NCBI GenBank assembly: GCA_003864455.1 | Contig: BGZN01000005.1 | Coordinates: forward strand, 9,280 to 73,279 | Length of the DNA stretch: 64,000 nt | From: Candidatus Termititenax aidoneus | GTDB lineage: Bacteria > Margulisbacteria > Termititenacia > Termititenacales > Termititenacaceae | Direction of reading: 5' to 3' | Shown: positions 1 to 64,000 of the stretch, piece after piece | Layout: each line of letters begins with the position of its first letter | Numbering within the stretch: position 1 is the first letter of the stretch | The notes under the pieces: generated by a model | Told to the model about the DNA's origin: nothing | Databases searched by the model: none | What the model saw: the letters and a program-made list of their open reading frames with translations, nothing else | Position numbers and translations under genes: made by a program

Positions 1-313
1 TCCAGAAAATAAAAAAGCTGTGTTGTTGGCTTATTTGAAACAAATAAAATATGAAACAGTTGTGGCCAATGATAAGGCTATGGAGGTGGCAGAGCGTTTT
101 GTTGACCTCAAGGTGTTGAAACAAAAAAGTTTTGATGACTGCCAGCATATCGCTGTGGCAATAATCAGTGGTTGTGATGTGATTGTGTCTTGGAATTTTA
201 AGCATATTGTCAATCATAAAACTATTGCAGGTGTTAAAGCAGTAACAGCATTGGAGGGTTATAATGATATTTTAATTTATGACCCGTCTGTTTTGGTTGG
301 AGGTGTGGATTAA
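1..313 (+). CDS. PIN-domain (VapC-like) protein, 5'-truncated by window edge
   Basis: The ORF is open to position 1. Its C-terminal motifs (D..HIAVAI..G.D.IVSWNFKHI) resemble the PIN fold. Confidence 0.45.
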   Translation, partial: PENKKAVLLAYLKQIKYETVVANDKAMEVAERFVDLKVLKQKSFDDCQHIAVAIISGCDVIVSWNFKHIVNHKTIAGVKAVTALEGYNDILIYDPSVLVGGVD

Positions 314-492
314 TGATACATGATGTCCCAAGACCTAAAATAAGTCCTAAATTTACCATAGAAGATATTCATAAACTCCGTGAATGGAATTATGAAAGAT
401 TAAAAGACGCAACGCCGGAAGAACGCTTGGCGGATAGTCGTGAAGAAATTGAAAAGTTTAACGCCGCGCTGTTGGCAATCCCGGCATTGTAA
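313..492 (+). CDS. small hypothetical protein (59 aa), ATG overlaps the PIN gene stop
   Basis: An ATGA start/stop overlap at 311-315 gives a 59-aa ORF (MIHDVPRPKISPKFTIEDIHKLREWNYERLKDATPEERLADSREEIEKFNAALLAIPAL). It falls below the ORF-track cutoff. Confidence 0.2.
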   Translation: MIHDVPRPKISPKFTIEDIHKLREWNYERLKDATPEERLADSREEIEKFNAALLAIPAL

Positions 493-514
493 TCGGCTGA
501 TTGTGGGTTCAAAT

Positions 515-1528
515 ATGTTGCGCAAAATAAATGAAAACGAAACCGCGCGGTACAACGCCTTTGTCGCGCAGGCCGCGCAGGGACATTTCATGCAGACGAC
601 TTACTGGCGCGATTTGAAATGCGCTTTTGGCTGGCAGGATGCCGGACAGTATATTCTGGAAAAAGACGGCCAAATAATTGCCGGTTTTTCGCTTCTGCTG
701 CGCGCCAAATTTGGTCTAAAAATTCTCTATGCGCCGCGCGGTGCGCTGTGGGATATCGCAGATGAGGCGGTCACGGCAGAAACTTTGAATTTTCTGAAAG
801 ATTTGGCTAAAAAACAGCGCGCTTTTTTTATCCGTATTTCGCCAGATTATCTGGAAACGGACACAACAGCCAGGCAAATATTAACCAAGCATAATTTTCA
901 CTTTTCTAGAAAACAATTGCAGACCAAAGCCACTATGCTTGTTAATTTACAGTGTTCCGAAGATGAATTATTGGCCTCATTTCACGAAAAAACTCGTTAT
1001 AATATCCGTCTGGCCGAACGCAAAGGCGTGACGGTAGGTGAATTGCAAAATGAGGCGGAACTTCAGGATTTTTACCGCATAATGGAGCAAATGGCCGCGC
1101 GGCAGGATTATAATTTGCAATCTTACGATTATTATAAGTACATCTGGCAAAGATTGCCCATCGCTAAAATTTATCTGGCCAAATACGACCGCAAAATTAT
1201 CGGCGGCGTGGTGGTTTTTTCATTCAAGGATACGGCTTATTATATGTACGGCGGCTTTGACAGCGAGTACCGCAAGGTGATGGGCAATTATCTTATTCAC
1301 CGGGAAATAATGCGGCAGGGTCAGGCCGCTGGATTGAAATATTATGACCTGCAGGGTGTGCCGTTAAGCAAAGACGAAAATCACCCGATGCACGGTTTTT
1401 ACCGTTTCAAAAAAGGCTTCAACGGACAAGAAGTGGAGTTTATTGGCGAGTATGACTTTGCGCCGCTGGGCTGGCCGTATCAGCTCTGGCAAAATTGGCC
1501 TTTTGACCGGCGGCAATATTTACAGTAG
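515..1528 (+). CDS. FemAB-family peptidoglycan bridge aminoacyltransferase (FemX-like)
   Basis: The protein is about 338 aa from the internal ATG at 515 (MLRKINENETARYNAFV...). It shows FemAB-like features (HxxxYNIRLAERKGV, YYMYGG). The upstream part of the listed ORF is probably non-coding. Confidence 0.7.
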   Translation: MLRKINENETARYNAFVAQAAQGHFMQTTYWRDLKCAFGWQDAGQYILEKDGQIIAGFSLLLRAKFGLKILYAPRGALWDIADEAVTAETLNFLKDLAKKQRAFFIRISPDYLETDTTARQILTKHNFHFSRKQLQTKATMLVNLQCSEDELLASFHEKTRYNIRLAERKGVTVGELQNEAELQDFYRIMEQMAARQDYNLQSYDYYKYIWQRLPIAKIYLAKYDRKIIGGVVVFSFKDTAYYMYGGFDSEYRKVMGNYLIHREIMRQGQAAGLKYYDLQGVPLSKDENHPMHGFYRFKKGFNGQEVEFIGEYDFAPLGWPYQLWQNWPFDRRQYLQ

Positions 1529-1551
1529 TTAATATTCCCGGCGACGATTTT

Positions 1552-1800
1552 TTAAAAATCGATCAGCTCACGTACTTTAATGTTTAAAGTTTCACAGAGT
1601 TTCATCAATTGAAGCAAAGAAATATTAGCCGTACCTTTGATCATTCGATAGTAATAATAAATGCTGATGCCGGAAGTGTAAGCCAAACTTTCTTTAGTGG
1701 GGAAACCTTTGGCTGTTCGGAATTTCTCGATCCGCTTGCCTAGCCGTTTAAATTTAGGGTTGATAATTTCCCAATAACGTTCTTTTGGCGTTCTTTCCAT
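1552..1800 (-). CDS. XRE-family helix-turn-helix transcriptional regulator
   Basis: The 82-aa protein has a typical HTH_XRE core (ISIYYYYRMIKGTANISLLQLMKLCETLNIKV). It is divergent from the Cys-rich gene and has paired palindromic operators in the shared intergenic region. Confidence 0.7.
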   Translation of the reverse strand: MERTPKERYWEIINPKFKRLGKRIEKFRTAKGFPTKESLAYTSGISIYYYYRMIKGTANISLLQLMKLCETLNIKVRELIDF

Positions 1801-1817
1801 GATAGCCCATCCTTAAT

Positions 1818-1837
1818 CCTACTTAATTGAGTAAGTT
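1818..1837. promoter_or_regulatory. operator-like palindromic site 1 (CCTACTTAATTGAGTAAGTT)
   Basis: This is the first of two 20-bp near-identical copies. Its ACTTA-N6-TAAGT dyad overlaps the -35 element. Confidence 0.5.
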
Positions 1838-1839
1838 GC

Positions 1840-1868
1840 TTGACATCTTATAAACAGCGGCTTATAAT
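1840..1868 (+). promoter_or_regulatory. sigma70-type promoter (TTGACA-17 bp-TATAAT) for the Cys-rich gene
   Basis: A consensus -35 TTGACA lies at 1840-1845. A 17-bp spacer follows, then a consensus -10 TATAAT at 1863-1868. Confidence 0.6.
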
Positions 1869-1871
1869 TAA

Positions 1872-1891
1872 CCTACTCAATTGAGTAAGTT
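1872..1891. promoter_or_regulatory. operator-like palindromic site 2 (CCTACTCAATTGAGTAAGTT)
   Basis: This second copy has a perfect ACTCAATTGAGT palindrome. It lies just downstream of the -10, at the expected transcription start. Confidence 0.5.
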
Positions 1892-1926
1892 AATTTTAAG
1901 TAACAAATATCTAAGGGGGTATGTAT

Positions 1927-3930
1927 ATGGCGCGTTACAAATATAACCTGCCGGACGGAGAGACAGCGGTTGCCGGCGGGACACCAACAACGAGTACGGG
2001 ACTAGCTGAAACGGCTGAAAATAAAACGCAGAATTATTTATCCGGCCATGAAGCTTACGCGGCGGATTACAATCAAACAGTAGCAAATCTTAAAAAAGAA
2101 TATGAACACAGGTTAGCTCCTGAAATATCCGGCACAAACACTAGTCAGGATACCGCGAAAGCGGTGGCTGCAAATACAAAGACGAATCTGGATCTGCTGA
2201 GGGATGCGGTATCCGGACAGACCAGGATAGAAGCCAGCCAGATCACGACTTTGCGTGATGCGACAATTGGTCTGGTCAACTATAACAACAGCGCTGTTTT
2301 TCCCTGGGGTGAAAATATATCAGCCCTGTCTACCAAACTTAGAGCTAAGCATCTGGAAGAAGTGCGGCAGGTCATAGACGACGCGCTAAATAACGCGCGC
2401 TGTGTGGGCGGCTGCACATCGACTTGCGGGAGAGTCTGCGGCAATGACTGTGTGGCGGACTGCAAAGCCAGCTGCGGCGCGGCCAGCTGTACCAGCGAGT
2501 GCGGCGTGGCCTGTGCCACAACCTGCGGAGACGGGTGTAAAGAAGTTTGCGGTAAAACGTGCGCGTCATCTTGCGATGACGGATGTATAGGTTCTTGCGG
2601 GACTATATGCGCGGATGCCTGTGGTTCGGTTTGCGCTACAGGCTGCGGCATAGCGTGCGCATCTACTTGCGGAGACGGGTGTAAAGACGTTTGTGGGACT
2701 ACTTGTGCCACTGCCTGTGGAACGGCTTGCACGGATGGCTGCGGCGCAGCGTGTGCAACAACTTGTGGCGACGGCTGTAAAGATGCCTGCGGTGCGATTT
2801 GCTCATCTGCCTGTGGAACGGCTTGTACGGACGGTTGCGGCACAGCATGTGCGACAACCTGCGGTGACGGTTGTAAAAATGTTTGCGGTACTATCTGCAC
2901 GACTGCTTGTGGCGACAGCTGTACAGGTAATTGTGGCAGTGTTTGTGCTGCTGATTGCGGCGCAATCTGTACAAGTGGTTGCGGCTCTGCTTGTGCGGCT
3001 TGCGGTTCAGCTTGTCAGTTTAATACCTGTAGTAATACTTGTAATGCTACAAATTACCATTATTGTAAAGATGGTTGCGGAAAATCTTGTGGTGGTCATG
3101 CCAAAACAAATATAGGAAGTTGTTTAGGAACTTGCGGCGCTGGCTGCGGTAGCGGTTGTGCTAGTTGTACTGATACATGTAACAATACTTGCGGCGGCGG
3201 TTGTGTAGACGTTTGTAGTGTTTGTGGCACAAGCTGTGCGTCTGCTTGCGGTAGCGCTTGTGGCAGTGCTTGTGGCGCAGCTTGTATGTTTGCTTGCGGC
3301 ACAATCTGCGCGGATGGCTGCGGACAAAAATGCGCGTCCACCTGTGGTGACGGGTGTAAAGAAGTTTGCGGGGCTACCTGTGCCACTGCCTGTGGAACGG
3401 CTTGTACAGACGGCTGCGGACAAAAATGCGCGTCCACCTGCGGAGACGGGTGTAAAGATGTTTGCGGTACTACCTGTGCCATTGCTTGCGGCTCGGCTTG
3501 TACAGACGGCTGCGGACAAAAATGCGCGTCCACTTGCGGCGATGGCTGTAGAGGAGCTTGCGGCGAAGCCTGTAAGTCTGCCTGTGGAACGGCTTGTACA
3601 GACGGCTGCGGGGCGGCCTGCACCTCTGCTTGTGACGAGAACTGTACAAACGACTGCAGCGGGATTTGCGCGTCCACCTGCGGAGATGGTTGTGCCGGCA
3701 GCTGCGGCAAGGCTTGTGCTTTGGGCTGCGGGGTGAGCTGCGCGGTGGGCTGTTCGCAGACCTGCGATGCGGCGTGTAATATAAATTGTAATACAGACTG
3801 CCGGAATAATTGTTATGACGGCTGTGTCAGCAGTTGTTTTAATGGCTGTGCGGAAACAAGCCGATATGAACCCTATCCGTCTGTTGTAAAAACTCCGGGC
3901 AGTAAAGCCAATCGCGCGGCGGGGACGTAG
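1927..3930 (+). CDS. Cys-tetrad repeat protein (about 125 Cys at CxxxCGxx periodicity in 32-aa super-repeats), no signal peptide
   Basis: The ORF is 669 aa. An SD (AAGGGGG) at 1913-1919 favours the ATG at 1927 over the one at 1921. The N-terminal roughly 160 aa are non-repetitive. Then come about 500 aa with a cysteine every 4th residue (e.g. CGQKCASTCGDGCKEVCGATCATACGTACTDG repeated). Antisense ORFs over this region are repeat artefacts. Confidence 0.8.
   Translation: MARYKYNLPDGETAVAGGTPTTSTGLAETAENKTQNYLSGHEAYAADYNQTVANLKKEYEHRLAPEISGTNTSQDTAKAVAANTKTNLDLLRDAVSGQTRIEASQITTLRDATIGLVNYNNSAVFPWGENISALSTKLRAKHLEEVRQVIDDALNNARCVGGCTSTCGRVCGNDCVADCKASCGAASCTSECGVACATTCGDGCKEVCGKTCASSCDDGCIGSCGTICADACGSVCATGCGIACASTCGDGCKDVCGTTCATACGTACTDGCGAACATTCGDGCKDACGAICSSACGTACTDGCGTACATTCGDGCKNVCGTICTTACGDSCTGNCGSVCAADCGAICTSGCGSACAACGSACQFNTCSNTCNATNYHYCKDGCGKSCGGHAKTNIGSCLGTCGAGCGSGCASCTDTCNNTCGGGCVDVCSVCGTSCASACGSACGSACGAACMFACGTICADGCGQKCASTCGDGCKEVCGATCATACGTACTDGCGQKCASTCGDGCKDVCGTTCAIACGSACTDGCGQKCASTCGDGCRGACGEACKSACGTACTDGCGAACTSACDENCTNDCSGICASTCGDGCAGSCGKACALGCGVSCAVGCSQTCDAACNINCNTDCRNNCYDGCVSSCFNGCAETSRYEPYPSVVKTPGSKANRAAGT
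2400..3800. repeat. in-frame tandem DNA repeats (about 12-nt tetrad period, 96-nt super-repeat) encoding the Cys-tetrad array
   Basis: The motif ggacaaaaatgcgcgtccacctgYggWgacgggtgtaaagaWgtttgcgg recurs at about 3316, 3415 and 3511. TGY-GGN codon periodicity is visible throughout the region. Confidence 0.7.
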
Positions 3931-3932
3931 GT

Positions 3933-4220
3933 ATGAAAACTCTCGCTGTGCTGACCCGCGATGATATACGCAGTCTGGAGATTGCCATAAATAAAACAAC
4001 CTGCGCTCAACAAGCGCTGCGCGCGAACGCTATACCTGCGAACGCGCCAAAAACCGCGGCGGATAGATTTTTCCGCGAGGCGATCTTTGCGTATGCGGAC
4101 GCGCAATATTTGCAGGGGTATTTCTGGCGGGATCTGGCGCGGCGGTACGGAGTGGAGCAAAAATATATGGACAGGCTACATGTGGATTTTAATACGAACA
4201 AGTTGCTTATGAATGAATAG
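3933..4220 (+). CDS. hypothetical protein (95 aa), apparently translationally coupled to the Cys-rich gene
   Basis: The start codon lies 3 nt after the upstream stop. There is no recognisable domain. Confidence 0.4.
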   Translation: MKTLAVLTRDDIRSLEIAINKTTCAQQALRANAIPANAPKTAADRFFREAIFAYADAQYLQGYFWRDLARRYGVEQKYMDRLHVDFNTNKLLMNE

Positions 4221-4586
4221 TTGGATTATTGCGCCGGAAATATTTTGTCGGACAATGTAAAACAAAGGGAGAACATGTTGTGTCGCTTCGACGCAGCTCA
4301 GCGACCGGTTGTTGTGATGCGCGAGGGCGAATATTTTGCCGGAGTAAAAAGGGCTTTAACAAGCGGATAATACGGAATGAAAAATATAGACTAACAAATT
4401 ATGTTTACAGGAAGCAAAAGCAAAAGCGCCTAACCTGTAGAGCGGAGAAATTTAGTAAATCACAGAGTTGCGCGCTGGAGGCGAACAGAAAAAATATAAG
4501 TTGCTGTACCAGAGCTTTTGCGGTTAAGAAGTTCTGGCCAGTTGCGGGTGCAGGGCGGCTTTGGAGTCCGGCGGGCATTTTCTTTG

Positions 4587-4622
4587 GATACTTTCTTTTT
4601 TGCTCGTGAAAAAGAAAGTATC
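4587..4622. promoter_or_regulatory. 14-bp-stem hairpin (GATACTTTCTTTTT-N8-AAAAAGAAAGTATC) immediately upstream of the radical SAM RBS
   Basis: A perfect inverted repeat ends 26 nt before the ATG at 4648. It could be an attenuator or processing structure. Confidence 0.35.
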
Positions 4623-4647
4623 AATTAAGGCAGAAAAGGAATAGTTT

Positions 4648-5847
4648 ATGATACCAGCTATCAAGAATTATGAGGGATTGAGTGTTACGTTCCAGGTAAC
4701 GGAGGATTGTAATTTAAGGTGTAAGTATTGTTATGAAGTGGATAAGAAGCCCGGAGATTTGCCATTTGAATATGCCAAAAAGTTTGTAGACATAATCTTA
4801 GAGGATGAAGACCCGATCAACGCCAAAGGCACGGATAGCGAGTGGATACTCCAACAAGGATTAATAATAGATTTTATCGGCGGAGACGCATTAATGACGC
4901 CGGAATTGCTGGATAAAATACTGACGTATTATCAGTACAAGGCAATAACAATGAATCACAAATGGGCGTACCGCTGGAGAGCCTCTATTTCCAGCAATGG
5001 GACATTGTTTGAAGACCAGAAAGTAAGGGATTTTATGATGAAGTATAAAGATAATCTTTCGATAGGCGTATCGGTAGATGGTTGTCCGGAGATACACGAT
5101 AAGAACCGCATACATAAAGACGGCCGGGGGACAATGAAAGATATACAGAAATGGTGGGATTGGTATTTGGAGTGGCACGGAATAGATAGCGTGGCGACCA
5201 AAGCTACGTGTAATAAAGATATGATACCTTATTTAGCCAAATCGATAAAATTCTTGCATGAGGAGATGAGATTAAAGCATATAAACATAAACTTTATCTT
5301 TGAGGATATGCACTTAACAGAGGACGACCTAAAACAACTAGACGAGGAAATGGAGAAGTCTACAACGTACATATTGGAGCACAGAAACGATTTACATGTA
5401 AGTATGTTCGATAAAGGCTTTGGCATAGGCGAGCCGCTGAAAGACCCGGACAAGGGTTGGTGCGGCTCAGGATCAATGCCGTGCCTGAGTATCAACGGCA
5501 AGATATACCCGTGTTTCAGATTTAGCCCGAACACGATGCACAGCAGGAAGTTAGATTTTTATGTAGGGGACATTTGGAATGGACTAAACCATAAAGAACG
5601 GTTTGAGATAGTCCGAAGTCAGACTAGAAAGAAAATTTCTCCTGAAAAATGTCTGACCTGTAATGTAGAGTCCACCTGCGCGTGGTGTATAGGTGGAGCA
5701 TTCGCGGAGAAGGGGGAATTTTACCGGCAGACGAATATTTGCGAGGTGCACAAACTGCAGAGCAAGTGGAGCAGGAGATACTGGGAGGAGTACGATAAAT
5801 TAGAGGGCACTAAGTCTTTCGACGAAAACGGGAAAGTGATTTTGTGA
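4648..5847 (+). CDS. radical SAM/SPASM-domain maturase (anaerobic sulfatase maturase-like)
   Basis: An N-terminal CNLRCKYC (CX3CX2C) motif is followed by GGDALMTPE. The C-terminal region has extra Cys, including CLTCNVESTCAWC, which is an exact CX2CX5CX3C SPASM signature. Confidence 0.85.
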   Translation: MIPAIKNYEGLSVTFQVTEDCNLRCKYCYEVDKKPGDLPFEYAKKFVDIILEDEDPINAKGTDSEWILQQGLIIDFIGGDALMTPELLDKILTYYQYKAITMNHKWAYRWRASISSNGTLFEDQKVRDFMMKYKDNLSIGVSVDGCPEIHDKNRIHKDGRGTMKDIQKWWDWYLEWHGIDSVATKATCNKDMIPYLAKSIKFLHEEMRLKHININFIFEDMHLTEDDLKQLDEEMEKSTTYILEHRNDLHVSMFDKGFGIGEPLKDPDKGWCGSGSMPCLSINGKIYPCFRFSPNTMHSRKLDFYVGDIWNGLNHKERFEIVRSQTRKKISPEKCLTCNVESTCAWCIGGAFAEKGEFYRQTNICEVHKLQSKWSRRYWEEYDKLEGTKSFDENGKVIL

Positions 5848-6346
5848 TTTAGTCCGGCAAATATATTTACCCTCGCGAACACGGCATAGCACTGAAGGTT
5901 ACGTTCGCTACGGGTAAAATATTTGCCGGACTGAATTTGGTGAATATTTAGCAGAGCGAATATTTTGCCGTAAGCGCGTCTGGCTCGAACTTAACAAGCA
6001 AAGCGAAGTTAAGTGAGAGTCCACCACGCGCGGCGGTAAAGATATTCGCTCTGCGGAAGGGACGGAGTGTTTAGGTAAAGTCGCTTCGACGGTTCGACAT
6101 CTCGACTTCGCTCCCTTCGGGGCTACGCTCGATGACCGCAAGCTCACCGTCCCAAGCTCAGCGACCGGTTGTTGCGATGCGCTGGCAAAGGTATTTGCCG
6201 GACGTGAATGGCCTCCCCTTGGCAAGGGGAGGCGGCTAAAAATTTGCCACAGGCAAATTTTTGGCGGAGGGGTGTTTTGCGGAGCAAAACATTGGTTCAT
6301 GTAAGGTTATTATACGAGGAACAAAAAATAAAAAGGAGGAAAAATT

Positions 6347-6721
6347 ATGACAAAGAGCAATAACGAGGAAGCAAAAGAGACGAAGCCGGAGGTGTGCCCG
6401 ATCTGCGGGAAAGTGCATCCGCAAAGAGAGGACTTGAATATTAAAGCGACACGGGACGAGGTAGAGAGCTTGATACTCATAAACAACCGGGTAAATGTGG
6501 CGGAGCAGGCGGCGCGTCCGACGGCCTTGCAGCAGGGGGTTACGCAGGAGCAGGTGCAGGTGTTCGTGAATGCGGCGCTCAATGCTAAGGCAGAGGCCAT
6601 GAATTTACAGCGGCAATGGTGGAATGAAATATTCGCCAAGTATCCGCAATTACCGAGAGACAAAAATGTGTTTGTGGATTTTGATACTTGTGATTTCTAC
6701 TTGAACTTAACGAGCAGCTAG
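6347..6721 (+). CDS. hypothetical small protein with N-terminal CPICGK zinc-ribbon-like motif
   Basis: A strong RBS (AGGAGG) lies at 6333-6338. The 124-aa ORF sits between the two radical SAM genes. Confidence 0.5.
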   Translation: MTKSNNEEAKETKPEVCPICGKVHPQREDLNIKATRDEVESLILINNRVNVAEQAARPTALQQGVTQEQVQVFVNAALNAKAEAMNLQRQWWNEIFAKYPQLPRDKNVFVDFDTCDFYLNLTSS

Positions 6722-6890
6722 GCTGCGAAGTTAAGTGAAAGTCACAAGCCGCTGAAAGCGGCGAAGTGCTAGTGCAAATAGAGCGATAGCGAAGTTACTT
6801 GTTGCTCTCACTTCACTTCGCTAACGCTTGTGAAGTTCGAGGCGGTCGCAAGGCCGCTGGAAGCGGCGAAGTGTTAGGACAGATAGCGCA
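6722..6890. repeat. REP/MITE-like dispersed repeat copy between the two radical SAM-locus genes
   Basis: The copy reads gcgaagttaagtgaaagtcacaagccgctgaaagcggcgaagtg ... cgaagttacttgttgctctcacttcacttcgc. It has internal inverted symmetry and shares words with the tRNA-flanking repeats. Confidence 0.55.
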
Positions 6891-8123
6891 GTGATAAAAC
6901 AACCATTGTATGAAACTGTTAATAAAGAATTAGGGGATTATCCCCCTGAGTATTTTTGTGAGCGATTGAGAATTTGCAGTGTGTCGCTGCAAGTAACCGA
7001 AAAATGCACGAATCACTGCCGGCATTGCGCTAATTACGGTTCTCCGCAAAACACAGCCAGTTTAGATTTTGCTGTAATTAAAAAAGTTATCGTTGAAATG
7101 CTTGAGCAAAAATATTCTCTGCTCTTACTTTGGGGCGGTGAGCCTTTTTTGTATAAGTATTTTTATGAGACTATAAAATTTGCCTTTGCTAGCGGGATAA
7201 AAGATATTGGCGTAAATACCAATTGTTTTTGGGCTGTGTCAGAAAAAGCTGTGGAGGGATTTATAAAAAAAGTAGCATCTTGGCAGAACAATGACCAAAG
7301 GCTTACCTTGTCGATTAGTTGTGATAGATTTCATCAAGAGCAAGAAGCAAGCACGCCTGTAAAAAATATTGTAAATCTAATAGCTGTGTTGGAAAGAGAG
7401 GGGCTTGATTATGATATACAGTCAATATACACCGAGAACGATACTGTTTTTGAATCAGTCTTAACAGCTCTGCGGGAAAGAAATGTGCCTGTGGATAATG
7501 TTAAAAAACGCCGAAGAGTTCTTCCTTTGGAATACATTGGCCGCGCGGCACAATTATCTCATAAGACTGATTTTGCAGCGGAATATAACTGCGCTTTTTT
7601 AAATAAAAATCCAGAAATATTGCTTTTTGTTACGGCTGGCGGGCAAGCTGTTTTTGCTGAAAATTTTGTGGGAGATAAGCTGCTGCCTTTTGGCAATATC
7701 AAAAATCAATCGCTGGCCGATATCGAAAACGAAATGAATTCTTGCAAGATCTTAAAATTGATCCGCCTCTGGCCGAAAAAATTCTTCTTTTACCCGTTTC
7801 GTAAATATTTAGATTTACAGGATTTTTGCTGCGACTTATCCGATGGTAAAATTAAAAATGCGTTTTATGTACGGGATAAAGTGACGGAAATATTACAAAT
7901 TAAAGAAAAACAATTCGACATGTCAGACAAACTGCAAGCTGCCAGACGAATATACAGCGGTGTGAATGAGCTGCCGGAACAAGAGTGTCTGGATATTATT
8001 GAGCGTTACGGTGATCTTTCCGATGTTTTTTATCTGCGGGAATTAAACGGAAAAATTACCACTGAGCAAAAAATTCAAACAATTTTAGCCACAACATTTT
8101 CTATGAGCGGAAATCAAATATAA
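6891..8123 (+). CDS. radical SAM protein (no SPASM domain), GTG start
   Basis: A CTNHCRHC (CX3CX2C) motif sits near the N-terminus, followed by LLLWGGEPFLY. The C-terminal half is not recognisable. Confidence 0.7.
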   Translation: MIKQPLYETVNKELGDYPPEYFCERLRICSVSLQVTEKCTNHCRHCANYGSPQNTASLDFAVIKKVIVEMLEQKYSLLLLWGGEPFLYKYFYETIKFAFASGIKDIGVNTNCFWAVSEKAVEGFIKKVASWQNNDQRLTLSISCDRFHQEQEASTPVKNIVNLIAVLEREGLDYDIQSIYTENDTVFESVLTALRERNVPVDNVKKRRRVLPLEYIGRAAQLSHKTDFAAEYNCAFLNKNPEILLFVTAGGQAVFAENFVGDKLLPFGNIKNQSLADIENEMNSCKILKLIRLWPKKFFFYPFRKYLDLQDFCCDLSDGKIKNAFYVRDKVTEILQIKEKQFDMSDKLQAARRIYSGVNELPEQECLDIIERYGDLSDVFYLRELNGKITTEQKIQTILATTFSMSGNQI

Positions 8124-8306
8124 ACACAGACTGCTTATAATCCGCCTGTCCAGTGGTGTCCGGCACGGTTTTCTAGGTGCGGCCGGCGATCTCCAGTTTT
8201 TTGCGGAAGCGTGTTACCAGAGCCATCGGCAGGTGAATAAAATGGTCATTGCGGCGTGATTTTCTCGCTGGGATAACGCCGGACAAAATGTTAAGATTTC
8301 CGCTGT

Positions 8307-10103
8307 ATGCAAATAGACCTGATCCGCAATTTTTCGATTATTGCCCATATCGACCACGGTAAATCCACGCTGGCCGACCGTCTGCTGGAACTGACCGGCG
8401 CGGTGTCCGCGCGGGACATGCGCGCCCAACTGCTGGACTCTATGGACATCGAACGCGAACGCGGCATCACGATCAAGCTCAACAACGCGCGTTTGAGTTA
8501 TCAGGCTTTGGACGGCAAAGTTTATGAATTAAATCTGATCGACACGCCCGGCCATGTGGATTTTAGTTATGAAGTGTCGCGTTCGCTGGCGGCCTGCGAG
8601 GGCGCGCTGCTGGTCGTGGACGCTTCGCAAGGCATCGAGGCGCAGACGCTGGCCAATGTCGGTCTGGCGCGCGAACTGGGCTTGCAAATAATTCCGGTGA
8701 TCAACAAGATCGACTTGCCGGCCGCCGATGTAAATATGGCGCAGGAAGAATTGCTCGATGTCCTGGGTATAGACCCCGATGAATGTATTTTGGCTTCGGC
8801 CAAAGAAGGCCTCGGCATACAGGATATTTTGGAAGCGATAGTGCGGCGCATACCCTGTCCGCAAAACAATAACAAGCCCCTGCAGGCGCTGATTTTTGAT
8901 TCTTATTTTGACGAGTACCGCGGCGTGGTCGCGCAGATCCGGATCAAAGAAGGCCGGATGCGCAAAGGCATGAAAATGCAGACTATGCAGACCGGCCAAG
9001 AACATGAAGTGCTGGAACTCGGCGTCAAAACTCCGGCGCTGAAACCGGTGGACGAGCTGTCGACCGGCGAGGTGGGTTATGTCATTGCCAATATCAAGGC
9101 CATTGAAGACGCGACTGTCGGCGATACTATTACCGACGCTTCCGCTCCGGCCGCCGAGCCATTGCCCGGCTACAAACCGGCCAAGTCCATGGTTTTTTGC
9201 GGACTTTTTCCGGTGGACGGCGAGCAATTTGAGGCTTTGCGCGAAGCCCTGGGCAAGATGAAACTCAATGACGCGGCGCTGCAATACGAGCCGGAAACTT
9301 CGACCGCGCTGGGTTTTGGTTTTCGCTGCGGTTTTTTGGGTTTGCTGCATATGGAAATAGTGCAGGAGAGACTGGAGCGCGAGTATGATCTCAATCTACT
9401 GGCCACCACGCCTGCGGTGGAAGTGGAAGTTGTCAAAACCAACCGCGAAATAGAATTGATCGATTCTCCGGCCAAACTGCCGCCGGTCTCCAGCATCGAG
9501 GCTATCCGCGAGCCTTTGGTCAAAGCGGTAATCATCACGCCCAACACTTACACTGGCGCGATCATGGAGCTGTGCCAGAAACGCCGCGGAATATTTCGCG
9601 ATATGGAATATCTGGACAAGACGCGCGTGCGCCTAAATTACGAACTGCCGCTTATCGAAATAGTCACCGATTTTTTCAATAAATTAAAATCTGTCTCGCA
9701 GGGTTACGCTTCTTTTGACTATGAGTTTATCGAATTTCGCGAGTCGGACATGATCAAGCTGGATATTTTGCTCAACGGCGAGCCGGTGGACGCGCTGGCG
9801 GTCATCATTCACCGCTCCACGGCGGAATCCCGCGGCCGCAAACTCTGTGAAAAACTCAAGGAGCTGATCCCCCGGCACATGTTCGAGATACCTATACAAG
9901 CGGCGATTGGCGGCAAAGTTATCGCCCGTGAAACTATCCGTGCCAACCGCAAGGACGTTACGGCCAAATGCTACGGCGGTGACGTGACGCGCAAACGCAA
10001 ACTTCTCGAAAAACAAAAAGAGGGCAAAAAGCGCCTGAAATCCGTCGGTTCTGTGGACATACCGCAGGAAGCGTTTTTGGCGATGCTGAAAATTGAAGAA
10101 TGA
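8307..10103 (+). CDS. lepA: translation elongation factor 4 (LepA)
   Basis: The N-terminus reads [22 protein letters not shown], with a GTPase G-domain. The 598-aa length is typical. Confidence 0.95.
10064..10096. repeat. 33-bp direct repeat, copy 1 (lepA 3' end), flanking the MntA/HepT cassette
   Basis: The sequence tttttggcgatgctgaaaattgaagaatgattt recurs at 10796-10828 with one mismatch. Confidence 0.8.
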
Positions 10104-10137
10104 TTTTTTAACGCAAATAAAATGATATAATAAGCGC

Positions 10138-10437
10138 ATGAGTAATTTTTTGTATAGCGTGGACGATATCAAATCCCGTGTTGCTGGTGTGGCCGATAAA
10201 TACGGTATTGGACGGGCTTTTTTGTTCGGTTCTTACGCCAGAGGCGAGGCCACTCCGCAGAGCGACATTGATATTTGCATTGAAAAAGGCCAACTCCGCA
10301 CCTTGCTGGAATTATCAGGGTTTTATCAGGATTTGGAAAAAACTTTACAGCATAAGGTCGATGTTGTGACTATGGACGGCCTGGATAATAATTTTAAGGC
10401 CGAAATAAAAAAAGAATTTGTGCTTATTTATGAATAA
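10138..10437 (+). CDS. mntA: nucleotidyltransferase-domain antitoxin (MntA-like)
   Basis: It carries the minimal nucleotidyltransferase signature LFGSYARGEATPQSDIDI. It overlaps the HepT start by 8 nt. Confidence 0.8.
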   Translation: MSNFLYSVDDIKSRVAGVADKYGIGRAFLFGSYARGEATPQSDIDICIEKGQLRTLLELSGFYQDLEKTLQHKVDVVTMDGLDNNFKAEIKKEFVLIYE

Positions 10438-10780
10438 TTCAAAAGACGCTAGTTTGCTCAAACATATTCTCAAGCATTGCGAGGCGATCATTGCCGCGCA
10501 AAAAAGATTTGGCCAGGATTTTGAAGTGTTTGCCAAAGATACAGATTATTTTAATTCTGTTTGTATGAGTTTATTGCAGATTGGTGAATTGGCCAATCAT
10601 TTATCAGCGGAGTTTCGGACTAAACACAATGTGCTGTCATGGCCGGAGATTATTGGACTGCGTAATGTTGTCGTGCATGGATATGGACAGTTGGACGCCG
10701 CTATTGTTTGGGCGACGCTTAATGAGGATGTGCCAAAACTTCTTCAGTATTGTGCTAAATTGCTGTTCTCAAGCGAATAA
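10430..10780 (+). CDS. hepT: HepT-like HEPN toxin (DUF86)
   Basis: An R-x4-HxY HEPN motif (LRNVVVHGYG) is present. The start is likely the ATG at 10430, overlapping the mntA stop. Confidence 0.8.
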   Translation: MNNSKDASLLKHILKHCEAIIAAQKRFGQDFEVFAKDTDYFNSVCMSLLQIGELANHLSAEFRTKHNVLSWPEIIGLRNVVVHGYGQLDAAIVWATLNEDVPKLLQYCAKLLFSSE

Positions 10781-10795
10781 ACAAAGCCAGAAACA

Positions 10796-10828
10796 TTTTT
10801 GGCGATGCTGAAAATTGAGGAATGATTT
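10796..10828. repeat. 33-bp direct repeat, copy 2 (duplicate of the lepA 3' end)
   Basis: It matches 10064-10096 except for one substitution (gaa to gag). Confidence 0.8.
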
Positions 10829-10922
10829 CAAATAATTTTGACGAAAAAATAATTAAAAAATTACTATAATATCCGCCCGGTTTAAGTTATAATCCTTACA
10901 CAAATTAAGTGGAGGAGATTTT

Positions 10923-11684
10923 ATGCAATTTCTCATTTTGATATTGATCGTTGCGGCGGTGGTCGTTTTGGCTTCGGTCAAGCAGATCAATCAATATGAG
11001 CGCGGTCTGCTTTTTTCTTTTGGCCGGTTTACGAAAATTTTGGAACCGGGCTGGCGGCTGGCGCTGCCGGTAATCCAGTCTTTTGAGAAAGTGGACATTC
11101 GCACCAAGGCTGTCGATGTGCCGCCGCAGGACGCCATCACACGCGACAATGTTTCGATCAAGATCAACGCCGTGATTTATTACAAAGTTTTTGACGCGGG
11201 CAAGGCGATCATCGAAGTCGAGAATTTTTATTACGCCGTGAGCCAACTGGCGCAGACTACCATGCGCAACACTGTCGGCTCGGTAACGCTGGACGAACTG
11301 CTGACCGACCGCGAAAAAGTTTCCAGAGAAATCTGTTCGATCATCGACAAGCTGACTGACCCGTGGGGCATCAAAGTTGAGAATGTCGAGTTGAAAGATA
11401 TTGCTTTGTCCGAAGAAATGAAACGCGTCATCGCCAAAGTCGCCGAAGCTGAACGCGAAAAACGCGCGGTCATCACCAAAGCGGCCGGCGAAGTCGAGGC
11501 TGCGGAAAATCTGGCCAAAGCCGCTTCGCTCATGGGACAGACACCGGGCGCACTGCATTTACGCACGCTCTCCACGCTCAATGATTTGAGTTCCGACCAG
11601 TCCAACACAGTAATTTTTGCCGTGCCGGTCGAAGCTTTGCGCGCGCTGGAAGGCCTGGCTAAACTGGCGGAGAAAAAAGCCTAA
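10923..11684 (+). CDS. SPFH/band-7 (stomatin/HflC-like) membrane protein
   Basis: An N-terminal TM helix is followed by an SPFH core (YERGLLFSFGRF...ITRDNVSIKINAVIYYKV). The RBS is GGAGGAG. Confidence 0.85.
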   Translation: MQFLILILIVAAVVVLASVKQINQYERGLLFSFGRFTKILEPGWRLALPVIQSFEKVDIRTKAVDVPPQDAITRDNVSIKINAVIYYKVFDAGKAIIEVENFYYAVSQLAQTTMRNTVGSVTLDELLTDREKVSREICSIIDKLTDPWGIKVENVELKDIALSEEMKRVIAKVAEAEREKRAVITKAAGEVEAAENLAKAASLMGQTPGALHLRTLSTLNDLSSDQSNTVIFAVPVEALRALEGLAKLAEKKA

Positions 11685-11715
11685 ACGCATCAAAAAAAGC
11701 GGGGTAAGCGGGGGC

Positions 11716-12813
11716 ATGTTCGGGCTCTATATTCACATTCCGTACTGCCTGCAAAAATGCCGCTACTGCGATTTCGTGAGTTTTCCGGTAAATTCTGTCC
11801 CTGACGCTTACATCGACACTTTGTGTTTTGAAATTAATGGGTATTTTTCTGCTGATAGTGGGTATAAATATAGTGATAATATAATATCGACAATATATGT
11901 CGGAGGGGGGACGCCGAGTTTGCTGTCCGCCGGGCAGCTAGCCCGGATAATCGCAAGCGTGAAAAATATTTTTGCGGTGGCGGACGGCGCGGAATTTACG
12001 CTGGAAGCCAATCCGGAAACTTACGCGAAAGAAAAATTCGCGGCCTATCGAGCGCTGGGCGTAAACCGGATTTCTTGGGGCGTACAGTCTTTTCAGCCGG
12101 AATATTTGCGGTATTTAGGACGGGCGCATTCGCGGGAAAAAGCGGCCGAGGCTTTGCGGGGCGCGCGGGAAATTTTCGACAATGTCAGCGTGGATTTGTT
12201 GAACAATTTGCCCGGGCAGACTCTGGAGCAAAGCGCGGCGGATTTGCGGACGGCGGTGGATTTTCAGCCGCGGCATATTTCCTGCTACGAGCTGACTGTG
12301 GAGCGCGGCACGCCGCTGGCTGCAGAAGGCGGCACGCCGCTGGCCGCGGAAAAAACCGTCCGCAGCGAATTGGAGGCCGAAATGTATTTGCAGACAAAAA
12401 AAATTTTGGCGGAAAACGGCTACGCGCAATATGAGATTTCCAATTACGCGCAGGCCGGTTATGAGTCCAAACACAATTTAGCCTATTGGTCAGATGAGCC
12501 GTATCTCGGCGTGGGGTTGGCCGCGCATAGTTATGACAAAGCCGGTGGTCGGCGCTGGGCGAACACGCGCAATCTCCAGGATTATCTCCGCAGGATTTTT
12601 CACCGCGAGACAGAGACGGAAAATGCTTTTAACAAAATCCTAATGGGCTTGCGCAAAAACAGCGGCATTCCCGAATCCTATCTCAACGCGCGCCAAAAAG
12701 CCGCTGCCCAAAAATTAGTTTCCGAGGAATTGCTGGCCTGGCAAAATAATAATTTGTGCGCGACCAACCGCGGACGCTTGGTTTTAAATCAAATACTGCT
12801 GGAGTTAATGTGA
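11716..12813 (+). CDS. hemW: radical SAM heme chaperone HemW (HemN-like, oxygen-independent coproporphyrinogen oxidase family)
   Basis: The protein begins MFGLYIHIPYCLQKCRYCDF at the internal ATG at 11716. It is HemN-like throughout. Confidence 0.85.
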   Translation: MFGLYIHIPYCLQKCRYCDFVSFPVNSVPDAYIDTLCFEINGYFSADSGYKYSDNIISTIYVGGGTPSLLSAGQLARIIASVKNIFAVADGAEFTLEANPETYAKEKFAAYRALGVNRISWGVQSFQPEYLRYLGRAHSREKAAEALRGAREIFDNVSVDLLNNLPGQTLEQSAADLRTAVDFQPRHISCYELTVERGTPLAAEGGTPLAAEKTVRSELEAEMYLQTKKILAENGYAQYEISNYAQAGYESKHNLAYWSDEPYLGVGLAAHSYDKAGGRRWANTRNLQDYLRRIFHRETETENAFNKILMGLRKNSGIPESYLNARQKAAAQKLVSEELLAWQNNNLCATNRGRLVLNQILLELM

Positions 12814-15800
12814 GAAAACTTTGGACAATTTTGTTGATCTTGCTGCTGCTGCCAGCGGCAGCCAAAGACCCGATGAAGCGCGGCAAGTCCGCTTTTCAGC
12901 CCGGCCGCGCCTATCCGCAGGTGGATATTTCCGGCTATGAAGAATTGGAATTTAATACTTTAGAGCAGTCCGGCGATCCGCAAAAATACCAAAACACAGC
13001 TGAATATTTAGGTCTGCCGGCTTCGGTTAAAGTTTACGACGGTTTGCGCCACCGCCGCTTGATCGACCTTGAAGGCCAGATCAACGAAAAACTTTACGTG
13101 CGCTACAAGATTACCCAGGACCCCGACCTGCCGCAAGAAACGGACATTTATGTCGAGTATGATAAATTCTCAGTGTATTTTGGCAAGTATGACGCCGCTT
13201 TGGTCAACGGCGATATGTTTTCGCTGGGCAAAGGCATTGACGGACTGCACGCCGATTATCTGGACAAGGATTTTGAACTGGAGGCGATTTACGGCGAGGA
13301 GCGTTCGCATGAGCGCGAGTTTTCTTTTCAGGGTTCGGGCAAACGCGAGTACAGCCTCGGCCAGACAAATATTGTGGAAGGCACGCTTAAGATCCGTCTG
13401 AACGGCAATGAGCTTTCGGAAAACGACTACCGCGTGGATTATTTTGACGGCATAATCGTTTTTGACAAAATCCTTTCCGTGCTGGACAAGATCGAAGGCA
13501 CATACGAATATCTGGACCCAATCGAAGATTTTTTGCCGATCTCTTCCAAAATTCGTTTGAGCGGCGTCCAGCACCGCTACAAAGCTTATCGCGGCTCTGA
13601 ACCGATAATTATTACGGCGGACGCGCTGTATCAATACGAGCCGGCGCTCAATGAGCCGGTGGCTGCGCCGCCGGACGCTTTGCGCGCGGCGACGAGTTTT
13701 GCTTATCAAGACGGCGAATTAAATATCGCGGTGCAGCGCGGCGCGGAGCAGGCGGTTTATTTACACTATCTTAACGAGCGTATTCCTTTGCAGCCAGCAG
13801 AAGATACCGGCGCCTGGACTTTGACTATGCCGCTCACGCAGGGCGGACAAGAAGCGTCCCTGGATTATGAATTTGCGGATTATACTTTGCGGCAGGAATA
13901 CCGGCTTTATTTGGAAAAACCGGATATTTGCGATTACCGCGTGTCCGCCGGTTATCAAGTCCTTTTGCCGGAAGGCGTGGTTAATTTTACGCGCGACAAG
14001 TTTACCCAAAACGAAACACTGCATTTTATTTTCCGCGCGTCTGACAGCCTGCCCGAAAAAATCCTGGTCAATTTTCAAAATGACGCGCAGGAATTGCAGC
14101 TCTCCAACGGAGAGTTTGTTTTCGACCGCCGCTTACTTGAGGAAACGGCCGGCGTGAAAAATTTTTATTTAATATTCAATCACGGCGCTGCAGACGAAAA
14201 GGCGCGCAAAGTGCCTTTTGCGGTGGACTACGCGCCGGTCGAGACCGGAGTTTTAGAAAAAATCCAACTGGCGGATTTTCCGGTGATCTCTTTTACGGAA
14301 AAAGTTTATTTTGAAGGCAGGCTGCTGACTGCCAATCAGGATTATAAATTAAACTACGCGACCGGCCTGCTGACTTTTTTGCGGCCGCTGCCGGCGGATA
14401 CTTATGCCTTGAAAGTTGAGTATGTGTACAATCAGACCCGCGCGGCGCAGGAAATCATCAAAGGCCGCGACTCGCAGGGGCCGTATGCTTTGGCGCACAG
14501 TTTGCTGGTGCCGGGCAGCGCGGTGATCATGGTCAATAATCTCAATATGATCGAAGGCGTGGACTACACTTTGGATCCGCGCACCGGCGCGCTCAGTTTT
14601 CCGCGGCGCATCAATTCGGTCGACGCTATACAGGTCAATTACCGTTATTTTGATTCACTGCTGCCGGCAGAGCTGCAGAAAAAAGAGCAGTTCACAATCA
14701 GCAGTTATTATGTGCAGGAGCAGGCCAAGTCCGCGGAAGGCGAGGGGTTGGAGTCGCATACGCTTTCCGGCGGAGACCTCAGCGTAACCAGCAGCTATGA
14801 CGCAGTCAGCCAAAACTGGCTTACGCTGATCACTATCTCAACTAAATATTTGCCGATTACCAAATTCGGCGAAGTGCAGGTTGACGGCAGTAAAGTCGAT
14901 ATTCTGGCCAAGTCTGAATATAACGGGCGGCTGGTCATTTCCGGCAATTACACGGACGCCAATCGTATCAAGGTTTCTTTTGACCAAGGCCAGGCTGCGC
15001 AGGCGCCGCAAATTTATTTTCGGAATAACGCTATGTTAACAGAAATAGTTCTTGACGAGATAACTTCTTTTGCCAGGCCGATCCTTTACGGCTCGGTTGT
15101 TTTAGAAGTGCGGCGGAAAAATGATCCTTTTTATATTCCCCTGGTGCAGAACCGCGATTATATTATGGGACGGGGAAGTGATTTGCTGTCCGGATACGCC
15201 GGCAATGGCGATGCGCTTGTTTCGGATAATGCGGAGGTTTGGCAGCGCGGCATTATTACTTTTATTACGGGCAATGCTTATACTCCTTACTATGCGTACA
15301 ATGGTTTCGGTCCGGACGATGATTTCCGCCTGACTTACAAAATTTCCAACGCCGAAAGCACCGACCCGGGCGATGTTCTGCATCAGACTTACGGCACAAA
15401 ATTCGCTTACTCGCCGACGGACTGGCTGCGCGCCGATGTGGAATACAATGAAAGCCGCAAGCGTTATCAGCGTGCTTCCGCGCAGGAATCGGTTACAAGC
15501 AACGGCTCCGGTTACGCCGGACAGGAAATCAATATTTTGAATTTATTAAAAAATAGAAGTTCGGCCTACAACAGCTTGACTAATTTGGAAATCGTCGAAG
15601 ACAGCGAAAAAGTTTATATCAATGACCGGCTGCAGACCAAAAACGATGGGTACACGCTGGCTTACAACGGCGGAGTTTTGCGTTTTCATTCCGGTCTGGC
15701 GTTGTCGCCAGCCGATATAGTACGGGTTGATTTTAGTTATTACAGCAGCGGTGTCGGCGAGCAGGAGCAGTTTGACGAAAAAGCCAAGGCTGCCAAAGTC

Positions 15801-18119
15801 GACCTGCGCCTGCGGCTGGGCGACACGGATATTTCCGCCGGTTATGTTACTGTGGATTCCAAATACGATCCGGTGGGCAATCAACCGGCGAGTTATCCGC
15901 GCGGCACCGAGGCCAAAAATATTATTATTAATTCCAAGCCTCTGGACAGACTGACTGTATATTCGCGCCTTGAACAGCAGGACACGCTGGCCGGCGTTTA
16001 CGACGATGAAACTATAAACCGTTTCCGCAGCACGACTTATCAAAATTACAGCGCGTCCTACGGCTTTAACACCAATGACAATATCGCGCTGGCTTACAAT
16101 CGCACGGATGTCAACGAGCCGGCGCCCAGTTTGACCACGGCGAGTTATTTGGTGGATACGCGGCAGCAGGATTATCAGATGGATTTAAATGTCGGCCCCG
16201 ACGCTTTCCGTACCGGGGTTTTCCTGCGCAACGCTGAGTCTTTTACCGACGAGTTGGATAAAGACAGCCCCGAAAAAACTTTTAACCGCAACGCCCGCTT
16301 GACGAATTTCTTCCGGCCTTTGAGCAATCTCACTTTTTCCAGTTCACTGGCGCGGAATATTGACGAGCAGCACAAAGCAGTTTTTAGTTACAGCGAGTCG
16401 CAGGCTTACTCAGAACTGGTCCGCTACAATCCCTGGACTATTGATAGCAGTTTTGAATACGCCGGCGCGGATTATCTCACCGAGCAGCAGGCCGCGGCAA
16501 ACACCAAAACCATCGGCAACGACCGCAAACAGGTTTTCAACTTTTCTTTCCGCCGTCCGCCGGAATTTTCCAGCAAATTTTTTGAGGAATTTTATCTGCA
16601 TTATGACAACACTTATGCCAGCACTGCCACGGATCTTTATCAGCAAATGCCCAATATCGCGCGGCAGCAAAATTTCAACGGCACGCTGCGGCCTTACGAT
16701 ATTATTTCTTTTAGTTATGATGACCGTTACAACCGCGGTTTGCTGGAAAATCATAACCGTACGGATTTGTATCAGGAAAATGTTTATAAATTTTCACGTT
16801 TTTATCCGACCAAGTATATTGGTTTTTTGCCAGCGGATTTTTTGATCGTCAACAAAGTAGAGTTTACGCGCCGGACTAATCAAAACGCGCGCGACCTGGG
16901 CAGCGGTACTACGCGCCGCACCTACACTCTGGATCATTACAACGCCTTGCTGCAAAGTTATGCGCTGAATCCGCTGGACCGGCTGACCTTAAATTTGGAT
17001 TTCAGCAGCAAAATGGCTGAGCGTTTGAGCGAGACTTTATACCAGGACGGCGGCTTGGCCGCGGCGGAGAGTGTCGAACCGGAAGATACGCAGACTGTAA
17101 AATTAAATTACGCCCTGGCCGAATTTTCTTTTTTGAAAAATCTTAATTATACCTGGCAGATGGATTTAGCGCAGCGCCGCATTAACCGGCGCAACACTTA
17201 TCAGGACGGGCAGGTCAGCGTCAACCGCGACGATCTGGACAGCGGCACGAGCCGCATGAATTTGAATTACAATTATTTTACATCGTTTACCAACACGCAT
17301 TATTTGACCATGCTGGAAGAATTTCGGCGCAACACCGGAGACAACAGCGGCACGCGTTATTCCTACGGCCAGACCGATGAGATTAACGTGCGCTATGATG
17401 TGCCGAATACGCGGCTGGGGCTGACTTATGGTTTTAACCGGGTTTTTAACAAACAGTTTGACATCAGCGGCGAAGTGATCGGCAAAAATACTTTGATCGA
17501 CCGCGACTACCGCGGCCGTCTGCTGCGTTACGATGACACCAACCGCCTGGCCGCCGATTATACGCCCTGGCAGGAACTGGTGCTCGATGCTTCTATGTAT
17601 TTTCGGCATATCGCGCAGAATATTCAAACCGGACGACGTACGCCGACCTATAGTAATATTCATGACGAGATCGGCGCGCGCTCTTATGAAGTTGGCGCGA
17701 CTTACAAGCCGCTGGCCGATCTGTCGATACGCTACGGCTGGCGGCAAAATATTTTTGAGCAGGGGCGCGGCACGGAAGAAAGGCTGACCGCTAAATACAC
17801 GCCGCTCAATTTTGATTTTGGCGAATTGAGCTACAGTTACGAAAATCTCTACACAGTCGGCCAGGGCACAAATGATCCGCAGCAAAACGACAGCTTAAAC
17901 ACTTTGAGCGGATTTGTGCAGACGACAGTGGTCGAACGCGACGATATTAAGGTAACTAACACGCTGACTTTTAAATTGAATAAAGATATTTCCAACGTCA
18001 TTATCGACAATATGATCGTGGACATTAATTTGACGCGTCTGCATTTTTGGGACAGAGAAAATTCCGAATATTCTTATTCTTTAAACGCCTTTTACGCGAA
18101 GGGCACAATAAACTTTTAG
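12810..18119 (+). CDS. very large (about 1,770 aa) secreted outer-membrane beta-barrel-like protein
   Basis: The likely GTG start at 12810 gives an N-terminal signal peptide (RKLWTILLILLLLPAAA). Composition is Y/N/T/D-rich. The C-terminus reads ...NAFYAKGTINF, with alternating hydrophobics and a terminal Phe typical of OMP barrels. Confidence 0.55.
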   Translation: MRKLWTILLILLLLPAAAKDPMKRGKSAFQPGRAYPQVDISGYEELEFNTLEQSGDPQKYQNTAEYLGLPASVKVYDGLRHRRLIDLEGQINEKLYVRYKITQDPDLPQETDIYVEYDKFSVYFGKYDAALVNGDMFSLGKGIDGLHADYLDKDFELEAIYGEERSHEREFSFQGSGKREYSLGQTNIVEGTLKIRLNGNELSENDYRVDYFDGIIVFDKILSVLDKIEGTYEYLDPIEDFLPISSKIRLSGVQHRYKAYRGSEPIIITADALYQYEPALNEPVAAPPDALRAATSFAYQDGELNIAVQRGAEQAVYLHYLNERIPLQPAEDTGAWTLTMPLTQGGQEASLDYEFADYTLRQEYRLYLEKPDICDYRVSAGYQVLLPEGVVNFTRDKFTQNETLHFIFRASDSLPEKILVNFQNDAQELQLSNGEFVFDRRLLEETAGVKNFYLIFNHGAADEKARKVPFAVDYAPVETGVLEKIQLADFPVISFTEKVYFEGRLLTANQDYKLNYATGLLTFLRPLPADTYALKVEYVYNQTRAAQEIIKGRDSQGPYALAHSLLVPGSAVIMVNNLNMIEGVDYTLDPRTGALSFPRRINSVDAIQVNYRYFDSLLPAELQKKEQFTISSYYVQEQAKSAEGEGLESHTLSGGDLSVTSSYDAVSQNWLTLITISTKYLPITKFGEVQVDGSKVDILAKSEYNGRLVISGNYTDANRIKVSFDQGQAAQAPQIYFRNNAMLTEIVLDEITSFARPILYGSVVLEVRRKNDPFYIPLVQNRDYIMGRGSDLLSGYAGNGDALVSDNAEVWQRGIITFITGNAYTPYYAYNGFGPDDDFRLTYKISNAESTDPGDVLHQTYGTKFAYSPTDWLRADVEYNESRKRYQRASAQESVTSNGSGYAGQEINILNLLKNRSSAYNSLTNLEIVEDSEKVYINDRLQTKNDGYTLAYNGGVLRFHSGLALSPADIVRVDFSYYSSGVGEQEQFDEKAKAAKVDLRLRLGDTDISAGYVTVDSKYDPVGNQPASYPRGTEAKNIIINSKPLDRLTVYSRLEQQDTLAGVYDDETINRFRSTTYQNYSASYGFNTNDNIALAYNRTDVNEPAPSLTTASYLVDTRQQDYQMDLNVGPDAFRTGVFLRNAESFTDELDKDSPEKTFNRNARLTNFFRPLSNLTFSSSLARNIDEQHKAVFSYSESQAYSELVRYNPWTIDSSFEYAGADYLTEQQAAANTKTIGNDRKQVFNFSFRRPPEFSSKFFEEFYLHYDNTYASTATDLYQQMPNIARQQNFNGTLRPYDIISFSYDDRYNRGLLENHNRTDLYQENVYKFSRFYPTKYIGFLPADFLIVNKVEFTRRTNQNARDLGSGTTRRTYTLDHYNALLQSYALNPLDRLTLNLDFSSKMAERLSETLYQDGGLAAAESVEPEDTQTVKLNYALAEFSFLKNLNYTWQMDLAQRRINRRNTYQDGQVSVNRDDLDSGTSRMNLNYNYFTSFTNTHYLTMLEEFRRNTGDNSGTRYSYGQTDEINVRYDVPNTRLGLTYGFNRVFNKQFDISGEVIGKNTLIDRDYRGRLLRYDDTNRLAADYTPWQELVLDASMYFRHIAQNIQTGRRTPTYSNIHDEIGARSYEVGATYKPLADLSIRYGWRQNIFEQGRGTEERLTAKYTPLNFDFGELSYSYENLYTVGQGTNDPQQNDSLNTLSGFVQTTVVERDDIKVTNTLTFKLNKDISNVIIDNMIVDINLTRLHFWDRENSEYSYSLNAFYAKGTINF

Positions 18120-18166
18120 AATTTAAGCGAGCGCGCTTCACCAAAATAAGTTAAAATCATGTTCTG

Positions 18167-19939
18167 ATGTTTATGCGGCGTGTTTTTTTACTGGGCTTGT
18201 GTTTGAGCACTCTGTTGAGCGCCGCCAATCTTGACTATGCGCAGGCCAAAAAATATTTGCAGGACGGCCATTACGATGAAGCTTACCGCGTGTTTGGCTA
18301 TGTCGGCGCTAACCGCCGGCATTTGCGGCCGTACTGCGATTATTACCGCGCGCTGGCTTCGTATCAGGCCGGCCAGACCGCGCGCGCCGCGGCAATACTG
18401 GAGAGATACATAACACAGGAAAATATTCCTTATCTCGACGGGGCTTTAGAGTTGCTGAATGATTGTTATTTGGCGCTGGACAGACCCCAAGAAATTCATC
18501 CGCTGGCTGCCTACAAAAAAGTCGGCAAACTTTTCGCCAAAAGCCAGTATCCCGAAGCGCTGCGTTTGCTGGACGCTGTTTCGGCCAATGAACAGTTGGA
18601 TGATTTGCCGGAAGATGTCTACTACTATCAGGCGCGCGCTTATATGTACTGCGCCGAGCCGGACCAGGCGCGGCGGATTTTGCTGGCGCATCCGGGCGCC
18701 GGGTCGGTTTATTATCTGGGCGTGCTGGCTCTGCATACCCGCCAGACCGCGCCGGCCTTGCAGAGATTTAATGAAGTTGTCCAGAAATATCCGGCTGCGG
18801 AGTACGCGCCGCTGGCTCTTTACAATCTGGCGCGGTATACCCGTGGCGAAAATAGTCTGCGTTATTATCAGCGTTTGTACAGGGATTATCCGGCTTCGCG
18901 TTATGCGGACGACGCGGCCTGGGAAGTCGGCTCGGTTTATTTCCGGCAAAAAAATTATCAGCGCGCCGCGGCGGTTTTTTTAGAGGGCTACGGCCTGAAT
19001 AGATATTCGGACAACGCGGATTCCCTGTTGTACTGGGCCGGCAAGTGTTATCAAAAATTGCGGCGTCCTAAAGACGCCGAAGTGATTTTCCAGCAGGCCG
19101 CGCGGGAATTTCCGGCGCGTTTTTACGGCTGGCGCGCTGCGCAGCAGCTTGGTATAACTCCGGTTATACCTTCCGACAATGTGCAGCTCGCGGACCTCAA
19201 ACCGCAGACTGACCGCGCTTTGCTGGAGCTGGTCAAGCTGGGCGAATATGACGACGCTCTGGCCGAAGCTGGATTATTGACCGACCGCAACAAACAGGAA
19301 AGAATTTCCACCGCTTTGCGCATCTATTTGGCGCATTCCGCTTACCGCTCCGGCAGTTATTTGGACGCGATCAATTTGAGCGCCGGAGTTTTGGCCGATG
19401 CGGAAAAAACTCATGACCATACTGTGCTCGCGCCGCCGGAATTGTGGCGGATTTGTTATCCGCAGGCGCAGGCCGGTCTGGTCCGTGCCAACGCTGCCAA
19501 AAACCGGCTGCCGGCCAATTATGTCTACGCGCTGATCCGTGAAGAGTCGCGTTTTGACGAAAAAGCGCTGTCGCCGGCCAACGCTTACGGCCTGATGCAG
19601 CTGATACCGGCCACGGCTTTGCAGGTCATGCGTCAGGAGCAGATTTTGACCGACGAATTTACGCCGGAGATTTTGCATCGGCCGGATCTGAATATTTTGC
19701 TGGGTACAGTCTATCTGCGGCAAATGTTGGAACAATTTGGCGGCAATCAGTATTTGGCGCTGGCGGCTTACAATGCCGGCCCCACGGCGGCGGCGCGCTG
19801 GCTGCGCCAGCACGGCGGTTTGAAAAATTTTGACATTGACATTTTTGTCGAAAGCATCTCCTACACGGAAACCCGTAATTATGTTAAAAGGGTGATGCGG
19901 GGGTATTGGCTGTACGATTTGATTTATGGAGCGCTGTAA
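18167..19939 (+). CDS. TPR-repeat soluble lytic murein transglycosylase (Slt family)
   Basis: A signal peptide is followed by a TPR-rich N-terminal domain and a C-terminal SLT domain (EESRFDEKALSPANAYGLMQLIPATA). Confidence 0.8.
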   Translation: MFMRRVFLLGLCLSTLLSAANLDYAQAKKYLQDGHYDEAYRVFGYVGANRRHLRPYCDYYRALASYQAGQTARAAAILERYITQENIPYLDGALELLNDCYLALDRPQEIHPLAAYKKVGKLFAKSQYPEALRLLDAVSANEQLDDLPEDVYYYQARAYMYCAEPDQARRILLAHPGAGSVYYLGVLALHTRQTAPALQRFNEVVQKYPAAEYAPLALYNLARYTRGENSLRYYQRLYRDYPASRYADDAAWEVGSVYFRQKNYQRAAAVFLEGYGLNRYSDNADSLLYWAGKCYQKLRRPKDAEVIFQQAAREFPARFYGWRAAQQLGITPVIPSDNVQLADLKPQTDRALLELVKLGEYDDALAEAGLLTDRNKQERISTALRIYLAHSAYRSGSYLDAINLSAGVLADAEKTHDHTVLAPPELWRICYPQAQAGLVRANAAKNRLPANYVYALIREESRFDEKALSPANAYGLMQLIPATALQVMRQEQILTDEFTPEILHRPDLNILLGTVYLRQMLEQFGGNQYLALAAYNAGPTAAARWLRQHGGLKNFDIDIFVESISYTETRNYVKRVMRGYWLYDLIYGAL

Positions 19940-21936
19940 AACACCTGAATTTCAGATAATTGCAGCCCAAAAATTTTGCTGATCTCTCGAATTATCACTG
20001 AGCCGTCGGGTTGTTCCACAATATCTATATGATCCACCAGCGGCCCACCTAGATTGAAATAACCGCGATCTTCCAGCTTTTGCTCCGGCGTGTTGGGATT
20101 ATGAATTGCTTGTGCTTGTTTGGCGTATTCTATATGGATCAAATTATTGGGGTTTTTCTCGTCAACTTTGGCGCTGATTTTTAGGCCGAGTTTTTCCAAA
20201 ATAGCTGTAGATGACATATATAAAACGCATTGTGCCGCGGCTTCCGCGTCAAGAATATGCGCGGCGGCGTTTTCTGGTTTCAGGATCGGCGGCAGATTAG
20301 AATTTTGGACGACATAAGTGTCCTCGGGGTTGTCTGAATAACGCATGCCGCTAAAGTTTTGATTTTCATCAAACAGCATCCGGCAATTTTGGCTTCGAGC
20401 TATAATTGTAGACGCATAGACTGTTTGTTCTGTAAAAGTTCTGGCTATGGAATTGCTCATGCTGGGGGTATTTTCTTTGCCCAGGCCATTCAAACAAGCA
20501 AACGCCACAACAGAGCCTCCGGCAGCGCAATAACGGCTGCATTTTTGCATTTCGGCATTGTCCGTAGTATCCAGCATTTTGGCGTCCAACTGCTGGACAA
20601 AGGTGTTAAGTTTAGCCAGCAGTTTAGGATTAGCTTCATTAAAATATAGCTGCTGTATCTCTTCTTCAGAAAAAGGCGGCAGAGACAGCCGTTCTGCCAG
20701 ACTGTTGGCCAGCTGGGTTAAATTTAAATTCTCGGAATCAGCAGTAATGTTGCCTAGAGAAAAAGAAATACCGGTCGGCAGGCCGTGTCCGCCCAAGTAC
20801 ACTAGGTCGATAGGATGTTGTTTATCGCCATTAAGAGTATTGCAATTATAAGTATTGGCAAAAATATTTTCTAATTCTTGATCGCTTTCGACTTCGTAAT
20901 AACAAACTTGATACCCATTGGCAATTAATTCCGAAATATCGTTATTTCCAAAAGCGCCGTTAGGATCATCTTTGTTAAAAATAACCAGGGCTGTTTTTTG
21001 GTCAGGGTCAAGGGGCTGCCGGCGAAAATCCACGATTTTTTGCAATTCAGCGGCGTTGGCAAAACGCTCCAAATAAGTGATTGGCGCTGGCTTGGCCGGC
21101 GGCGGCGGATTTAGATTGGGAACGGTTAAATTTTGACATTCCTGCCGTAAAGTTTCTAAAGCGGTTTTTTCTCCATCCGTTACAGGCAGCCTTGCCAAAT
21201 CTTCGGCGGAATAAAACTCTCGAAAAAAAAGATAAGCAAGACCAGGCATTGGCTGCCGCGAAAAATTTAATAAATGCAAGAAGTCTTCTTTTAAATCCGC
21301 GTTGGACAGCATAAAGCGCATGTCTGAATAGGTTGTATTTCCGCAAAAGGCTTTCCATAGCTCATTGGTACTTTCAGCATCTTGCGGTGGAATTTGAATG
21401 TATAATTCGTTAAATTTGGCACGGATTTTATCGGTCATAACGCTGCTGGGATTATGCAAGAGATATATAATCGACAGCATAGCGCGCCTGTCCCGCGCTA
21501 TTTCAGCCAGCAACTTTTTATCGGCCTGTTCAAAAACAGCCAGCGACGCTTCTTCTCCAGGGTAATAAGTTTGAGCTTCTTTTAGCAGTTGAACGAAAGA
21601 ATCTTTGCCGTTTAGTTCCTGCGGCAGATAAATATTGATGAAATCAAATTTTCGCAGTTCTTTTTTATCAATATTCAGCTGGGATTTATAGGCCAAAGTG
21701 TAATGAAATTCTGCGGGGGAAATTTGGCCATCTCGGTCTGCGTCAAAATCTGCAAATTTTTGTGATTTAAATTCTGGATTGTCGCGCTGCAAATTGGCAA
21801 ACTCGCGTTGGTTTAATTTATTATTTTTTAAATTAAACCAGCCGGGGCCGTCATATTTATGAAACAAAGAATTTAAGTTTATGCTCATATTTTCCTCAAA
21901 CAAAAAACTTTGTAATATATTGCCCAGATTTGACAA
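19924..21936 (-). CDS. hypothetical 670-aa protein with N-terminal EF-hand motif and a possible clan CD (caspase-like) His/Cys dyad
   Basis: An EF-hand-like loop (DFDADRDGQISPAEF) is present. The C-terminal half carries hhhFNKDD ... YLGGHG ... AFACLNG, which resembles a caspase-fold His-Gly / Ala-Cys arrangement. No signal peptide is present. Confidence 0.45.
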   Translation of the reverse strand: MSNLGNILQSFLFEENMSINLNSLFHKYDGPGWFNLKNNKLNQREFANLQRDNPEFKSQKFADFDADRDGQISPAEFHYTLAYKSQLNIDKKELRKFDFINIYLPQELNGKDSFVQLLKEAQTYYPGEEASLAVFEQADKKLLAEIARDRRAMLSIIYLLHNPSSVMTDKIRAKFNELYIQIPPQDAESTNELWKAFCGNTTYSDMRFMLSNADLKEDFLHLLNFSRQPMPGLAYLFFREFYSAEDLARLPVTDGEKTALETLRQECQNLTVPNLNPPPPAKPAPITYLERFANAAELQKIVDFRRQPLDPDQKTALVIFNKDDPNGAFGNNDISELIANGYQVCYYEVESDQELENIFANTYNCNTLNGDKQHPIDLVYLGGHGLPTGISFSLGNITADSENLNLTQLANSLAERLSLPPFSEEEIQQLYFNEANPKLLAKLNTFVQQLDAKMLDTTDNAEMQKCSRYCAAGGSVVAFACLNGLGKENTPSMSNSIARTFTEQTVYASTIIARSQNCRMLFDENQNFSGMRYSDNPEDTYVVQNSNLPPILKPENAAAHILDAEAAAQCVLYMSSTAILEKLGLKISAKVDEKNPNNLIHIEYAKQAQAIHNPNTPEQKLEDRGYFNLGGPLVDHIDIVEQPDGSVIIREISKIFGLQLSEIQVFYSAP

Positions 21937-22002
21937 AAATATACCTGACCTTTATTGAGAAGTTTTGTTATATAATTTCTTAAAACTAAAAGGATATTTT
22001 TA

Positions 22003-23079
22003 ATGAAAGAAAAAAAATTAGAAAATACTGGCCAGGCCGATCCCGGGCGTCTTATTGGCCGGGAGACTCAAACCGAGGACACCCTCTCCGAATCTATCCG
22101 TCCGCGCACGCTGGACGAGTACATCGGCCAGGAGACGCTGAAAGACAATCTGCGCGTTTATATCAAAGCCGCGTCCGCGCGCGGCGAGCCGCTGGAGCAT
22201 TTGATCTTTTACGGGCCGCCGGGTTTGGGCAAAACGACGCTGGCCAATGTCATTGCCAATGAAATGGGCGTGGCGATCAAGGTTACTTCCGGTCCGGCGG
22301 TCGAGCGGCCGGGCGATCTGGCCGCGCTGCTCACCAATTTGCAGGAGGGCGATGTTTTTTTTATCGACGAGATTCACCGCCTCAATCACGCGGTCGAGGA
22401 AGTGCTTTACGCGGCTATGGAGGATTTTGAGCTGGACATCATGATCGGCAAAGGTCCTTCGGCGCGCTCGCTGCGCCTGACTCTGCCGAAATTTACCTTA
22501 ATTGGCGCGACGACGAGAGTCGGTCTGCTTTCCGCGCCGCTGCGCGACCGTTTTGGCATTCTCAATAAACTGGAGTTTTACACCGACGCGGAGTTGAGCC
22601 GGATTATTCAGCGTTCCGCGCGGCTGCTAGGTGTGGCGGTGGATACGGACAGCGCTCTGGCCATAGCCAGCCGCAGCCGCGCTACGCCGCGCATCGCCAA
22701 CCGCCTGATCCGGCGGATTCGCGATTGGGCGCAGGTCAAAAACCAGGGTGTGATTACACCGGCAGTGGTAGACGCGGCTTTGCAGGCTCTGGCGATAGAC
22801 CGGCTCGGCCTCGACCCTGTCGACCGCAAAATCCTGACCGCGATTATCGAGAAATTCAACGGCGGGCCGGTGGGTCTGGACACGCTGGCGGCCATGACCA
22901 ATGAAGACGCGCTGACGCTGGAGGACGTTTACGAGCCGTATTTGCTGCAGCTGGGGTTTATCGATAGAACGCCCCGTGGTAGAATTTGCACATCAGCCGC
23001 TTATGCGCATTTGGGCAAACCCCAGCCGGACAGCCTCAATGTGCCGGGCGGTTTATTTGAAGGGACAGCAAATGCGTAA
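22003..23079 (+). CDS. ruvB: Holliday junction branch migration helicase RuvB
   Basis: It carries the Walker A motif [15 protein letters not shown] and AAA+ motifs. Confidence 0.95.
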
Positions 23080-23656
23080 AACGCAAAAAAGCCGCCAAAC
23101 CAAAGAAACTCAAATCGCGCTGGAATTAAATCTCGACGGCCAGGGGCAGTCGGAGATCAGTACCGGCATTGCTTTTTTTGACCACATGCTCACTCTGCTG
23201 GCCAAGCACGGCAATTTTGACCTCAATATTCAGGCGCAGGGTGATTTGGCGGTCGACGCGCATCATACGGTGGAGGATGTCGGTCTGGTTTTGGGCGACG
23301 CTTTCAAGACCGCTCTAGGTGACAAAACCGGCATCAACCGTTACGGTTTTTTTGTTTTGCCGATGGACGAAGCTCTGGCGGAATGCGCGCTGGATATTTC
23401 CGGCCGGCCTTTTTTGCAGTTTTCCGCCGAGTTTGCCAAAGCCAAAGTCGGTGAGTTTGACGCGGAATTAGTCGAGGAATTTTGGCGGGCTTTTGCGGCG
23501 CAGGCCGGCATCACGGCGCATATTCGTTTACTGTCGGGGTCCAATCTGCATCACGCAGCTGAGGCGATTTTCAAAGGCATGGCGCGGGCTTTGCGCGCGG
23601 CCGTGAGCGTTGATCCGCGCACGCAGGGCGTGCCGTCCACCAAAGGAATTTTATAA
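23072..23656 (+). CDS. hisB: imidazoleglycerol-phosphate dehydratase
   Basis: It begins at the internal ATG at 23072 ([17 protein letters not shown]...), with IGPD motifs ([21 protein letters not shown]). It overlaps the ruvB stop by 8 nt. Confidence 0.8.
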
Positions 23657-23659
23657 AAA

Positions 23660-25552
23660 ATGGCCGAAGAAAAAAAGACAGAGCAAAAAACGGACAAACC
23701 GTCCAAATTGAAACCGCGCAAAAATCCCCGTCCCGAGGATAATCCGCTTTGGCGGCAGTTGATTCTGCTGATTTTAGTCGGTTTGCTGATCCTTTCTTTT
23801 GTGAAGCCGCTGGTGGAGAAACAATCCGCCGCGGTTGCGGCCAAGCCGCGCGCGGTAACTTTTTCAGAATTGAACACGCTGATCGAGAGCGGACAGATCG
23901 GCAGGCTGACGATCAATCCGGTGGATTATTCGGTCGAGGCGGAATTAAAAACCGACAAGCAAAAAGTGCAGACTTATATAGTAATGTATCCGGGCTTTAT
24001 TCCGCTGCTGGAGAGTAAAGGCATTGACGTCAAAATTACTTCGCCCAATCAGAATTGGCTGGCTTCTTTTTTCGGCACAGTTGTTTTGCCTCTGGCGCTT
24101 TTTGCCGGCCTGTGGTTTTTTATTTTCCGGCAGGCGCAGGGCGTCAACAATCAGGCGATTTCTTTCGGCAAATCCAAGGCCAAAAGTTGGATCAAGGACG
24201 GCAAGACCACAACGACTTTTAAAAATATCGCCGGCGCTGACGAAGCGGTCGAGGAATTGCAGGAAATCGTCGATTTTTTGAAGAATCCGAAAAAATATCA
24301 GGAGCTTGGCGCAAAAATTCCCCATGGCGTGCTGCTGATGGGGCCGCCCGGCTGCGGCAAAACTTTGCTGGCCAGAGCGGTGGCTGGCGAGGCTGGCGTG
24401 GCTTTTATGCATATCAGCGGTTCGGATTTTGTGGAAATGTTCGTCGGCGTGGGCGCGTCGCGAGTGCGTGATCTTTTCAATCAGGCCAAACGCGCGCAGC
24501 CTTCTATAATATTTGTCGATGAGATTGACGCGGTCGGCCGGCATCGCGGCGCGGGCTTGGGCGGCGGACACGATGAGCGCGAGCAGACGCTTAATCAGAT
24601 ACTGGTGGAAATGGACGGCTTCGACGACAAAGCTTCGGTTATCGTCATTGCCGCGACCAACCGCCCCGATGTGCTCGACCCAGCTCTGCTGCGGCCGGGA
24701 CGTTTTGACCGGCAGGTGGTTTTAGACCGGCCGGACGTCAAAGGCCGCGAGGCTATACTCAAGATCCATGTGGAAAAAGTCAAGCTGGAAAAAGATGTTG
24801 ATTTGAGCATTTTGGCCAAGCGCACGCCCGGCTTTACCGGCGCGGATCTGGCCAATCTGGTCAATGAGTCCGCGCTGCTGGCCGCGCGGCGCAATAAAAA
24901 ACAAGTCGGTTTGGACGACCTCGAAGCGGCAATTGACCGCGTGGTGGCCGGCCCGGAAAAAAAGAGCAAAGTCATGTCCAAAGAAGAAAAAGAAATTATC
25001 GCGTATCACGAGGTCGGCCATGCTTTGGTTGCCAAAATGACGCCCAACGCCGATCCGGTGCATAAAATTTCCATACTGCCGCGCGGTCTGGCTTTGGGTT
25101 ATACCTTGCAACTGCCGCTGGAAGACCGCTATCTGGTTTCCCGTCAAAAAATGCTCGACGAAATCACAATACTTTTGGGAGGCCGCGCCGCCGAGTCTGT
25201 CAGATTTAAAGAGATCACCACCGGCGCGGCCAATGATCTCGAACGCGCGACTAAAATGGCGCATCAAATTGTCTGCAAATATGGCATGTCCGCTCTGGGC
25301 AACCGCACTTTTGGCCGCGCGCAGGAAAATGTTTTTTTAGGCCGGGATTTTGTCCAGCATGACCGCGACTTCAGCGAAAAAACGGCGGACAGCATCGACA
25401 AAGAAATGAACGCGCTGCTGGCCGACGCTTACAAGCGCGCGCAGGATATTCTGCAAAAGCACAAAACCGTCATGGAAAAACTGGCGCAGGAATTAATGAA
25501 AAAAGAAGTGCTCGAAGGCAAAGAGTTTGACGAGTTTTTGCAGACCGTATAA
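23660..25552 (+). CDS. ftsH: ATP-dependent zinc metalloprotease FtsH
   Basis: An N-terminal TM region is followed by an AAA domain ([14 protein letters not shown]) and an HEVGH zinc motif. Confidence 0.95.
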
Positions 25553-25627
25553 CGGACACTGAGCTGTGTCGAAGTGTCCGTATGCGGTGGCTTCGACAAG
25601 CTCAGCCACCGATGTCTGTAAAACACA

Positions 25628-25656
25628 TTGACGATTTTAGAAAAATTAAGTAATCT
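25628..25656 (+). promoter_or_regulatory. sigma70-like promoter (TTGACG-17 bp-TAATCT) upstream of fabI
   Basis: The motif was seen directly in the sequence. An AGGGAGG RBS precedes the ATG at 25714. Confidence 0.4.
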
Positions 25657-25713
25657 CTGATTTTAGTTTTTCGCCTTTTTGCAGGCCAAAAATAATCAGG
25701 GAGGTTACTATAA

Positions 25714-26487
25714 ATGAAGTTACTGGAAGGCAAGACAGCTTTGGTTACCGGCGTGGCCAATGATTACAGCATCGCCTGGGGCATCGCGCAGGCTTTGCGC
25801 GAGCATGGCGCGGAAGTTGCGTTCACTTATCAAAACGAGCGCCTCAAAGAAAAAATGAGCGATTTGGTCAAGCCGTTCAATCCAAAGCTGCTCACCGAAC
25901 TGGACGTAACCAAAGACGCGGACATCGCCAGAGTAGGGCAGGAAGTTTTTGCGGTATACGGCAAGCTGGATATTTTTGTTCATTCGCTGGCCTTCGTGCC
26001 CAAAGAAGATTTGCACGGCGATTTTTACAAAGCCAGCCGCGCCGGTTTTGCAATGGCCAATGACATCAGTTCTTACAGTCTGATTGCTGTGACCAACGCT
26101 TTGCTGCCGGCTTTTGAGGCGGCTGGCGGCGGCAGTGTGATGTACCTGACTTATATCGGCGGCGAATATGCAATCTCCACTTATGGTCTGGCCGGCGTGA
26201 CCAAAGCCGCTCTGGAAATTTCCGGCAAATATTTGGCGCAGTCCCTCGGCGATAAAAAAATCCGCGTCAACGGCATTTCGGCAGGACCGATCAAAACTCT
26301 GGCGGCACGCGGCATTAAAAATTTTTCCGGCCTGCAGCAAAAAGCGCAGGATTTTATGCCGCTCAAAGGCGAAATGACTCCGGCGGACGTGGCTGGCACG
26401 GCGGTTTTTCTGGGCAGCGACCTGTCCAAATCTATCACCGGCGAGATTATTCACGTCGACAACGGTTTTCATTGTGTCCGCGGCTGA
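25714..26487 (+). CDS. fabI: enoyl-[acyl-carrier-protein] reductase (NADH) FabI
   Basis: The N-terminus KTALVTGVANDYSIAWGIA is typical of FabI. The protein is SDR-like. Confidence 0.9.
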   Translation: MKLLEGKTALVTGVANDYSIAWGIAQALREHGAEVAFTYQNERLKEKMSDLVKPFNPKLLTELDVTKDADIARVGQEVFAVYGKLDIFVHSLAFVPKEDLHGDFYKASRAGFAMANDISSYSLIAVTNALLPAFEAAGGGSVMYLTYIGGEYAISTYGLAGVTKAALEISGKYLAQSLGDKKIRVNGISAGPIKTLAARGIKNFSGLQQKAQDFMPLKGEMTPADVAGTAVFLGSDLSKSITGEIIHVDNGFHCVRG

Positions 26488-27265
26488 CAAAACGCTAACC
26501 AGCATTGCCAATCCGCTGGTCAAAGAAGTTTTGCGCCTGCACGGCAAACAAGGCCGCCTCGAGACAGGACTTTTTCTTATTGAAGGCCGCCGTGAACTGG
26601 ACATTGCCGCACAGCGCGGTGTCGAAATCGTGCGATTTTTATACAATCCAGAAAAATGCAGTTTTTCCGTGAATTTAGGCCAGAATTTTGGTGAAAAAAT
26701 AAAAGTTTCCAATAGAGTTTTAGAACGTATTTCTTATCGCGGCAGTACAGAAGGTTTTATCGCCGTGGCCAAAGCGCGGCAAAAAGATTTGCGCGCTTTT
26801 AAATTACCAGCTAGTCCTCTAATTGTGGTTCTGGATAAGCTGGAAAAACCCGGGAATATTGGCGCTATACTGCGCACTGCCGCGGCCGCCGGAATAGACG
26901 CTGTTTTGCTTAGCGATACGCCTGGCGATTTGTACAATCCCAATCTTATCCGCGCCAGTCTGGGGGCGATTTTTTCTCTGCCGGTCTTTAATGTTTCCGC
27001 AAATGAAGCTTTAAATTGGTTAAATTCACATAAAATCAAGATTATAACTGCTTCGCCATACGCTAAGAAAACACATTTCGATTATGATTTTTCCGCGTCA
27101 GCGGCGTTGATTATCGGCAGCGAGGCTGACGGGGTGTCAGAAATTTGGGCGAAAAATGCCGCGGACAGCGTTCTTATCCCCATGTCCAGCGCGGTCGATT
27201 CGCTCAACGCTTCGGTTTCCGTGGCTGTGTTGATATATGAAGCATTGAGACAAAGGCGGAAGTGA
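26474..27265 (+). CDS. SpoU/TrmH-family RNA 2'-O-methyltransferase
   Basis: It carries the SPOUT motifs LDKLEKPGNIGAILRTAAAAG and LIIGSEADGVS. Confidence 0.8.
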   Translation: MSAADKTLTSIANPLVKEVLRLHGKQGRLETGLFLIEGRRELDIAAQRGVEIVRFLYNPEKCSFSVNLGQNFGEKIKVSNRVLERISYRGSTEGFIAVAKARQKDLRAFKLPASPLIVVLDKLEKPGNIGAILRTAAAAGIDAVLLSDTPGDLYNPNLIRASLGAIFSLPVFNVSANEALNWLNSHKIKIITASPYAKKTHFDYDFSASAALIIGSEADGVSEIWAKNAADSVLIPMSSAVDSLNASVSVAVLIYEALRQRRK

Positions 27266-27292
27266 GGGTATTAAAATTATTAAGAGGTTGTA

Positions 27293-27943
27293 ATGAAAAC
27301 AGGCAGGCAAGCGGTTAAGGAATTAGAATTACTCGAAAAAGAGTATCCCAAGTGGCGGGCGGCCGTTCTAGACTTGCTGGCTGTGGAAACAGAGAGCCCG
27401 TTCAAGATTTTGATCAGCACAGTGCTTTCCCTGCGCACCAAGGATCAGACCACGGCGCAGGCCAGCGAGCGTCTGTATGCTGTGGCGGATACTCCGCAAA
27501 AAATCCTGAAATTAAGCGAAAAACAATTGGAGAAATTGATTTATCCGGTCGGTTTTTATCATACTAAAGCTAAACAAATATTACAAATTTGTAACATTTT
27601 GCTGACGAAACATCACGGCCAAGTGCCGGCTGATTTTGACACTTTGTTGTCTTTTCCAGGCGTGGGACGCAAGACCGCCAATCTGGTGCTGGCTCTGGGA
27701 TTCGACATACCGGCTGTTTGCGTGGACACGCATGTGCACCGCATCAGCAACCGCTTGGGCTGGGCGCAGACCAAGACGCCGGAAGAAACAGAATTTGCCC
27801 TGCGGAAAATTTTTCCTGAAAATAAATGGTCGGCGATCAATAAAATTATTGTGGCTTTTGGCCAGACTATTTGCCGGCCAATCGGCCCCAAATGCGCGCT
27901 CTGTGTTTTAACGGATTGCGCGGCGCGCGCCAACCATGTATAA
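27293..27943 (+). CDS. nth: endonuclease III (HhH-GPD DNA glycosylase with [4Fe-4S] cluster)
   Basis: An HhH-GPD motif (LLSFPGVGRKTANLVL) is present, with a C-terminal Cys cluster (CRPIGPKCALCVLTDC). Confidence 0.9.
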   Translation: MKTGRQAVKELELLEKEYPKWRAAVLDLLAVETESPFKILISTVLSLRTKDQTTAQASERLYAVADTPQKILKLSEKQLEKLIYPVGFYHTKAKQILQICNILLTKHHGQVPADFDTLLSFPGVGRKTANLVLALGFDIPAVCVDTHVHRISNRLGWAQTKTPEETEFALRKIFPENKWSAINKIIVAFGQTICRPIGPKCALCVLTDCAARANHV

Positions 27944-27988
27944 TCGTTTATATGCTGGCAGAAAATATTTGAGAAAGGAAGTGATTAA

Positions 27989-28141
27989 ATGAAAAAATTA
28001 CTGGCAATCGCGGCTTTGTCTTTGACCTTGGCAGTAATGCTGGCCGGCTGCGGCGGCACTGCTGAACAGGTTTCTACATCGGCCAAAAGCGGTAACAAAT
28101 ACAGCGGCTATTACAACATAACTCCTACGGATAGTAAGTAA
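27989..28141 (+). CDS. small lipoprotein (50 aa), below the ORF-track cutoff
   Basis: An RBS (AAGGAAG) is present. The peptide MKKLLAIAALSLTLAVMLAGC carries a LAGC lipobox. Confidence 0.45.
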   Translation: MKKLLAIAALSLTLAVMLAGCGGTAEQVSTSAKSGNKYSGYYNITPTDSK

Positions 28142-28204
28142 TTGTTTTTACTCAAAGATAGAGGTGTTGTATGCAACGCCTCTATCTTTGTTACAATACC
28201 TGCG

Positions 28205-30271
28205 ATGACCGATCTCCACACCGATATTCAGTATTTAAAAGGCGTCGGCCCGGCGTTGGCTAAAAAATTCCAGAAACTCGGCCTGACCAAAGTAGGCGAC
28301 CTGCTTTATTATTTTCCGCGCAGTTACGTTGACCGCAGCAAGATCCAGCGTTCCGGCGAACTGGCCGCTTACGCCGGACAGCCGATTCTTTTGCGCGGCA
28401 GGATCACGCGGGTAAATATCAATCAGCCGCGGCCGCGTTTTTATGTGCTGCAGGCGGAAATCCAGGACGGCGACGGAATTTTTTGCGCCGTTTGGTTCAA
28501 TCAAAAATTTTTGGCCAAAACTTTGGCCGAGGGCACGGAAATTTTGGTGTCCGGTAAAGTTGTTTACAATAATTACAGCCGGCGCTGGCAGGTCGAAACT
28601 GACGATTACGAAATTATCACGCCGGCTTACCGCGCCGGCATCACGCCTTTTTACGCGCTGACCGAGGGTCTGACCCAAAAAAAACTCCGGCAAACCGTCC
28701 GTTTGGCGCTGGAATACTTGCCGTTTTTGGCCGATCCTCTGCCGCCAGCGCTGAAAACAAAATATACGCAGGCCGATTTGCCGGCGGCTGTGCGCGAACT
28801 GCATTTTCCCGTGAAACGCGACGCCTGGCGGCAGGCGCATAAACGTCTGGTCTTTGACGAGTTTTTTTACGTGGAGTTAGGCGCGGCCTTGCGTTACGCC
28901 CGCAGCAAAACGGAATTAAACGGCATTCGTTTTCAAGCGTCCGGCGCGCTGCTGGAAACTTATTACCGGAGTTTGCCGTACCAGTTTACCGCCGCGCAAA
29001 AACGCGTCATCGCCGAGGTGCTGGACGATATGGCCGCGCCTAAACCCATGAACCGCCTGGTGCAGGGCGATGTCGGCTCGGGTAAAACCGACGTAGCTAT
29101 CGCCGCTTTGCTTTGCGCCGTGCAGTCCGGCTATCAGGCCGCGCTCATGGTGCCGACGGAAGTGCTGGCCGAGCAGCATCTGGCCAAAATCGCCGCGCGT
29201 CTGGCCGCGCTTGGCGTCAAAGTCGGCGCTTTGCTCGGCAAACACACATCTTCCGAAAAAAAAGAAATTTACCGCCAGTTGGCTTCCGGTGAATGCCAGA
29301 TCGTTATCGGCACGCAGGCAGTCATTCAGGAAAAAGTGGTTTTTCAAAAACTGGGTTTTGTCATTATCGACGAACAGCACCGTTTCGGCGTGGTGCAGCG
29401 GCAATTATTAAAAACCAAGAGCGCGGAAAATATCGATTTGCTGGTCATGACCGCCACGCCGATACCGCGCAGCCTGGCTTTGACGATTTACGGTGATCTC
29501 GACCGGTCGGTCATCGACGAAATGCCGCCGGGACGCACACCGGTTAAAACTTATCATGTGCCGCCGCGCGACCGCCGGCGTGTGCTGGAATTTTTGCGCC
29601 AGCATCTGCGGCAGGGCGAGCAGGCCTACATTATTTATCCGCTGGTCGAGGAGTCGGAAAAGATCGATCTGCAGGCCGCGGCCGAATCCTACGCGCAATT
29701 GGTGAAAATTTTTCCCGAATACCGGCTCGGACTTTTGCACGGCCGCCTGAAAAGTGCGGAAAAAGAAGAGATTATGCGCCGTTTTCGGGCTCAAGAGTTG
29801 CAGGTTTTAGTCTCAACTACAGTGATCGAAGTCGGCGTTGATGTGCCCAATGCGACAGTGATGATCATCGAAAACGCCGAGCGTTTTGGCCTGGCGCAGC
29901 TGCATCAGCTCCGCGGCCGGGTGGGGCGCGGCCGGCAGGAAGCGTTTTGTTTTTTAGTCGCTGCGCTCAAATCCGCGGACAGCAGGAAAAGGATTAACGC
30001 CATGGTCGAAACGACGGACGGCTTCAAGCTGGCGGAAATCGATTTGCAGATCCGCGGTCCGGGTGATTTTACCGGCGTGGCGCAATCCGGTTTTCCCGAC
30101 TTGCTTTTGGCTGATTTAGTCAAAGATGAGGCGTTGCTGCAAACCGCGCGCGCCGCGGCTTTCGCGCTGATCGAGCAGGACGCGCGTCTATCCCGGCCGG
30201 AGCATGCTTTGCTCCGCGCCGAGCTGCGCCGCCGCAGCCGCGGGCTGATCGACTATATTTTGCTGAATTAA
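28205..30271 (+). CDS. recG: ATP-dependent DNA helicase RecG
   Basis: It begins at the internal ATG at 28205 (MTDLHTDIQYLKGVGP). Helicase motifs (GDVGSGKT, DEQHRFG) and a wedge domain are present. Confidence 0.9.
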   Translation: MTDLHTDIQYLKGVGPALAKKFQKLGLTKVGDLLYYFPRSYVDRSKIQRSGELAAYAGQPILLRGRITRVNINQPRPRFYVLQAEIQDGDGIFCAVWFNQKFLAKTLAEGTEILVSGKVVYNNYSRRWQVETDDYEIITPAYRAGITPFYALTEGLTQKKLRQTVRLALEYLPFLADPLPPALKTKYTQADLPAAVRELHFPVKRDAWRQAHKRLVFDEFFYVELGAALRYARSKTELNGIRFQASGALLETYYRSLPYQFTAAQKRVIAEVLDDMAAPKPMNRLVQGDVGSGKTDVAIAALLCAVQSGYQAALMVPTEVLAEQHLAKIAARLAALGVKVGALLGKHTSSEKKEIYRQLASGECQIVIGTQAVIQEKVVFQKLGFVIIDEQHRFGVVQRQLLKTKSAENIDLLVMTATPIPRSLALTIYGDLDRSVIDEMPPGRTPVKTYHVPPRDRRRVLEFLRQHLRQGEQAYIIYPLVEESEKIDLQAAAESYAQLVKIFPEYRLGLLHGRLKSAEKEEIMRRFRAQELQVLVSTTVIEVGVDVPNATVMIIENAERFGLAQLHQLRGRVGRGRQEAFCFLVAALKSADSRKRINAMVETTDGFKLAEIDLQIRGPGDFTGVAQSGFPDLLLADLVKDEALLQTARAAAFALIEQDARLSRPEHALLRAELRRRSRGLIDYILLN

Positions 30272-30286
30272 GGAGATTATTTATAT

Positions 30287-30817
30287 ATGAGAATTATCGC
30301 CGGACAATACAAACGCCGTCTGCTGGATTTTCCGAAAAACAATCCGGACTTGCGCCCGACCAAAGATCTGGTCAAGGAAGCATTGTTTTCGATCATCGGC
30401 GCGCGTGTCGTCGGCGCGCAGTTTTTGGATCTTTATGCTGGCGTCGGTTCGATCGGTTTGGAAGCGGTCAGCCGCGGCGCGCGCGAAGTGGTTTTTATTG
30501 ACCGGGACACGCGGTATATTCAGGCCAATATTAAAAAACTCGGCTGTGAAAATACACGGGTCTACCGCAATGACGTGCCGCGCGCGCTTCAGATTTTGGC
30601 GGCCAGAAAAGAAAATTTTGAGATTATTTTTCTTGACCCGCCGTATCAGCAGGGACTGCTTGCGGTTTCCGCCTGCTTTGCTATACTAAAACCCGCTGGT
30701 TTGCTGATTGCCGAAACCGCGGCAGTCCGCACACCGGAATTGCCGCCGGACGCGCGTATCACGGACGAACGGTGTTACGGCTCGGCTAAAATATTATTTT
30801 TGGAGAAAAACTTTTGA
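30287..30817 (+). CDS. rsmD: 16S rRNA (guanine966-N2)-methyltransferase RsmD
   Basis: It carries RsmD motifs (LDLYAGVGSIGLEAVSRGA, IFLDPPY). Confidence 0.85.
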   Translation: MRIIAGQYKRRLLDFPKNNPDLRPTKDLVKEALFSIIGARVVGAQFLDLYAGVGSIGLEAVSRGAREVVFIDRDTRYIQANIKKLGCENTRVYRNDVPRALQILAARKENFEIIFLDPPYQQGLLAVSACFAILKPAGLLIAETAAVRTPELPPDARITDERCYGSAKILFLEKNF

Positions 30818-31290
30818 GAAAAGCGATTTACCCGGGGTCTTTTGACCCGATTACCAACGGCCATCTCGACATTATTGCGCGCGCTGCCAAGATTTTTGAT
30901 GAAATAATTGTCGCGGTGCTGCACAATGATGACAAGCATCATTTGTTCCCGATAGAGGAGCGTCTGCGTATCCTGCAGGAAACCCTGGCGCATATTCCCA
31001 ATGTATCGCTCCGCACTTTCAATGGCTTGCTGGTCGATTTTGCCGCGGAGTGCGGTACTAATTTGGTTATTCGCGGCCTGCGTATGGTGTCCGATTTTGA
31101 CTACGAATTTCAAATGACGCTGACCAATCGCCAACTCAAAAGCGATCTGGAAACAGTTTTTCTGATGACCGATGCGGTGTATTCATTTTTGTCGTCGAGC
31201 GTGGTGCGGCAAATTGCTGGCTATCACGGCAAGATCGAGCATTTGGTGCCGCCGGCTTCGGCGCTGGCTTTGCGCCAAAAATTTGCTTGA
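30814..31290 (+). CDS. coaD: phosphopantetheine adenylyltransferase
   Basis: The N-terminus AIYPGSFDPITNGHLDII is typical of CoaD. It overlaps the rsmD stop. Confidence 0.9.
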   Translation: MRKAIYPGSFDPITNGHLDIIARAAKIFDEIIVAVLHNDDKHHLFPIEERLRILQETLAHIPNVSLRTFNGLLVDFAAECGTNLVIRGLRMVSDFDYEFQMTLTNRQLKSDLETVFLMTDAVYSFLSSSVVRQIAGYHGKIEHLVPPASALALRQKFA

Positions 31291-31330
31291 ACTGCCAGTT
31301 TGGTGTTATGATTGACCTCGGGGGTATTTC

Positions 31331-31732
31331 ATGGAAACATTGGGCTTGATCGAGGAAATTGTCGCGTACATTTCCAACGCGCCCAAAGCGCCTTTTTCTA
31401 AAAATAAAATTATTGCGGAAGAACAGCGTTTGCTGGATTTTCTGGAAAAGCTTAAACTATTGGTGCAAACCGAAGGCCAGGCCGCGCGGCGGGCGGTAAA
31501 TGTGCCGCAATTGAAACCGTTGCGCAAAGAGCAGTACGACCCCAAAGCTTTTGGCGCGGAAGGCGAACCGCTGATCCGCCAGGCCAAACAAAAAGCTGAC
31601 GCGCTGACCCACGAGGCTGACGATTACGCCGATCAGGTTTTGGCGCATTTACAGGTCGTGATTGCCAAATGGGAGCGCACTTTACGCAATGGCCGGGAAG
31701 TACTAAAAAAACGGCGGGAGGACAGTAAATAA
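31331..31732 (+). CDS. hypothetical coiled-coil protein (133 aa)
   Basis: The ORF sits in an operon context between coaD and rph. No domain was recognised. Confidence 0.4.
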
Positions 31733-32439
31733 TGCGGCCGGATAAACGTCAAAATAATGAAATGCGCAAGGCGGAAATTACGCCTAACTTCACAAAAAAT
31801 GCTACTGGTTCGGCGCTTGTCGTGATGGGAGATACGAAAGTTATTTGCACGGCTTCGGTCGAGGAAAAAGTCCCGTCTTTTCTGCGCGGACAGGGCCAGG
31901 GCTGGCTGACCGCCGAATACGGCATGCTGCCCGGTGCGGCAAATGAGCGGGTAGCCCGCGACAGATACAAGGTCGGCGGCCGGACTATGGAAATACAGCG
32001 TTTGATTGGCCGGGCTTTGCGAGCGGCGATAGATCTGCAAAAACTCGGCGAGCGGACGCTTACTCTGGACTGCGATGTGCTGCAGGCGGACGGCGGTACG
32101 CGCACCGCTTCGATCACTGGCGCTTTTGTGGCTTTGCGTCTGGCGGTCAATAAATTGCTAGCTGAAGGCAAAGTCCTGGTTGATCCTATTATCGACAGCG
32201 TGGCGGCGATTTCGGCCGGTATTGTGGACGGCGAAGCGCGGCTGGATTTAATGTATCTTGAGGACAGCGCCGCGGAAGTTGACCTGAATGTTGTCATGAC
32301 CGGCTCCGGTCAATTGGTGGAAGTGCAGGGCACCGGCGAGCACGGCACATTTACACGTGAGCAATTAAATCAACTGCTCGATCTCGGCGCCCAAGGCGTG
32401 GCGGAACTGACCAAATTACAGAAAAAAACGCTGGCTTAA
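31732..32439 (+). CDS. rph: ribonuclease PH
   Basis: RNase PH features are present ([18 protein letters not shown]...LTAEYGMLP). Confidence 0.9.
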
Positions 32440-32506
32440 TTAGCGTCAAATTAATTACGCCGCAATTGAATGCTAAAAAAATAAAGCGCCTTAAACAAAT
32501 TTAAAA

Positions 32507-32536
32507 AACGCCGGAATTTACTCCGGCGTTTCTTTG
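32507..32536. terminator. bidirectional intrinsic terminator between convergent rph and glnN
   Basis: A 9-bp stem AACGCCGGA / TCCGGCGTT with a 6-nt loop is preceded by an A-run and followed by TCTTT. Confidence 0.5.
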
Positions 32537-32559
32537 GCGGCGCATTTAACGCAGCCTGT

Positions 32560-34677
32560 TTAGAGCTTAAAAAGCATGTCGCCGTAAGTCGGCACCGGCC
32601 AGAGCGCGGCTGGAGTGATAATTTCCAGCGCGTCCACATCTTCACGCAAAGCAGCCAGAGCCGCGAACACTTCGTCACGGGCGATGGTGGCCTGATCCGT
32701 GGCATCGCCAGCGGCTTTGGCTTTGGCGGCGGCGGTTTCCAGAACCGAGGTTTTTTTGTCGATGGCCTCCAGCAGTTTGCTGACCTTGCCCAGCAAGGCT
32801 TCTTGTACTTTGGAGGAAACCCCGGCTTCTTTGACAACCTTGATCTGTTTGGCTAATTTAGCGGCAAGTTTCAGCGCGGTCGGTATATACAGCGTCCGGC
32901 TCATCTTGCTGGCGCACAGTGCTTCGATATTGATGTGTTTGTAATACTGCTCGACATATATTTCGTAACGGGAATGCAGTTCCTCTTTGGTTAGCACGCC
33001 GTATTTTTCGAACAATTTTTGCGCTTTGGGTGTCAGATAGGCTTTCAAAGCGTCGACCGAATTTTTCACATTGGGCAGGCCGCGCTTCCCGGCTTCTTGC
33101 GGCCATTCTTCAGTGTAGCCGTTGCCGTTAAAAATCACGCGGCCGTGTTTTTCGATGACTTCCTTGACGTAAGCGGCGACTTCCGTGTTCACGTCTTTGG
33201 CTTTTTCCAGACGGTTGGCCAATTCGTCCAGCGCTTCAGCCACAATGGTGTTCAGAGCCACATTGGGACCGGAAATCGAGGCCGAAGAACCGACCATACG
33301 AAACTCAAATTTATTGCCGGTGAAAGCAAAAGGCGAAGTGCGGTTGCGGTCAGAGTTATCCAGCGGCAGAGCCGGCAAAGTGTCCACGCCGATTTTTAAA
33401 AATTCTTTGCCGCCGGTTTTTACTTTTTTGCCGGAAGCGATGCCAAATAAAACTTCCGTCAGCAACTCGCCCAAGAAAATCGAGATGATTCCGGGAGGCG
33501 CTTCATTAGCGCCCAGACGATGATCATTGCCACTGGTGGCGCAGGTCGCGCGCAGTATATCGGCGTGCGTGTCGACGGCTTTGATGACCGCGGCGCAAAA
33601 AGCCAAAAACTGCTCGTTTTCTTCCGGCGTCTTGCCCGGCTCCAGCAGATTTTGGCCGTCGTCCGTGGACAGCGACCAGTTGTTGTGCTTGCCGTTGCCG
33701 TTGATGCCGGCGTAAGGTTTTTCGTGGAGCAGGCAGACCATCTCGTGGCGCAGGGCGATTTTTTGAATAGTCTCCATCAGGAGTTGATTGTGGTCGGCGG
33801 CGATATTGGTCGTAGAAAACACCGGCGCGATTTCGAACTGGCTGGGCGCTACTTCATTGTGTTTGGTCTTGGCGAGAATGCCCATTTTCCAGAGTTCAAT
33901 GTCCAGGTCTTTCATGAATGCGGACACGCGGTCTTTGATCGAGCCAAAATATTGGTCTTCCAGTTCCTGGCCTTTGGGCGACGGCGCGCCGAATAAAGTG
34001 CGTCCAGACATGATCAGGTCGAGGCGCTCCAGATAATATTTTTTGTCCACGAGAAAATATTCCTGCTCCGGACCGACGGTCGAAAGCACGGCAGACGCGG
34101 TCTTATTGCCAAAAGTTTTCAGCACGCGCAAAGCCTGTTTGGACACGGCGCTCATGGAGCGCAGCAGCGGAGTTTTTTTGTCCAGCGCGTGGCCGGTGTA
34201 GGAACAGAACGCCGTCGGTATGCACAGCGTAACATCGCCGGCCGCATCGGTCTTCAAGAAAACCGGCGAGGTAACGTCCCAGGCCGTGTAACCGCGTGCC
34301 TCAAATGTCGCGCGCAAACCGCCGCTGGGAAAAGACGAAGCGTCCGGCTCACCTTTGATGAGTTGTTTGCCGGAAAATTCCATAATAATACCGCCGTCCT
34401 CGGTCGGGTTGATGAATGAATCGTGTTTCTCCGCGGTGATATTGGTCAGCGGCTGAAACCAATGCGTGTAATGCGACGCGCCTTTTTCGATAGCCCAGTC
34501 TTTGATCGCGTTGGCGACAACATCGGCGACGTCAGCCGTCAGCTCGGACTGTCCGGCCAGCACTTTTTTCAACGCCTTGTAAGTGTCTTTGGGCAGACGC
34601 TCTTTCATCACCTTGTCATTGAACACGTTAGAGCCGAATAACTCCGTAATATCTGGTTTTTTTTCGCAGCAGCCCAT
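32560..34677 (-). CDS. glnN: glutamine synthetase type III
   Basis: The 705-aa length and GSIII-like sequence (N-terminal [21 protein letters not shown], catalytic-domain motifs) support the call. Confidence 0.85.
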
Positions 34678-34920
34678 GATTACCTCCTAAAATTTTTTAA
34701 ATACCAAATCCTGCCTCAAGTTTAACACGCTTTATGCCAAGCCTAAAAAATGGTTTAAATAAGCCAAAAATAGTAAAAAATAGAGTTTTGGCATAACAAA
34801 AATGTATGTTTTTTTAGAAAAAAGATACAGAAATGTTGGGCAATCTGGTAAATTTTTGCAATTTTCCGGTCAAACTAGCGATAACTTAATATAAATAAAC
34901 CAGGCAAGGAACAGGTAACT

Positions 34921-36972
34921 ATGTATAGGAAAATTATCATCGAAAAAGAAAATGTGGCTGTCGGCGCGCAATGGCAGCCGGACGCGCCGCTGAAGCGAAG
35001 AGAGTATTGGCCACCCGAAAGTACATTGTATGCCCTGCGCGAGTATGTACAAGCCGGCAATACGAACCTATTATCAAGATACAGCGATAAAGAATTTGAT
35101 ATTGATGGTAAAGAAAAAACAATAATGCACAAAGAATTGTATAAAAAATGTAGTGGATTTTTGGAAAGTTACGAAAATCGTAGCAAGGACTATCAGGAAC
35201 GATACAAAGATGAGTATATAGACATGTTAAATCTCTGGAATACTCTGGAGGGCAACAAAGGAGAAGATTGGCCACCCGAAAAGACATTGTATGCCCTGCG
35301 CGAGTATGTACAAGCCGGTAATACGAACGTGCTATCACAAAATAGAGATAAAGAATTTTCATATACAGATATTGATGGTAAAGAAAAAACAATAGCGCAC
35401 GGAAAATTGCGTAATAAATGTGATAGTTTTTTGAAAAACTACGAAAAATCTAGTAAGGACTATCAGGAACGATACAAAGATATATATGTAGATATGCTGA
35501 ATCTCTGGAATAATCTGAGAGGCAACAAAGGAGAAAGTTGGCCGTCCAAAAGAACATTGTATGTTCTGCGCGAGTATATACAAGCCGGCAATGCGAAAAT
35601 ACCACTACAACACAGCAACAAAAATTTTTCATATACAGATATTGATAGTAAAGAAAAAACAATAACACACGGAAAATTGTATGAAAAATGTACTACTTTT
35701 TTGATAGGCTACAGAAAATACAGTAAGGATTATCAGGAGAAATACAAAAAAGATGAGTATGTATATATAGATATGTTGAATCTCTGGAATACTCTGGAGG
35801 GCAACAAAGGAGAAGATTGGCCACCCGAAAAGACATTGTATGCCCTGCGCGAGTATCTACAGGCCGGCAATACGAACAGGCCATTAAAATCCAGCGACAA
35901 AGAATTTTCATATACGGATATTGATGATAAAGAAAAAACACTAACGCACAAAGAATTGTATGGAAAATGTTATACATTTTTGAGAAACTACAAAAAAAAT
36001 AATAGTAAGGACTATCAGGAACGATACAAAGAGATATATATAGATATGCTGAATCTCTGGAATAGTCTAAAAAGCAAGAAGCGGCTAGAGCAAAATAGTA
36101 ATGCCAGAGCCGCTTACCCCCACGCCAAGAAATCCAAAAATTCTCGTCATCTCGGCTCAGCCAAATACACCGGCCAAAAGCGTGTCCTGTTGTCCCATGA
36201 ACCCCGCCGGATAATTAATTATGCCAATCCGTTATCCGTCGGTACAGCCATATTGAACGGCAGATTTGAAAAAGACCGGACAAATATCGCCAACCCCCGC
36301 GGGCTGGACACGGATACCACGCCAAAGCATGACCTGCAGTACCCATCGGAGCGGAGCTTTACGGATCAAGAGGCGGTAGAGACGACAGTTTATGCCGACA
36401 TCCGTGATCTGCTCCGTTGTGTAGAGAGCAAAACCAATTTCCATAAAACTCCCTCTCGGCGTAAAACTCCGCGTGATCCAGAAATACATAACGCCGTGCC
36501 GAAATTACACAAAATAACTGAAGCGGAGGATTTGATCTTGAAATTGTCTGAAAAAACCGGCAAGGAAGACAGCGATTTACTGCTGGCTGCTTATGAAGTT
36601 TCCGCTGCAGAGCCGTATAATATCGAAAAGGCTAAAGCGCTGATGGACATACTGAAAGATTTGAAAATTAAATACGATGAAGATTTGCGTGTAGCGTACT
36701 GGTTAGTTTTTAATGCCAAATACAAAGATATTTCTAATTGCCTAAATGAATTGCTGGACGCTGCGGACTCAAAATCTGAACGTTATTCTCTGATAAAAGA
36801 GACCGCGCATAGACTTGATGTTTTAAAAATGTGCGATAGGTATCATATTACCAGGGATACGGGTGACTATTTTAGCAGGTCAGTGCGGTTTATTCGGATC
36901 AATCTGTTAAAGCTTTTACCGGAGCTTCAGCAAACTATTGCCAGTGAAGCGGAAAAGCTAATCAATGATTAA
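34921..36972 (+). CDS. tandem-repeat protein, paralog A (4 x roughly 88-aa WPPEKTLYALREYVQAGNTN... repeats plus a unique C-terminal domain)
   Basis: The repeats run from about 35000 to 36080. The N-terminal 25 aa and the 5' leader are conserved with the gene at 38412. Confidence 0.65.
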   Translation: MYRKIIIEKENVAVGAQWQPDAPLKRREYWPPESTLYALREYVQAGNTNLLSRYSDKEFDIDGKEKTIMHKELYKKCSGFLESYENRSKDYQERYKDEYIDMLNLWNTLEGNKGEDWPPEKTLYALREYVQAGNTNVLSQNRDKEFSYTDIDGKEKTIAHGKLRNKCDSFLKNYEKSSKDYQERYKDIYVDMLNLWNNLRGNKGESWPSKRTLYVLREYIQAGNAKIPLQHSNKNFSYTDIDSKEKTITHGKLYEKCTTFLIGYRKYSKDYQEKYKKDEYVYIDMLNLWNTLEGNKGEDWPPEKTLYALREYLQAGNTNRPLKSSDKEFSYTDIDDKEKTLTHKELYGKCYTFLRNYKKNNSKDYQERYKEIYIDMLNLWNSLKSKKRLEQNSNARAAYPHAKKSKNSRHLGSAKYTGQKRVLLSHEPRRIINYANPLSVGTAILNGRFEKDRTNIANPRGLDTDTTPKHDLQYPSERSFTDQEAVETTVYADIRDLLRCVESKTNFHKTPSRRKTPRDPEIHNAVPKLHKITEAEDLILKLSEKTGKEDSDLLLAAYEVSAAEPYNIEKAKALMDILKDLKIKYDEDLRVAYWLVFNAKYKDISNCLNELLDAADSKSERYSLIKETAHRLDVLKMCDRYHITRDTGDYFSRSVRFIRINLLKLLPELQQTIASEAEKLIND

Positions 36973-37020
36973 TTTCACACCCCCCAATCCCTGGGATACC
37001 TAAACTCGCGCTCAGAGGAT

Positions 37021-37296
37021 TTGCTGGAGGATAAAATCGAAATAAAACGTTTGAGCGCTTTGGTAAATGAGGCTCTGACTTTACTGCCCGATCAGAGGAG
37101 AGAGATTGTCGGTTTTTCTTTTGGTCTGGAAGGCCGCCCGAAAATTCCCATGACAGAAATTGCGGAGCATTTGCATATCAACATTGACCAGGCCAATAAG
37201 GAATTAGCCGAGGCTCTAAAAACAGTAGGCGGAATTGTGGAGTTTAATTTAAATTATTCAGAGAACGCTTTGCCAAATCCGGGACAATTCTTTTAA
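37021..37296 (+). CDS. sigma-70 region-4-like HTH fragment (possible gene remnant), TTG start
   Basis: LPDQRREIVGFSFGLEGRPKIPMTEIAEHLHINIDQANKELAEAL resembles sigma region 4. There is no region 2 and no ATG start. It overlaps the convergent CN-hydrolase 3' end. Confidence 0.3.
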   Translation: MLEDKIEIKRLSALVNEALTLLPDQRREIVGFSFGLEGRPKIPMTEIAEHLHINIDQANKELAEALKTVGGIVEFNLNYSENALPNPGQFF

Positions 37297-38067
37297 GACA
37301 ACTTCCGGCCGCTCGTCGCGGACGAAAACCGACTGCTGTCTAGCCTCGCGATTTTCCGGCAGATCGAGGAGCAGTGTTTCGGGTTTTAATTCTGCCGCGC
37401 GGCCGAGCGGCTGTCCGTCATCGGTGTAAACCACGCTGCCGCCCCAAAAAGTCACACCGTCTTCCACGCCAGCGCGATTGCAGTAAAGCACATTCACGGC
37501 CAGATTTTCCGCGATGCCACTCTGGATGTTCTGCCACTGTTTCTCAATGCCGGCGCGGTAAGGCGACGAGGAGATAATCACGACATTTTCCGCGCCGGCG
37601 CTCGCCGCCAGATACGCGCTGGAAAAATGCCAGGCGTCTTCGCAGATCAATATGGCGGTTGGGCCTAAGACTGACGCAAAAGTCTGGAACTGGCTGCCGG
37701 CGCTGAAGTAGCGTTTTTCGTCAAACATGCCGTAAGTCGGCAGATAAACTTTGCGGTGCGTGTGGACAAGCTCTCCGCCGCTCAAGTAAAACGCGGCATT
37801 GTAGGCGCGCGAATTTTGGCTTTCGATCGACCCCAGGATTATATCGATGCCGGCGCTTAATTTTTTGAGTTTGGGCAGATATTCGTCCGCGCCGGGCAGC
37901 AGGTCAAACACTTGATCTTTGAGCAAATAGCCGGTCAGCGCCAGCTCGGGGAAAATTATCAAACGCGCGCCGTTTTGTCGCGCCGCCAGGATTTCTTTTT
38001 CCAGCAAAGCGTAATTGGCGGCCAGATTGCCAAGCGTGGGATAGATCTGCGCCAGCGCGATTTTCAT
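37258..38067 (-). CDS. carbon-nitrogen hydrolase (nitrilase-superfamily amidohydrolase)
   Basis: It begins MKIALAQIYPTLGNL and carries CN-hydrolase motifs (FPELALTGY, ILICEDAWH). Confidence 0.85.
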   Translation of the reverse strand: MKIALAQIYPTLGNLAANYALLEKEILAARQNGARLIIFPELALTGYLLKDQVFDLLPGADEYLPKLKKLSAGIDIILGSIESQNSRAYNAAFYLSGGELVHTHRKVYLPTYGMFDEKRYFSAGSQFQTFASVLGPTAILICEDAWHFSSAYLAASAGAENVVIISSSPYRAGIEKQWQNIQSGIAENLAVNVLYCNRAGVEDGVTFWGGSVVYTDDGQPLGRAAELKPETLLLDLPENREARQQSVFVRDERPEVVLKELSRIWQSVL

Positions 38068-38411
38068 GACGTTAGTTTAGCGCATCGCGCTTTTATTTGC
38101 CATGCGGTGCGCAAAAGAGGCCGGTTTATCCGGCCTCTTCTTCCAGTTTTATCAGGGCAGTAAAACGGAATTGCCAGTTAACAAACAATTTTCTGGCCAG
38201 GTTGAAATGATTTGAAAAATAGGGTAATTTAGCCAAAAATCAGCCGGTTTCTGTGGCAATATATTACAATAATGTAATATATTATATATAATCACGCAAA
38301 AATGTAGTATTTGTTATTTGGACAAAATTTTGTGCAAATAAAAAATCTGCACCATTCCAACCGAACTGACGATAACTTAACATAGATAAACCAAGCAAGG
38401 AGTAAGTAACT

Positions 38412-40439
38412 ATGTATAGAAAAGTTATCGCTAAAAAGGAGAACGCGGCTGTCAGCGCACAGCGACAGCCGGACGCGCCGCTGAAAAGTGTAGCTCTGAA
38501 ATTTATAAATAGCGTGGCAGAACTGTACAGAAAAACAGGCAGGATGCACAGTTCGAATGTGCCGGAAGAGAAAGATCTTTATCAGCAATGGCATACCCGG
38601 TATAAATATGATCCGGAAGTCAGGCGGGAGTTAGAGAAAAGAGGCGTGGATGTAAACAGGACGCTGGAAATTGTGCAGGAGGAAGAAACGCAGGCGGATT
38701 TCATAGACAATATGGAAAAGATATACAAGGAAACAGGCAGGATGCCCAGTTCGAATGTGCCGGGAGAGAAAAATCTTTATTGGCAATGGCATACCCGGTA
38801 TAAATATGATCCGGAAGTCAGGCGGGAGTTAGAGAAAAGAGGCGTGGATGTAAACAGGACGCTGGAAATTGTGCAGGAGGAAAAAGCGCAGGCGAATTTC
38901 ATAGACAATGTGGAAAAGATATACAAGAAAACAGGCAGAATGCCCGATCAGAGAGTGCCGGAAGAAGTGAATATTTATCATCAATGGATTAGGACGTATA
39001 AATATAATCCGGAAGTCAGACAGCAATTAAAAGCGAGAGGTCTTTGTATTCCAGAAATTACCTGGAATGAACAGAAATATGTAAAGTTCATAGATAGTGT
39101 GGCAGAACTGTACAGAAAAACAGGCAGGATGCCCAGTTCGAATGTGCCGGAAGAAGTAAGCCTTTATCAGCAATGGCATAACAAGTATAAATATAATCCA
39201 GAAGTCAGACGGGAGTTAGAGAAAAGAGGCGTGGACGTAAACAGGACGCTGAGAATTGTGCAGGAGGAAGAAACGCAGGCGGATTTCATAGACAATGTGG
39301 AAAAGATATACAAGGAAACAGGCAGAGTATCCAATTATAGCATGCCGGGAGAGAAAAATCTTTATTGGCAATGGTATACCCGGTATAAATATGATCCGGA
39401 AGTCAGGCGGGAGTTAGAGAAAAGAGGCGTGGATGTAAACAGGACGCTGAGAATTGTGCAGGAGGAAGAAACGCAGGCGGATTTCATAGACAATGTGGAA
39501 AAGATATACAAGGAAACAGGCAGAATATCCAATTATAGCATGCCGGGAGAGAAAAATCTTTATTGGCAATGGCATAACAGGTATAAATATGATCCGGAAG
39601 TCAGGCGGGAGTTAGAGAAAAGAGGCGTGGACGTAAACAGGACGCTGAGAATTGTGCAGGAGGAAGAAACGCAGGCGGATTTCATAGACAATATGGAAAA
39701 GATATACAAGGAAACAGGCAGAATGCCCAATTATAGCGTGCCGGGAGAGAAAAATCTTTATTGGCAATGGCATAACAGGTATAAATATGATCCGGAAGTC
39801 AGGCGGGAGTTAGAGAAAAGAGGCGTGGACGTAAACAGGACGCTGAGAATTGTGCAGGAGGAAGAAACGCAGGCGGATTTCATAGACAATATGGAAAAGA
39901 TATACAAGGAAACAGGCAGAATGCCCAATTATAGCGTGCCGGGAGAGAAAAATCTTTATTGGCAATGGCATAACAGGTATAAATATGATCCGGAAGTCAG
40001 GCGGGAGTTAGAGAAAAGAGGCGTGGACGTAAACAGGACGCTGAGAATTGTGCAGGAGGAAGAAACGCAGGCGGATTTCATAGACAATATGGAAAAGATA
40101 TACAAGGAAACAGGCAGAATGCCCAATTATAGCGTGCCGGGAGAGAAAAATCTTTATTGGCAATGGCATAACAGGTATAAATATGATCCGGAAGTCAGGC
40201 GGGAGTTAGAGAAAAGAGGCGTGGACGTAAACAGGACGCTGAGAATTGTGCAGGAGGAAGAAACGCAGGCGGATTTCATAGACAATGTGGAAAAGATATA
40301 CAAGGAAACAGGCAGAATGCCTAATTATAGCATGCCGGGAGAGAAAAATCTTTATCAGCAATGGCATAACAAGTATAAATATGATCTAGAAGTCAGACGG
40401 GAGTTAGAGAAAAGAGGTGTTGCGCTGCTCAAGGCCTGA
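38412..40439 (+). CDS. tandem-repeat protein, paralog B (about 10 x 66-aa YKETGRMP...LYWQWHNRYKYDPEVRRELEKRGVDVNRTL repeats)
   Basis: The repeats from about 39600 are identical at the DNA level with a 198-bp period. The leader and first 25 aa are shared with the gene at 34921. Confidence 0.65.
   Translation: MYRKVIAKKENAAVSAQRQPDAPLKSVALKFINSVAELYRKTGRMHSSNVPEEKDLYQQWHTRYKYDPEVRRELEKRGVDVNRTLEIVQEEETQADFIDNMEKIYKETGRMPSSNVPGEKNLYWQWHTRYKYDPEVRRELEKRGVDVNRTLEIVQEEKAQANFIDNVEKIYKKTGRMPDQRVPEEVNIYHQWIRTYKYNPEVRQQLKARGLCIPEITWNEQKYVKFIDSVAELYRKTGRMPSSNVPEEVSLYQQWHNKYKYNPEVRRELEKRGVDVNRTLRIVQEEETQADFIDNVEKIYKETGRVSNYSMPGEKNLYWQWYTRYKYDPEVRRELEKRGVDVNRTLRIVQEEETQADFIDNVEKIYKETGRISNYSMPGEKNLYWQWHNRYKYDPEVRRELEKRGVDVNRTLRIVQEEETQADFIDNMEKIYKETGRMPNYSVPGEKNLYWQWHNRYKYDPEVRRELEKRGVDVNRTLRIVQEEETQADFIDNMEKIYKETGRMPNYSVPGEKNLYWQWHNRYKYDPEVRRELEKRGVDVNRTLRIVQEEETQADFIDNMEKIYKETGRMPNYSVPGEKNLYWQWHNRYKYDPEVRRELEKRGVDVNRTLRIVQEEETQADFIDNVEKIYKETGRMPNYSMPGEKNLYQQWHNKYKYDLEVRRELEKRGVALLKA
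38560..40420. repeat. near-perfect 198-bp in-frame tandem repeat array
   Basis: The unit ggcgtggacgtaaacaggacgctgagaattgtgcaggaggaagaaacgcaggcggatttcatagacaat... recurs at about 39617, 39815 and 40013 without mismatches. Confidence 0.8.
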
Positions 40440-40580
40440 GTAGAGGTGTTGAAGAGCAACTCTGCGGAACTGGAAAATCTATATACCGGCGAGCGGATTA
40501 ATACCGGCCGTTTGGCCGGAAGCGGAGCGAAAAATCATTGAGCCGAGATTTTCTAATCCGGCGGAGCAAGTACCTATTAT

Positions 40581-41372
40581 TTAACGCAAAACTAATAGCA
40601 CAATAATACCAAGAATAATACGGTAAACTCCGAACGGCACGAAATTATATTTGCGCAGATAACGCAGGAAAAATTGAATGACCAGCATGGCCGTCCAAAA
40701 AGCAAAATAAAACGCCGCGATTAGCATGAACCATTCCGGCGCGGTGAAAGACAGAGCGGTGTCATACAGGGTCAGCGCCGCCGCGCCCAGCATAGTCGGC
40801 ACGGCCAGAAAAAACGAAAATTCCACCGCGGCTGTCCGGCTCAAACCCAGGAGCAAGCCGCCGATAATCGTTACCGCCGAACGCGATGTGCCCGGCACCA
40901 TGGCCAGGCATTGAAAAAAACCAAGCGCCAGAGCGGTCAGCCAGCCGGTGTCGGACATGACAGATGTTTTGGCCGGCCGGTTGCGCAGCGCAAACTCCAG
41001 GACTATCATCAGCGCTCCGTAAAAGATCAAAGCCGCGGCCACGACGCGCGGCTCAAAAAGAGTTTTTATTTCCGCTCTGTACAGAAAACCTAAAACCGCC
41101 GCCGGCAAAAAAGCGACCAGGATTTTGAGCCAGATCGGTAGGACTTTGGTGTAAAATTCCCGGCGAAAAGGCCAGAACATCGTGCCGTACAGTTTGACCA
41201 CGGCCATGATCGCGCCCAGTTGAATAATCACCTCAAACGCGCTGCTGAATTTGGGATTGCCGGAAAGCCCGTGCAAAAGGCGCTCGGCCAAGATCAAATG
41301 CCCCGTACTGCTGATTGGCAGAAATTCGGTGAGACCTTCAATAATGCCGAGAAAAATGGCTTTCCAGAACAT
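40581..41372 (-). CDS. uppP: undecaprenyl-diphosphatase (BacA/UppP)
   Basis: It begins MFWKAIFLGIIEGLTEFLPISSTGHLIL at the internal ATG at 41372. It is multi-TM. Confidence 0.9.
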   Translation of the reverse strand: MFWKAIFLGIIEGLTEFLPISSTGHLILAERLLHGLSGNPKFSSAFEVIIQLGAIMAVVKLYGTMFWPFRREFYTKVLPIWLKILVAFLPAAVLGFLYRAEIKTLFEPRVVAAALIFYGALMIVLEFALRNRPAKTSVMSDTGWLTALALGFFQCLAMVPGTSRSAVTIIGGLLLGLSRTAAVEFSFFLAVPTMLGAAALTLYDTALSFTAPEWFMLIAAFYFAFWTAMLVIQFFLRYLRKYNFVPFGVYRIILGIIVLLVLR

Positions 41373-41471
41373 GAATTTATTATAACATAATTTGCCGGAC
41401 ACGCTGGCGCGCTGACTTCCGCGCTTGCGTAACAGTAGAGTATCTAGGTAAAATCCCTTGGAGTAATAGTA

Positions 41472-42047
41472 ATGAATATTAAAAAACTTTTGAAACTGTG
41501 CCCGACTTTTGGCCTGCTGCTGGGTTTTTGTCCCTCGCTGGCGGTTACGACGGCGCTGGTCAACGCTTTGGGCATGGGTGTGGCTTTTACTTTTGTCCTG
41601 GTGTTTTCCAATTTTTTTGTTTCTTTGCTGCGGCGTTTTATTCCGCAGGAAATACGCATACCGCTCTTCATTATTATTGTGGTAACTTTTGTAACGATTA
41701 TCGACATGCTGCTGGCCGGTTTCACGCCAGAACTGTACAAAGCCCTGGGGATTTTCGTGCCGCTCATCGTCGTCAATTGCATTATTCTGGGACGCGCCGA
41801 AGCTTTTGCTTACAAAAACAATGTTTGGGCGTCAATCAAAGACGGCTTGCTGAACGGTTTTTGGTTTACGGTAGGGTTGGCTATACTGGCCGCGGCGCGC
41901 GAGCTGCTCGGCGCCGGCACGCTGCTTGGCGCTCCGGTTTTTTCCGCGAATTTTACGCCGGTGCTGCTGTTTATTTTGCCGCCGGGCGGATTTTTGCTGC
42001 TGGGCTTTATCCTGGCCTACATCAACGAGGATACCGGTGTACAATGA
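41472..42047 (+). CDS. rnfE: Rnf electron transport complex subunit E (RnfA/E family)
   Basis: RnfE-like features are present (GFCPSLAVTTALVNALGMG, QEIRIPLFIIIV, ILGRAEAFA). It is a polytopic membrane protein. Confidence 0.75.
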   Translation: MNIKKLLKLCPTFGLLLGFCPSLAVTTALVNALGMGVAFTFVLVFSNFFVSLLRRFIPQEIRIPLFIIIVVTFVTIIDMLLAGFTPELYKALGIFVPLIVVNCIILGRAEAFAYKNNVWASIKDGLLNGFWFTVGLAILAAARELLGAGTLLGAPVFSANFTPVLLFILPPGGFLLLGFILAYINEDTGVQ

Positions 42048-43269
42048 CTATAAATCTTTGACGCACGACAAAGCGCTTACGGCTTTGCCTGCGCCGGAAT
42101 ATCTCTATGTGCCGTTGTCCCAGCATATCGGCGCTCCGGCGGTGAGTCTGGTCAAAAAAGGCGACCGCATCTGGCGCGGCCAGTTGATCGGCTCGGCGGA
42201 CGCTTTCGTTACAGCCAATGTGCATTCTCCGGTATCCGGCGAAGTGGCAGACCTGGTCAGGATCAGAAATCCGCAGGGCAAATTGGTCGAGGCTGTGAAA
42301 ATCAAAAACGATTTTCAGGACGCTGTCGACCCCAATCTCAAACGATATCCGCCGCTGGCCGAGCTGGACACAGAAAATCTCCGTGAAATAATCCGCGAGA
42401 TCGGCCTGGTGGGACTGGGCGGCGCGGCTTTTCCCACGCATGTCAAAGTATCGCCGCCCAAGGATAAAAAAGTCGACACGCTGATTCTCAATGCCGCGGA
42501 ATGCGAGCCGTATCTCAACGCGGATTACCGGCTGCTGCTCGAATATCCTAATGAAGTGGTGCAGGGTCTGCGCCTGCTGGCCAAAGCCGCCTGCGCGGTC
42601 TGGGTGGTCGTGGCAATCGAGGACAATAAAAAAGACGTCATTGCCGGTTTGAAAAATTGCGGCGTGGAGGAATTTGCCCGCATCGCGCTAATGCCCTCGG
42701 TCTATCCGGCCGGCGCGGAAAAAGTGCTGGTCAAAAAAACAGTTGGCCGCAGAATACCAAATAAAGGCCTGCCAATCGATGTGGGCGTGGTCGTGGTCAA
42801 TGTCGGCACAGCTTATCAACTGGCGCGCAGCGTGCAGACCGGCCTGCCGCTGACTGAACGCGCGGTCACGATTTCCGGCGAATTTGCCAACCCGGGCAAT
42901 TACTGGATCAGGGTCGGGACTTTGTATCAAGACGCGGTCAAATTGCCGGAAAATTTTGAGAAAGAAGATTTTCGCGTGGTTTCCGGCGGACCGATGATGG
43001 GTTTTGCTCTGGCCGCGCTCGATGTGCCGGTGGCCAAAGGCACTTCGGGGATTATCCTGCTGCGTTCGCAGGTCTTCACCGAAACGAACTGTATTCGCTG
43101 CGCGCGCTGCGTCAATGTCTGTCCGCTGGGGCTGCTGCCGTATAGAGACAGGGGTTTGGAGGACTGCATGGAATGCGGACTTTGCGCTTTTGTCTGTCCG
43201 GCGCGCAAATATCTGGTGCAAAAAGTCCGGCAGGATAAAATCGCCAAACACAAGGAGTTGAGCAAATGA
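42037..43269 (+). CDS. rnfC: Rnf electron transport complex subunit C
   Basis: The likely GTG start at 42037 (MYNDYKSL...PLSQHIGAP) overlaps the rnfE stop. An NADH/FMN site (GLVGLGGAAFPTHVK) and two 4Fe-4S ferredoxin motifs (CIRCARCVNVCP, CMECGLCAFVCP) are present. Confidence 0.85.
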   Translation: MYNDYKSLTHDKALTALPAPEYLYVPLSQHIGAPAVSLVKKGDRIWRGQLIGSADAFVTANVHSPVSGEVADLVRIRNPQGKLVEAVKIKNDFQDAVDPNLKRYPPLAELDTENLREIIREIGLVGLGGAAFPTHVKVSPPKDKKVDTLILNAAECEPYLNADYRLLLEYPNEVVQGLRLLAKAACAVWVVVAIEDNKKDVIAGLKNCGVEEFARIALMPSVYPAGAEKVLVKKTVGRRIPNKGLPIDVGVVVVNVGTAYQLARSVQTGLPLTERAVTISGEFANPGNYWIRVGTLYQDAVKLPENFEKEDFRVVSGGPMMGFALAALDVPVAKGTSGIILLRSQVFTETNCIRCARCVNVCPLGLLPYRDRGLEDCMECGLCAFVCPARKYLVQKVRQDKIAKHKELSK

Positions 43270-44147
43270 AAATTTTAGCCGTCTCGCCGCATTTGCATTC
43301 GGGAGAAACCACGCCGGTTTTAATGCACGCGGTTTTGCTGGCACTGACGCCGGCGCTGCTCGCGGCGCTTATTTTTTTCGGCTGGAGAGCGTTTTGGCTG
43401 ACGGCGGTCTGCGTCGGCGCGGCAGTCTTGACCGAATATTTGGCCGCGCTGTTTTTTCACAAAAAAAATTGCCTAAATGATTACTCAGCAGTTGTGACCG
43501 GCCTGCTGCTGGCTTTTGTCCTGCCGCCGTCTCTGCCGCTGTGGATAGCCGCGCTGGGCGCGGTGTTTGCTGTTTTGATAGTCAAGGAATTATTCGGCGG
43601 ACTGGGGCAGAATATTTTTAATCCGGCGCTGTCCGGCCGCGCCTTTTTGCTGGCCTCGTTTCCGGTGTTTATGACGAGCTGGACTGCGCCTTTTGACGCG
43701 TTGACCGCCGCCACGCCGCTGGCCGCAGGCTTAAAAATAGATGAGTGGAGCATGTTCCTCGGCAATATCCCCGGCTCGCTGGGCGAAACTTCCGCGCTGG
43801 CCTTGCTGCTGGGCGCGGCTTATTTGCTCTGCCGCAAAATCATTGACTGGCGCATACCGCTGGGTTATCTCGGCACAGTCGCCTTATTTATGTACCTGGC
43901 CGGCCAAAATGTGGCTTTTCATTTACTGGCCGGCGGCTTGCTGCTCGGCGCATTTTTCATGGCGACCGATTACACGACTTCACCAATGGCGCGGCGCGGC
44001 AAGTGGATTTTCGCTATAGGCTGCGGTATACTAACGTCCGTTATTCGGCTTTGGGGCGGCTATCCCGAAGGCGTGTGTTACTCGATACTGATTATGAATA
44101 TGTTTGTGCCGTTGATCGACAGACTGGACGAAGCCAAAAGCAAATAG
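43266..44147 (+). CDS. rnfD: Rnf electron transport complex subunit D (NqrB/RnfD family)
   Basis: It is a polytopic membrane protein with RnfD-like motifs (GGLGQNIFNPALSGRAFL, ATPLA). It overlaps the rnfC stop. Confidence 0.85.
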   Translation: MKILAVSPHLHSGETTPVLMHAVLLALTPALLAALIFFGWRAFWLTAVCVGAAVLTEYLAALFFHKKNCLNDYSAVVTGLLLAFVLPPSLPLWIAALGAVFAVLIVKELFGGLGQNIFNPALSGRAFLLASFPVFMTSWTAPFDALTAATPLAAGLKIDEWSMFLGNIPGSLGETSALALLLGAAYLLCRKIIDWRIPLGYLGTVALFMYLAGQNVAFHLLAGGLLLGAFFMATDYTTSPMARRGKWIFAIGCGILTSVIRLWGGYPEGVCYSILIMNMFVPLIDRLDEAKSK

Positions 44148-44185
44148 TGTATTTATAAAATATAGGGAGACATGTACTTTACTAT

Positions 44186-44908
44186 ATGAAATTCGGCGTG
44201 ATACTTTTCCCCGGCAGCAATTGCGAGCACGATTGTTATTATGCGGCGACTAAAATTTCCGGCGAAAAAGCCGCGGTGATCTGGAGCGGCGCTGCGGATT
44301 TGCCGGCGGATTTTCAAGACCCGCAGGGCGCGAATTGTTTGATAATCCCGGGCGGTTTTTCTTACGGTGATTATTTGCGCTGCGGAGCGATCGCCAGATT
44401 TGCGCCGATCATGAACAAAGTGCGGGATTATGCAGAACGCGGCGGCCGCGTTATCGGCATTTGCAACGGCTTTCAGATTTTGGTCGAGGCCGGTTTGCTG
44501 CCCGGTGTTTTGCACCGCAACCGCGATTTGAATTTTATTTGCCAAGATATTTTTCTCAAGGTCGAAAACCGGAAAACGATTTTTACGCAGAAAGTCAGCA
44601 AAGATGTGCTCCGCGTGCCGATCGCGCACGGCGAGGGCAATTATTACTGCGACGACGCGGCACTGGAAAAACTGGAAAAGAACGGCCAAATAGTTTTTCG
44701 TTACTGCGACGCGGCGGGTAATGTCTCGCCGGAAAGCAACCCCAACGGGTCACGGCATAATATCGCCGGCCTTTGCAATGCGCAGGGCAATGTGCTGGGT
44801 ATGATGCCGCACCCCGAGCGCTGCGCCGAAGCAGCGCTGGGCAATACCGACGGGCGAATGATTTTTGAGTCGATTATCGCTGCGGTGAAGGAGAAAGTAG
44901 CGGCCTAG
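44186..44908 (+). CDS. purQ: phosphoribosylformylglycinamidine synthase subunit PurQ (glutaminase)
   Basis: It begins [20 protein letters not shown] and has a GATase1 catalytic triad context ([16 protein letters not shown]). Confidence 0.9.
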
Positions 44909-44942
44909 AGAGCGTTTTTAAAGCAGGTAAAAGGAGTAAGCC

Positions 44943-45659
44943 ATGAAAGGCGTAGTATTGGCCGGAGGCACCGGCTCGCGTTTGTATCCGCTGACCAAAG
45001 TGACGAATAAACATTTGCTGCCGGTGGGACGCAAACCGATGATTTATTATCCGATCGAGCGTTTGCTGCAGGCCGGCATCAAAGAAATTTTGATCGTAAC
45101 CGGCACCGAGCATGTCGGCGCGGTGGTCAATTTGCTTGGCTCGGGCAAAGATTTTAACTGCCGGTTTACTTACAAAGTGCAGGACGAAGCCGGCGGCATC
45201 GCGCAGGCTCTGGGTCTGGCCGAAAATTTCGCCGGCGGTGATGCTGTGACGGTGATACTCGGCGACAATATTTTTCAGGACGATCTCACGCCGTATCTGC
45301 AGGAATATGCCGGGCAGGGCGGCGGCGCGAAATTGCTGCTCAAAGAAGTGACCGATCCGCAGCGTTTTGGCGTGGCGGAAATTCAAGACGGCCTGATCGT
45401 CGGCATTGAGGAAAAACCCAAGCGGCCGAAATCCAACAATGCTGTAACCGGCATTTATATTTATGACGCGCAGGTTTTTGACTATATTCGGACGCTGAAG
45501 CCGTCGGGACGCGGCGAACTGGAAATCACCGATGTGAATAACAAATACATCGCCGGCCGCAAATGCACGTACAATATTTTCCAGGGTTTTTGGACGGACG
45601 CCGGCACGCCGGAGTCTTTGCGTCACGCGGCGATTTTGGCGGAGTCGGCCGGTCTATGA
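44943..45659 (+). CDS. sugar-phosphate nucleotidyltransferase (RmlA/GlmU-N-like)
   Basis: The nucleotidyltransferase signature GVVLAGGTGSRLYPLT is present, with a KPMIYYPIE motif. Confidence 0.8.
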   Translation: MKGVVLAGGTGSRLYPLTKVTNKHLLPVGRKPMIYYPIERLLQAGIKEILIVTGTEHVGAVVNLLGSGKDFNCRFTYKVQDEAGGIAQALGLAENFAGGDAVTVILGDNIFQDDLTPYLQEYAGQGGGAKLLLKEVTDPQRFGVAEIQDGLIVGIEEKPKRPKSNNAVTGIYIYDAQVFDYIRTLKPSGRGELEITDVNNKYIAGRKCTYNIFQGFWTDAGTPESLRHAAILAESAGL

Positions 45660-46855
45660 GCCTGGTTTTAGCGGAAACGATTGCCGGGGTGAAGCCCTCG
45701 AAAACGCTGGCTGTTTCGGCCAAGGCCGCCGAGCTGCGCGCTCAAGGTTTTGATGTGATAAATTTCGGCGCTGGCGAGCCGGATTTTGACACGCCGGAGA
45801 ATATCAAGGACGCGGCGGTCAAGGCTATCCGGGACGGGCAGACCAAATATACCGCCGCGTCCGGGACAATCCAGCTCAAATCTGCCGTGCAAAATAAATT
45901 GCAGCGCGAGAACGGCCTGCATTACGAGTTGAATCAGTTGATTATCAATGCCGGCGCCAAACACACGCTCTTTACTTTATTTCAAACTATTTTAAACGCC
46001 GGCGATGAAGTGCTAATCCCGGCGCCGTACTGGGTAAGTTATCCAGATATGGTGGCGCTTTTGCGCGGACGGCCGGTGATTGTCCCGACGACGGCGGAAA
46101 ATAATTTTGAGATCACAGTCGCCGATTTGCAAAAATATATCACGCCCAAGACCAAAGCTCTGGTGCTCAACTCTCCCTCCAATCCTACGGGCAGCGTTTA
46201 CAGCCGCGAAAAACTGCAGGCTATCGCGGACTTTTTGGCGTATAAGGATCTGTACATTATTTCCGACGAGATTTATGAGCACTTTTTGTATGACGGCGCG
46301 CGGTTTTGTTCTATCGCGCAGTTGTCGGAGAAAATCCGCGCCAAAACGATTATAGTCAACGGCGTTTCCAAAGCCTACTCAATGACCGGCTGGCGCATCG
46401 GCTATGCCGCCGGGCCGGAAGCCGTGATCCAGGCCATGACTATGATCCAATCGCAGTCGCTTTCCAATCCGACGTCTATCGCTCAAGCTGCGGCTGTCGA
46501 AGCGCTAAACGGCGCTCAAACTTCGGTTGCCAAAATGCTCGCGGCTTTTCAAGAACGGCGCGATCTGATTTGCCAGGCTTTTCAAGAGATCGACGGTGTT
46601 GCCTGCCGCTGTCCGCAAGGCGCTTTTTATGTTTTTCCCGAGGTCAGCGCATTGTACGAAAAATCTTTTCAAGGCCAAAAAATCCGCAATTCCGAAGATC
46701 TGGCCGCCGCTTTGCTGGAAAACGCGCATATCGCGGTGGTGCCGGGCGGCAGTTTTGGCGCGGAAAATTATATTCGCCTGTCCTATGCCTGCGCGCCGGA
46801 AAATATTCAGCGCGGCCTGGCGCGTTTTAAGGAATTTGTGCAAAATCTCCGCTAA
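45656..46855 (+). CDS. aspartate/aromatic aminotransferase (class I PLP-dependent)
   Basis: It begins at the internal ATG at 45656 (MSLVLAETIAG). A PLP-lysine context (SKAYSMTGWRIGY) and LNSPSNPTG are present. Confidence 0.85.
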   Translation: MSLVLAETIAGVKPSKTLAVSAKAAELRAQGFDVINFGAGEPDFDTPENIKDAAVKAIRDGQTKYTAASGTIQLKSAVQNKLQRENGLHYELNQLIINAGAKHTLFTLFQTILNAGDEVLIPAPYWVSYPDMVALLRGRPVIVPTTAENNFEITVADLQKYITPKTKALVLNSPSNPTGSVYSREKLQAIADFLAYKDLYIISDEIYEHFLYDGARFCSIAQLSEKIRAKTIIVNGVSKAYSMTGWRIGYAAGPEAVIQAMTMIQSQSLSNPTSIAQAAAVEALNGAQTSVAKMLAAFQERRDLICQAFQEIDGVACRCPQGAFYVFPEVSALYEKSFQGQKIRNSEDLAAALLENAHIAVVPGGSFGAENYIRLSYACAPENIQRGLARFKEFVQNLR

Positions 46856-46859
46856 AACA

Positions 46860-47035
46860 GTGCCAAGCCGACGGCTGGCTCTCGTGCGTAACGTAAATTA
46901 TTTTCGTGTTGTAAACTCGTCACTTCGGCGGCTGCGCCGCCTTGTGGCTCTCACTTAACTTCGCGGCCGCGCCGCTCGTTAAGTTCGAGTGACAATTTGC
47001 GCGTTTCTCAATGCGCGCAAATTGATACCAAGCGC
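46860..47035. repeat. REP/MITE-like dispersed repeat copy between aspartate aminotransferase and tRNA-Lys
   Basis: It shares words with the repeats at 5990-6130, 6722-6890, 25556-25625 and 63365-64000. Examples are ctctcacttaacttcgcg (reverse complement of cgcgaagttaagtgagag) and an agccgacggct hairpin. Confidence 0.55.
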
Positions 47036-47044
47036 ATGGGCGCT

Positions 47045-47120
47045 TGGTGATCCCGGCGCGATTCGAACGCGCGACCGCTACATTAAAAGTGTATCGCTCT
47101 ACCGACTGAGCTACGGGACC
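47045..47120 (-). tRNA. tRNA-Lys (anticodon UUU), CCA encoded
   Basis: The reverse complement folds as a cloverleaf. The acceptor stem is GGTCCCG/CGGGATC, the anticodon loop is CUUUUAA and the T-loop is TTCGAAT. Confidence 0.8.
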
Positions 47121-47239
47121 ACAAAAATGGCCTGTAAATATACCAAGTAAACGGGCTTTTTGGCAATAAGAGCTTGAAAAATAAGGCTTAATTCAACCAA
47201 CTAATTTTCTATATGTGAAAGAAAGAATTAAATAAAAAT

Positions 47240-47434
47240 TTATCCTAACGAATATGCGTTTTTCTTGAAGATAAGATTGCGCGGTTCTCTAACGCCAGCA
47301 TTCTGTATTTTTAATGAACTGTATTCTTTCGCGGTTAAAGGCCTGCCTAATTTTTGGGACAATTCAATAGCTTTGCGATTATCATGACTTGAGATGTTTC
47401 TTTTTGATTTAACTAAAGCTAAATTTTTAGACAT
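47240..47434 (-). CDS. hypothetical small protein (64 aa) in AT-rich islet
   Basis: It overlaps the upstream ORF by 8 nt. Composition is AT-rich relative to the neighbourhood. Confidence 0.35.
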   Translation of the reverse strand: MSKNLALVKSKRNISSHDNRKAIELSQKLGRPLTAKEYSSLKIQNAGVREPRNLIFKKNAYSLG

Positions 47435-47873
47435 GATATTTTCCTTTCAAGTATTTAGCAACTAAAGTTTTGCTGGCTTTAGTGTCAAAATACAACCGGT
47501 CTCCATATAATATTTTCGCTCCATATTTTCTGACATAGTGTTCTTTCAAAATAGTCTTGCTGTCAAAAACCACAAAACCGTCAAACCCGGCATCTAAAGA
47601 ATCTTTAGCAACATAGGCAAATAATACACCAGCCACATTGTCAATTTTTTTATTTTTACCAATATTTGCCGGCGCTAACTCTAGGCGGTATATAATATTG
47701 TAGCGTGAACTTGGCACTTCCTCAAATTCTGTCAAGCCCTGAATTGTATCATTGTCAAAATAAGCGATTTTTTGTGATACCGCTCCGAAAGATTTATCCC
47801 AATCAAATTTCCAACCGTCCTTTTTTAACTGTTTAGCTGTTGAAATTAAAATATTTACAGATATTAATTTCAT
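47427..47873 (-). CDS. hypothetical protein (148 aa) in AT-rich islet adjacent to tRNA-Lys
   Basis: The ORF has atypical AT-rich composition. No recognisable domain was found. Confidence 0.4.
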   Translation of the reverse strand: MKLISVNILISTAKQLKKDGWKFDWDKSFGAVSQKIAYFDNDTIQGLTEFEEVPSSRYNIIYRLELAPANIGKNKKIDNVAGVLFAYVAKDSLDAGFDGFVVFDSKTILKEHYVRKYGAKILYGDRLYFDTKASKTLVAKYLKGKYHV

Positions 47874-47930
47874 AATGAGTATTATATCATAAACAACTGC
47901 GCTATCATTTAGACGCGTATAACACGCTTC

Positions 47931-50900
47931 CTAATTCAACACCGCAAATTTAGATTTGATGATGTGTTTTTCGCCGGTGACTTGGTCGGTCAGTGTGAGC
48001 AATACTATATACACGCCGTTGCCGATCTGGTCATTGAAATCATTTTCGCCGCTCCAGATAAATTCCGCCGGAAAATCATTTGTGGCCGGCAGGTCTTTGG
48101 TTGTCTTATATAGCAGCCGGCCGCTGATCGTGTAAATCCGCAGCTCCGCACTGCAATTATTTGGCGCGCGGTAAACAAAATGCAGCGGACCGTCGGTCAG
48201 CTTGACCGGATTGGGCGCGATGATTACATTGTAATTTTCCACTATAGTTGCGTTCCTATTGAGCGCCGAGCCGAGCGTGTACATTCCTGGCTTGTTCGTG
48301 GTAAAACTGACCGCGCCGTTCGCGGCCAGCTGCGCTGCGTTGCCGGTAAACATTTTCCATTTGTATTCCTGCGCGTCAAAATAATAAACAGCCAAATTGT
48401 TGTAAGACGCGGCGTCCGGCGTCAGCGGTATAGTAACTTCGATGCCCTTGTTTGCCGCGCCGCTAAAGTTTAATTCCCAGACGCTGGAAATCCACAGCGT
48501 TTCATTGGCGTTTGGATAATAATTGCTGTATGTAACATCGTTCAGCGTTACGGTTTCATCGTCGTCAAATGTACCAGCCAGCGCCAGGACGCTGACATTG
48601 GGACTATTGCCTTCCTGATAAAAGTCCACAAAATTAAAAGTTACGGCATTGGCAGTGGCAGTGTTCTTGGCTTGGTCTTGCGCGACTATGATAATATCGA
48701 TATTGCCTGATGACCGATCACTGAAATTCAAAGTCAGAGCAAAAGTTGTCTGGCTGTAACTGTCTCTGTCAATCATCTCCAGTTCGCCGTTTACGTAAAC
48801 CAAAATTTCACTCTTAATTTCTTTGTTGCCGGTGATGCGGATCAACGCGCGGCTGGTGTCTGTGTAGCCGAGCGGCGAAATATCCGGTGTAGCCGGCGGG
48901 AAAGTGTCGGGGATAGTCCGAAAAACATAAGCCAGCACGCTGATATTGCCGCTGCTGCCGTTATAATTATTATTGTCGCGCGCTGTAACGGTTACTCTGT
49001 ATTCCGTGTCGTACTCCAGTTCCGGCGGCTGATAATTGAGCTGGTAACTCTTGCCGTCGCTGCTGGGCGTCAGACTGCCGCTCAGGTCAATGAAATACCG
49101 CGTCTCGTTGTTTATCTGCAGAATTGTATATATCGGATTGACGCCGCTCATCGTGTCGATAAGATCGACGATTATTCGAGAATCGATACTGACTGAATAA
49201 TTATTGTTTACCGGTTCGACCGGCTGAATACTCGGCATGGACAAATCGGGCGCGGTCAAGAAATGCTGCGTGCTATTGGCCGTATTCCCGAAAACATCGG
49301 CAATATTTAAAGTGATCTGTAAATTTTTGTTGTAGCCAATATTCGTTAGCAATAATTCCGCGGTCAATTGTTTATTGGCGGTGGTTATAGACAAGACCTG
49401 CATTGTGGCCAGCGGATTATTGATAGAAATACTGATGCTGTCCGGATCGAGGTCTGAATAATTGTCTTCAACAAAAATATTGATTACGGCGTTGTCCGTA
49501 TTTGGATTGCCCTGCGTGATGGTAAAGGTATTAACTGTCGGCGGCCGGAAATCCGTGATGACGACAAAATTATAGGCCAATTCTCGCTGATGTCCCAGAT
49601 TATCCTCAATATTAATCGTTACGGAAACCGTGCTGCCTAGTTCAAAAAAGTCCGGCGGCGTGTAAATAATTTGCGCGTTGTAAATGTCGCTGGCATCTAT
49701 AGTGTAGTCTGCCGCACTGATTACATTGCCGCTGACTTCCAGCGTCAAAGTATTGAGACTGAGACCGGATTCCAAATCCTGGATATTAAAACTGAGCGGC
49801 GTGTCTTGCGGCGTTCTGGTTTGGCCTGGCGCTGGATAGGCCAGGATAGCCGGCGGATCGGTGTCGGCCTTGGTTTGGAAAACAAAAACTTGAGCAGTTA
49901 CCAGTTCGACATTATTGGCGGCGTTGATCGTAATAGTATACGGCTGGTTCAATTCTAAACGGCCGGCGTAAATATAAATGTTGTTCGCGCTGGCCCGCAA
50001 TTCGGCGGTGCGGTCAATATCATTCAAAATAAAATTAAATGTGGCGATCTCGCTTTCATTATCCGTAACCAAGAAAACAATATTTTGCGTAATGGCAACG
50101 CCGGTCAGGGCGAGCGGCTCGATCAGGTTAATAGTCGGAGCGGTTTTGTCATTGATCGTGCGTACCGAGATCGTCACGGTCAGCTCGGCATAATTTCCTG
50201 TAATTACTGCGGACAATTCTTCCTGCGGCGGGTGATTGAAAATTATGCTGCTGGTAGCGCTCGCCGGATTTGCGGAGTTGTCGCCAAAAGAACCGGCGCC
50301 GTCTGTGCTCAGAGTTACCGGCACTTCCTGCAGCGGTGTGCCGTATTTATCCTGCACGGAAATATTGATGGTCGAAGTCTGGCTAAAATTCTTGACGATC
50401 AGAGCCGGCGCTAGATTCAGCACAGCCGGATGCACCAGCTCAAATTTGCCGATATGCAGTGCTTGAGCGCTGAGCGTGTAGCCGCCCTTGAGGTTTGGTG
50501 AGATCACGGCGTTGCCGGTCAAATAAATATTGTCGGTCATATTCCCGTAATAATCGCTCAAAACTTTTCCGTCTGCTGAGATGAATGGATATTTGTCCGG
50601 CGAATACATTTCCAGCCAATAGGTTTTGCCGTTTAAGGACGCGACCGCGGAAGTGTCAAGATAATTCGCGTTGAGGCTCAGGCTGCGAAAATCGGCGCGT
50701 TCATAATCTATTTGATTGCTGGACGGCAAGGTGAGCGCGCCCAGCCATTGACCATCTATTTCGCGGTAAATAGTTACTGTCGAATCCGCGGTAAATTCAT
50801 TCATATCGCCGTTCTCATTTTCAGCGTAGTAACCGGCGTCAATCGGCAGCAAAATGCTCGGCCGGTATTCCAGCGCGCCGATATCGTAAGGCTCACTGCG

Positions 50901-53900
50901 GCTTTTGTTTTTGTAGTCTGTGTCCGAAATCCAGTAAGTATTGCGGCTGTTTTCATTGTCCACGATTTCTTTCGCCGTGGCTTTCGGCACATAGTCATAT
51001 TTGTCTATGGCGCTTAGATTAGCCGAAACACCGGCTGTGTTAATATCAGCCGGATAACAATTATACAGATTGGGCTTGTTGGCGTTTGTATTAACATGCG
51101 CGGTCTTGCCCGCGGCTGTGTTTTCAATGAATAAAGAATTGTAAATATTGGGCTTGATGCTGTTAATATTGTATATAGCGCCGTAATAATTTGCAGCCGT
51201 GTTTCTGATAAATGAGGATTGATAAATATTGTTTGCTTGAGCGGAAGAATAATATATTGCGCCGGCATTATTTGCGGCTTTGTTATAATCAAAAATATTA
51301 TTTATTAGATTTGATTTGCTGTTAATTATATAGATAGCGCCGCCATTTTGAGTGGCGGTATTGCCGCGGAATAAACTTCTTTCTAAGTAAAGATCACCAT
51401 TGCTGACGCAAATACTTCCGCCGTTGTTGGCAGAATTTCCGGAAATCGTTAGATCAGCGCCGTATAAGACGCCTTTGTTATAAATAGCGCCGCCGGCGCC
51501 ATTGCCGGATTTAGCGAGTCGATTGCCTATAAAAATTGTTTTGTTAAGAGTCGTGCTGCCGTTATTGAAAATCGCGCCGCCGCCGCTGTTCGTGCTGTAT
51601 CCGTCAGCGCTATTATTTTGGAAGATCGTTTGATCGACCGTAAGCAGGCTGTTATTGAAAATAGCGCCGCCGCCTTCATTGGCGCTATAGCTGGTGTTAT
51701 TGTCTCGGAGAGTAAGATTATTTAAGACCAGAGCCGCATTATTCAGAATAGCGCCGCCGGAGACAGAACGCCCTTTGACCAGCGTGAGATTTTGCAGAGT
51801 TATGTTATAGCCTTTGCCAAAATTAAAAATGCGGCTTTTTTCCTGCGCATCCAGCGTCGCGCCTTGTTCGGAGACAATGACTATGCCGACTGTGGCGGAG
51901 TTGTTTTCCGGCAAATTGATTTCCGCGGCTAAGTCATAATAGTCGTTGACCAGATTTATAGTGATACTGGACAATTCTTTATGCAAGGCATGGTTTAAAG
52001 CGTTCTGAATATTGCGGAAAGGATAATCGGCAAAACCCAGTTCATGGCCGGTGTAGTCCTTGTCGACATAAATATCCTGCGGCGCTGCTAGCGTGCTCAG
52101 AGTTACGACCAGTTGAGCAATATTGCCGCTGGCGTTTTCCGCGGTGATAATCAGATTGTAAGTCATGGCGGTGTCGAAATAATTGAGGCTTGGCGCGGTT
52201 GTTAAAACATATCCCGTGCTTTGCAGGGTAAACAAAGAATTATCCACAGGCAGATTGAGACTGATCTGCGCCGTGCTGATTTTATCCGGAGTTTCTATAA
52301 TAGATATTTTAAAATCGTTAGTAACCAGCACATTGTTGTAATCAGCGGCGGCTGGCTGTAGCAAAATGATATTTGGCTTATCGGATTCCCAGGCGCCAAT
52401 ATCCGGCTGGTGATGCTCCGGTCTGGCCAGACCGCGCATGTCGCGCGAGACCGTCCAGGCGCTGTCCGAATCGTCCGCCGCGTCCACCGCCGGCGAGTTA
52501 AAAGCGATTTCCGTAAAGGTGTCATCTGTAAAGAGCGGAGCGCTGTCTGCTAAATTGTGGTGCGCGGTAATTGTTCCTGCACCGAACGGACTGTTGTCCA
52601 GAATTGAATTGGCTACAACGGCCGCGCCGTTAGAGCCGTCAAATATTTTTAAATTGTTAACCAGATTGGAATGAATAATTTCTGTTCTCGCGCCATAATC
52701 GTTATACACCGCTTGAGTTATGCCAGCCAGCACAGAATTTTGAAGGCGCGCGTATGCCGCGGGCTGATTGAATATCAAGCGCTCAAGATTGTAGCTGCGC
52801 AGAGCTTCAATATATAACCGGCCTGGATTATTAATTTCGCCGCGATAAACAAAGTTTTTTAAATTAACAGTAACCGGCTGCGCAATATCAATATTTCCGC
52901 TGACAATCGTGTTAGTTGTGCCGATTAAAGAGATATTCGTGTTGTTATTCCAAAGAATATTTTCCGCGTAAGTTTCCCCGAGTAAAAATATTTCACTGTC
53001 ATGTCCGGCGATAGACATAGCCTTGGCGATGGTTTGGAAAGGCAGCTCTGCTGAACCGTCATTGGCGTCATCTCCGTTGAGAGCCGACACATACATTTCT
53101 TTGGGATTGAGCGTGCGGAATTGATAGGCGTGCTTGACGCTGGCCGCGTTTACCACAATGTTGATGCTGGCGCTGAAGCGGAAACTGGGGCTGGGTGTAA
53201 AGGTGAGGTAAAAATCTGTCAAATCCGCGGCGCTAGCGTTTAGGCTGATTGTGATCTGCGCGGTTGGCTGAATGTACTCAACGCCGTTGACCAGCAAAAC
53301 AACAGTTGACGGATCGATATTCTGCCGGTGATCACGTATCCGAAAAGTAACCGGACTATTTACAGAAATATCCTGCGCGCCAGCGGTAGGCTGATATTCA
53401 TTCAGATAAGTTCCGTCATATTCGTAAATGCCTATATCCAACCCGTCGTAAATATAAACGGCGGCATTGGGCGAGCCGCTGTCGATCAGCGGGGAATTAT
53501 AACTGACGCGATAATCGTTGGCGTCTGGATTAATAAAACGCGGAGCGTCTATTTTTAAGTTAGTGCCGCTGTTATTTGTAAATTTATCGCCAGCGGAATA
53601 ATTAATAACAACACTGCTGCCTGAAAAATCCTCTTTGTTGATGTCGCCGTTGGCCCAAAAAACGCTGTTATCTATCGAGCCTTGAACGCGATAAGCTATA
53701 TTGCCGGGATTAGTTGAGTTTGGGCCGGTGTTGTTGTGAAAAACGGAGTGCTTTATATTGATCGGGGTTCGCGCGGGATTTGTTGACGGATAAACGCTAA
53801 AAACGCCGCCGTGAAGCCCTGCGGTGTTATTTTTAAACAAACAATGCTCGGCCAGGATCTCGACACAGTCGAGAAAAACTCCGCCTTCTAGACCACTGTG

Positions 53901-56900
53901 TCCGTTGCTAAAAATAGACCAGTAAGCGGAGACTTTGCTCTCAACAAAAGCGCCACCAGCAAATGTAGCGGTCGCGTTGTTAATTGTTACGTATTCCAGC
54001 ACGGCGTTTACTCTGACCGCCACGCCGCCGAAAGTAGCAGATGTGGAATCGAGCACAGTGTTGCTGATCTGCAGCGGGGACAAGTCATTAGTCGCCTGGG
54101 TGTAAAATAATCCGCCGTCTTTGTTGGCGCTATTGCCGCTGACCAACGTATTCAGCACGGTGATGCGCGCCGCCTTGCTGGTGTTGACCACGGCGCCGTA
54201 GAGCGCGCCGTTTTCTCCCGCGTCATTTACCGCGTGATTGTCCAGGATCAGCAAATTATTCAGTGTGATGCTGTTTAAAATAGTATTTTGCTGATTGATC
54301 ACATTGTTAAAAGAAACAATAGTCAGATCCGCCAATTGAATATCGCCGTTGCCAGTGCTGACGATCATAGCGGTTTGTCTATTGCCCTGGATTTTATTTG
54401 TTTGGAATAAACCTTTGAGAGTAATATTTTTGCTTGGCCAGGACAAAGGCGCGCTGAGCGTGATTTTAGAAGCTATGACGATAATAGTGTCGTTGTTGTC
54501 TGCGGCGTCCAGCGCGTCTTGTAAATTGGCATAATAATCTTTGCCGTCGATATAAGCGACAGAACCACCTGGGTCAAACTCCAGCGCGCCAAGATCGTAG
54601 CCGCCGAGGATCGGCCGGCTGTCGCCGGCATAGTCTGTATTTAGCGCGTAATTAGCCGAAGCTTTATTGAAAGCCGGCGAATCTGTCGAGATTAGACGGT
54701 AAGCGGCGTCCAATTGCGGATCAGCGCTGAGATTATCCGGACCGTCCAGCAGAGTTTGCGCCAAAGTATTGACGCCGTAAAGCGCGCCGCTTCCAGAAGC
54801 CAGCTGCGTACTGTTGTCCCAAATAATGCTGTTCAGGAGCGACAGTGTTTTGTTTGACGAAAAAGAGAAAGCCGTTGCGTTTCCAACTATAGTATTGAAA
54901 TTAAGCGTGGCGCCGCTGAAATTCGACAAACGCAAAGCCGAACTTTTATTGTTGACCAAGAGCGAGTTTTCCACCAACAGATTGGCATTGGCGGCTTCTA
55001 AAGATAAAGCCGAGCCGTTGCCGTTTAACACGCTATTTTCGCTGAAGCTGGACTGTCCAATATAGACTGTTTGCAAGGACGAACTGTTGAGGTAAAGCGC
55101 ACCGCCATTATATTGGGAGGTGTTGTTGTGGAAATGCGAACGTTGAATGTTTACTTTCAAACCGTTGTAATAATACAAAGCTCCTCCCTCGTTGCCTTGA
55201 TTGTTGCTGAATGTGCTGTTTTCGATCTTTAAATACTTTACGCTGGCGTTTATGGCCTGGCCGCTGTTGTCGCTAAAAATGCTATTGACGATATTTACTG
55301 TGCCGCTTTCGTTTTCGATTCTTAACGGATTGCTTAGGCCGTGAAAAATCAGGCTGTCCAGGGTGGCGGTCAGATCGGAGCTGCTCTTGATCTGGATTTT
55401 AAAATTGGTGGTTACGTTGTTGCCTTTTAAAGTCAGATTATTTTTATTAGGCCAGTTCAGCTCGGCTTCTTTTTGGCCGGCCTCGGCCAGCGCGTAATTG
55501 CTGGAGATCTCCAGCGTGTGTCCGTCGGCGAGCGACGGGTCTTCGAAGGCCGCGCGCAGGCTGATGTATTGCTGGCCTAGATCAATATTTTTGACAATGC
55601 GCAGCAGCGGATTTATGGTAACAGTTAGGACATTGGAAGAAATACCTTCCGACCAGGCCTGAATTTCCAAAACAACATTTTCGTTGTTTCCGCTTTTGAG
55701 TTTGGTTTGGGCATAACCGTTGCCGCCGCTGAGCGCTGTAACCGGCTCAAAGCTGGCGCCGCCGCTGTTGGCGGATTTAAAATTAAAACTGATTTCCTGT
55801 CCGGCGACTGTATTTCTGTTGTCGTCCAGCGCCAGGACATTGAGCATTAGATCATAGCCGATCTGCACGCTGGCGGTCGGCGGGTCAAAAACTAAATACT
55901 TAAATGAAGCTCGGCGCGTGTAAAATTCACTCTCCGGCACACTGTATTCGCCGCCGGAAGAATTTTTTACAGCGATGCTAAAATTTACAGTTTGACTGGT
56001 GCCGATATAACCCAGATCAAGCTCGGCCTGAAGCGTGTCATTGATCGTGGCAATGACCAGGTCTTCCCGCTGATACACTTTGGTATTGCCGGTGATGTTT
56101 ATAGTTAAGATGATGTCCGTAATGTCGGTGAGCCCCGTGCTTTGATTGTAAATCACGAAGCTAAGAATTGGGTTGGCTTGATTGCCCTGGCTGCCCGCCG
56201 CCGGCTGAATCCCGTTGATAAACAAACCGTCATATTCATAGCTGCCCAGGTCAAAATATTCATAATATTTTCCGTCGGTCAAAGTAACATTATTTGTGCC
56301 GCGGTCAATGCCCGGATCGGCGCTGGTCAGATGAAAATCACCATTGGCCGCGTCCGCAAAACTCGGCGCGGCGCTGAGACAGTTGATGTTGGCCGCCGAA
56401 TTGTCCGGCGGCAGATTGCTGTGAATTATTGTGGTGTTTTGATTATTCGGCGCGAACATAGGCGCGCTGTTGTCCCAGAGAATAGAGTTGATCGCGGTGA
56501 AAGAAGCTAAATATGCAGAGTCGTTGGCGGCGGCAGAGTAAACACTTGGCTCGCCGCTGCCCAGCGCGGTATTGCCGTAAACTGTGCAGTTTTCCAGCTC
56601 GATCTTGCCGCGGTAAAACAAACCTGTTGACCGCACGCTTTGATTGTAAAAGAAATCGCTGCGCGAGGCGCGCAAATTGCCAGAATTATAAAAAAGGCCG
56701 TAATCTTCAACCTGGTGGCGCGCAAATCTGCTGTTCTTAATTAGAACTGTGCCATAGCCGTCTCCCGCTTCAAACGCGCCAATATTGGCTTGATTGCCGT
56801 AAGCCTGCACATTGTGCAGCTCTAAATTGCTGTTTTCTTTGTAAATTGCGCCGCCGAAACTCAAAGCCCTGTTGCCGCTGATCACTGAGTCGTAAATTTT

Positions 56901-59900
56901 TAAAGTAGAGTTATTATGTAGCCCAATACTTCCGCCGTTTCCGGACTGGCCGTTTAACAAGTGAATACGGTTCAGCGTAACTTGCGCGCCGCTGATAACA
57001 AAATGATTCCCTTGCTTTTGCGCATTCAGCGTTACATTGCCGGAAATGGTTATGTTTTTAGTTATGTTTATGCCTGTCTCGGTGTATTCCCCCGGATCGA
57101 TTTCCAGCGTCTGATCCGGCGCGGCGCGGGACACGGCTTGCTGTATGCTGCCATAATAGCTGTCGCTCTCCAAAATATGAAAAGCGGTTTTTTTAGTTGT
57201 AAAATTTAGGGTCGCGTTTTGCGTGTTGCCGCTTTTGTCCGCGACATTAATGGTTAGATAATGTTCGGCATTAAAACTCACGTCCAGCAGCAGTTTGATC
57301 TGAATGCCGTCGGCGATATAACTGAGGCTGCCGGTGTAATTCACCGGCGTGCCGTTCAGCAGTATCTCCAGCAAATTTAAACTGAGGCCGGAATCAAAAT
57401 CCTGCGCTGTGAAATTCAAAGTCAGCGGCGAGTCCAGATCGCTGTCGCCATTATTTGGCGAGATGATCTGAATTTCTGGTTTGGTGTCGTCTGCCTGAGT
57501 TGTAAAAGAATAAGTTACGCTAAGCTGATTGCCCGCATAATCTTCAGCGTTGATCGTGATGCGCAGGTTCTCTTTATAATTAAAAAAAGGCGCAGGGTTA
57601 GTGTAAACATAATCGTTGGAGTCAGTACGAACGGCGATATACTTGTATTGGTCGTTTATGTACAGAGAGATGTAGCTGAGCGGGCTGTCCTGATCAAAAA
57701 GCTCGAAACTAATATCCGCGGTTATAGACACATTGACACTGCCGGGCTGCGGCGTGAGCGTACTCATATTGAGCGTTGGCGCGGTGCGGTCGGCTAGCTC
57801 CAGCGCCGAAGACCAGGGACTGTACGGCGAATAAACATCTGTGTCCGCGTCCCGCCAGCGCAGCCTAACCGCTATTGTTTGATTGTCAGACACGCTGATC
57901 TCGACATTTTCCGAGGCCGCAGGATAAAGCCGGGTATAAATAATTTCGCCGTTGCCGGAAACGCTCAGCTCCCATTCTTCCAAATAATTATTGATCGTCG
58001 CCGGCCGGTTAATTTTCAGGCGCTGATCGTCCGCGGTGTTTCTGCTGTCTTTATTGGTCCAATTGATGTTGTAGATCAAGCCCGGCGTCGGCGGTATTTC
58101 TGTGGTATAAGAAAAAGTACAAACCGCTGTGTTGCCGCTGTAGTCCGCCACGCTGATGGTTACAAAAATCGCTTCGCCGTAATACAGCGGGTTGGGACTG
58201 GGAATGACTTGGACATAAGCAGTGTTGTCTTGATGGACTATATTTAAACTGTGCTCATTGACGGAAACCCGCAGCGTGTCAAAATTTACTTGGCTCTCAG
58301 TGTCCGCAGCATAAAAAGTTATCTTGCTGTTGATATTGTTGCCGGTAACAATATTATAGATGGTGGGCGGCGTGATGTCCGACAAAGTGCTAAAAGAAAA
58401 ATTATAAGTGGCGCTGTTGCCGGCTGCGTCCAGCGCGGCGACCTGAATATTTACAGTGTTGTCATACTGCAGATTTTGGCCGAGAACCAGCCGGCCTTGG
58501 TAAGTTTTTGAAAAATCGCTTTCAGATTTGTAAAGAGATAAACTCTCCAAATAACTACCCTCGACCGCTTGTTCGTTAATTGTAACCGCCAAGCTGATCT
58601 TATAGTCCGGGATTTCGGAATGATCTGTAAAATAAAGACAAATAGGGGCTGTAATAGGTATATTGGCCGAACTGTTCCCCGGCTCGCTGTAGATGATCGG
58701 CGGCGTGCGGTCGGCCAATTGAATAGAATTTTCCGGCGACCAGGCCATAATATCGCTGCCGGGCAGCAGCCAGTACACATAAGCCGTAACATTTTGATTG
58801 TCGCTGACCGTGATCTCGACATGCTCCGTCAAGATCGAAATGCTGGTTATTTCAGAATAATCAGAGTTGCTGCCCAGGCGGTATTTTATATTCCATTCCG
58901 AAATAGCGTTATTTTGGGTCGGCGGACGATGAACCAGCACTATTTGATTATCCGTAGTGTTGTAATTTTTACTGTTGACCCAGGTCAAAGCTGGCGCTTC
59001 CGGCATGGACAGTTCCGCAGTGGTCAGCCAGCTGCGGGTCAGAACAACGCTGTTGCCGGCTGTGTCGAAGGCGTTTATAGTGGCGGAAATTTTAGTGCCG
59101 ATAGCGCTTGTATTGTCCAGTATAAACAAAATATACTCCAGACCTCCCCCGGCGTTGATAGTTACGACGCCGGTCAGCGACTCGGGCGTACCGTAAGCTG
59201 TTTGGCCGGCATTATTGACGAGACGCTGGGTTTCCGCTTCTATGGTCAGGACGCTGTGATTGTCGGTCAGGCCGGTTTCGTCAGAAAAGCCCAGGCCAAA
59301 ACTTGGCGTTACACCGGCCTGTATTTCCAGGACTTGAGCCGGGTAAACATCCCGCATTTCCGGCGGGGTGCGGTCGCCGATATATAACTCCATGCTTGCC
59401 GACTTTTCCGATTCTATGGTGTCGCTGACCCAGGCGATTTGCAGACTGACGGAGGTATTGTCCGGGAGCTCGGTGAACACATAATGATCTATATTAATGT
59501 CTACAGTGGCAATTGCTTCCATATCGCCGGGTTTATAGATTTTCCAATGGGTGATGCCGATGTCGGGCCGGACAATTTGATCGAGCGAAATAGTGATCTG
59601 CTGATTGTCCGTAGTGTTGCGTTCGGTTTCATTGTCCCAGATCAGCAGCGGCGCGGCAGGCTGCGGCAGTTGCACCCGAAAACTAAAAGCGGCATTGGCG
59701 GTATTGCCGGCGTTGTCCGCAAAATTGAGCGTAACAAAGACCAGATCATTATAATTAAACTGATTGTTGAGTAAGAGATATATATTATTTGGAAAAGGAG
59801 TCATTAGCGTATGAGGAATAGAATTTATATTATCGGTCGATATTTCTACATCATAAGAAGCGGCGTTTATTCCGCTATGATTATCCGTAACGGTAATTGC

Positions 59901-62876
59901 CACATAAGATGTAGTATAAGACACATTTGAAGATGACGCTTCTGGAATTGAGCTGACAAATGTCGGCGGCGTGCGGTCGCTGATGTACAGCGGAGCGCTT
60001 TCCGGCGACAGGCCGGATTCCTCGTCTTCGACGCTGACCCAGCTGATCTTTGCCGCGATCGTCAGATCATCCGGCATGTCGTAAATAGTGTAACTGTTCA
60101 CATTAATATCGACTGTCGCGACTAGTTCGTCGTCAACATAGATGCGCCACTCTTTAGTCTCATTTGGCGCGGGTTGATCGAGCCAAATGGTTATTTGCTG
60201 ATGATCCATAGAATTGCGCTCAGTTTCATTGTCCCAGGTCAACCGCGGCGCGGCGGGCGGCGGCAATTCTGTTTTGAAGCTAAAAGCAACACTGGCGGTA
60301 TTGCCGGCATTGTCTGTAACATTAAAAGTAACAAAAACATGCTCATTGTAGCCAAAAGCATTGTCCGGAGTGAACTCATACAGATCATCGTTAAAAGTAC
60401 TCGTGCCGGTCAGAACGTTGATATTGTCCGTGGAAACTTCAATAGAAGCGTCCATTGTTCCCATATTGTTATTTGTTACATTAATGAGAATGGCGCTGTC
60501 GGGCGGCACGCGGGTTGCGCCGTTGGCCGGCAGATGATCCAAAATTTCCGGCGGCGTGCGATTGCCGATGCTCAGCGGAGCGCTCTCCGGCGACAGGCCG
60601 GATTCCTCGTCTTCGATGCTGATCCAGCTGATCTGCGCTGTGATCGTCAGATTATCCGGAATATCGTAAAAAGTGTGGCTGTCCGCGCTGATATTCACTG
60701 TCGCGGCAGGTTCGCCATTGATGTAAATACGCCAAAATTTAGTCTCATTTGGCACAGTTTGATTAAGCAGGACAGTGATCTGCTGATTGTCTGTAGTGTT
60801 GCGCTCGGTTTCATTGTCCCAGGTCAACTGCGGCGCGGCGGGCGGCGGTAATTCTGTTTTGAAACTAAAAGTAACGCTGGCGGTGTTACCGTCATTGTCC
60901 GTAACATTAAAAGTAACAAAAACATGTTCATTGTAATCAAAAGGCTTGTTTGGAGTAAACTGAAATATGTCAGTTGCGTTAAAAATATTCTGACCGTCTA
61001 GGGCATTGATATTGTCTGTGGAAATTTCCGCGAAAGCATTCATTCCTATATTGTTATTTGTTACATTAACGAGAATAACACTGTCGACCGGCACACGGGT
61101 GGCGTTATTGGCCGGCGTGTGGCCTAAAATTTGCGGCGGCGTGCGATTGCCGAGAGTTAAGCTGGCCTCCGGAGAGAAAGGCGAAGCGGCGCCGGTTAAT
61201 TCGTCGATCCAAAAAATACTGGCCGATATAGTTTGATTATCCGTAATATTGTTTAGCGTGCAAACTGCGTCAGCCGAGGGAATATCAGTTCTGATAATTT
61301 CACCGTTGAGAACCAAGCCCCAGTAGCCGATAAGCTCGTCCGATATTTCCGGCCTGCTTACTTCGATAATTTGATTTGTGGAAGTGTTGCGCTCGTCTGC
61401 ATTGAACCAATTCAAGTTCGGTATATTGGGCGTGGGCGGATTTTCTGTAGTGTAAGAAAAATTGACGCTGACTGTATTGCCGTGCCGGTCTGCCGCCGCG
61501 ATCTCTACATCCAGGGTAGCGCCGTAATGCTGTTTTTCCGGCAGATCAACAGTGATAGTGTCATCTGTAATACTAAAATTACCCTGCATATTTTCGCCGT
61601 TTATGGTTATGGACAGGCTGTCCCAATCCACACCGATATTTTTGTAATCTGCGGCGGCATTGTCGGTTACACTGAATTGAATATTGACGCTGACTGAATT
61701 GCTGGTTACGACGTCAAAGATCACCGGCGACGTGGTGTCGCGCACCGCGGCGTAAGCGTTGACCACACCATAGCCGTAGCGCGGGTCTTTGCCGGTCTGG
61801 GCGTCCACCTGATCGCCGTATTGAACGGCGGTTTTTTGTAAGATTTCCCGAATTTCATTGGCGCTTAAATACGGATACGTGCCTTTGACCAGCGCGGCCA
61901 CGCCGCTAACCACTGGCGTGGCGTAACTAGTGCCTTGGCCTACCATCGTATATTCGCTGTTTGGCGAGGTTGTCATCATATAAAAATAAGGCGCGGCCAG
62001 TTCCGTAGTCTTGTCGCCGCTGCCCACCAGCGAGCCGCCGCCGATAGCGTTGTTCTCACTGACGCCGGCCACGCCGATCACTTCCGGAAAACCGGCCGGT
62101 ATAGAAGTGATAGACTGCGGCAGTATTAAATGAACTGTGCCGTAGCTTCCTCCTAGGTTTGCGCCGACTTCCGTGTTGCCCATAGCGGCCACCAGCAGCA
62201 CGTTGTTGGTGGAGGCATACTGCACGGCATCATAGAGTTCATTTTCACTGACACTGGATTCAAAATAAGTCTTAGCTAGAGTTTCTATGATGATATCAGG
62301 CACAAATTTTAGTTGTGGTATGCCTGTTCTGATTTGCTCTATTAAATTTGCCTTGATTACCGGATTGCTGGATATATCCTCCCAGCTCGGCATGCCGAGA
62401 CTCAGATTAATAATATCCGCGCCATTATCCACCGCCCAGCGTATGCCGTCAGCTATTCTGGTACTGGCGGTTGTTGTGTCATCACGCAGCACTTTTACCG
62501 GAATTATTTCAGCGTTCCAGGCCACGCCGGTCGTGCCGATGCCGTTATTGCCCTTGGCCGCGGCGATGCCGGCCACTGCCGTGCCGTGATAGTAAATACT
62601 TGAACTGAACGGATCGGGATTGGCGGTATCGTCATTATCGACAAAATCCCAGCCGGGCAGCACGCTCAGATCGGGGTGATCGCTTTGCACGCCGCTGTCC
62701 ACCACGGCGATCTTCACTGTGTAAGTGCCGGTGCTCAATGCCCAGGCATAGTTAGCGCTGATTTGCCACAAGTAGTCTTGTTGCGGGTAGTACTCATCAT
62801 TCGGTAATACGGACGCGACAGCCGCTCCCGCCGCGGTCAGCAGTAAAAATAAAAGCAAAAAATATTTACGCAGCAT
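47931..62876 (-). CDS. giant (about 4,980 aa) secreted subtilisin-like (S8) protease / beta-helix and Ig-like repeat adhesin with T9SS-type C-terminal sorting domain
   Basis: The likely start is the ATG at 62876, giving a signal peptide (MLRKYFLLLFLLLTAAGAAVASV). An S8 domain (VAVVDSG...HGT...GTSYATPVVSGVAALV) is followed by about 225-aa repeated modules (FSFKTELPPPAAPQLTWDNETERN...) and many GGAIYN/NNTA parallel beta-helix-like repeats. The C-terminus (IYTISGRLLYKT...GVYIVLLT...KSKFAVLN) resembles a Por/T9SS tail. Confidence 0.8.
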   Translation of the reverse strand: MLRKYFLLLFLLLTAAGAAVASVLPNDEYYPQQDYLWQISANYAWALSTGTYTVKIAVVDSGVQSDHPDLSVLPGWDFVDNDDTANPDPFSSSIYYHGTAVAGIAAAKGNNGIGTTGVAWNAEIIPVKVLRDDTTTASTRIADGIRWAVDNGADIINLSLGMPSWEDISSNPVIKANLIEQIRTGIPQLKFVPDIIIETLAKTYFESSVSENELYDAVQYASTNNVLLVAAMGNTEVGANLGGSYGTVHLILPQSITSIPAGFPEVIGVAGVSENNAIGGGSLVGSGDKTTELAAPYFYMMTTSPNSEYTMVGQGTSYATPVVSGVAALVKGTYPYLSANEIREILQKTAVQYGDQVDAQTGKDPRYGYGVVNAYAAVRDTTSPVIFDVVTSNSVSVNIQFSVTDNAAADYKNIGVDWDSLSITINGENMQGNFSITDDTITVDLPEKQHYGATLDVEIAAADRHGNTVSVNFSYTTENPPTPNIPNLNWFNADERNTSTNQIIEVSRPEISDELIGYWGLVLNGEIIRTDIPSADAVCTLNNITDNQTISASIFWIDELTGAASPFSPEASLTLGNRTPPQILGHTPANNATRVPVDSVILVNVTNNNIGMNAFAEISTDNINALDGQNIFNATDIFQFTPNKPFDYNEHVFVTFNVTDNDGNTASVTFSFKTELPPPAAPQLTWDNETERNTTDNQQITVLLNQTVPNETKFWRIYINGEPAATVNISADSHTFYDIPDNLTITAQISWISIEDEESGLSPESAPLSIGNRTPPEILDHLPANGATRVPPDSAILINVTNNNMGTMDASIEVSTDNINVLTGTSTFNDDLYEFTPDNAFGYNEHVFVTFNVTDNAGNTASVAFSFKTELPPPAAPRLTWDNETERNSMDHQQITIWLDQPAPNETKEWRIYVDDELVATVDINVNSYTIYDMPDDLTIAAKISWVSVEDEESGLSPESAPLYISDRTPPTFVSSIPEASSSNVSYTTSYVAITVTDNHSGINAASYDVEISTDNINSIPHTLMTPFPNNIYLLLNNQFNYNDLVFVTLNFADNAGNTANAAFSFRVQLPQPAAPLLIWDNETERNTTDNQQITISLDQIVRPDIGITHWKIYKPGDMEAIATVDINIDHYVFTELPDNTSVSLQIAWVSDTIESEKSASMELYIGDRTPPEMRDVYPAQVLEIQAGVTPSFGLGFSDETGLTDNHSVLTIEAETQRLVNNAGQTAYGTPESLTGVVTINAGGGLEYILFILDNTSAIGTKISATINAFDTAGNSVVLTRSWLTTAELSMPEAPALTWVNSKNYNTTDNQIVLVHRPPTQNNAISEWNIKYRLGSNSDYSEITSISILTEHVEITVSDNQNVTAYVYWLLPGSDIMAWSPENSIQLADRTPPIIYSEPGNSSANIPITAPICLYFTDHSEIPDYKISLAVTINEQAVEGSYLESLSLYKSESDFSKTYQGRLVLGQNLQYDNTVNIQVAALDAAGNSATYNFSFSTLSDITPPTIYNIVTGNNINSKITFYAADTESQVNFDTLRVSVNEHSLNIVHQDNTAYVQVIPSPNPLYYGEAIFVTISVADYSGNTAVCTFSYTTEIPPTPGLIYNINWTNKDSRNTADDQRLKINRPATINNYLEEWELSVSGNGEIIYTRLYPAASENVEISVSDNQTIAVRLRWRDADTDVYSPYSPWSSALELADRTAPTLNMSTLTPQPGSVNVSITADISFELFDQDSPLSYISLYINDQYKYIAVRTDSNDYVYTNPAPFFNYKENLRITINAEDYAGNQLSVTYSFTTQADDTKPEIQIISPNNGDSDLDSPLTLNFTAQDFDSGLSLNLLEILLNGTPVNYTGSLSYIADGIQIKLLLDVSFNAEHYLTINVADKSGNTQNATLNFTTKKTAFHILESDSYYGSIQQAVSRAAPDQTLEIDPGEYTETGINITKNITISGNVTLNAQKQGNHFVISGAQVTLNRIHLLNGQSGNGGSIGLHNNSTLKIYDSVISGNRALSFGGAIYKENSNLELHNVQAYGNQANIGAFEAGDGYGTVLIKNSRFARHQVEDYGLFYNSGNLRASRSDFFYNQSVRSTGLFYRGKIELENCTVYGNTALGSGEPSVYSAAANDSAYLASFTAINSILWDNSAPMFAPNNQNTTIIHSNLPPDNSAANINCLSAAPSFADAANGDFHLTSADPGIDRGTNNVTLTDGKYYEYFDLGSYEYDGLFINGIQPAAGSQGNQANPILSFVIYNQSTGLTDITDIILTINITGNTKVYQREDLVIATINDTLQAELDLGYIGTSQTVNFSIAVKNSSGGEYSVPESEFYTRRASFKYLVFDPPTASVQIGYDLMLNVLALDDNRNTVAGQEISFNFKSANSGGASFEPVTALSGGNGYAQTKLKSGNNENVVLEIQAWSEGISSNVLTVTINPLLRIVKNIDLGQQYISLRAAFEDPSLADGHTLEISSNYALAEAGQKEAELNWPNKNNLTLKGNNVTTNFKIQIKSSSDLTATLDSLIFHGLSNPLRIENESGTVNIVNSIFSDNSGQAINASVKYLKIENSTFSNNQGNEGGALYYYNGLKVNIQRSHFHNNTSQYNGGALYLNSSSLQTVYIGQSSFSENSVLNGNGSALSLEAANANLLVENSLLVNNKSSALRLSNFSGATLNFNTIVGNATAFSFSSNKTLSLLNSIIWDNSTQLASGSGALYGVNTLAQTLLDGPDNLSADPQLDAAYRLISTDSPAFNKASANYALNTDYAGDSRPILGGYDLGALEFDPGGSVAYIDGKDYYANLQDALDAADNNDTIIVIASKITLSAPLSWPSKNITLKGLFQTNKIQGNRQTAMIVSTGNGDIQLADLTIVSFNNVINQQNTILNSITLNNLLILDNHAVNDAGENGALYGAVVNTSKAARITVLNTLVSGNSANKDGGLFYTQATNDLSPLQISNTVLDSTSATFGGVAVRVNAVLEYVTINNATATFAGGAFVESKVSAYWSIFSNGHSGLEGGVFLDCVEILAEHCLFKNNTAGLHGGVFSVYPSTNPARTPINIKHSVFHNNTGPNSTNPGNIAYRVQGSIDNSVFWANGDINKEDFSGSSVVINYSAGDKFTNNSGTNLKIDAPRFINPDANDYRVSYNSPLIDSGSPNAAVYIYDGLDIGIYEYDGTYLNEYQPTAGAQDISVNSPVTFRIRDHRQNIDPSTVVLLVNGVEYIQPTAQITISLNASAADLTDFYLTFTPSPSFRFSASINIVVNAASVKHAYQFRTLNPKEMYVSALNGDDANDGSAELPFQTIAKAMSIAGHDSEIFLLGETYAENILWNNNTNISLIGTTNTIVSGNIDIAQPVTVNLKNFVYRGEINNPGRLYIEALRSYNLERLIFNQPAAYARLQNSVLAGITQAVYNDYGARTEIIHSNLVNNLKIFDGSNGAAVVANSILDNSPFGAGTITAHHNLADSAPLFTDDTFTEIAFNSPAVDAADDSDSAWTVSRDMRGLARPEHHQPDIGAWESDKPNIILLQPAAADYNNVLVTNDFKISIIETPDKISTAQISLNLPVDNSLFTLQSTGYVLTTAPSLNYFDTAMTYNLIITAENASGNIAQLVVTLSTLAAPQDIYVDKDYTGHELGFADYPFRNIQNALNHALHKELSSITINLVNDYYDLAAEINLPENNSATVGIVIVSEQGATLDAQEKSRIFNFGKGYNITLQNLTLVKGRSVSGGAILNNAALVLNNLTLRDNNTSYSANEGGGAIFNNSLLTVDQTIFQNNSADGYSTNSGGGAIFNNGSTTLNKTIFIGNRLAKSGNGAGGAIYNKGVLYGADLTISGNSANNGGSICVSNGDLYLERSLFRGNTATQNGGAIYIINSKSNLINNIFDYNKAANNAGAIYYSSAQANNIYQSSFIRNTAANYYGAIYNINSIKPNIYNSLFIENTAAGKTAHVNTNANKPNLYNCYPADINTAGVSANLSAIDKYDYVPKATAKEIVDNENSRNTYWISDTDYKNKSRSEPYDIGALEYRPSILLPIDAGYYAENENGDMNEFTADSTVTIYREIDGQWLGALTLPSSNQIDYERADFRSLSLNANYLDTSAVASLNGKTYWLEMYSPDKYPFISADGKVLSDYYGNMTDNIYLTGNAVISPNLKGGYTLSAQALHIGKFELVHPAVLNLAPALIVKNFSQTSTINISVQDKYGTPLQEVPVTLSTDGAGSFGDNSANPASATSSIIFNHPPQEELSAVITGNYAELTVTISVRTINDKTAPTINLIEPLALTGVAITQNIVFLVTDNESEIATFNFILNDIDRTAELRASANNIYIYAGRLELNQPYTITINAANNVELVTAQVFVFQTKADTDPPAILAYPAPGQTRTPQDTPLSFNIQDLESGLSLNTLTLEVSGNVISAADYTIDASDIYNAQIIYTPPDFFELGSTVSVTINIEDNLGHQRELAYNFVVITDFRPPTVNTFTITQGNPNTDNAVINIFVEDNYSDLDPDSISISINNPLATMQVLSITTANKQLTAELLLTNIGYNKNLQITLNIADVFGNTANSTQHFLTAPDLSMPSIQPVEPVNNNYSVSIDSRIIVDLIDTMSGVNPIYTILQINNETRYFIDLSGSLTPSSDGKSYQLNYQPPELEYDTEYRVTVTARDNNNYNGSSGNISVLAYVFRTIPDTFPPATPDISPLGYTDTSRALIRITGNKEIKSEILVYVNGELEMIDRDSYSQTTFALTLNFSDRSSGNIDIIIVAQDQAKNTATANAVTFNFVDFYQEGNSPNVSVLALAGTFDDDETVTLNDVTYSNYYPNANETLWISSVWELNFSGAANKGIEVTIPLTPDAASYNNLAVYYFDAQEYKWKMFTGNAAQLAANGAVSFTTNKPGMYTLGSALNRNATIVENYNVIIAPNPVKLTDGPLHFVYRAPNNCSAELRIYTISGRLLYKTTKDLPATNDFPAEFIWSGENDFNDQIGNGVYIVLLTLTDQVTGEKHIIKSKFAVLN
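59400..61400. repeat. large in-frame tandem repeats (about 675-bp unit, at least 2.5 copies) inside the giant gene
   Basis: Near-identical blocks run around 59560-60230 and 60230-60900. One example is cattgtcccaggtcaaSYgcggcgcggcgggcggcggYaattctgttttgaaRctaaaag... Confidence 0.7.
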
Positions 62877-63173
62877 CGCTTGAAACTCTCCCTCGTCTAA
62901 ATTCATACCCATTTTCCGGTAAAATATACCTGACGCCCCTGCGTCAGGTACTTCCGCGCGCGCATTGTGAGACGCGCGCGGTCGTACCATAATAGTAGTA
63001 TTTATTTTTGCCGCCCCTGCGATCCGGTCGCTGAGCCTGGGACGGTGAGCTTGTATCCTGCGGATACGCTGGCGAACCGTCGAAGCGTCGGTCGTATCAT
63101 GCTGATTTTTATATCGACATATATGGTAGATATATGTATTGATTTTTTCTGGGGCTTATTTGTAATTAGCCTC

Positions 63174-63202
63174 TTGCGCAAAAAAAACTACTATGATAAT
63201 AT
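63174..63202 (+). promoter_or_regulatory. sigma70-like promoter (TTGCGC-17 bp-TAATAT) upstream of the tRNA-Ile/tRNA-Ala unit
   Basis: The motif was seen directly in the sequence, about 90 nt upstream of tRNA-Ile. Confidence 0.35.
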
Positions 63203-63290
63203 GCGCTCCCTTTTGCGTGATTTTTTGGTCATGCAGGCGGAATTATGGCTTTATGCCTGAGAACATTTGCATAAAACGAAACCTGAATTT

Positions 63291-63364
<74 letters not shown>

Positions 63365-63417
63365 CTCGAGCTTAACAAGCGTGCGCAGCACGCGCCGTTA
63401 AGCGAGAGCCACAAGCG

Positions 63418-63690
63418 GCGTAGCCGCGAAGTGACAAGGGCCAGAAAACAACAAGTGATGTAAAGACAGTCACTTGTGAAGTTCGACGCGAACTTAACAA
63501 GCGAGCGCAGCGAGTGAGGTTAAGTGAGAGCCAGCCGTCGGCTCGGTCAGCCGACGACACTTCTGCGGCGACTTGAGGTCGCTCGCAGTCGCAAGGAGGC
63601 GTAGCCGCGAAGTGACAAGGGCCAGAAAACAACAAGTGATGTAAAGACAGTCACTTGCGAAGTTCGACGCGAACTTAACAAGCGAGCATT
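63418..63690. repeat. two copies of a roughly 90-bp element (gcgtagccgcgaagtgacaagggccagaaaacaacaagtgatgtaaagacagtcacttgYgaagttcgacgcgaacttaacaagcgagc) between tRNA-Ile and tRNA-Ala
   Basis: The copies at about 63418-63510 and 63599-63690 are nearly identical. A third partial copy follows tRNA-Ala at about 63930-64000. The unit contains a CAAGTGA-N11-TCACTTG hairpin. Confidence 0.75.
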
Positions 63691-63737
63691 GTCGTGTTGG
63701 TGGCGCTCAATTAACAAAACGAACGCGAAGATTACCT

Positions 63738-63810
63738 GGGGGCGTAGCTCAGTTGGTAGAGCGCCTGCTTTGCAAGCAGGATGTCGTGGGTTCGATTCCT
63801 GTCGCCTCCA
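63738..63810 (+). tRNA. tRNA-Ala (anticodon UGC) with G3:U70, CCA not encoded
   Basis: The acceptor stem GGGGGCG/CGCCTCC includes a G:U at position 3:70. The anticodon loop is CTTTGCA and the T-loop is GGTTCGATTCC. Confidence 0.85.
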
Positions 63811-64000
63811 CTCGAGCTTCACAAGCGAGCATGTGCGAGCGACGTGAAGCGAGAGCCACAAGGCCGCGTAGCGGCCGAAGTGACAAGTTTGCGACACGAA
63901 AGCCACTTGCGTTAACGACGAGAGCCACAAGCACGCGAAGCGTGCGAAGTGACAAGGGACAGAAAACAACAAGTGATATAAAGACAGTCACTTGCAAAGC

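Follow-up and report, generated by a model that had tools for sequence, protein, structure and literature searches.

In the immunity regions of phages lambda and 434, dimers of a helix-turn-helix (HTH) protein recognize dyad operators of ~14 bp, three operators lie between the promoters, and Cro acts as the antagonist. The operator near position -42 of the weak promoter that serves the regulator doubles as a site of repression for the strong divergent promoter, and a weaker site is responsible for autorepression. Overlapping divergent promoters are also found in the TetR/tetA system of Tn10, where two palindromic operators lie close together between the genes and the regulator, TetR, has a fold of another family and carries a ligand-binding domain.

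Among smaller regulators, the controller (C) proteins of restriction-modification (R-M) systems activate a weak promoter from a strong distal site and repress from a weaker second site (PMC2275141, PMC2504287), the C-box having the form GACT-N3-AGTC-N4-GACT-N3-AGTC upstream of the C gene (PMC2175313). On the Bacillus subtilis conjugative plasmid pLS20, Rco represses a strong promoter and acts on the promoter of its own gene as activator and as repressor; it is a tetramer that loops DNA between multi-site operators, one of which is reported to lie >85 bp downstream of Pc (PMC4207663). A feature of pLS20 is the known anti-repressor, Rap, to which Rco answers (PMC7641744). Set beside these systems, the locus described here is an ordinary, textbook repressor switch that is very well conserved, its additions being a putative overlapping, autoregulated promoter and the aspect of a portable cassette.

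Architecture of the locus

The window, that is, the whole 64-kb stretch of DNA that was analysed, contains two divergent genes, xre and a gene for a Cys-rich protein (hereafter the cargo), that are separated by a short intergenic region with the following features. Inferred transcription starts were placed 7 nt past the -10 element, and an Escherichia coli-like sigma70 consensus was assumed for Margulisbacteria.

1552-1800, reverse strand: xre, encoding an 82-aa HTH protein of the XRE/Cro-C1 type (Pfam HTH_26/HTH_3)
1801-1920: xre-CXXX intergenic region, 120 bp
1810-1814, reverse strand: xre Shine-Dalgarno sequence AAGGA, read from the sequence, 9 nt before the ATG (1800 to 1798)
1818-1837: O1, predicted operator with an imperfect, weaker dyad; 20-mer CCTACTTAATTGAGTAAGTT
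1820-1833: 14-mer core of O1, TACTTAATTGAGTA, centre at 1826.5
1840-1845, forward strand: -35 element TTGACA of the cargo promoter, 17-bp spacer to the -10 element
1845-1850, reverse strand: TAAGAT, candidate -10 element of the xre promoter, with 1 bp in common with the cargo -35 element; inferred start ~1838
1863-1868, forward strand: -10 element TATAAT of the cargo promoter; inferred start ~1875
1868-1893: O2 as a conserved 26-bp palindrome, TTAACCTACTCAATTGAGTAAGTTAA
1872-1891: O2, predicted operator with the stronger dyad, as the 20-mer of the initial annotation, CCTACTCAATTGAGTAAGTT
1874-1887: 14-mer core of O2, TACTCAATTGAGTA, centre at 1880.5
1913-1919, forward strand: cargo Shine-Dalgarno sequence AAGGGGG, the ATG following at 1921
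1921-3930, forward strand: cargo gene, 669 aa: N-terminal domain of 160 aa, then 119 Cys
3933-4220, forward strand: small protein with a weak match to the CXXX repeat peptide modification system (TIGR04116, E 0.008, 16.3 bits)
4648-5847, forward strand: radical SAM/SPASM peptide maturase of the CXXX-repeat-target type (TIGR04115)

The initial annotation had described a consensus promoter bracketed by two 20-bp palindromic repeats 54 bp apart, and on re-reading all the coordinates that it gave for O1, the -35 element, the 17-bp spacer, the -10 element and O2 are correct. A repeat search agrees, with the two 20-mers being 95% identical (one base different) at a start-to-start distance of 54, and additionally places O2 within a 40-bp imperfect palindrome (1861-1900) whose arms are 91% complementary. 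The repeats had also been said to overlap the -35 element and the +1 region; the latter holds for O2, which begins 3 bp after the -10 element and covers the expected +1, whereas O1 ends 2 bp before the -35 element. The promoter itself, TTGACA-17-TATAAT, is the only 12/12 sigma70 match in positions 1-9000, and on both strands of the 64-kb window the promoter at 1840-1868 is alone in matching at least 11 of the 12 positions.

The half-sites of the dyad, which follows the pattern TACTC-N4-GAGTA (ACT-N6-AGT), are ~9-10 bp apart, about one helical turn. The 12-mer ACTYAATTGAGT occurs at 0-1 mismatch in the window only in O1 and O2, and a weight matrix derived from 22 orthologous sites (O1 and O2 pooled) scores the two sites at 28.4 and 30.4 bits, with all other positions in the window under 9 bits; in shuffled windows, the top score is 10.2 on average and 18.8 at most. 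Neither the matrix nor the mismatch searches found further operator copies in the 64-kb window or the related contigs. The sites and the promoter go beyond what chance would give. No RNA family of Rfam matched within positions 1-12000. The same 20-bp palindrome is present in actinophage-like viral contigs, in some cases in terminator-like contexts.

That the divergent open reading frame at 1552-1800 encodes an XRE-type HTH protein, as had been annotated, is borne out by its match to HTH_26 (score 32.6 bits, cut-off 22, E 9.5e-8), accompanied by a match to HTH_3 that lies slightly under the cut-off (22.8 bits against 23). Its sequence is 100% identical to that of a protein named from 'Candidatus Termititenax aidoneus'. 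Its AF2 model (pLDDT 86) has helices at residues 15-30, 36-43, 47-55 and 62-72 and a short N-terminal helix, which together form a five-helix lambda-repressor-like domain, and the best Foldseek matches are all XRE-type HTH domains. Neither Pfam nor the AF2 model reveals a sensor domain, XRE being a bare HTH of 82 aa. The solved proteins nearest to it by sequence are the controller proteins C.AhdI (E 1.3e-7) and C.BclI (E 9.7e-7), followed by SinR, C.Esp1396I, ClgR and DdrO; the Foldseek comparison with C.AhdI gives a TM of 0.93 at 36-38% identity, and the top PADLOC match is Control_protein (E 9.7e-11). By homology and predicted fold, XRE is probably a small HTH protein that acts as a dimer, of the same type as Cro/C1 and the R-M controllers, and we infer that it recognizes the 14-bp dyad TACTCAATTGAGTA.

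XRE defines a narrow clade: in an HMMER search against 1.84 billion representatives, a single cluster passed E<1e-30 and seven passed E<1e-10. Its recognition helix, GISIYYYYRMIKG (GISIYYYYRMIKGTANISLLQL), is without change across orthologues, and remoter relatives have in common with it a recognition helix that is rich in Tyr (YY(Y/F)YR type). No relatives of XRE were found in viral contigs; a phage origin, for which the phage collection likewise offered no region of similarity, is not supported. The monocistronic xre gene runs towards a convergent FemAB gene (515-1528), with lepA and radical SAM genes also nearby, and no endonuclease or methyltransferase gene adjoins it in the window or in any related locus.

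The cargo belongs to the CXXX-repeat targets of radical-SAM enzymes, and the system that it forms with its neighbours resembles the CXXX-repeat radical-SAM system: 111 of the 118 Cys-Cys intervals are exactly C-X3-C. Homologues of the N-terminal domain were recovered (P0011-P0014), a faint match to Pfam PF27846 (tSAM_targ_Cxxx_rpt) being recorded for two of them, and the structure prediction for this domain has a pLDDT of 41. The gene at 3933-4220 begins 2 nt past the cargo stop codon and is therefore probably co-transcribed with it. The maturase at 4648-5847, directly upstream of which lies a gap of 427 bp rich in repeats, has TIGR04115 as its best match (274.8 bits, E 1.3e-81), under the equivalog cut-off of 350, and also matches the PapB family (150 bits); the two TIGR04116 scores at the locus, 24.6 and 16.3 bits, are both under the cut-off of 50. 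The maturase and the accessory protein are kin of the curated TIGR04115 and TIGR04116 families but stand outside them, and the maturase likely modifies the cargo. The sequence AAGGGGG(T) also precedes the orthologous genes in four related loci (L001, L006, L044 and L045). Our search of the literature on CXXX-repeat systems and Termititenax found nothing relevant to regulation. The identity of the cargo as a CXXX-repeat radical-SAM target and the candidate weak xre promoter lying within the strong one both go beyond the initial annotation.

Conservation of the predicted operator pair across Margulisbacteria

We compared 11 distinct Margulisbacteria loci with readable upstream DNA, namely the window, nine with an XRE orthologue at 65-79% identity and one further locus at 91% identity. 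Scans of metagenomes and genomes with the XRE alignment had added L005 (truncated), L006 (new) and L007 (a duplicate). The loci come from independent metagenomes and were aligned in the orientation of xre. In all 11, exactly two sites lie upstream of the XRE orthologue with a valid sigma70-type promoter between them, and, read in the direction of xre, the order of elements is O2, ~30 bp, O1, Shine-Dalgarno sequence and ATG. In this alignment, the consensus of O2 is c(C/T)TACTC(A/T)ATTGAGTAGG, mostly widened to TTAACC...GGTTAA, the ~30-bp interval contains T.TAA..T..C.A, and O1 follows TACTC....AG.A(G)G and is imperfect in every locus. O2 outscores O1 in 11/11 loci, a comparison that is partly circular because the weight matrix pools sites of both kinds.

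The mean pairwise identity among the 11 loci is highest for the 18-mer core of O2 (0.935), followed by the TAAGAT of xre (0.87), O1 and the cargo -35 element (0.76 each) and the cargo -10 element (0.645); the comparison values are 0.48 for third-codon positions of xre and 0.32-0.42 for flanks and spacers. The invariance of the recognition helix matches that of O2. Within TAAGAT, the T, the A and the last T are unchanged in every locus. The outward promoter varies considerably in its letters, with the -35 element reading TTGACA, TTGAAA, TTGCAA, TTGTCA, TTGCGA, TGGACA or TAGAAA and the -10 element TATAAT, TAAGAT, TATCAT, TAGGAT, TAGAAT, TACAAT, TAAAAT or TGTAAT; its spacer is 16-17 bp, and TAnnnT is retained in 10/11 loci. 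This behaviour of the cargo -10 element, whose letters vary while TAnnnT stays, is a signature of functional selection and not of recent common descent.

The distance between O1 and O2 ranges from 54 to 57 bp. Measured from the inferred cargo start, the centre of O2 falls at +6.5 (in three loci at +8.5) and that of O1 between -48.5 and -51.5; measured from the inferred xre start, the centres fall at -42.5/-43.5 for O2 and between +12.5 and +15.5 for O1 (11 loci in both cases). The core of the initial annotation, a repressed locus with two putative XRE operators, thereby gains support from comparative evidence.

The gene opposite xre is not constant. It encodes a CXXX-repeat protein in the window, in L001 and in L003/L004, where the contigs break within the repeat, and an InlB-B-repeat lipoprotein in L011. 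In L002, L008 and L012 the opposite gene matches tail-fibre families of PHROGs (E 2e-9 to 4e-3), and a Pfam search with these proteins gave no match; 'tail-fibre-like' is a weak label because only PHROGs families matched. The genes downstream of xre likewise differ from locus to locus. In L006, xre and the cargo are kept apart by a second HTH gene (180-401), and the operator pair remains beside xre; the cargo there has its own promoter, TTGCAA-17-TATAAT, with no sites of the O1/O2 type, and the divergent promoter is degraded (TGGACA/TGTAAT) and points at the 3' end of another gene. L006 suggests that the xre cassette can be maintained with no cargo directly beside it, and the comparison as a whole indicates that the predicted operators belong to xre, whatever gene it faces.

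Two further loci, L044 and L045, which were found via the N-terminal domain of the cargo, offer the reverse situation: here homologues of the cargo are paired with different divergent HTH proteins. The HTH protein of L045 is 35% identical to XRE and differs from it in the recognition helix; its identity to the HTH protein inserted in L006 is 47%. The L045 locus carries TTCGTTATAGCGAA, a TTGCAA-18-TATAAT promoter and TTCGTAATTACGAA, plus a third site downstream, and in L044 CACCAATTTGGTG lies within the spacer of TTGACA...TATATT. That another helix goes with another dyad, the bracketing design staying the same, is the nearest approach to a specificity test at hand.

A proposed two-way switch and the alternatives

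We propose, with a probability of about 0.78, that the intergenic region is a compact two-way switch run by XRE, which would repress the cargo from O2 and O1 and probably regulate its own synthesis. An XRE dimer on O2, across the cargo start, would block RNA polymerase and turn the cargo off, and O1, which abuts the -35 element from upstream, would reinforce the block. XRE is cast as the cargo repressor because a dimer on O2 would keep RNA polymerase out and a promoter of consensus sequence has no need of activation. On the opposite strand, a weak xre promoter is predicted whose -10 element, TAAGAT, would overlap the cargo -35 element; given this overlap, the region can be read as a two-way switch with probable autoregulation. 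Once O2-bound XRE had shut the cargo promoter, its own weak overlapping promoter would be freed and possibly stimulated, and as more XRE accumulated, O1 would be filled and xre synthesis capped.

A promoter for xre must lie somewhere between O2 and the xre start codon, and in L008 O2 lies only ~20 nt from the ATG of the opposite gene. TAAGAT is the sole conserved candidate for the xre promoter between O2 and the start codon, and the promoter search found nothing else promoter-like for xre in that stretch. No convincing -35 element for this promoter was found, the candidates GGTTAA and GTTAAT matching 1-2 of 6 positions. TAAGAT was picked partly for its conservation, which could instead belong to the -35-proximal spacer of the cargo promoter. 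A site centred at about -42.5 is where lambda CI and class II activators touch sigma. From its position at ~+12.5 on the xre promoter, O1 would act as a roadblock. The spacing of 54-57 bp between O1 and O2, a range of ~1/3 of a helical turn, argues against obligatory looping or face-specific cooperation.

The initial annotation had considered induction of the locus, possibly by stress or metal, a suggestion prompted by the Cys-rich cargo, and the same observation would favour a global or metal/stress regulator as the protein that binds the palindromes, with XRE an incidental neighbour. Induction by stress or metal finds no support: the 82-aa XRE has no sensor domain with which to detect such a signal, so that derepression would need a partner protein, proteolysis or dilution, and, to our knowledge, the dyad is unlike any familiar metal-regulator box and unlike Fur, Zur, PerR or LexA boxes. 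That another regulator is responsible is very improbable considering that the sites accompany the XRE orthologue in 11/11 loci whatever the opposite or flanking genes, that the 64-kb window and related contigs hold no more of them, and that cargo homologues with a different HTH protein carry different palindromes. It is also improbable, if somewhat less so, that XRE activates the cargo promoter or acts in autoregulation only. The position of O1, near -48.5 to -51.5 of the cargo promoter, is one from which some regulators activate, and the L006 cassette without an adjacent cargo would suit a purely autoregulatory role; against this, the 12/12 consensus promoter of the cargo should need no activator, and O2, the strongest and most conserved site, occupies a repressing position (+6.5/+8.5) in each locus.

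Both repeats are palindromic and would be transcribed at least in part, and the copies in actinophage-like viral contigs are in part terminator-like, so they might work in RNA, as 5'-UTR hairpins or terminator-like stems, and not as DNA operators. The predicted 5'-UTR folds are no stabler than shuffles (z +0.29 and -0.30), the dyad is conserved symmetrically, even in the half of O2 that precedes the inferred start, and the half-sites are spaced as in operators for HTH dimers; we accordingly hold a function in RNA to be highly improbable. Least probable of all is an invertible promoter (inverton) flipping between the cargo and xre by recombination at the repeats: the palindromic copies do also form inverted repeats around the promoter (18 nt, 89% complementary, 32 nt apart), but no recombinase is adjacent, the ~32 bp between the arms is much too short to invert, and the promoter has one orientation in 11/11 loci from independent metagenomes.

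A bolder form of the XRE switch, which we consider unlikely but less so than any of the foregoing alternatives, is that xre-O1-promoter-O2 constitutes a portable, sensor-less, single-regulator bistable device that would provide heritable, phase-variable expression without DNA rearrangement. Both promoters would occupy the same DNA, so that RNA polymerase at one would exclude the other; without XRE, a state with the cargo ON and xre OFF would persist, and with XRE, the converse state with the cargo OFF and xre ON would persist. Margulisbacteria lineages appear to have attached the xre cassette to differing putative surface or extracellular genes (CXXX-repeat, tail-fibre-like and InlB-repeat), a pattern that would be in keeping with cell surfaces being diversified within a population. 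In the termite gut, Termititenax is found attached to other cells.

We know of no transcription factor characterised so far in Margulisbacteria, and the XRE switch would provide a concrete assignment of regulator, operators and promoter for an uncultivated candidate phylum, together with a strong promoter/operator pair that could be put to use. Moreover, CXXX-repeat target genes seem to be placed consistently behind near-consensus promoters and guarded by divergent, small putative HTH repressors of differing specificity, which hints at a cost of expressing the 119-Cys protein without control.

Comparison with known systems

With the lambda and 434 immunity regions, the XRE locus has in common the ~14-bp dyads, an O2 near -42 of the candidate xre promoter and a weaker site, O1. 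In contrast to them, it has one regulator without a Cro-like antagonist and two operators that lie outside the promoters, the proposed promoters overlap fully, and the locus is chromosomal, with FemAB and lepA as neighbours, and not part of a prophage. On the proposed reading, the combination of overlapping divergent promoters with two palindromic operators would be shared with Tn10 TetR/tetA, but nothing at the XRE locus suggests a small-molecule inducer.

The regulator itself is closest to the C proteins: like C.AhdI, C.PvuII and C.Esp1396I, XRE is predicted to be a small, dimeric, sensor-less HTH protein. The proposed circuit would also follow the logic of the C proteins, in which activation from the strong distal site and repression from the weaker one make autoregulation dependent on dose. 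Unlike the genes for these proteins, xre has no R-M genes nearby, and in place of a C-box the locus carries TACTC-N4-GAGTA dyads. Furthermore, the two sites are 54-57 bp apart around a second, divergent promoter, whereas C-protein sites adjoin within 35 bp. XRE is thus related to the C proteins but stands outside any C-protein system, and would represent a relative of these proteins that works outside R-M systems with a different operator spacing.

In layout, the XRE locus is comparable to that of pLS20 Rco, both having a divergent regulator gene, a strong outward promoter and two operator regions; the candidate xre promoter would correspond to the weak promoter of Rco that overlaps the strong one. 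In contrast to the multi-site operators of the tetrameric, DNA-looping Rco, the XRE locus has two single dyads at 54-57 bp with variable phasing, and the 82-aa XRE has no evident tetramerisation domain. Nevertheless, by analogy, the positions of the predicted XRE operators suggest the same logic as that of Rco, with one regulator that would repress the strong promoter and both activate and repress its own.

Predicted regulators at the cargo promoter

The predicted recognition helix of the XRE protein, the 82-aa regulator encoded at 1552-1800 on the reverse strand, contains four consecutive tyrosines (SIYYYYR, residues 46-52), a composition that is unusual for an HTH reading head. The tyrosine run is invariant among the orthologues and is partly retained in distant relatives, as YYFYR, LYYYR, or YYYYR. 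In other Margulisbacteria, the gene divergently paired with the CXXX-repeat cargo encodes a small HTH regulator of a second family with palindromes of its own, of the TTCG-N6-CGAA type in L045, and in one metagenome locus (L006) both types of regulator are present in tandem. The presence of this second family next to the cargo looks like a non-orthologous replacement of the repressor with the promoter design unchanged.

Genes for HTH regulators of the second family
L006, 180-401
L045, 2128-2346
L044, 3571-3888

The predicted operator palindrome in other contigs

Two short metagenome contigs (L013 and L015, positions 1-40 in each) open with perfect 40-bp palindromes centered on O2, the stronger of the two predicted operators. 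A third locus (L012), with an xre allele identical to that of L013, has a left flank that differs and is not palindromic, which makes it likely that the two 40-bp ends are fold-back artefacts introduced by the assembler at the operator.

A family of viral contigs from IMG/VR (L017-L043, e.g., UViG_3300046492_000076; GC content about 62%), weakly similar to Streptomyces phages, carries the same 20-bp palindrome as the predicted operators in the window, ACCTACTCAATTGAGTAGGT, in multiple intergenic copies. In most cases there, the palindrome is framed by G(G)ACC...GGTC(C), and it is frequently located immediately 5' of gene starts or past stops; the copy number reaches at least eight, on a 38.8-kb contig, and no relative of the XRE protein was found to be encoded in the examined portions of the contigs that carry it. 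The palindrome common to the window and the viral contigs might be a coincidence or might reflect a convergent or shared HTH specificity.

Inverted repeats and neighboring ORFs

Two long non-coding gaps within the cargo locus are both rich in inverted repeats, with a unit resembling GCCGG..AAATATTT..CCGGC, and share a 28-nt segment (4295-4322 vs. 6155-6182, 96% identity).

Non-coding gaps
4221-4647
5848-6346

A similar hairpin is located at 1507-1552, between the convergent FemAB and xre genes, and the motif AATATTTGCCGGA, counted with up to two mismatches, has 28 occurrences in the window, where 3.1 would be expected. None of these elements matched an Rfam family; they may represent a genome-wide family of REP-like elements.

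Upstream of the FemAB gene, at 20-492, two small ORFs of 97 and 59 aa overlap by ATGA at 313, in a layout that resembles a toxin-antitoxin pair; neither matched any Pfam, NCBIfam, or PADLOC model. Elsewhere in the window, a single ORF of 5019 aa on the reverse strand fills 15 kb (47931-62990).

The cargo and its probable maturation genes

In the 669-aa cargo protein, a 160-aa N-terminal domain precedes the cysteine-repeat part; the protein has 119 cysteines, and 111 of the 118 intervals between them are C-X3-C. Contigs carrying cargo homologues nearly always end inside or shortly past the N-terminal domain. The CXXX-repeat region seems to break short-read assemblies, and databases therefore probably hold too few of these proteins or only truncated versions of them.

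Contig ends at cargo homologues
L001, 1-30
L003, 1-116
L006, 1-97
L044, 4001-4649

Genes downstream of the cargo
3933-4220, small TIGR04116-like protein
4648-5847, TIGR04115/PapB-like SPASM maturase
6347-6721, second small TIGR04116-like protein
6891-8123, second radical SAM enzyme, YydG-like at the N-terminus

All components encoded at 1921-8123 score below the curated cut-offs. As a whole, the regulated locus appears to be an unusually large CXXX-repeat radical-SAM system.

Follow-up and report, generated by a model that had tools for sequence, protein, structure and literature searches.

The DNA analyzed here (the window) is a 64,000-nucleotide stretch of the Candidatus Termititenax aidoneus genome (GCA_003864455.1, BGZN01000005.1:9280-73279). 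It carries a conserved cassette in which a divergent XRE regulator and a promoter are followed by a cysteine-rich target protein, accessory protein A, a radical SAM/SPASM maturase (rSAM1), and accessory protein B. The locus lies in the chromosome, between femAB on the upstream side and lepA, ruvB, ftsH, and recG on the downstream side; neither phage genes nor an export system or anchoring signal were found at it, and the phage structural module expected around a virion or tail-fiber protein is absent. An Rfam scan of positions 1-12000 returned no RNA family. The features of the cassette and its surroundings are as follows.

1552-1800, minus strand: XRE/Cro-type helix-turn-helix (HTH) regulator of 82 aa, divergent from the target (Pfam HTH_26, E = 9.5e-8, plus HTH_3 and HTH_19)
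1821-1832, no strand assigned: palindromic operator-like site ACTTAATTGAGT, upstream of the -35 hexamer
1840-1868, plus strand: sigma-70 consensus promoter, TTGACA-17-TATAAT, 12/12 match
1875-1886, no strand assigned: perfect palindrome ACTCAATTGAGT, a second operator-like site just 3' of the -10 hexamer
1927-3930, plus strand: target ORF, 667 aa from the ATG at 1927
1927-2400, plus strand: Cys-free head of the target (158 aa), with a conserved N-terminus MARYKY, a helical region, and a pre-array helix KLRAKHLEEVRQVIDDALNNAR
2401-3849, plus strand: CxxxC array of the target
2641-2891, plus strand: super-repeat block 1 (TRF: 96-nt/32-aa period, 2.6 copies, 78% match)
3316-3611, plus strand: super-repeat block 2 (TRF: 96-nt/32-aa period, 3.1 copies, 84% match)
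3850-3930, plus strand: C-terminal tail past the last Cys, AETSRYEPYPSVVKTPGSKANRAAGT plus stop, the local form of the family motif [NST]-S-x-R-x-G-[TSA]-D
3933-4220, plus strand: accessory protein A (orf95), 95 aa, TIGR04116-like
4587-4622, plus strand: 15-bp A/U-rich hairpin in the spacer 5' of rSAM1 (dG -21 kcal/mol, z -2.4)
4648-5847, plus strand: rSAM1, radical SAM/SPASM maturase of 399 aa with no N-terminal RRE domain
6347-6721, plus strand: accessory protein B (orf124), 124 aa, with an N-terminal CPxCG..H zinc knuckle followed by an alpha-hairpin on a three-stranded sheet
6891-8123, plus strand: rSAM2, an adjacent gene of 410 aa (Radical_SAM, 37 bits; YydG model, 53 bits against a cut-off of 300)

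The open frame of the target extends from 1921 to 3930 (669 aa), and the ATG at 1927 is its likely start because a Shine-Dalgarno sequence, AAGGGGG (1913-1919), is placed 7 nt upstream; homologs that begin with MARYKY agree with this start. The cysteines run from residue 161 to residue 643 (669-aa numbering). The original prediction of a cysteine at every fourth position over about 500 aa is borne out: the 483-aa array holds 119 Cys, and neighboring cysteines are exactly 4 apart in 111 of 118 intervals, the others being 3 (three), 5 (two), 8, and 11 (one each). When the array was shuffled 10,000 times, intervals of 4 averaged 12.5 and reached a maximum of 27. Small residues dominate the composition (C 24.5%, G 17.7%, A 14.2%, T 11.1%, S 8.0%, D 6.6%), and Asp occupies the third position of the tetrad (Cys i+2) in 24 of 111 cases. 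A 32-aa super-repeat had been described as recurring eight or more times; the repeat is real, but only seven recognizable copies (at least 20 of 32 residues identical to CGQKCASTCGDGCKEVCGATCATACGTACTDG, with one exact copy) are present, in two blocks, and it is the tetrad CGDG that occurs eight times. Identity at non-Cys positions is 0.37 at a lag of 32, compared with 0.1-0.2 at most other lags. Most of the array is not composed of repeated units; it runs without a break, and no recurring cleavage motif was found within it. An AlphaFold2 (AF2) model of target residues 1-273 has pLDDT below 45 in the array, and no solenoid or beta-helix appears in this low-confidence model. Pfam, NCBIfam, and PHROG scans of the whole target and of the head gave no significant match; that the TIGR04114, TIGR04117, and PF27846 models also fail to match significantly, despite the regularity of the pattern, is probably the result of composition filters, and PF27846 is only faintly detected on homolog P0004 and on the target of one related locus (L087).

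Such a repeat is evidently hard to assemble and annotate, because contigs carrying homologs often stop partway through the gene (as in L001 and L002) and gene prediction shortens it (the homolog in L091 is called as 191 aa). The array could in principle be an artefact, either a collapsed or expanded repeat or a GC-rich repeat that is not coding at all, but this is highly improbable. The frame stays open for 2 kb in perfect Cys phase, the repeat copies are only 78-84% identical in DNA, and no exact repeat of at least 50 nt exists within the gene. Orthologs in independent metagenome-assembled genomes (MAGs) (L003, 662 aa with 112 Cys; L004, 495 aa with 79 Cys; L091, approximately 548 aa with 89 Cys) are also at odds with such an artefact, those of 495-662 aa retaining the head, the first tetrads, and the C-terminal tail, as are phage relatives with 44-92 Cys. 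The assembly collapse or expansion raised as a concern with the original prediction is thus unlikely.

The head is, as first described, a non-repetitive segment of about 160 aa; no signal peptide or transmembrane segment was detected in it, the maximum Kyte-Doolittle value (15-residue window, first 60 aa) being 0.42. AF2 predicts residues 41-160 to be helical with moderate confidence only (block-mean pLDDT 61-83). The head matches nothing in Pfam or PHROG, nor any of 50,697 phage genomes (INPHARED) by tblastn, and its model found nothing with E < 0.3 in BFVD and PDB by Foldseek; weak matches to TssK were disregarded. An exhaustive HMM search with the head recovered 33 matches, nearly all of which carry a Cys-array tail, and mean column identity in the head alignment (A1) is 71%. 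Conservation within the family is highest in the segment preceding the array; here the conserved helix ...HLEEVRQVIDDALNNAR lies directly ahead of the first Cys, in the place a RiPP leader would occupy, and the Cys-free head is probably a recognition handle. At the other end of the protein, tails such as CAHTSRYGTDPAN, CANSARQGADASG, CANSQRIGTSPS, and CTTTSRVGTDAGAL recur among bacterial and viral members. Like the tail, the first and last tetrads of the array are conserved, a pattern that suggests that the whole chain matters.

The maturase rSAM1 finds its best NCBIfam match, by a wide margin, in TIGR04115 (274.8 bits, E = 1.3e-81, below the 350-bit cut-off), the "radical SAM peptide maturase, CXXX-repeat target family"; judged by its sequence, rSAM1 is a divergent sister clade of TIGR04115 and not an equivalog. 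The matches that follow are all Cys-directed thioether maturases: PapB (NF047865; 150.5 bits against a cut-off of 340), QhpD (84.6 bits against 453), SCIFF (80.4 bits), and also CcpM. A score of 149 bits was obtained against phrog_1802, and exact-sequence look-ups of rSAM1 and of proteins P0013 and P0174 returned no match. The protein has the CX3CX2C motif (C21, C25, and C28) and a seven-Cys SPASM motif (C272...G284-x4-C289, C335-x2-C338-x5-C344-x2-C347, and C365), and these ten cysteines are invariant in 18 homologs; NCBIfam alignments extend through the SPASM region, and the Pfam SPASM model scores below threshold. The closest solved structure is CteB (5WGG/5WHY, E = 2e-18), residues 14-364 of rSAM1 aligning to CteB 100-429. 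The start of rSAM1 coincides with that of the CteB catalytic domain, and the RRE of approximately 100 aa found in CteB, QhpD, and SCIFF enzymes is absent.

The target lies within approximately 0.7 kb of the maturase gene here, is adjacent to it in all related bacterial loci, and very probably is the substrate of rSAM1, to judge from this linkage and the family match. The original prediction had listed a repetitive rSAM substrate beside a metal or Fe-S sink and a redox buffer; synteny in every related locus examined and the TIGR04115 match favor the first, and no positive support was obtained for the other two. Known members of the CXXX-repeat system (TIGR04114 repeat, TIGR04117 and TIGR04118 targets, TIGR04115 maturase, TIGR04116 associated protein, and PF27846) likewise have a tandem Cys-x-x-x target, and in the window the target adjoins an rSAM/SPASM protein best matching TIGR04115 and small proteins best matching TIGR04116. 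The window system differs in that its scores lie under the cut-offs (275 versus 350; 24.6 and 16.3 versus 50), its target has no HMM match, and that target reaches 667 aa, with a folded head of 158 aa and 119 Cys, compared with 18-98 positions in the named target models and 52-243 aa in related loci; the system also has two accessory paralogs and XRE control, and belongs to a clade shared with jumbo phages. The CXXX-repeat family is known by bioinformatic definition only. No experimentally characterized member, product, or chemistry was found in the literature searched, and modification of the target and its chemistry are predicted from homology.

On that footing, thioether formation on the target is predicted at somewhat better than even odds. 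PapB, an enzyme that forms Cys-Asp/Glu thioethers, accepts spacings of CX0-6D (PMC9413430); it is the second-best family for rSAM1 and, in freyrasin synthesis, acts on a repetitive Cys-rich core, where it sets several in-line thioethers at Cys. Its substrate PapA is a short leader-core peptide with six CX3D motifs, whereas the window protein is 667 aa long; PapB's CX3D motif is impossible in the array because residue i+4 is always Cys, and no Cys-X3-Asp/Glu core motifs of the PapB type are present. Asp stands instead at i+2 in about a fifth of the tetrads and is nearly absent from phage relatives. The suggestion that periodic Asp residues serve as crosslink acceptors does not generalize: an Asp content of 6-7% in the array is confined to the closest Margulisbacteria orthologs, compared with 0-2% in L083, L085, L087, and the proteins of SPN3US-like phages, and no single acceptor residue is conserved family-wide. 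For modification of an entire protein there is a precedent in QhpD, which crosslinks a subunit through multiple Cys-to-Asp/Glu thioethers; that subunit stays in place as a structural component of a larger complex, with no peptide being released (PMC10114670). The N-terminal extension of QhpD is missing in rSAM1 (the alignment begins at model position 95), and QhpC receives only a few crosslinks and lacks a CxxxC array. CteB shares the rSAM plus SPASM architecture and a Cys-rich substrate; it differs in its N-terminal RRE (residues 1 to approximately 100) and in the size of SCIFF peptides (approximately 45 aa, 6 Cys).

Other reactions on the target are rather unlikely, although SPASM enzymes are known for all of them: sactionine formation (S to C-alpha), conversion of Cys to formylglycine or a dehydro residue, or intermolecular links that polymerize the protein. 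The lack of a family-wide acceptor side chain suits attack on a backbone C-alpha, or on Ser, Thr, Gly, or Ala, better than a PapB-like use of Asp, and anSME-type models do match rSAM1 weakly (41-49 bits). The strongest matches after TIGR04115, however, are enzymes forming non-alpha thioethers of the ranthipeptide type (PapB, QhpD, and SCIFF/CteB), and sactisynthase and anSME models score far lower.

Accessory proteins A and B are paralogs (31% identity, E = 4e-10) that probably help rSAM1. TIGR04116 is the top-scoring family for B (24.6 bits) and the sole family reported for A (16.3 bits, E = 0.008), both below the cut-off of 50. Orthologs of A occur in L003, L004, and L091. Homologs of B number 28, all from Margulisbacteria, and among related loci with an rSAM of 47% identity or higher, most have a B homolog: every bacterial locus does, as do 13 of the 15 viral ones (L100 and L101 lack it). 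The AF2 model of B (pLDDT 83) gave a best Foldseek E of 0.24, with no RRE-like or other significant fold, and when PDB was searched by profile, the sole match was between the CPxCG..H knuckle and zinc fingers. On the basis of this model and fold search, a role of the accessory proteins as stand-alone RREs was rejected, and a PqqD-like winged-helix RRE, whether fused to the enzyme or separate, was not found in the rSAM1 alignment or the accessory B model. In the spacer before rSAM1, the hairpin is 97% conserved in L003, and the spacer is missing in L004. A candidate gene, "orf126" (4229-4609), was rejected on account of its junk-like sequence, the missing spacer in L004, and conservation at the DNA level only.

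The proposal that adjacent rSAM enzymes, in the plural, act on the target is supported for rSAM1, which is co-conserved with it, but not for rSAM2. No homolog of rSAM2 was found in any related locus, lepA follows directly after accessory B in L003, and rSAM2 does not specifically resemble the second rSAM proteins encoded in phage loci; it was therefore excluded from the system.

Palindrome matches in the 64-kb window are limited to the two sites flanking the promoter, which are putative XRE operators. Sister loci also have strong promoters, each between palindromes of its own, and a divergent HTH gene lies immediately 5' of the target in L001, L002, and L091 as well. The divergent XRE protein is probably a repressor that gates expression through the palindromes around the consensus promoter.

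The gene order target-accessory-rSAM1-accessory is kept in L003, L004, and L091, and MAGs related to the host, a termite-gut member of the Margulisbacteria, contain two or three such cassettes each. The trio of accessory protein, target, and rSAM1 is also present in L083, L085, L087, and 13 IMG/VR loci, and of the 32 viral loci that encode an rSAM1 relative, 28 have a CxxxC ORF directly 5' of the rSAM gene. Outside the Margulisbacteria the nearest relatives are on jumbo-phage contigs, next to baseplate or large structural genes. The 224-kb contig of L085 encodes a homing endonuclease and carries baseplate wedge genes of the gp25 and gp6-like types; the target of L087 follows proteins of 1040 and 1006 aa and contains an inserted domain matching phrog_19691, "virion structural protein" (E = 3.6e-15). 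Fusions to Laminin_G_3 and Lcl_C domains occur in some family members. The original prediction held that the protein looks cytoplasmic; a signal peptide is indeed lacking, but the lectin-like and virion-domain fusions and the phage structural regions indicate an extracellular or particle-associated product. PHROG scans of the neighbors of L096 and L105 contributed little.

Approximately 70 SPN3US-like jumbo phages (Seoulvirus and Erwinia phages) have CxxxC ORFs directly 5' of rSAM, in a virion-structural region between a gene for a virion structural protein and two rSAM genes (in SPN3US, annotated gp102/gp103 in NC_027402), and their rSAM is 28-31% identical to rSAM1. These ORFs are unannotated or "hypothetical" in GenBank, having been missed or mis-framed by annotation. 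Their products differ from the window target in being approximately 130 aa long, with 20-23 Cys, a Ser/Gly-rich composition, no Asp, and a different leader of approximately 50 aa; no TIGR04116-like accessory was detected in these loci. Literature searches on SPN3US and radical SAM, cysteine-rich jumbo-phage proteins, and thioether tail fibers yielded nothing relevant.

Among the Bacillota, relatives have maturases 30-34% identical to rSAM1 and CxxxC targets of 52-88 aa. Short targets of this kind, and the nearest named families TIGR04114, TIGR04117, and TIGR04118, which are RiPP-type precursors of 46-98 aa, fit a different reading of the window protein, namely a multi-core RiPP precursor whose head is a long leader and whose array is cut after modification by rSAM1 into small thioether peptides (32-aa units, for example) with antimicrobial or signaling activity. 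The sevenfold recurrence of the 32-aa unit would agree with this, as would the placement of XRE-controlled cassettes among toxin-antitoxin and Abi genes (L001, L002, and L091), a typical setting for conflict systems. We regard it as improbable: the cassette has no conserved gene for a protease, a transporter, or immunity, and the array is unbroken, consists mostly of non-repeat units, and lacks a recurring cleavage motif. The conserved tail and terminal tetrads also speak against it, as do the fusion of relatives to large globular domains and their location in phage structural regions.

It is similarly doubtful that the product is a thiolate polymer in which the Cys ladder binds metal ions or Fe-S clusters, possibly along the axis of an oligomeric fiber, for storage, detoxification, redox buffering, or fiber stabilization, with a minor or different role for rSAM1. 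The sequence, nearly a quarter Cys with small-residue partners, is compatible with metal binding, the host is an anaerobic gut bacterium, and some phage fibers carry axial metal ions. Against this, the Cys-X-Cys and Cys-Cys pairs typical of metallothioneins are absent from the array, where no interval of 1 or 2 was found and only three of 3, nearly all being 4. Metallothioneins, moreover, are small proteins with clustered Cys and no dedicated modifying enzyme, whereas the window protein is strictly rSAM-linked; the co-occurrence with a thioether-family rSAM/SPASM maturase in both bacteria and phages would be left to explain, and metal binding gives no obvious reason for the conserved head and tail, the lectin-like fusions, or the encoding by phages.

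We therefore favor, with a probability of roughly 0.55, a protein-sized substrate stapled by rSAM1 through many thioether crosslinks, probably a structural fiber of phage origin. Following recognition of the head, rSAM1 would probably proceed along the array and turn many of the 119 thiols into intramolecular thioethers to carbons of nearby residues. The resulting ladder of small rings would make the Gly/Ala/Ser-rich chain a rigid rod that resists reduction and proteases. We know of no precedent in this enzyme class for approximately 119 modified sites in one polypeptide. Among the conceivable products, the mature form would most likely be a fiber or appendage of phage origin, rather than a peptide that diffuses, a store of metal, or a redox buffer, because relatives adjoin jumbo-phage baseplate and structural genes and some are fused to lectin-like or virion domains; the structural-fiber role by itself is a tentative assignment, at distinctly less than even odds. 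Termite-gut Margulisbacteria would then have retained the gene for this product in several chromosomal copies. More speculatively still, CxxxC-array proteins may be an unrecognized structural class, in which a phage rSAM staples a jumbo-virion fiber with tens to approximately 100 thioether rings; the system would have been domesticated by ectosymbiotic termite-gut Margulisbacteria, expanded to 119 Cys, and multiplied into XRE-switched cassettes, possibly as surface or attachment fibers.

To our knowledge, nearly all work on radical SAM/SPASM maturases has concerned the making of small peptides; here the class is tied to a 667-aa protein with a folded head and 119 candidate sites. If the arrays are thioether-stapled, this would be a first function for the CXXX-repeat family, would extend RiPP-type chemistry to full-size structural proteins and virion assembly, and would offer a route to extremely crosslinked, reduction-proof protein rods. 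The trio recurs in cultivable SPN3US-like phages of Salmonella and Erwinia, which provide a tractable experimental system, and the copies in Margulisbacteria hint that the system plays a part in an ectosymbiosis as yet poorly understood.

The CxxxC-array protein (the target) belongs to a cassette that comprises an XRE gene, the target gene, two accessory genes (orf95, accessory protein A, and orf124, accessory protein B) and a radical SAM/SPASM maturase gene (rSAM1).

Features of the target locus (window positions)
1552-1800, minus strand: XRE/Cro-type HTH protein of 82 aa, upstream of the target
1821-1832: palindrome ACTTAATTGAGT, on one side of the promoter
1840-1868: perfect sigma-70 consensus promoter, TTGACA-17-TATAAT, between the XRE gene and the target
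1875-1886: palindrome ACTCAATTGAGT, on the other side of the promoter
1921-3930, plus strand: target ORF, 669 aa as called, 667 aa from ATG 1927
3933-4220: orf95, downstream of the target
4221-4647: spacer of 430 nt between orf95 and rSAM1, holding a 15-bp hairpin that is conserved and an ORF that looks spurious
4648-5847: rSAM1, downstream of the spacer
6347-6721: orf124, downstream of rSAM1
6891-8123: rSAM2, a second radical SAM gene (410 aa), between orf124 and lepA
Downstream of rSAM2: lepA, a housekeeping gene

A Shine-Dalgarno sequence (AAGGGGG, 1913-1919) lies 7 nt from the second ATG of the target ORF, so the start at 1927 given in the original prediction is the likely one, yielding a protein of 667 aa; homologs that begin with MARYKY concur. 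The N-terminal head (158 aa) contains no cysteine and, as had been noted from the sequence, no signal peptide: neither a hydrophobic N-terminal segment nor a transmembrane helix was found in the target. It is followed by 119 cysteines, the largest array among those in the present study. The step from one cysteine to the next is exactly 4 in 111 of the 118 intervals (the remainder being 3 in three cases, 5 in two, 8 and 11), against a mean of 12.5 and a maximum of 27 four-residue intervals in 10,000 shuffled arrays. The tetrads are chiefly C-G/A/T-x-x, with Gly at the second position in 48 of 111, Asp the most frequent residue at the third (24 of 111), and chiefly Ala, Gly or Thr at the fourth. 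AlphaFold predicts a helical head, in which block-mean pLDDT ranges from 61 to 83 between residues 41 and 160, and returns no confident structure for the array.

A 32-aa super-repeat is present in the array, with a 96-nt period in the target DNA at 2641-2891 and 3316-3611 and a non-Cys identity of 0.37 at lag 32, compared with 0.1-0.2 at most other lags. The super-repeat had been credited with eight or more copies, a slight overstatement: seven reach at least 20 of 32 identical residues, and one is exact. An array of this kind could arise as an assembly artefact, which is unlikely here; the copies are 78-84 % identical at the DNA level, no exact repeat of 50 nt or longer occurs within the target gene, and independent MAGs encode orthologs of 662, 495 and about 548 aa, with 112, 79 and 89 Cys respectively. 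The head, first tetrads and C-terminal tail are common to all three of these orthologs.

The best NCBIfam match of rSAM1 is TIGR04115 ("radical SAM peptide maturase, CXXX-repeat target family"; 274.8 bits, cut-off 350), followed by PapB (150.5 bits), QhpD (84.6), the SCIFF maturase (80.4) and CcpM (77.8), each of the four a Cys-directed maturase that forms thioethers. The closest solved structure is CteB (5WGG, E=2e-18), residues 100-429 of which align with rSAM1 14-364; because the alignment begins at CteB residue 100, rSAM1 lacks an N-terminal RRE. Across 18 homologs, neither its CX3CX2C motif nor any of the seven SPASM cysteines varies. The orf95 and orf124 products are paralogs (31 % identical, E=4e-10), with TIGR04116 ("CXXX repeat peptide modification system protein"; cut-off 50) as the best family of orf124 (24.6 bits) and the sole family reported for orf95 (16.3 bits). 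The accessory protein is modeled with confidence (pLDDT 83): a CPxCG..H knuckle at the N-terminus is followed by a three-stranded sheet carrying a long alpha-hairpin, and the fold gave no significant match, to an RRE or to anything else.

The gene trio, the family of rSAM1 and a conserved helix before the first Cys make it the best-supported reading that the target is the target protein of rSAM1, which would modify it at an array that this helix directly precedes. The gene order (target, orf95-like, rSAM1, orf124-like) is kept in three other Margulisbacteria loci: L003 (rSAM1 91 % identical), L004 and L091. One of the candidate roles in the original prediction was that of a repetitive substrate for the adjacent radical SAM enzymes. 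The second enzyme, rSAM2 (Radical_SAM, 37 bits; weak YydG-like match, 53 bits), is missing at the equivalent position in L003, where the orf124 ortholog adjoins lepA directly; related loci contain no homolog of it, and it does not specifically resemble the second radical SAM genes of phage loci. Of the two adjacent radical SAM enzymes, the system includes just rSAM1.

Judging from its nearest characterized relatives, rSAM1 may form thioethers. PapB joins Cys to Asp or Glu through beta- or gamma-thioethers and accepts CX0-6D spacings (PMC9413430); QhpD, NxxcB and CteB are described in PMC10114670. The CX3D motif of PapB is impossible in the target array, since position i+4 is always Cys. Periodic Asp/Thr at fixed offsets from Cys had been suggested to suit crosslink acceptor sites; for Asp, this does not extend to the whole family. 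The window, L003 and L004 alone have arrays with 6-7 % Asp, compared with 0-2 % in L083 (metagenomic), L085 and L087 (phage-like contigs) and the phage SPN3US. An acceptor shared by all members would therefore have to be a backbone carbon or one of Gly, Ala, Ser, Thr and Asn, and the Asp-rich tetrads (CGDG, CK[DE]V and CTDG) may have been added in one lineage.

The palindromes ACTTAATTGAGT and ACTCAATTGAGT are the sole sites of their kind in the window. A divergent HTH gene also lies 5' of the target in L001, L002 and L091, and strong promoters occur in the sister loci too, where they are accompanied by different palindromes in each case. Shortly before the start codon of rSAM1 lies a perfect hairpin of 15 bp, rich in A/U (4587-4622; dG about -21 kcal/mol, z -2.4), that is 97 % conserved in L003 and lacks a U-tract; it may tune the target-to-enzyme expression ratio. 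A 126-codon ORF in the same spacer (4229-4609) looks spurious. Dispersed repeats of 30-50 nt, 82-97 % identical (4295-4343/6155-6202, 6741-6784/6845-6889, 46921-46967 and 63024-63053), occupy intergenic spacers of the cassette and two far-off window sites, some recurring in spacers of L003, L091 and L092; these may be REP- or MITE-like elements.

The best rSAM1 matches, 81-91 % identical, come from Candidatus Margulisbacteria MAGs as well as from Candidatus Termititenax persephonae and aidoneus. All 28 accessory-protein homologs belong to Margulisbacteria, each MAG contributing two or three distinct locus tags, and L091 is a second cassette of the MAG that carries L001, so the cassette is multi-copy. 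Its neighbors in L001, L002 and L091 include toxin-antitoxin, Abi or PIN genes, which suggests that it is mobile. Elsewhere the window has the content of an ordinary chromosome (ruvB, ftsH, recG, glnA-III, rnfC and an SLT transglycosylase). About 9 kb 3' of the cassette, a 1787-aa ORF (12756-18119) contains a short stretch of DUF2460, a domain of phage or GTA tail proteins, and is otherwise unannotated. In a 5019-aa ORF (47931-62990, minus strand), a subtilase S8 domain at the N-terminus is accompanied by Big_5 Ig-like domains and a beta-helix region; the product is probably a giant protein of the surface or a giant protease. A 675-aa ORF (38412-40439) lies where the DNA is strongly skewed toward purines (AT skew 0.28, GC skew 0.27); its only Pfam matches are fragmentary and repeat-like, and it probably encodes a low-complexity repeat protein.

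A search with the head in a word-indexed database returned only four proteins, all with a head and CxxxC tail; an exhaustive profile search found 33 (E below 1e-3), and in almost all of these a Cys array comes after the head. Gene callers shorten these genes and contigs break within them, hence the small number in protein databases. Several family members (466-688 aa) have extra N-terminal domains, including Laminin_G_3 and Lcl_C, and most conserve the C-terminal tail [NST]-S-x-R-x-G-[TSA]-D. Bacillota loci with maturases 30-34 % identical to rSAM1, which make up the classical TIGR04115 neighborhood, encode CxxxC targets of 52-243 aa that are weakly matched by TIGR04114, 04117 and 04118.

Relatives of rSAM1 at 47-73 % identity are found partly on non-viral metagenome contigs of 46 % GC (L083 and L084; target of 359 aa, 56 Cys). 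L083 carries two tandem target copies (3-851 and 1920-2999) flanking a 161-aa ORF and an accessory gene, and these adjoin two GT2 glycosyltransferases, so the product might be glycosylated as well. Many of the other relatives in this range are on low-GC contigs of 200-390 kb or IMG/VR viral contigs. An accessory-protein HMM found a copy in most loci whose radical SAM protein is at least 47 % identical to rSAM1, the exceptions being the viral loci L100 and L101; in viral loci the accessory gene is usually directly 5' of the target. L085, on a contig of 224 kb, encodes gp25-like and gp6-like baseplate wedge proteins and a homing endonuclease. In L087, on a contig of 203 kb, the 543-aa target is preceded by proteins of 1040 and 1006 aa and has a domain matching phrog_19691, "virion structural protein" (E=3.6e-15). 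A CxxxC ORF stands directly 5' of the radical SAM gene in 28 of 32 IMG/VR loci, with maxima of 92 Cys (L105) and 80 Cys (L095 and L096). In L090 (MT837480, a human-gut phage scaffold), the 175-aa CxxxC ORF 5' of the radical SAM gene (2219-2743) starts with a Tat/Sec-like segment, RREFFKNAAKSVLPILG, so export appears to occur in the wider family, for some of its members at least.

Against phrog_1802, rSAM1 scores 149 bits. Relatives at about 30 % identity occur in 75 cultured-phage records, from SPN3US-like Salmonella, Erwinia, Cronobacter and Proteus jumbo phages. In SPN3US (NC_027402), unannotated CxxxC ORFs of 133, 134 and 73 codons (stop to stop) lie between gp099, annotated as a virion structural protein gene, and the two radical SAM genes gp102 and gp103.

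CxxxC-array ORFs (two to three) 5' of gp102/gp103 in SPN3US (positions in locus L089)
5085-5483: CxxxC-array ORF
5497-5898: CxxxC-array ORF
5902-6120: CxxxC-array ORF

The frame annotated as gp100 (record 143409-143744) appears to be wrong. About 70 genomes of SPN3US-like phages conserve the leaders of these ORFs; there they lack annotation or are labeled "hypothetical". The most economical reading of the distribution and fused domains is that the target would be a structural fiber of phage origin; phage genes, an export system and an anchor were not found at the window locus.

The CXXX-repeat kind has been defined bioinformatically, through Haft's CXXX-repeat families and Pfam PF27846, and the literature searched contained no experimental work on it. 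The window system differs from those families in falling under the curated thresholds for all three component families, in its array of 119 Cys, in the folded conserved head and conserved C-terminal tail of the target, in the duplication of the accessory proteins (orf95 and orf124), in its XRE switch, in its several copies per genome, and in grouping in one clade with jumbo-phage structural regions. The real interest of the finding is that it makes the function of the CXXX-repeat family testable in cultivable phages.

Follow-up and report, generated by a model that had tools for sequence, protein, structure and literature searches.

An old MntA/HepT toxin-antitoxin insertion and duplicated lepA tails at a recurrent insertion hotspot in the Candidatus Termititenax clade

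Defence-island hotspots located between core genes are known from surveys of E. coli and P. aeruginosa. Prophage e14 and phage 21 reportedly integrate into icd and replace its 3′ end with one supplied by the element. CIMEs and accretion are said to occur at the 3′ end of fda (ICESt1/ICESt3) and in the ssrA islands of Dehalococcoides. In HepT toxins, the motif RX4HXY comprises the RNase site and the AMP-accepting tyrosine. Class I HEPN/MNT pairs are characterized by a GSX10DXD antitoxin motif combined with RX4HXY in the toxin (Yao et al. 2020, PMC7641770). "Insertion with long target duplication" has so far been documented for restriction-modification (R-M) systems, with a tentative link to their DNA-cutting activity (PMC2853133). 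In these cases (Nobusato et al. 2000; Furuta, Abe & Kobayashi 2010), the duplication exceeds 30 bp, its length is variable and no mobility genes are found (PMC2853133). The species concerned are mostly naturally competent, the inserts often have a deviant GC content, and some duplications overlap the 3′ end of a gene, as does a 46-bp repeat at the 3′ end of the upstream gene in H. influenzae (PMC2853133).

The window considered here is a stretch of 64,000 nt of Candidatus Termititenax aidoneus (contig BGZN01000005.1). It carries a MntA/HepT toxin-antitoxin (TA) cassette between lepA and a Band_7/SPFH gene (Table 1). The extreme 3′ end of lepA is a recurrent insertion hotspot in the Termititenax clade, and the cassette is an old insertion at this hotspot, not a new kind of mobile element.

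Table 1. Features of the lepA locus. Positions are those of the window; TA, toxin-antitoxin.
Feature	Position	Strand	Basis or remark
lepA (elongation factor 4), intact, 598 aa	8307..10103	+	Pfam GTP_EFTU, EFG_C, LepA_C
Weak hairpin and T-run in the lepA 3′ coding region	10049..10079	+	8-pair stem
Active lepA tail, copy 1: final lepA codons, TGA and 3 nt	10068..10106	+	Ungapped repeat alignment
Inserted MntA/HepT cassette, 683 nt, low GC	10107..10789	+	Absent from the empty site of L082
Putative extended -10 box TGATATAAT	10123..10131	+	Read from the sequence
mntA, antitoxin, minimal nucleotidyltransferase, 99 aa	10138..10437	+	Pfam PF01909
hepT, toxin, HEPN RNase family, 116 aa	10430..10780	+	Pfam PF01934
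Displaced lepA tail, copy 2 (33-mer: 10796-10828)	10790..10828	+	Former lepA 3′ end
Ancestral lepA-to-Band_7 spacer with Band_7 promoter-like boxes and Shine-Dalgarno sequence	10829..10922	+	Aligns with L082 and L081
Band_7/SPFH gene, conserved right neighbour of the hotspot	10923..11684	+	Pfam PF01145, 2e-38

The LepA protein of the window is identical to GBR73026.1 (Ca. Termititenax aidoneus). MntA (GBR73027.1) matches PF01909 (NTP_transf_2) at 2.2e-16 with 60.5 bits (cut-off 21), PADLOC PDC-S09 at 1e-23 and PDB 1WOT at 6e-8. It has the GSX10DXD motif (G30 S31 YARGEATPQS D42 I D44), aligned with that of 1WOT. HepT (GBR73028.1) matches PF01934 (DUF86/HepT-like) at 3.1e-20 with 72.5 bits (cut-off 23.5); no PDB relative is detectable by sequence. 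Its RX4HXY motif is present (R78-NVVV-H83-G-Y85), and R78, H83 and Y85 are invariant across 14 homologues. The two genes are adjacent and co-oriented, the antitoxin gene being first. As initially annotated, they overlap by 8 nt (ATGAATAA) and are the only genes between the repeats: the 33-mer copies are 689 nt apart (10107-10795) and enclose one NTP_transf_2 ORF and one HepT-like ORF. The cassette and the displaced tail together form a 722-nt unit. The putative -10 box ends 6 nt before the mntA ATG and there is no Shine-Dalgarno sequence (leaderless-type start). The same promoter layout (GGTATAAT, 6 nt, ATG) precedes mntA and the HindIII-like gene in the related locus L090; the mntA box was not called by a two-hexamer promoter scan. 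Judged from these features, the pair is an intact class I HEPN/MNT system (type VII TA) in an apparently self-promoted operon. HepT would be an RNase restrained by oligo-AMPylation of Tyr85, catalysed by MntA. Like the neighbouring R-M cassette, MntA/HepT may be an addictive or defensive module, a type of cargo that would make such cassettes persist in a small symbiont genome.

The repeat that flanks the pair was first described as the last 30 nt of lepA plus the stop codon. Copy 1, TTTTTGGCGATGCTGAAAATTGAAGAATGATTT, does exist, but its placement at 10064-10096 was 10 nt off: it lies at 10074-10106 and comprises 27 nt from the end of the coding sequence, the TGA stop codon and 3 nt beyond it. 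Copy 2, with one mismatch (A to G), lies where it had been placed, 15 nt downstream of the hepT stop codon. The repeat extends ungapped to 39 nt with 3 mismatches. At the sole mismatch of the 33-mer, copy 2 has G, as in L082, a relative whose site is empty. The junction between copy 1 and the cassette, TGA followed directly by TTTTTTAACGCA, is the same in L090.

It is next to impossible that this repeat is due to chance or to an assembly artefact, or that it is a dispersed terminator or REP-like element instead of an insertion footprint. A hairpin and a T-run do lie within the tail, and other short dispersed repeats do exist in the window. However, the chance expectation for a 33-mer copy is 0.00 (100 shuffles), and no further copy with 3 mismatches or fewer is found in the whole 64 kb beyond the two at the lepA locus. 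The repeat is lepA coding DNA, found once in the empty sites of relatives, not the separate terminator element that the first-pass annotation had named as an alternative. An artefact is rejected because an independent metagenome assembly (L090) has an identical architecture: this cassette again, joined to lepA at an unchanged left junction and with tails on both sides. The hairpin segment folds with z = -1.5 in the window and z = -3.1 in tail 3 of L090, a displaced copy with a much better terminator-like hairpin (9-pair stem, then GCGTTTTTGG). The other tail folds give z = -0.5 to -1.5; thus one of five stands out.

Empty, filled, tandem and decayed sites are found in relatives. In L082, a close relative (LepA 95% identical in aa, 88% in nt), the site between lepA and Band_7 is empty and the 33-mer is present once, at 3030-3062; this is the single-copy empty site that had been anticipated in a related genome. 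Deletion in silico of positions 10107-10828 of the window restores the L082 empty site base for base and in register. The L086 site is empty too, with one tail. In L090, lepA is followed by a HindIII-like R-M pair, then by MntA/HepT and then by Band_7, and there are three lepA tails; here again the TA pair is followed by a downstream tail. L081 carries an R-M system and a HEPN/GmrSD pair between two 56-nt tails. L084 carries two tandem modules of different cargo, with the lepA tail repeated. L083, with a decayed TA, is a deletion derivative. Band_7 is the right neighbour in L081, L082, L086 and L090 as well; the spacer that precedes it in the window, which has a promoter-like match at 10838-10867 (promoter scan), is 81-82% identical in nt to those of L082 and L081. 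The other cassettes of the hotspot are a HindIII-like R-M system, a HEPN + GmrSD/NsnA-like pair and a HTH + repeat-protein module. Each cassette is trailed by another lepA tail, and the arrays reach three tails. The site is thus not specific to the TA pair, since R-M, HEPN/GmrSD and other cassettes also enter it and also duplicate the lepA tail. Nor is the duplication of a fixed 33-bp, transposon-like type: the L090 displaced tail reaches ~57-66 nt (duplications of 48-65 nt), and its tail 3 includes 30 nt that copy 2 of the window does not have. A degenerate tail-pattern scan of metagenome contigs gave 3 matches, of which only L087, a contig too short to be informative, is relevant. About five independent insertion events are considered, all from draft or MAG assemblies with short contigs. 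The proposal of an insertion, site-specific or recombination-mediated, that preserves the lepA frame is borne out by the empty site and the L090 tails.

The TA cassette of the window is 86.5% identical in nt to that of L090 and 88.4% to that of L083. Core genes give similar values: 88.2% and 87.2% for lepA (L090 and L083, respectively), 87.4% for Band_7 and 86.4% for hemW. The R-M cassettes are likewise about as diverged as core genes. Because the TA cassette has diverged between lineages as much as its core neighbours, the insertion is ancient and vertically inherited, and a recent mobile hop is rejected. The TA insertion is older than the divergence of the lineages represented by the window, L090 and L083, and the lepA tree implies a single gain and a single loss. 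The cassette GC (0.36-0.42, versus 0.53-0.55 in the flanks) and the closest HepT homologues outside the clade (64-73% aa, including named termite-gut Treponema/Spirochaetia proteins) fit a foreign origin. The nearest homologue of the TA pair outside the clade lies within a type I R-M operon, and the same pair flanked by other duplications was not found elsewhere.

These identities would also suit an ancestral lepA-(R-M)-TA-Band_7 array, already with its tails, from which cassettes were only lost by tail-tail deletion, the window being a residue without continuing gain. L083 is such a deletion derivative, and a precise empty site with a single tail is what tail-by-tail deletion produces. This history is nevertheless very unlikely: it leaves the first origin of the tails unexplained and the tails follow the lepA end of each genome. 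Gains did occur, as shown by an additional HEPN/GmrSD pair in L081 and by the unrelated modules of L084. It is a history rather than a mechanism, and is compatible with the explanation favoured below.

Active and displaced tails show 20 synonymous and 2 non-synonymous codon differences. Random change would give 77-82% non-synonymous differences (P about 1e-9, and still 1.6e-3 if p is set to 0.4). Tails therefore differ almost solely synonymously, either because incoming DNA brought the working lepA end or because tails were homogenized, or both. Tails within a genome differ at 0/42 or 1/30 positions, orthologous tails between genomes at 3-4/30. The repeat of L019 is identical over its first 38 nt, and its 11 differences are all confined to the last 37 nt; this pattern would be expected if the upstream part were duplicated resident DNA and the end donor DNA. 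Tails 1 and 2 of L090 share 11 identical nt, followed by 9 differences (9/37). The left ends of the cassettes abut the lepA stop codon and the right junctions range from -36 to -75, which fits a left joint made by homology and a right joint at an arbitrary position.

The best reading, although one that could equally well be wrong, is a recombinase-free, homology-anchored insertion at lepA "with long target duplication". The incoming DNA would carry the cassette directly behind a lepA 3′ end. This end would recombine with the resident lepA in its last well-conserved block (codons ..DIPQE..), and the far end would be joined some dozens of bases upstream, either through short homology or illegitimately. 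Equivalently, a circularized cassette-plus-tail could enter by one Campbell-type crossover. Because of the position of the far joint, the resident tail would be duplicated and not replaced. In the window, the insertion left copy 1 as the working lepA end and moved the previous end downstream as copy 2. Later recombination or gene conversion between tails would keep them alike, could delete cassettes precisely and restore the empty site, and could pass cassettes between strains with lepA as an anchor.

Observations in favour of this recombinase-free route are the empty/filled/tandem series, the in-silico excision, the lack of a recombinase, the synonymous tails and the R-M precedent. Other points count against it. 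Homology-facilitated illegitimate recombination, as seen in transformation studies, usually deletes recipient DNA and does not duplicate it. The route requires donors in which each cassette already lies directly behind lepA, and none was identified. The reuse of one site by unrelated cargo is also expected of a site-specific recombinase, as is a Gln-Glu codon boundary shared by three phyla. Part of the synonymous-only signal could also be produced by tails that evolve in concert. Finally, with only about five events on short contigs, a recombinase gene may lie elsewhere in these genomes.

The duplication could also be a true long target-site duplication: staggered breaks 30-75 nt apart at the lepA end would be filled in after ligation of linear foreign DNA, both tails being resident. 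Near-identical tails within a genome (window; tails 2 and 3 of L090), duplication lengths that vary as in the R-M cases (PMC2853133) and the absence of mobility genes agree with such breaks. Yet on its downstream side the duplication ends at the lepA stop codon in every case, and the synonymous differences between active and displaced tails are clustered (L019 11/37, L090 9/37); staggered breaks leave both unexplained. Donor-type polymorphisms are already seen in the active tails of L019 and L090, and a TA RNase supplies no DNA-breaking activity. This origin is considered very unlikely.

The point where identity gives way to divergence, or where the tail starts, falls at the CAG|GAR codons (Gln-Glu) in 4 of 5 events. 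These cases (window, L090 R-M cassette, L019 and L075) come from three phyla. Such a common boundary would suit site-specific integration, in which the tails would be attL and attR of integrase-less, CIME-like satellites whose attP has a lepA-type end, the recombinase acting in trans or having since been lost. The repeats match one attB in the empty site, the cassette is very tightly bounded at either end, one site is shared by at least 3-4 unrelated cassettes with tandem accretion, and the incoming cassette supplies a synonymous replacement end (tail 1 versus tail 2 of L090; L019). The accretion of integrase-less elements is, moreover, reportedly documented at the fda 3′ end and ssrA. Nevertheless, the common boundary is also explicable by lepA conservation stopping after ..DIPQEAF. 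The repeats have variable left ends (-36 to -75), an inverted-arm core is absent from the tail, and just one fold in five stands out. L019 would need an element-derived upstream half identical to the host at 38/38 positions with an end that differs at 11/37; crossover models fail there.

No recombinase is found in the seven occupied loci. Integrases and transposases are absent from the 26 window ORFs scanned (~37 kb around the site) and from the cargo of L081, L083, L084 and L090; RuvB and RecG are encoded within the window. Scans of IMG/VR for a phage-borne lepA tail (attP) gave either nothing or chance matches in unrelated ORFs, and nothing relevant on lepA as an integration site was found in the literature. 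Site-specific integration is thus regarded as possible but rather unlikely. Two other candidates were rejected: a DNA transposon or IS (no terminal inverted repeats, no transposase, a variable duplication of 33-66 nt) and integron/attC (no palindromic structure, no intI, cassettes with their own promoters).

The counts do not support a general excess of tail duplications at lepA in bacteria: among the loci in the matches listed, 2/76 lepA ends and 5/287 other gene ends have one. The control set is made up of 80 LepA loci among the matches listed, all ≤65% identical to the window LepA. Upstream of lepA lies a variable region of 6.7 kb, and no FemAB-tail duplication flanks it; the phenomenon is therefore specific to the lepA 3′ end. 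A broader and more speculative proposal, considered quite unlikely, is that recombinase-less mini-cassettes in distant phyla may share the ..DIPQE.. block of lepA, its last conserved one, as a place to dock. Every cassette would arrive with a synonymous lepA end of its own, and stacking into arrays with lepA tails as their limits would build an integron-like addiction/defence platform, through either an as yet unrecognized trans-acting recombinase or a general lepA-anchored transfer route. The cargo would include TA, R-M, HEPN/GmrSD and an Avd-like 23S-IVS protein. If the general route were true, genes beside highly conserved genes would be unusually mobile.

The locus provides a rare and fully readable natural series (empty, single, tandem, decayed) at one site in an uncultured termite-gut symbiont. 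Insertion with long target duplication now extends to an RNase-type TA pair, and therefore a mechanism of the host or of DNA uptake, not one encoded by the cargo, is indicated. Working and displaced ends differ only synonymously, which is direct evidence that the terminus of an essential gene can be overwritten by incoming DNA as it delivers its cargo. In practice, the end of lepA is a candidate for a neutral landing site, and its tails offer a marker by which metagenomes can be searched for such cassettes.

Compared with the described HepT/MntA type VII systems (PMC7641770), the pair shows no sequence-level difference: PF01909 is followed by PF01934 in overlapping neighbours, and both motifs are present. 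As in defence-island hotspots, variable defence or addiction cargo, often without mobility genes, lies between the same core genes (lepA, Band_7). Here, in contrast, a duplicated part of the flanking gene borders each lepA cassette individually and leaves a readable insertion footprint. Integron arrays share compact one- or two-gene cassettes in one orientation at a fixed site, with a repeat after each; they differ by intI, absent here, and by imperfect palindromic attC sites, whereas the repeats here are direct copies of a coding 3′ end and the lepA cassettes have their own promoters. With CIMEs and accretion arrays, the locus shares integrase-less segments, att-like repeats that stem from a conserved gene's 3′ end, and tandem stacking. 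A cognate integrase-bearing element is known there, whereas none was found for lepA (IMG/VR, literature).

As with e14 and phage 21, the gene is kept intact because the incoming DNA supplies another 3′ end that is nearly synonymous, the former end persists downstream as a displaced pseudo-fragment, and the coding sequence diverges after a short identical core (tail 1 versus tail 2 of L090). Those elements are large and have their own integrase; the lepA inserts (0.6-3.8 kb) have no recombinase and their repeat boundaries are variable. With the R-M class, the insertion shares a duplication of more than 30 bp of a unique target (33-39 nt in the window) around a small selfish unit. The length of the duplication is variable, the repeat is present once in the empty site of a relative, and the insert is shorter than 20 kb (722 nt), with no mobility genes in or beside it. 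The HindIII-like R-M cassette at lepA (L081, L090) fits the definition of this class literally. The cargo of the window is a TA pair with a predicted RNase toxin, in place of the R and M genes on which the definition is based, so a DNA break made by restriction cannot drive the insertion. Two further differences are the reuse of one target by several cassettes, up to a three-tail array, and the donor-type synonymous differences in the active tail, absent from the published description of the category. The window insertion behaves like a member of the long-duplication class, yet falls outside its R-M-based definition.

The 33-mer TTTTTGGCGATGCTGAAAATTGAAGAATGATTT occurs twice in the window with a single mismatch. 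The second copy (the displaced lepA tail, 3' of hepT) lies at 10796-10828, as the first-pass annotation had placed it. The first (the working tail) is at 10074-10106 and not, as annotated, at 10064-10096 (a 10-nt slip); from the extent of the lepA ORF, it takes in the final 27 nt of coding sequence, the TGA stop and 3 nt beyond. Extended without gaps, the match is 39 nt long and has 3 mismatches (10068-10106 vs 10790-10828). No third copy at <=3 mismatches was found in the 64-kb window (shuffles: 0.00 expected). As also claimed, ORF calling and Pfam find only the nucleotidyltransferase and HepT-like ORFs, overlapping by 8 nt, between the copies. The GC content of this toxin-antitoxin (TA) cassette is 0.36-0.42, versus 0.53-0.55 in lepA and the downstream Band_7 gene.

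Features of the window and gene order at the lepA loci compared. Percentages after handles are LepA aa identities to the window.
Locus	Feature or gene order	Coordinates	Remarks
Window	Repeat-rich ORF	1921-3930	96-nt units
Window	Radical-SAM genes	4648-5847, 6891-8123	
Window	lepA ORF	8307-10103	
Window	mntA (nucleotidyltransferase, 99 aa)	10138-10437	PF01909, 2e-16
Window	hepT (HepT-like, 116 aa)	10430-10780	PF01934, 3e-20
Window	1787-aa ORF	12756-18119	
Window	Repeat-rich ORF	34921-36972	270-nt units
Window	Repeat-rich ORF	38412-40439	198-nt units
Window	Giant ORF, 5019 aa	47931-62990 (-)	Internal ~590-nt tandem repeats
L082 (95%)	lepA, then Band_7 directly		One tail; spacer aligns with window 10829-10922
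L086 (T. persephonae)	lepA, then Band_7 directly		One tail
L081 (95%)	lepA, HEPN_RiboL-PSP, GmrSD_N (PADLOC NsnA, 1e-62), HindIII-like REase, N6/N4 MTase, Band_7	5742-5797, 9512-9567 (tails)	Two 56-nt tails
L090	lepA, HindIII-like REase, MTase, MntA, HepT, Band_7	2115, 4047, 4807 (tail ends)	Three tails
L083 (94%)	lepA, mntA (5'-truncated), hepT (first 15 codons), unrelated DNA		One tail seen; contig stops before Band_7
L084 (90%)	lepA, two tandem ~2-kb modules (HTH gene + repeat-rich protein)		lepA-end copy precedes second module
L085, L091	lepA, then hemW directly		No repeated tail
L019	Pyrinomonadaceae MAG JBGAKP010000003.1: single 173-aa 23S-rRNA-IVS/Avd-like four-helix-bundle gene	5803-6413	PF05635, 4e-22
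L075	Bradyrhizobium jicamae: ~2-kb insert 3' of lepA with SBP_bac_3/ligand-gated-channel gene	5797-7801	
L092	Spirochaetia bacterium BOAV01000034.1: MntA/HepT flanked by hsdM and hsdS in a type I R-M operon	625-8369	

Relatives were taken from a LepA search (95-76% aa identity) and their contigs compared at the lepA 3' flank. An empty site with a single 33-mer copy is found in L082, and in-silico deletion of window 10107-10828 gives the L082 arrangement in register. Wherever the TA pair occurs, so does the downstream copy. Together, the empty site and the accompanying copy support insertion; the site, however, is not one for TA pairs only but a hotspot shared by several cargo types. The L084 modules (3686-7187) are mutually diverged; each carries a 128-aa HTH gene, convergent with lepA and overlapping its stop, and encodes a protein of 311-337 aa that contains 222-nt repeats. 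The lepA-end copy preceding the second module is ~25 nt long and comes from the very end of the gene. L087 also has this convergent HTH gene.

The DNA 5' of lepA is variable too. A FemAB gene adjoins lepA in L083 and L090; in the window, ~6.7 kb (1529-8259) separates the two and holds a gene for a repeat protein of 669 aa, small ORFs and the two radical-SAM genes, possibly a peptide-modification cluster. No FemAB-tail duplication was found at this region. A ParE-toxin pair lies directly 5' of lepA in L084 (1328-1806); TA modules thus gather on both lepA flanks. Elsewhere in the window, tRNA-Ile(GAT) and tRNA-Ala(TGC), the pair typical of rRNA spacers (region 63291-63999; no rRNA detected in the window), sit within 56-90-nt direct repeats (GCGAAGTGACAAGGGCCAGAAAAC...) at 63417, 63598 and 63944. 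Related GCGAAGTG-containing repeats are found at 6748 and 6853 (region 6748-6889).

Judged from sequence divergence, the TA insertion is old. The lepA tree is (window, ((L090, L083), (L082, L081))), with L084, L086, L085 and L091 outside. Nucleotide identity between the window and L090 is 86.5% for the TA cassette, 88.2% for lepA, 87.4% for Band_7 and 86.4% for hemW; with L083 it is 88.4% (cassette) and 87.2% (lepA). The left junction TGA|TTTTTTAACGCA is common to the window and L090. A cassette as diverged as core genes and a common junction place its entry before the window, L090 and L083 lineages split. The L081/L082 branch lost it later, and tails recombining with each other would yield exactly the single-tail empty site seen there. 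The L083 locus is a deletion derivative. The L081 and L090 R-M cassettes have their right junction in common and are 81.8% identical, within the weaker core-gene range (hemW 83%). The third (3'-most) tail of L090 keeps 30 nt missing from the displaced tail of the window, which puts the length first duplicated at about 57-66 nt and not 33. The 33-bp target duplication of the first-pass annotation stands as a duplication, but one since eroded and not made by a transposon-like mechanism.

All sequence features defining class I HEPN/MNT (HepT/MntA, type VII; Yao et al. 2020, PMC7641770) are found in the window pair: GS-X10-DXD in the antitoxin (G30 S31 ... D42 I D44) and RX4HXY in the toxin (R78, H83, Y85; each invariant in 14 homologues). 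By analogy, HepT would be an mRNA-cleaving RNase, blocked when MntA adds AMP to Tyr85. LepA, MntA and HepT match GBR73026-28 from Candidatus Termititenax aidoneus (Margulisbacteria) without a difference. A TGATATAAT box (TATAAT) ends 6 nt 5' of the mntA ATG, with no Shine-Dalgarno (window 10126-10140). The same layout is found in L090 for mntA (about 4075-4092) and the neighbouring HindIII-like REase gene (about 2170-2189); the chromosomal Band_7 gene, by contrast, has a GGAGGAG Shine-Dalgarno. This suggests leaderless mRNAs for these two cassette genes.

Loss of a TA or type II R-M pair harms the cell, which makes such pairs addictive; the remaining cargo (HEPN/GmrSD-NsnA-like) consists of defence genes. 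Named Treponema/Spirochaetia proteins are among the nearest HepT homologues outside the clade (64-73% aa). Among pairs with retrievable genomic context, the closest outside Margulisbacteria is in L092, within a dense defence island with Shedu (SduA_C), Abi_alpha and DUF3990/DUF3791 genes. Termititenax is found attached to termite-gut spirochaetes, which makes acquisition of the cassette within the termite gut plausible.

Among 76 unrelated lepA loci scanned as a control, two further tail duplications were found. In L019, the gene starts 10 nt past the stop of lepA, and 4 nt separate its end from a 75-nt tail copy. This copy matches the active tail exactly over its first 38 nt; all 11 differences, almost all synonymous, are in the last 37 nt. 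This is a clean and apparently recent second example from another phylum. In L075, the insert is followed by a decayed tail (-36 to +8; 80% identity, changes mostly non-synonymous). Since a downstream repeat is found at 7/363 gene ends in the control loci, enrichment at lepA (2/76) is not demonstrable.

Differences between working and displaced tails amount to nine synonymous codons, one Glu/Asp change and a stop-to-stop change in L019, six synonymous and one Arg/Lys between the first two L090 tails, four synonymous in L081 and one in the window (none non-synonymous in either). Pooled, 20 are synonymous and 2 non-synonymous, versus 77-82% non-synonymous expected at random (P about 1e-9; still 1.6e-3 at 40%). 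Displaced tails are thus not simply decaying: either a working lepA end of another lineage came in with the inserted DNA, or the active tail repeatedly overwrites the others, or both. Tails differ less within genomes (window 1/30; L090 tails 2 and 3, 0/42) than between orthologous tails of different genomes (3-4/30), which points to gene conversion or repeated recombination. In L090, the displaced tail 3' of hepT (4749-4790; cf. window 10049-10079) is altered so that it forms a hairpin of 9 pairs, with GCGTTTTTGG after it (z = -3.1), and may now be the TA operon terminator; the hairpin-forming part is lost from the window's displaced tail. Other tail folds are unremarkable, and no inverted-arm core was found in the lepA tail.

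Searches of 26 window ORFs (about 37 kb around the site), of the cargo of seven occupied loci and of phage contigs scanned for a lepA-tail attP turned up no integrase, transposase or integron integrase. All cassette left ends abut the lepA stop codon; the displaced-tail start varies from -36 to about -75. A fixed left end, arbitrary right joints, identical upstream and donor-type downstream halves (L019, L090 R-M cassette) and the lack of recombinases favour a homology-anchored event as the best explanation, a class of mechanism given about an even chance. DNA bearing a lepA end and a cassette would recombine with resident lepA at the last well-conserved block (..DIPQE..), and its far end would join slightly upstream, duplicating the resident end; a single crossover of a circularised cassette-plus-tail would do likewise. 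RuvB and RecG are encoded in the window. In three phyla, one and the same pair of codons (CAG|GAR) marks the mosaic boundary. This boundary and the reuse of the site would also be accounted for by a site-specific recombinase acting in trans (CIME-like, as at fda or ssrA), which is rather unlikely and fits less well the L019 mosaic and the absence of recombinases at all loci. Duplication by a staggered break fails on the donor-type polymorphisms and is improbable.

The structure seen at lepA has a published parallel in R-M systems, named 'insertion with long target duplication' by Kobayashi's group (PMC2853133): duplications are >30 bp and of variable length, sometimes over a gene 3' end, with no mobility genes and mostly in competent species. 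Of interest here are the tandem array of three tails and the synonymous replacement of the end of an essential gene. The window belongs to a known category of long-target-duplication, att-like islets at the 3' end of a conserved gene; it and its relatives resemble the published cases in structure, and the window differs from them, which is also of interest, in that its cargo is a TA pair and not an R-M system.

Follow-up and report, generated by a model that had tools for sequence, protein, structure and literature searches.

Two neighboring genes of Candidatus Termititenax aidoneus, here named A (NO1_0501; ORF 34921–36972, plus strand, 683 amino acids) and B (NO1_0504; ORF 38412–40439, plus strand, 675 amino acids), begin alike and continue as unrelated repeat proteins. 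How did different arrays come to stand behind a common promoter, a common ribosome-binding region, and 25 common codons? We consider it probable, from sequence comparisons, that both genes belong to a modular family with a common expression module, and that the arrangement arose because parts of the family genes were exchanged between paralogs by recombination in the course of evolution. All positions refer to the window, the complete 64-kb stretch of DNA that was analyzed.

Common 5′ block and unrelated arrays

The ORFs at 32.5–43 kb are those of GS, gene A, a sigma-like fragment, a CN hydrolase, gene B, UppP, and Rnf. The block common to A and B (34850–34994 and 38341–38485) comprises 145 nt with 77% ungapped identity. 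It runs from position −71 to codon 25, with the densest core of the alignment at about −47 to +75. Leader A (codons 1–25, MYRKIIIEKENVAVGAQWQPDAPLK; 34921–34995, plus strand; defined by ORF, alignment, and tblastn) and leader B (codons 1–25, MYRKVIAKKENAAVSAQRQPDAPLK; 38412–38486, plus strand; defined by homology limits, with the left recombination junction at its 3′ end) share 79% identity in the coding part and 19 of 25 residues (76%; tblastn E 2e-9). Beyond codon 25, the alignment ends abruptly and similarity between A and B is undetectable. An earlier note on this DNA had claimed a common leader and 25 common codons in front of unrelated bodies, which is borne out by these comparisons. Apart from these two loci, the 64-kb window contains no tblastn match to the leader, to the repeats, or to the C-terminal domain. 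A silent-cassette system is not supported, as A and B units, both C-terminal subtypes (C1 and C2, described below), and other unit types are absent from the window outside 34.8–40.6 kb (tblastn), although more L1-type leaders (the class of A and B) or cassettes lacking a promoter may lie in other parts of the genome. Site-specific inversion or a shufflon is likewise unsupported, because no inverted repeat pairs flank the genes and no recombinase is found among the ORFs at 32.5–43 kb.

The A-type tandem array (35008–36081, plus strand) consists of 4 units of 84–90 amino acids, as delimited by TRF (period 270, 3.9 copies, 79% matches), unit boundaries, and an AF2 model. By the same means, the B-type array (38502–40421, plus strand) was resolved into 10 HA-like three-helix units of 66 amino acids (TRF period 198, 9.6 copies, 88% matches), so that the repeat counts given earlier hold for both genes. 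Units 7–9 of B are 100% identical in nucleotide sequence and form a perfect tandem repeat of 594 nt, for which reason the unit copy number may be mis-assembled. A and B units are unrelated at the profile level (hhalign probability 0.3%), and AF2 predicts different folds: a helix followed by a β-hairpin and three helices for the A unit, and three helices for the B unit.

For the A unit, no function-giving structural or sequence homologue was found. The “helicase-associated-domain-like flavour” that had been ascribed to the B repeats is moderately supported. The B unit aligned with an HA-like profile of the family (hhalign probability 72%, E 3e-5, 52 columns), but it matched neither Pfam HA (PF03457; hmmscan, E up to 0.1) nor, by Foldseek, any structure in the PDB. 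Two family members that are part of the HA-like profile, P0013 (33.4 bits) and P0025 (59.5 bits), exceed the Pfam HA gathering score; judged by these scores, some array types of the family are bona fide HA (helicase-associated) domains. DNA binding by the HA domain is reported in PMC12191111, which cites Mills 2013. The arrays may bind nucleic acid.

A family defined by promoter, leader, and C-terminal domain

The array of A is followed by a C-terminal domain of subtype C1 (36139–36972 including the stop codon, plus strand; delimited by alignments), which consists of a conserved motif region and a helical bundle (AF2 pLDDT 80–90 for residues 482–683). The domain has no match in Pfam, PDB, PADLOC, or PHROG, whereas gene A matches the C-terminal profile of the family with an E value of 1.8e-128 and thus carries the family domain. 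An exhaustive search of 1.84 billion proteins (1.84e9) with this profile returned 26 representatives, about 24 of them real, these counts being cluster representatives. The organism named by the sources belongs to Margulisbacteria every time. According to this search, the family is small, undescribed, and confined to termite-gut Margulisbacteria (Termititenax and relatives).

Genes of the family are composed of a promoter, a short or absent 5′UTR, a leader, and a tandem array leading into the ∼280-amino acid C-terminal helical domain. Two diverged subtypes of this last domain, C1 and C2, are distinguished, the arrays are built from at least eight types of small domain, and the leaders (12–25 codons) fall into several classes, with A and B both assigned to class L1. 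A and B each show promoter, leader, and tandem array, with one mismatch in the −35 element of B. That both proteins belong to a family with a C-terminal domain, which B has lost, was missed in the earlier note.

Homology of the gene A region to all related loci begins at the promoter (34846–34856). The predicted promoter itself, TGCAAT-N16-CGATA (34857–34883, plus strand), has −35 and −10 elements of ECF-sigma type and is an exact match to the family motif TG[C/A]AA[C/T]-N16-CGATA. It is followed by a 37-nt 5′UTR (34884–34920, plus strand) with an AAGGA ribosome-binding site at 34906–34910. In gene B, TGCACC-N16-CGATA (38348–38374, plus strand), which departs from the motif at one position within the conserved −35 AAC, precedes a 5′UTR (38375–38411, plus strand) with AAGGA at 38397–38401; both 5′UTRs are conserved in a 6-way alignment. 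Exact matches to the family motif number 13 in 127.8 kb (0.25 expected; maximum 3 in 300 shuffles), and each lies upstream of a family gene or of the sigma-like gene. An own promoter is present in A, B, and all 13 other family genes inspected, so that a single expression site is not supported. By sequence, the block common to A and B is a module found family-wide, made up of promoter, 37-nt 5′UTR, and 25-codon leader.

ECF promoters feature an AAC motif at −35, a T-tract, CG(T/A) at −10, and a spacer of 14–17 bp (PMC5758882). The family promoters fit this architecture, with CGATA at −10 and a fixed spacer of 16 bp. Conservation together with this resemblance suggests a promoter of ECF-sigma type, and the family genes probably form one regulon under an alternative sigma factor or activator. 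The earlier note had recorded the upstream conservation and missed its nature as a family-wide ECF-type promoter.

Between A and B lies the 5′-truncated, promoterless remnant of a sigma-70 region-4-like gene (37013–37296, plus strand; ORF 37021–37296), recognized by homology to the related locus L013 (75% amino acid identity to residues 116–212 of the L013 protein; 87% at the nucleotide level). The sigma region-4-like “orphan” reported earlier is thus real and represents the 3′ 40–50% of a gene for 178–213 amino acids that is intact in relatives. In L013 and L020, where this gene is intact, the family promoter precedes its ATG by 39 nt, a tie to the A/B family that had been missed. As such, it may be a candidate for the alternative factor of the regulon. 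The protein gave only sub-threshold matches to region 4 (TIGR02937, E 4e-4; Pfam r4_2, E 0.045; RpoS, E 0.35) and none to region 2 in profile searches, so that it may not be a sigma factor. In T. aidoneus itself, the candidate gene is truncated.

Mosaic histories of the two genes

The earlier note had proposed to look for additional copies of the leader and would have been refuted by a leader limited to these two genes. Such copies do occur in other genomes, in front of A-type or B-type arrays that are joined to C1 or to C2. Leader L1 is combined with A-repeats and C1 (gene A), with A-repeats and C2 (L017, P0002, and P0007), with B-repeats and C1 (L045), and with B-repeats and relic C2 (gene B). 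Leaders L2, L3, and L4 are each common to genes with different arrays, and C-type repeats are joined to C1 in P0004 and P0015 and to C2 in P0016. The number of A units in orthologues is 1, 3, 4, or 6–7.

In three relatives (L013, L020, and L017), the site between CN hydrolase and uppP, which is syntenic to that of B, is occupied by a gene with leader L1, A-repeats, and C2, and the flanks of this locus are 87% identical to the window. The A-repeats of these relatives are homologous to the array of gene A (71–81% nucleotide identity). In place of a C-terminal domain, the B array is followed by former C2 relics at 40422–40526 and 40510–40581 (40422–40581, plus strand), identified by tblastn, nucleotide matches to L013, L020, and L017, and translation; they match the C2 domain of P0007 over 37 amino acids (73%) and 24 amino acids (58%). 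The relics start in frame behind the B array, and the stop codon TGA (40437–40439) replaces a conserved Trp (TGG). Upstream, the promoter and leader block of B (38329–38485) is 82% identical to that of the syntenic L013 gene. At the left junction, homology of the L013 type stops at 38485, and homology to L045, which possesses a B-type array, extends from 38397 into the repeats (67–73% nucleotide identity over the arrays). The ancestor of B would have been a resident gene with L1, A-array, and C2 at the CN hydrolase/uppP locus, the interior of which, from codon 26 to the middle of C2, gave way to a B-type array derived from an L045-like paralog with L1, B-array, and C1. After this replacement, B would have lost its C-terminal domain through the TGG-to-TGA mutation and deletions.

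Gene A is similarly composite. Its array is followed by a linker (RLEQNSNARAAYPHAKKSK; 36082–36138, plus strand; defined by alignment) that is common to genes of the A/C2 type. Homology to L017 stops at 36136, and the C1 domain, 72% identical to L045 at the nucleotide level, begins at 36139, placing a recombination junction at about 36136–36139. The similarity to L045 continues into the 3′ flank (36973–37013, plus strand; aligned to the L045 3′ flank), which probably travelled with the C1-type gene up to the sigma-like junction; the match ends at ...CTCGCGCTCA, after which the window resumes in the middle of the sigma-like gene. Gene A would thus have formed from L1, A-array, and linker by a fusion, where the C-terminal domain begins, to C1 and the 3′ flank from a gene like L045. 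This C1 segment would have been joined into the sigma-like gene, the 5′ half of which was deleted.

Because the common 5′ block is homologous between paralogs, it would serve as a crossover point as well as an expression module. The combinations of L1 genes, the synteny, and the C2 relics support an exchange of cassettes as evolutionary recombination. Donor genes have been seen in other species only, and L045 has an in-frame stop, so how and in which order the exchanges took place is a reconstruction.

Alternative readings and related systems

The earlier note envisaged a leader module fused to swappable cassettes. Its discrete module and exchanged bodies stand (A-repeats plus C2 in three relatives, C2 relics behind B); the programmed variation it suggested is not supported. 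In such phase or antigenic variation, silent repeat cassettes would be copied or inverted into an expression site marked by the leader. The sharp boundary of the leader, with the left junction of B exactly at its end, would suit this reading, as would the same leader in front of different array types in different genomes and the identical B units, a sign of ongoing array instability. However, A, B, and the 13 other genes each have an own promoter, no promoterless A- or B-type cassette occurs in the 64-kb window, and a recombinase or invertase gene and flanking inverted repeats are absent around 33–42 kb. The right-hand junctions are non-homologous and left decayed relics behind, which points to one-off events, and the differences seen are fixed between species rather than variants within a population. 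Programmed variation therefore appears highly improbable. Only slightly better placed, and still improbable, is a simple old duplication, in which the arrays of a single ancestor gene diverged in place between conserved ends, with no exchange between paralogs. Tandem arrays do evolve fast by concerted evolution, the leaders (79% in the coding part) are no more conserved than flanking orthologous genes (87%), and a loose M-Y-x-K-x-I-x-x-K motif at the N termini across the family suggests common ancestry. Divergence in place does not account for A and B units that differ in predicted fold without profile similarity, for B-array homologues attached to C1 in other organisms (L045/P0003 and P0009), or for A-repeats in the syntenic gene of three relatives. 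The C2 relics behind B and the junction of A-linker and C1 indicate chimerism, and in P0015 and P0016 one array type is combined with different C-terminal subtypes. Mosaic genes could in principle also result if reads from paralogs were wrongly joined during single-cell or metagenome assembly, since the organism is uncultured, the assembly is from short reads, and B contains the perfect 594-nt repeat. Yet 21% of coding positions distinguish the two leaders, so that leader reads would not be merged, the junctions are backed by decayed relics and microhomology, and three independent assemblies show colinear flanks, which makes such an artefact very unlikely indeed.

A further possibility, which we regard as rather unlikely, is that the leader is conserved mainly as an N-terminal targeting or secretion signal or as a determinant of translation initiation, and that the proteins are exported effectors of an ectosymbiont; this would be compatible with the recombination history. 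Leader A has AF2 pLDDT values below 50, so that a stable fold is not predicted, and leaders are predicted to be disordered or to form a short helix. Each leader class is common to proteins with different bodies, and four copies have the residues QPDAPLK, with an invariant 20-mer coding for them. Moreover, in four family genes CGATA lies only 7–10 nt from the ATG, which would yield near-leaderless mRNAs in which the first codons could matter for initiation. In contrast, the leaders lack a hydrophobic or Tat-like signal and match none of the known signal families, no secretion system is linked to the loci, and a hairpin found by RNAalifold is weak with an unfavorable covariation term. Since the 5′UTR and the promoter are conserved as well, not all of the conservation is at the protein level. 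The leader peptide may also have a role at the protein level.

Paralog exchange within a regulon, the reading we prefer, can be set against known systems. Like the promoters of ECF sigma regulons (B. subtilis sigW, sigX, sigM, and sigV), those of the family combine TG[C/A]AAC, a T-rich stretch, a 16-bp spacer, and a −10 element of CG(A/T) type, and the same promoter precedes the gene of a sigma-like regulator, an arrangement also known from ECF sigma genes with autoregulation. Here, however, the −10 element reads CGATA, the putative factor has a weak region-4 match and no recognizable region 2, and no anti-sigma gene was identified. The relation to HA proteins (PF03457) is similarly partial: P0025 and P0013 score above the gathering threshold and the 66-residue three-helix B unit aligns with the HA-like profile, whereas B falls below Pfam significance, the A unit is folded differently and includes a β-hairpin, and the arrays lack a helicase and are fused to a novel C-terminal domain.

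Antigenic variation from an expression site and silent cassettes is known from Neisseria pilE/pilS, Borrelia vlsE, and Anaplasma msp2. These systems likewise join a conserved 5′ segment to variable bodies; unlike them, each copy here has its own promoter, the junctions are irregular and decayed, and silent cassettes were not found in the 64-kb window. Recombining multigene families of tandem-repeat proteins also occur in host-associated bacteria, as exemplified by TAL effectors and the repeat proteins of Ehrlichia and Anaplasma. With these, the A/B family has no sequence or structural similarity, and it shows no sign of secretion or host targeting. The exchanges here involve entire arrays with unrelated types of unit rather than units of a single type. 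What the families have in common are near-identical units in variable copy number, conserved termini around variable arrays, and chimeric genes from recombination between paralogs.

Genes A and B and their protein family

Genes A and B belong to Candidatus Termititenax aidoneus, an uncultured member of the Margulisbacteria that lives in the termite gut as an ectosymbiont of spirochaetes. Database matches identify them as NO1_0501 and NO1_0504. As the earlier note described, the window contains two ORFs with a common leader, at 34921-36972 (gene A, 683 amino acids) and 38412-40439 (gene B, 675 amino acids). By direct alignment and repeat finder, the genes share a single block of 145 nt (34850-34994 versus 38341-38485; 77% ungapped), in which similarity peaks between about -47 and codon 25 and then ends abruptly. 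Within the leader, 19 of 25 residues are identical (tblastn E 2e-9). The array of gene A comprises four units of 84-90 amino acids, and that of gene B ten units of 66 amino acids, with no nucleotide differences among units 7-9. In profile-profile comparison, the two units come out as unrelated (probability 0.3%). AlphaFold models, built on shallow MSAs (mean pLDDT 67 and 74), give them different folds, a helix, a β-hairpin, and three helices for A and three helices for B, with the leader disordered in both. The G+C content is 40% for gene A (34921-36972) and 44% for gene B (38412-40439), compared with 49% for the window, 52-55% for adjacent housekeeping genes, and 51-53% for the two leaders.

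A leader 20-mer scan of the genome collection gave 19 matches, two of them true loci, and that of the metagenome collection gave chance matches only. We rejected a conserved RNA element in the leader as unsupported: Rfam (E up to 1) found nothing within 34-41 kb of the window, the 12-pair hairpin obtained with RNAalifold from six leaders (-10.75 kcal/mol) carries an unfavourable covariation term, and its GGCTG/CAGCC stem is disrupted in the related Margulisbacteria locus L013. The leader peptide may also act at the protein level.

Searched against 5.8 billion proteins, the A and B sequences drew 7 and 2 matches. An HMM of the C-terminal domain, run exhaustively against 1.84 billion, returned 26 representatives, ∼24 of them real. 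Every source that names an organism names Margulisbacteria, and the family is restricted to this uncultured symbiont lineage of the termite gut. T. aidoneus has at least three members, including NO1_0447 on a separate contig. Members start with a short leader, followed by a tandem array and a C-terminal domain of ∼280 amino acids. This domain has two subtypes, C1 and C2, that are homologous yet diverged (29-30% identity). There are at least eight array types, and only A/G, D/H13, and K19/K24 are related in profile comparison (probability of at least 96%).

The C-terminal domain has no meaningful match in Pfam, NCBIfam, PADLOC, PHROG, or PDB. In searches of A, B, and relatives against Pfam, NCBIfam, PADLOC, and PHROGs, gene A matches nothing, and gene B collects only summed sub-threshold repeat noise with no stretch passing; neither sequence nor profile searches of PDB returned anything. 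Neither the C-terminal domain nor the A unit has a Pfam model or a structural homologue. The members, all labeled “hypothetical,” thus define a previously unannotated protein family. A viral origin was rejected, as a scan of IMG/VR with the C-terminal profile found no relative.

The helicase-associated (HA) flavour that had been seen in the B repeats has moderate support. The B unit aligns with the HA-like profile of the family at 72% probability, and two other members (P0025 and P0013) score above the Pfam HA gathering threshold. Because Pfam HA itself does not match gene B, an HA-like nature of its repeats is plausible but unproven. DNA binding by the HA domain is reported in Mills 2013, as cited in PMC12191111.

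Family genes are often clustered, as in locus L022 with three in tandem (7453-13490), and they tend toward variable regions between housekeeping genes. In L021 (15099-20778), two family genes stand on either side of a HigB/HTH toxin-antitoxin pair, and the L020 locus has a BrnT/BrnA pair nearby.

Module combinations and junctions

Leaders, arrays, and C-terminal domains occur in different combinations. Leader L1 (consensus MYR[KN]xIxxKExxxxxAQxQP[DN]APLK) precedes an A array and C1 in gene A, an A array and C2 in L017, P0002, and P0007, a B array and C1 in L045, and a B array and a relic in gene B. C-type arrays are joined to C1 in P0004 and P0015 and to C2 in P0016. The leaders L2 (MQxAVKEKIKPIRN), L3 (MFIFRNxKAQKE), and L4 (MLIxGAExEKVDF) are each common to genes with different arrays. 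L045, on a JGI metagenome contig, is the only full L1, B-array, and C1 gene found; its array has an in-frame TAG (619-621), which could mean that the gene is a pseudogene, that strains vary, or that the sequence contains an error.

In L013, L020, and the T. persephonae locus L017, the gene between CN hydrolase and uppP consists of L1, an A array, and C2. The window flanks of gene B are 87% identical to L013, and for the promoter and leader of gene B the figure is 82% across 157 nt, so the leader is ordinary orthologous sequence with no unusual conservation. The L013-type homology ends at 38485, and from 38397 on gene B follows the L045 leader and B array colinearly. Past the array, the frame leads directly into ALLKA*VEVLKSNSAELENLYTGERINTGRLAGSGA, which matches C2 ALIKAWVAVLKSSSAELEKLLIYTGGRINTNRLAG. 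The stop TGA stands where a conserved Trp codon (TGG) was, and the stretch from there up to uppP contains a 270-nt deletion and a second C2 relic. Together, the end of L013-type homology, the colinearity with L045, and the C2 relics mark gene B as chimeric: its resident interior was replaced by a B-type array, and the C-terminal domain has since been lost. NO1_0504 is best annotated as a truncated chimera and may be decaying.

A terminator-like GC-rich hairpin, GAGGCCGG-TTTAT-CCGGCCTC, lies at ∼38119-38139. Together with the next ∼50 nt (38112-38190; L017 535-598), it is 90% conserved with T. persephonae, which exceeds the conservation of the surrounding intergenic DNA. Rfam gives weak sroD-like matches at 38112-38190, far below threshold.

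The stretch of gene A from 34855 (-35 element) to 36136, which takes in the array and the linker RLEQNSNARAAYPHAKKSK, is homologous to A/C2-type genes. From 36139 on, its protein is C1 and nearest to L045 (65-67% at the amino acid and 72% at the nucleotide level). This homology extends 41 nt beyond the stop codon to ...CTCGCGCTCA, where the window switches to the middle of a sigma-like gene and the L045 sequence goes on differently. The promoters of gene A and L045 both contain TAAATTTTTGCAA, both lack the GCGCAAATAAAAAA element, and may be specifically orthologous; overall identity (59% to L045 versus 70% to L013) does not favour L045.

Judged by their junctions, genes A and B together contain the parts of two parents, one of A/C2 type and one of B/C1 type, with exchanged arrays. 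Recombination at the common leader and close to where the C-terminal domain begins, with deletions afterwards, would be consistent with these parts. The leader is probably an expression module of the family that doubles as homology for crossovers.

From the common leader and the unrelated arrays, the earlier note had proposed an expression site or a leader module with swappable repeat cassettes. A programmed mechanism that swaps arrays behind the leader is not supported because each copy has its own promoter, the 64-kb window holds no silent cassette, recombinase, or inverted repeat for it, the junctions are irregular, and the observed variation is between species. Evolutionary exchange of arrays between family genes, in contrast, is well supported. 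It provides a clean natural case of whole-array swaps between paralogs at conserved module boundaries, with breakpoints and relics still visible. A more far-reaching reading, which we regard as improbable, is a dedicated alternative-sigma regulon of modular proteins whose nucleic acid-binding arrays gain combinatorial diversity from whole-array swaps between paralogs at the conserved leader and C-terminal-start junctions; this could yield effector-like proteins for attachment to, or exploitation of, termite-gut spirochaetes, with the leader also serving as a targeting signal. If true, Termititenax would possess a natural domain-cassette shuffling system.

Other repeats in the window

A 669-amino acid ORF (1921-3930, plus strand) without a Pfam match consists largely of an 8-residue cysteine repeat, C-G-x-x-C-x-x-x, with >100 Cys, in which the repeat finder detects tandem units of 96 nt (2520-3779). 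Directly 5′ of the ORF, at ∼1838-1870, is a sigma-70-like promoter (TTGACA...TATAAT). The giant ORF at 47931-62990 (minus strand; 5019 amino acids) has internal repeats of ∼585-600 nt at 58.9-61.4 kb. In Pfam, it matches Right-handed beta-helix barely above threshold and Ig-like (Big_1) below it; the ORF resembles a surface adhesin, as would be plausible in an ectosymbiont. Dispersed short hairpin-bearing repeats (e.g. GAGAGCCACAAG-hairpin-GAAGTGACAAGG; units of 56-90 nt) surround three tRNA genes (47048-47120, minus; 63291-63364 and 63738-63810, plus), with direct and inverted copies at 46.9 kb (46876-47120), 63.4-64.0 kb (63291-64000), and 6.7 kb (6699-6768).

The proposed family promoter and the sigma-like gene

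The motif TG[C/A]AA[C/T]-N16-CGATA, or a near match, stands before every family gene with readable upstream DNA. Exact matches number 13 in 127.8 kb of Margulisbacteria DNA (0.25 expected; maximum of 3 in 300 shuffles), and all 13 precede family genes or the sigma-like gene. The -35 element of gene B has one mismatch within AAC. Two further one-mismatch matches, at 9577 and 28172, were dismissed as chance, one being intragenic and the other an ordinary sigma-70-like TACAAT promoter. CGATA is 37-42 nt away from the ATG in genes with leader L1 or L2, which have an AAGGA ribosome-binding site, and just 7-10 nt away in four genes, whose predicted mRNAs would be near-leaderless.

The promoters at the CN-hydrolase/uppP locus carry an inverted repeat that overlaps their -35 element: GCAAAT-N5-ATTTGC, with GTGCAAAT-N5-ATCTGCAC as the window version (38331-38353). 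L013 (∼3398-3420), L017, and L020 have the repeat as well; gene A and L045 lack it. It may function as an operator or terminate the upstream gene.

The sigma-like gene is intact in L013 and L020 (178-213 amino acids), with the family promoter 39 nt before its ATG, as would fit an autoregulated factor. The C-terminal half of the protein gives consistent yet sub-threshold matches to sigma-70 region 4, and region 2 is undetectable in profile searches. For this reason, we go no further than to infer that it may be the cognate regulator of the family genes. In the window, the gene is reduced to a promoterless 3′ part (homology from ∼36991-37013; ORF 37021-37296). The supposed orphan region-4-like fragment does exist as a 91-amino acid sigma-like ORF, but it is the remnant of a longer gene, not an orphan, and should be annotated as such.

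For the symbiont lineage, the motif supplies a recognisable promoter of alternative-sigma type together with a candidate regulon, which is directly testable in termite-gut metatranscriptomes. No family promoter has a T at the final -10 position, which speaks against a housekeeping sigma-70 promoter. The upstream conservation of genes A and B probably represents an ECF-sigma-type promoter, as it bears the hallmarks described for that class: an AAC-containing -35 element, a T-tract following it, a 16-bp spacer, and a CG(A/T) -10 element (PMC5758882).
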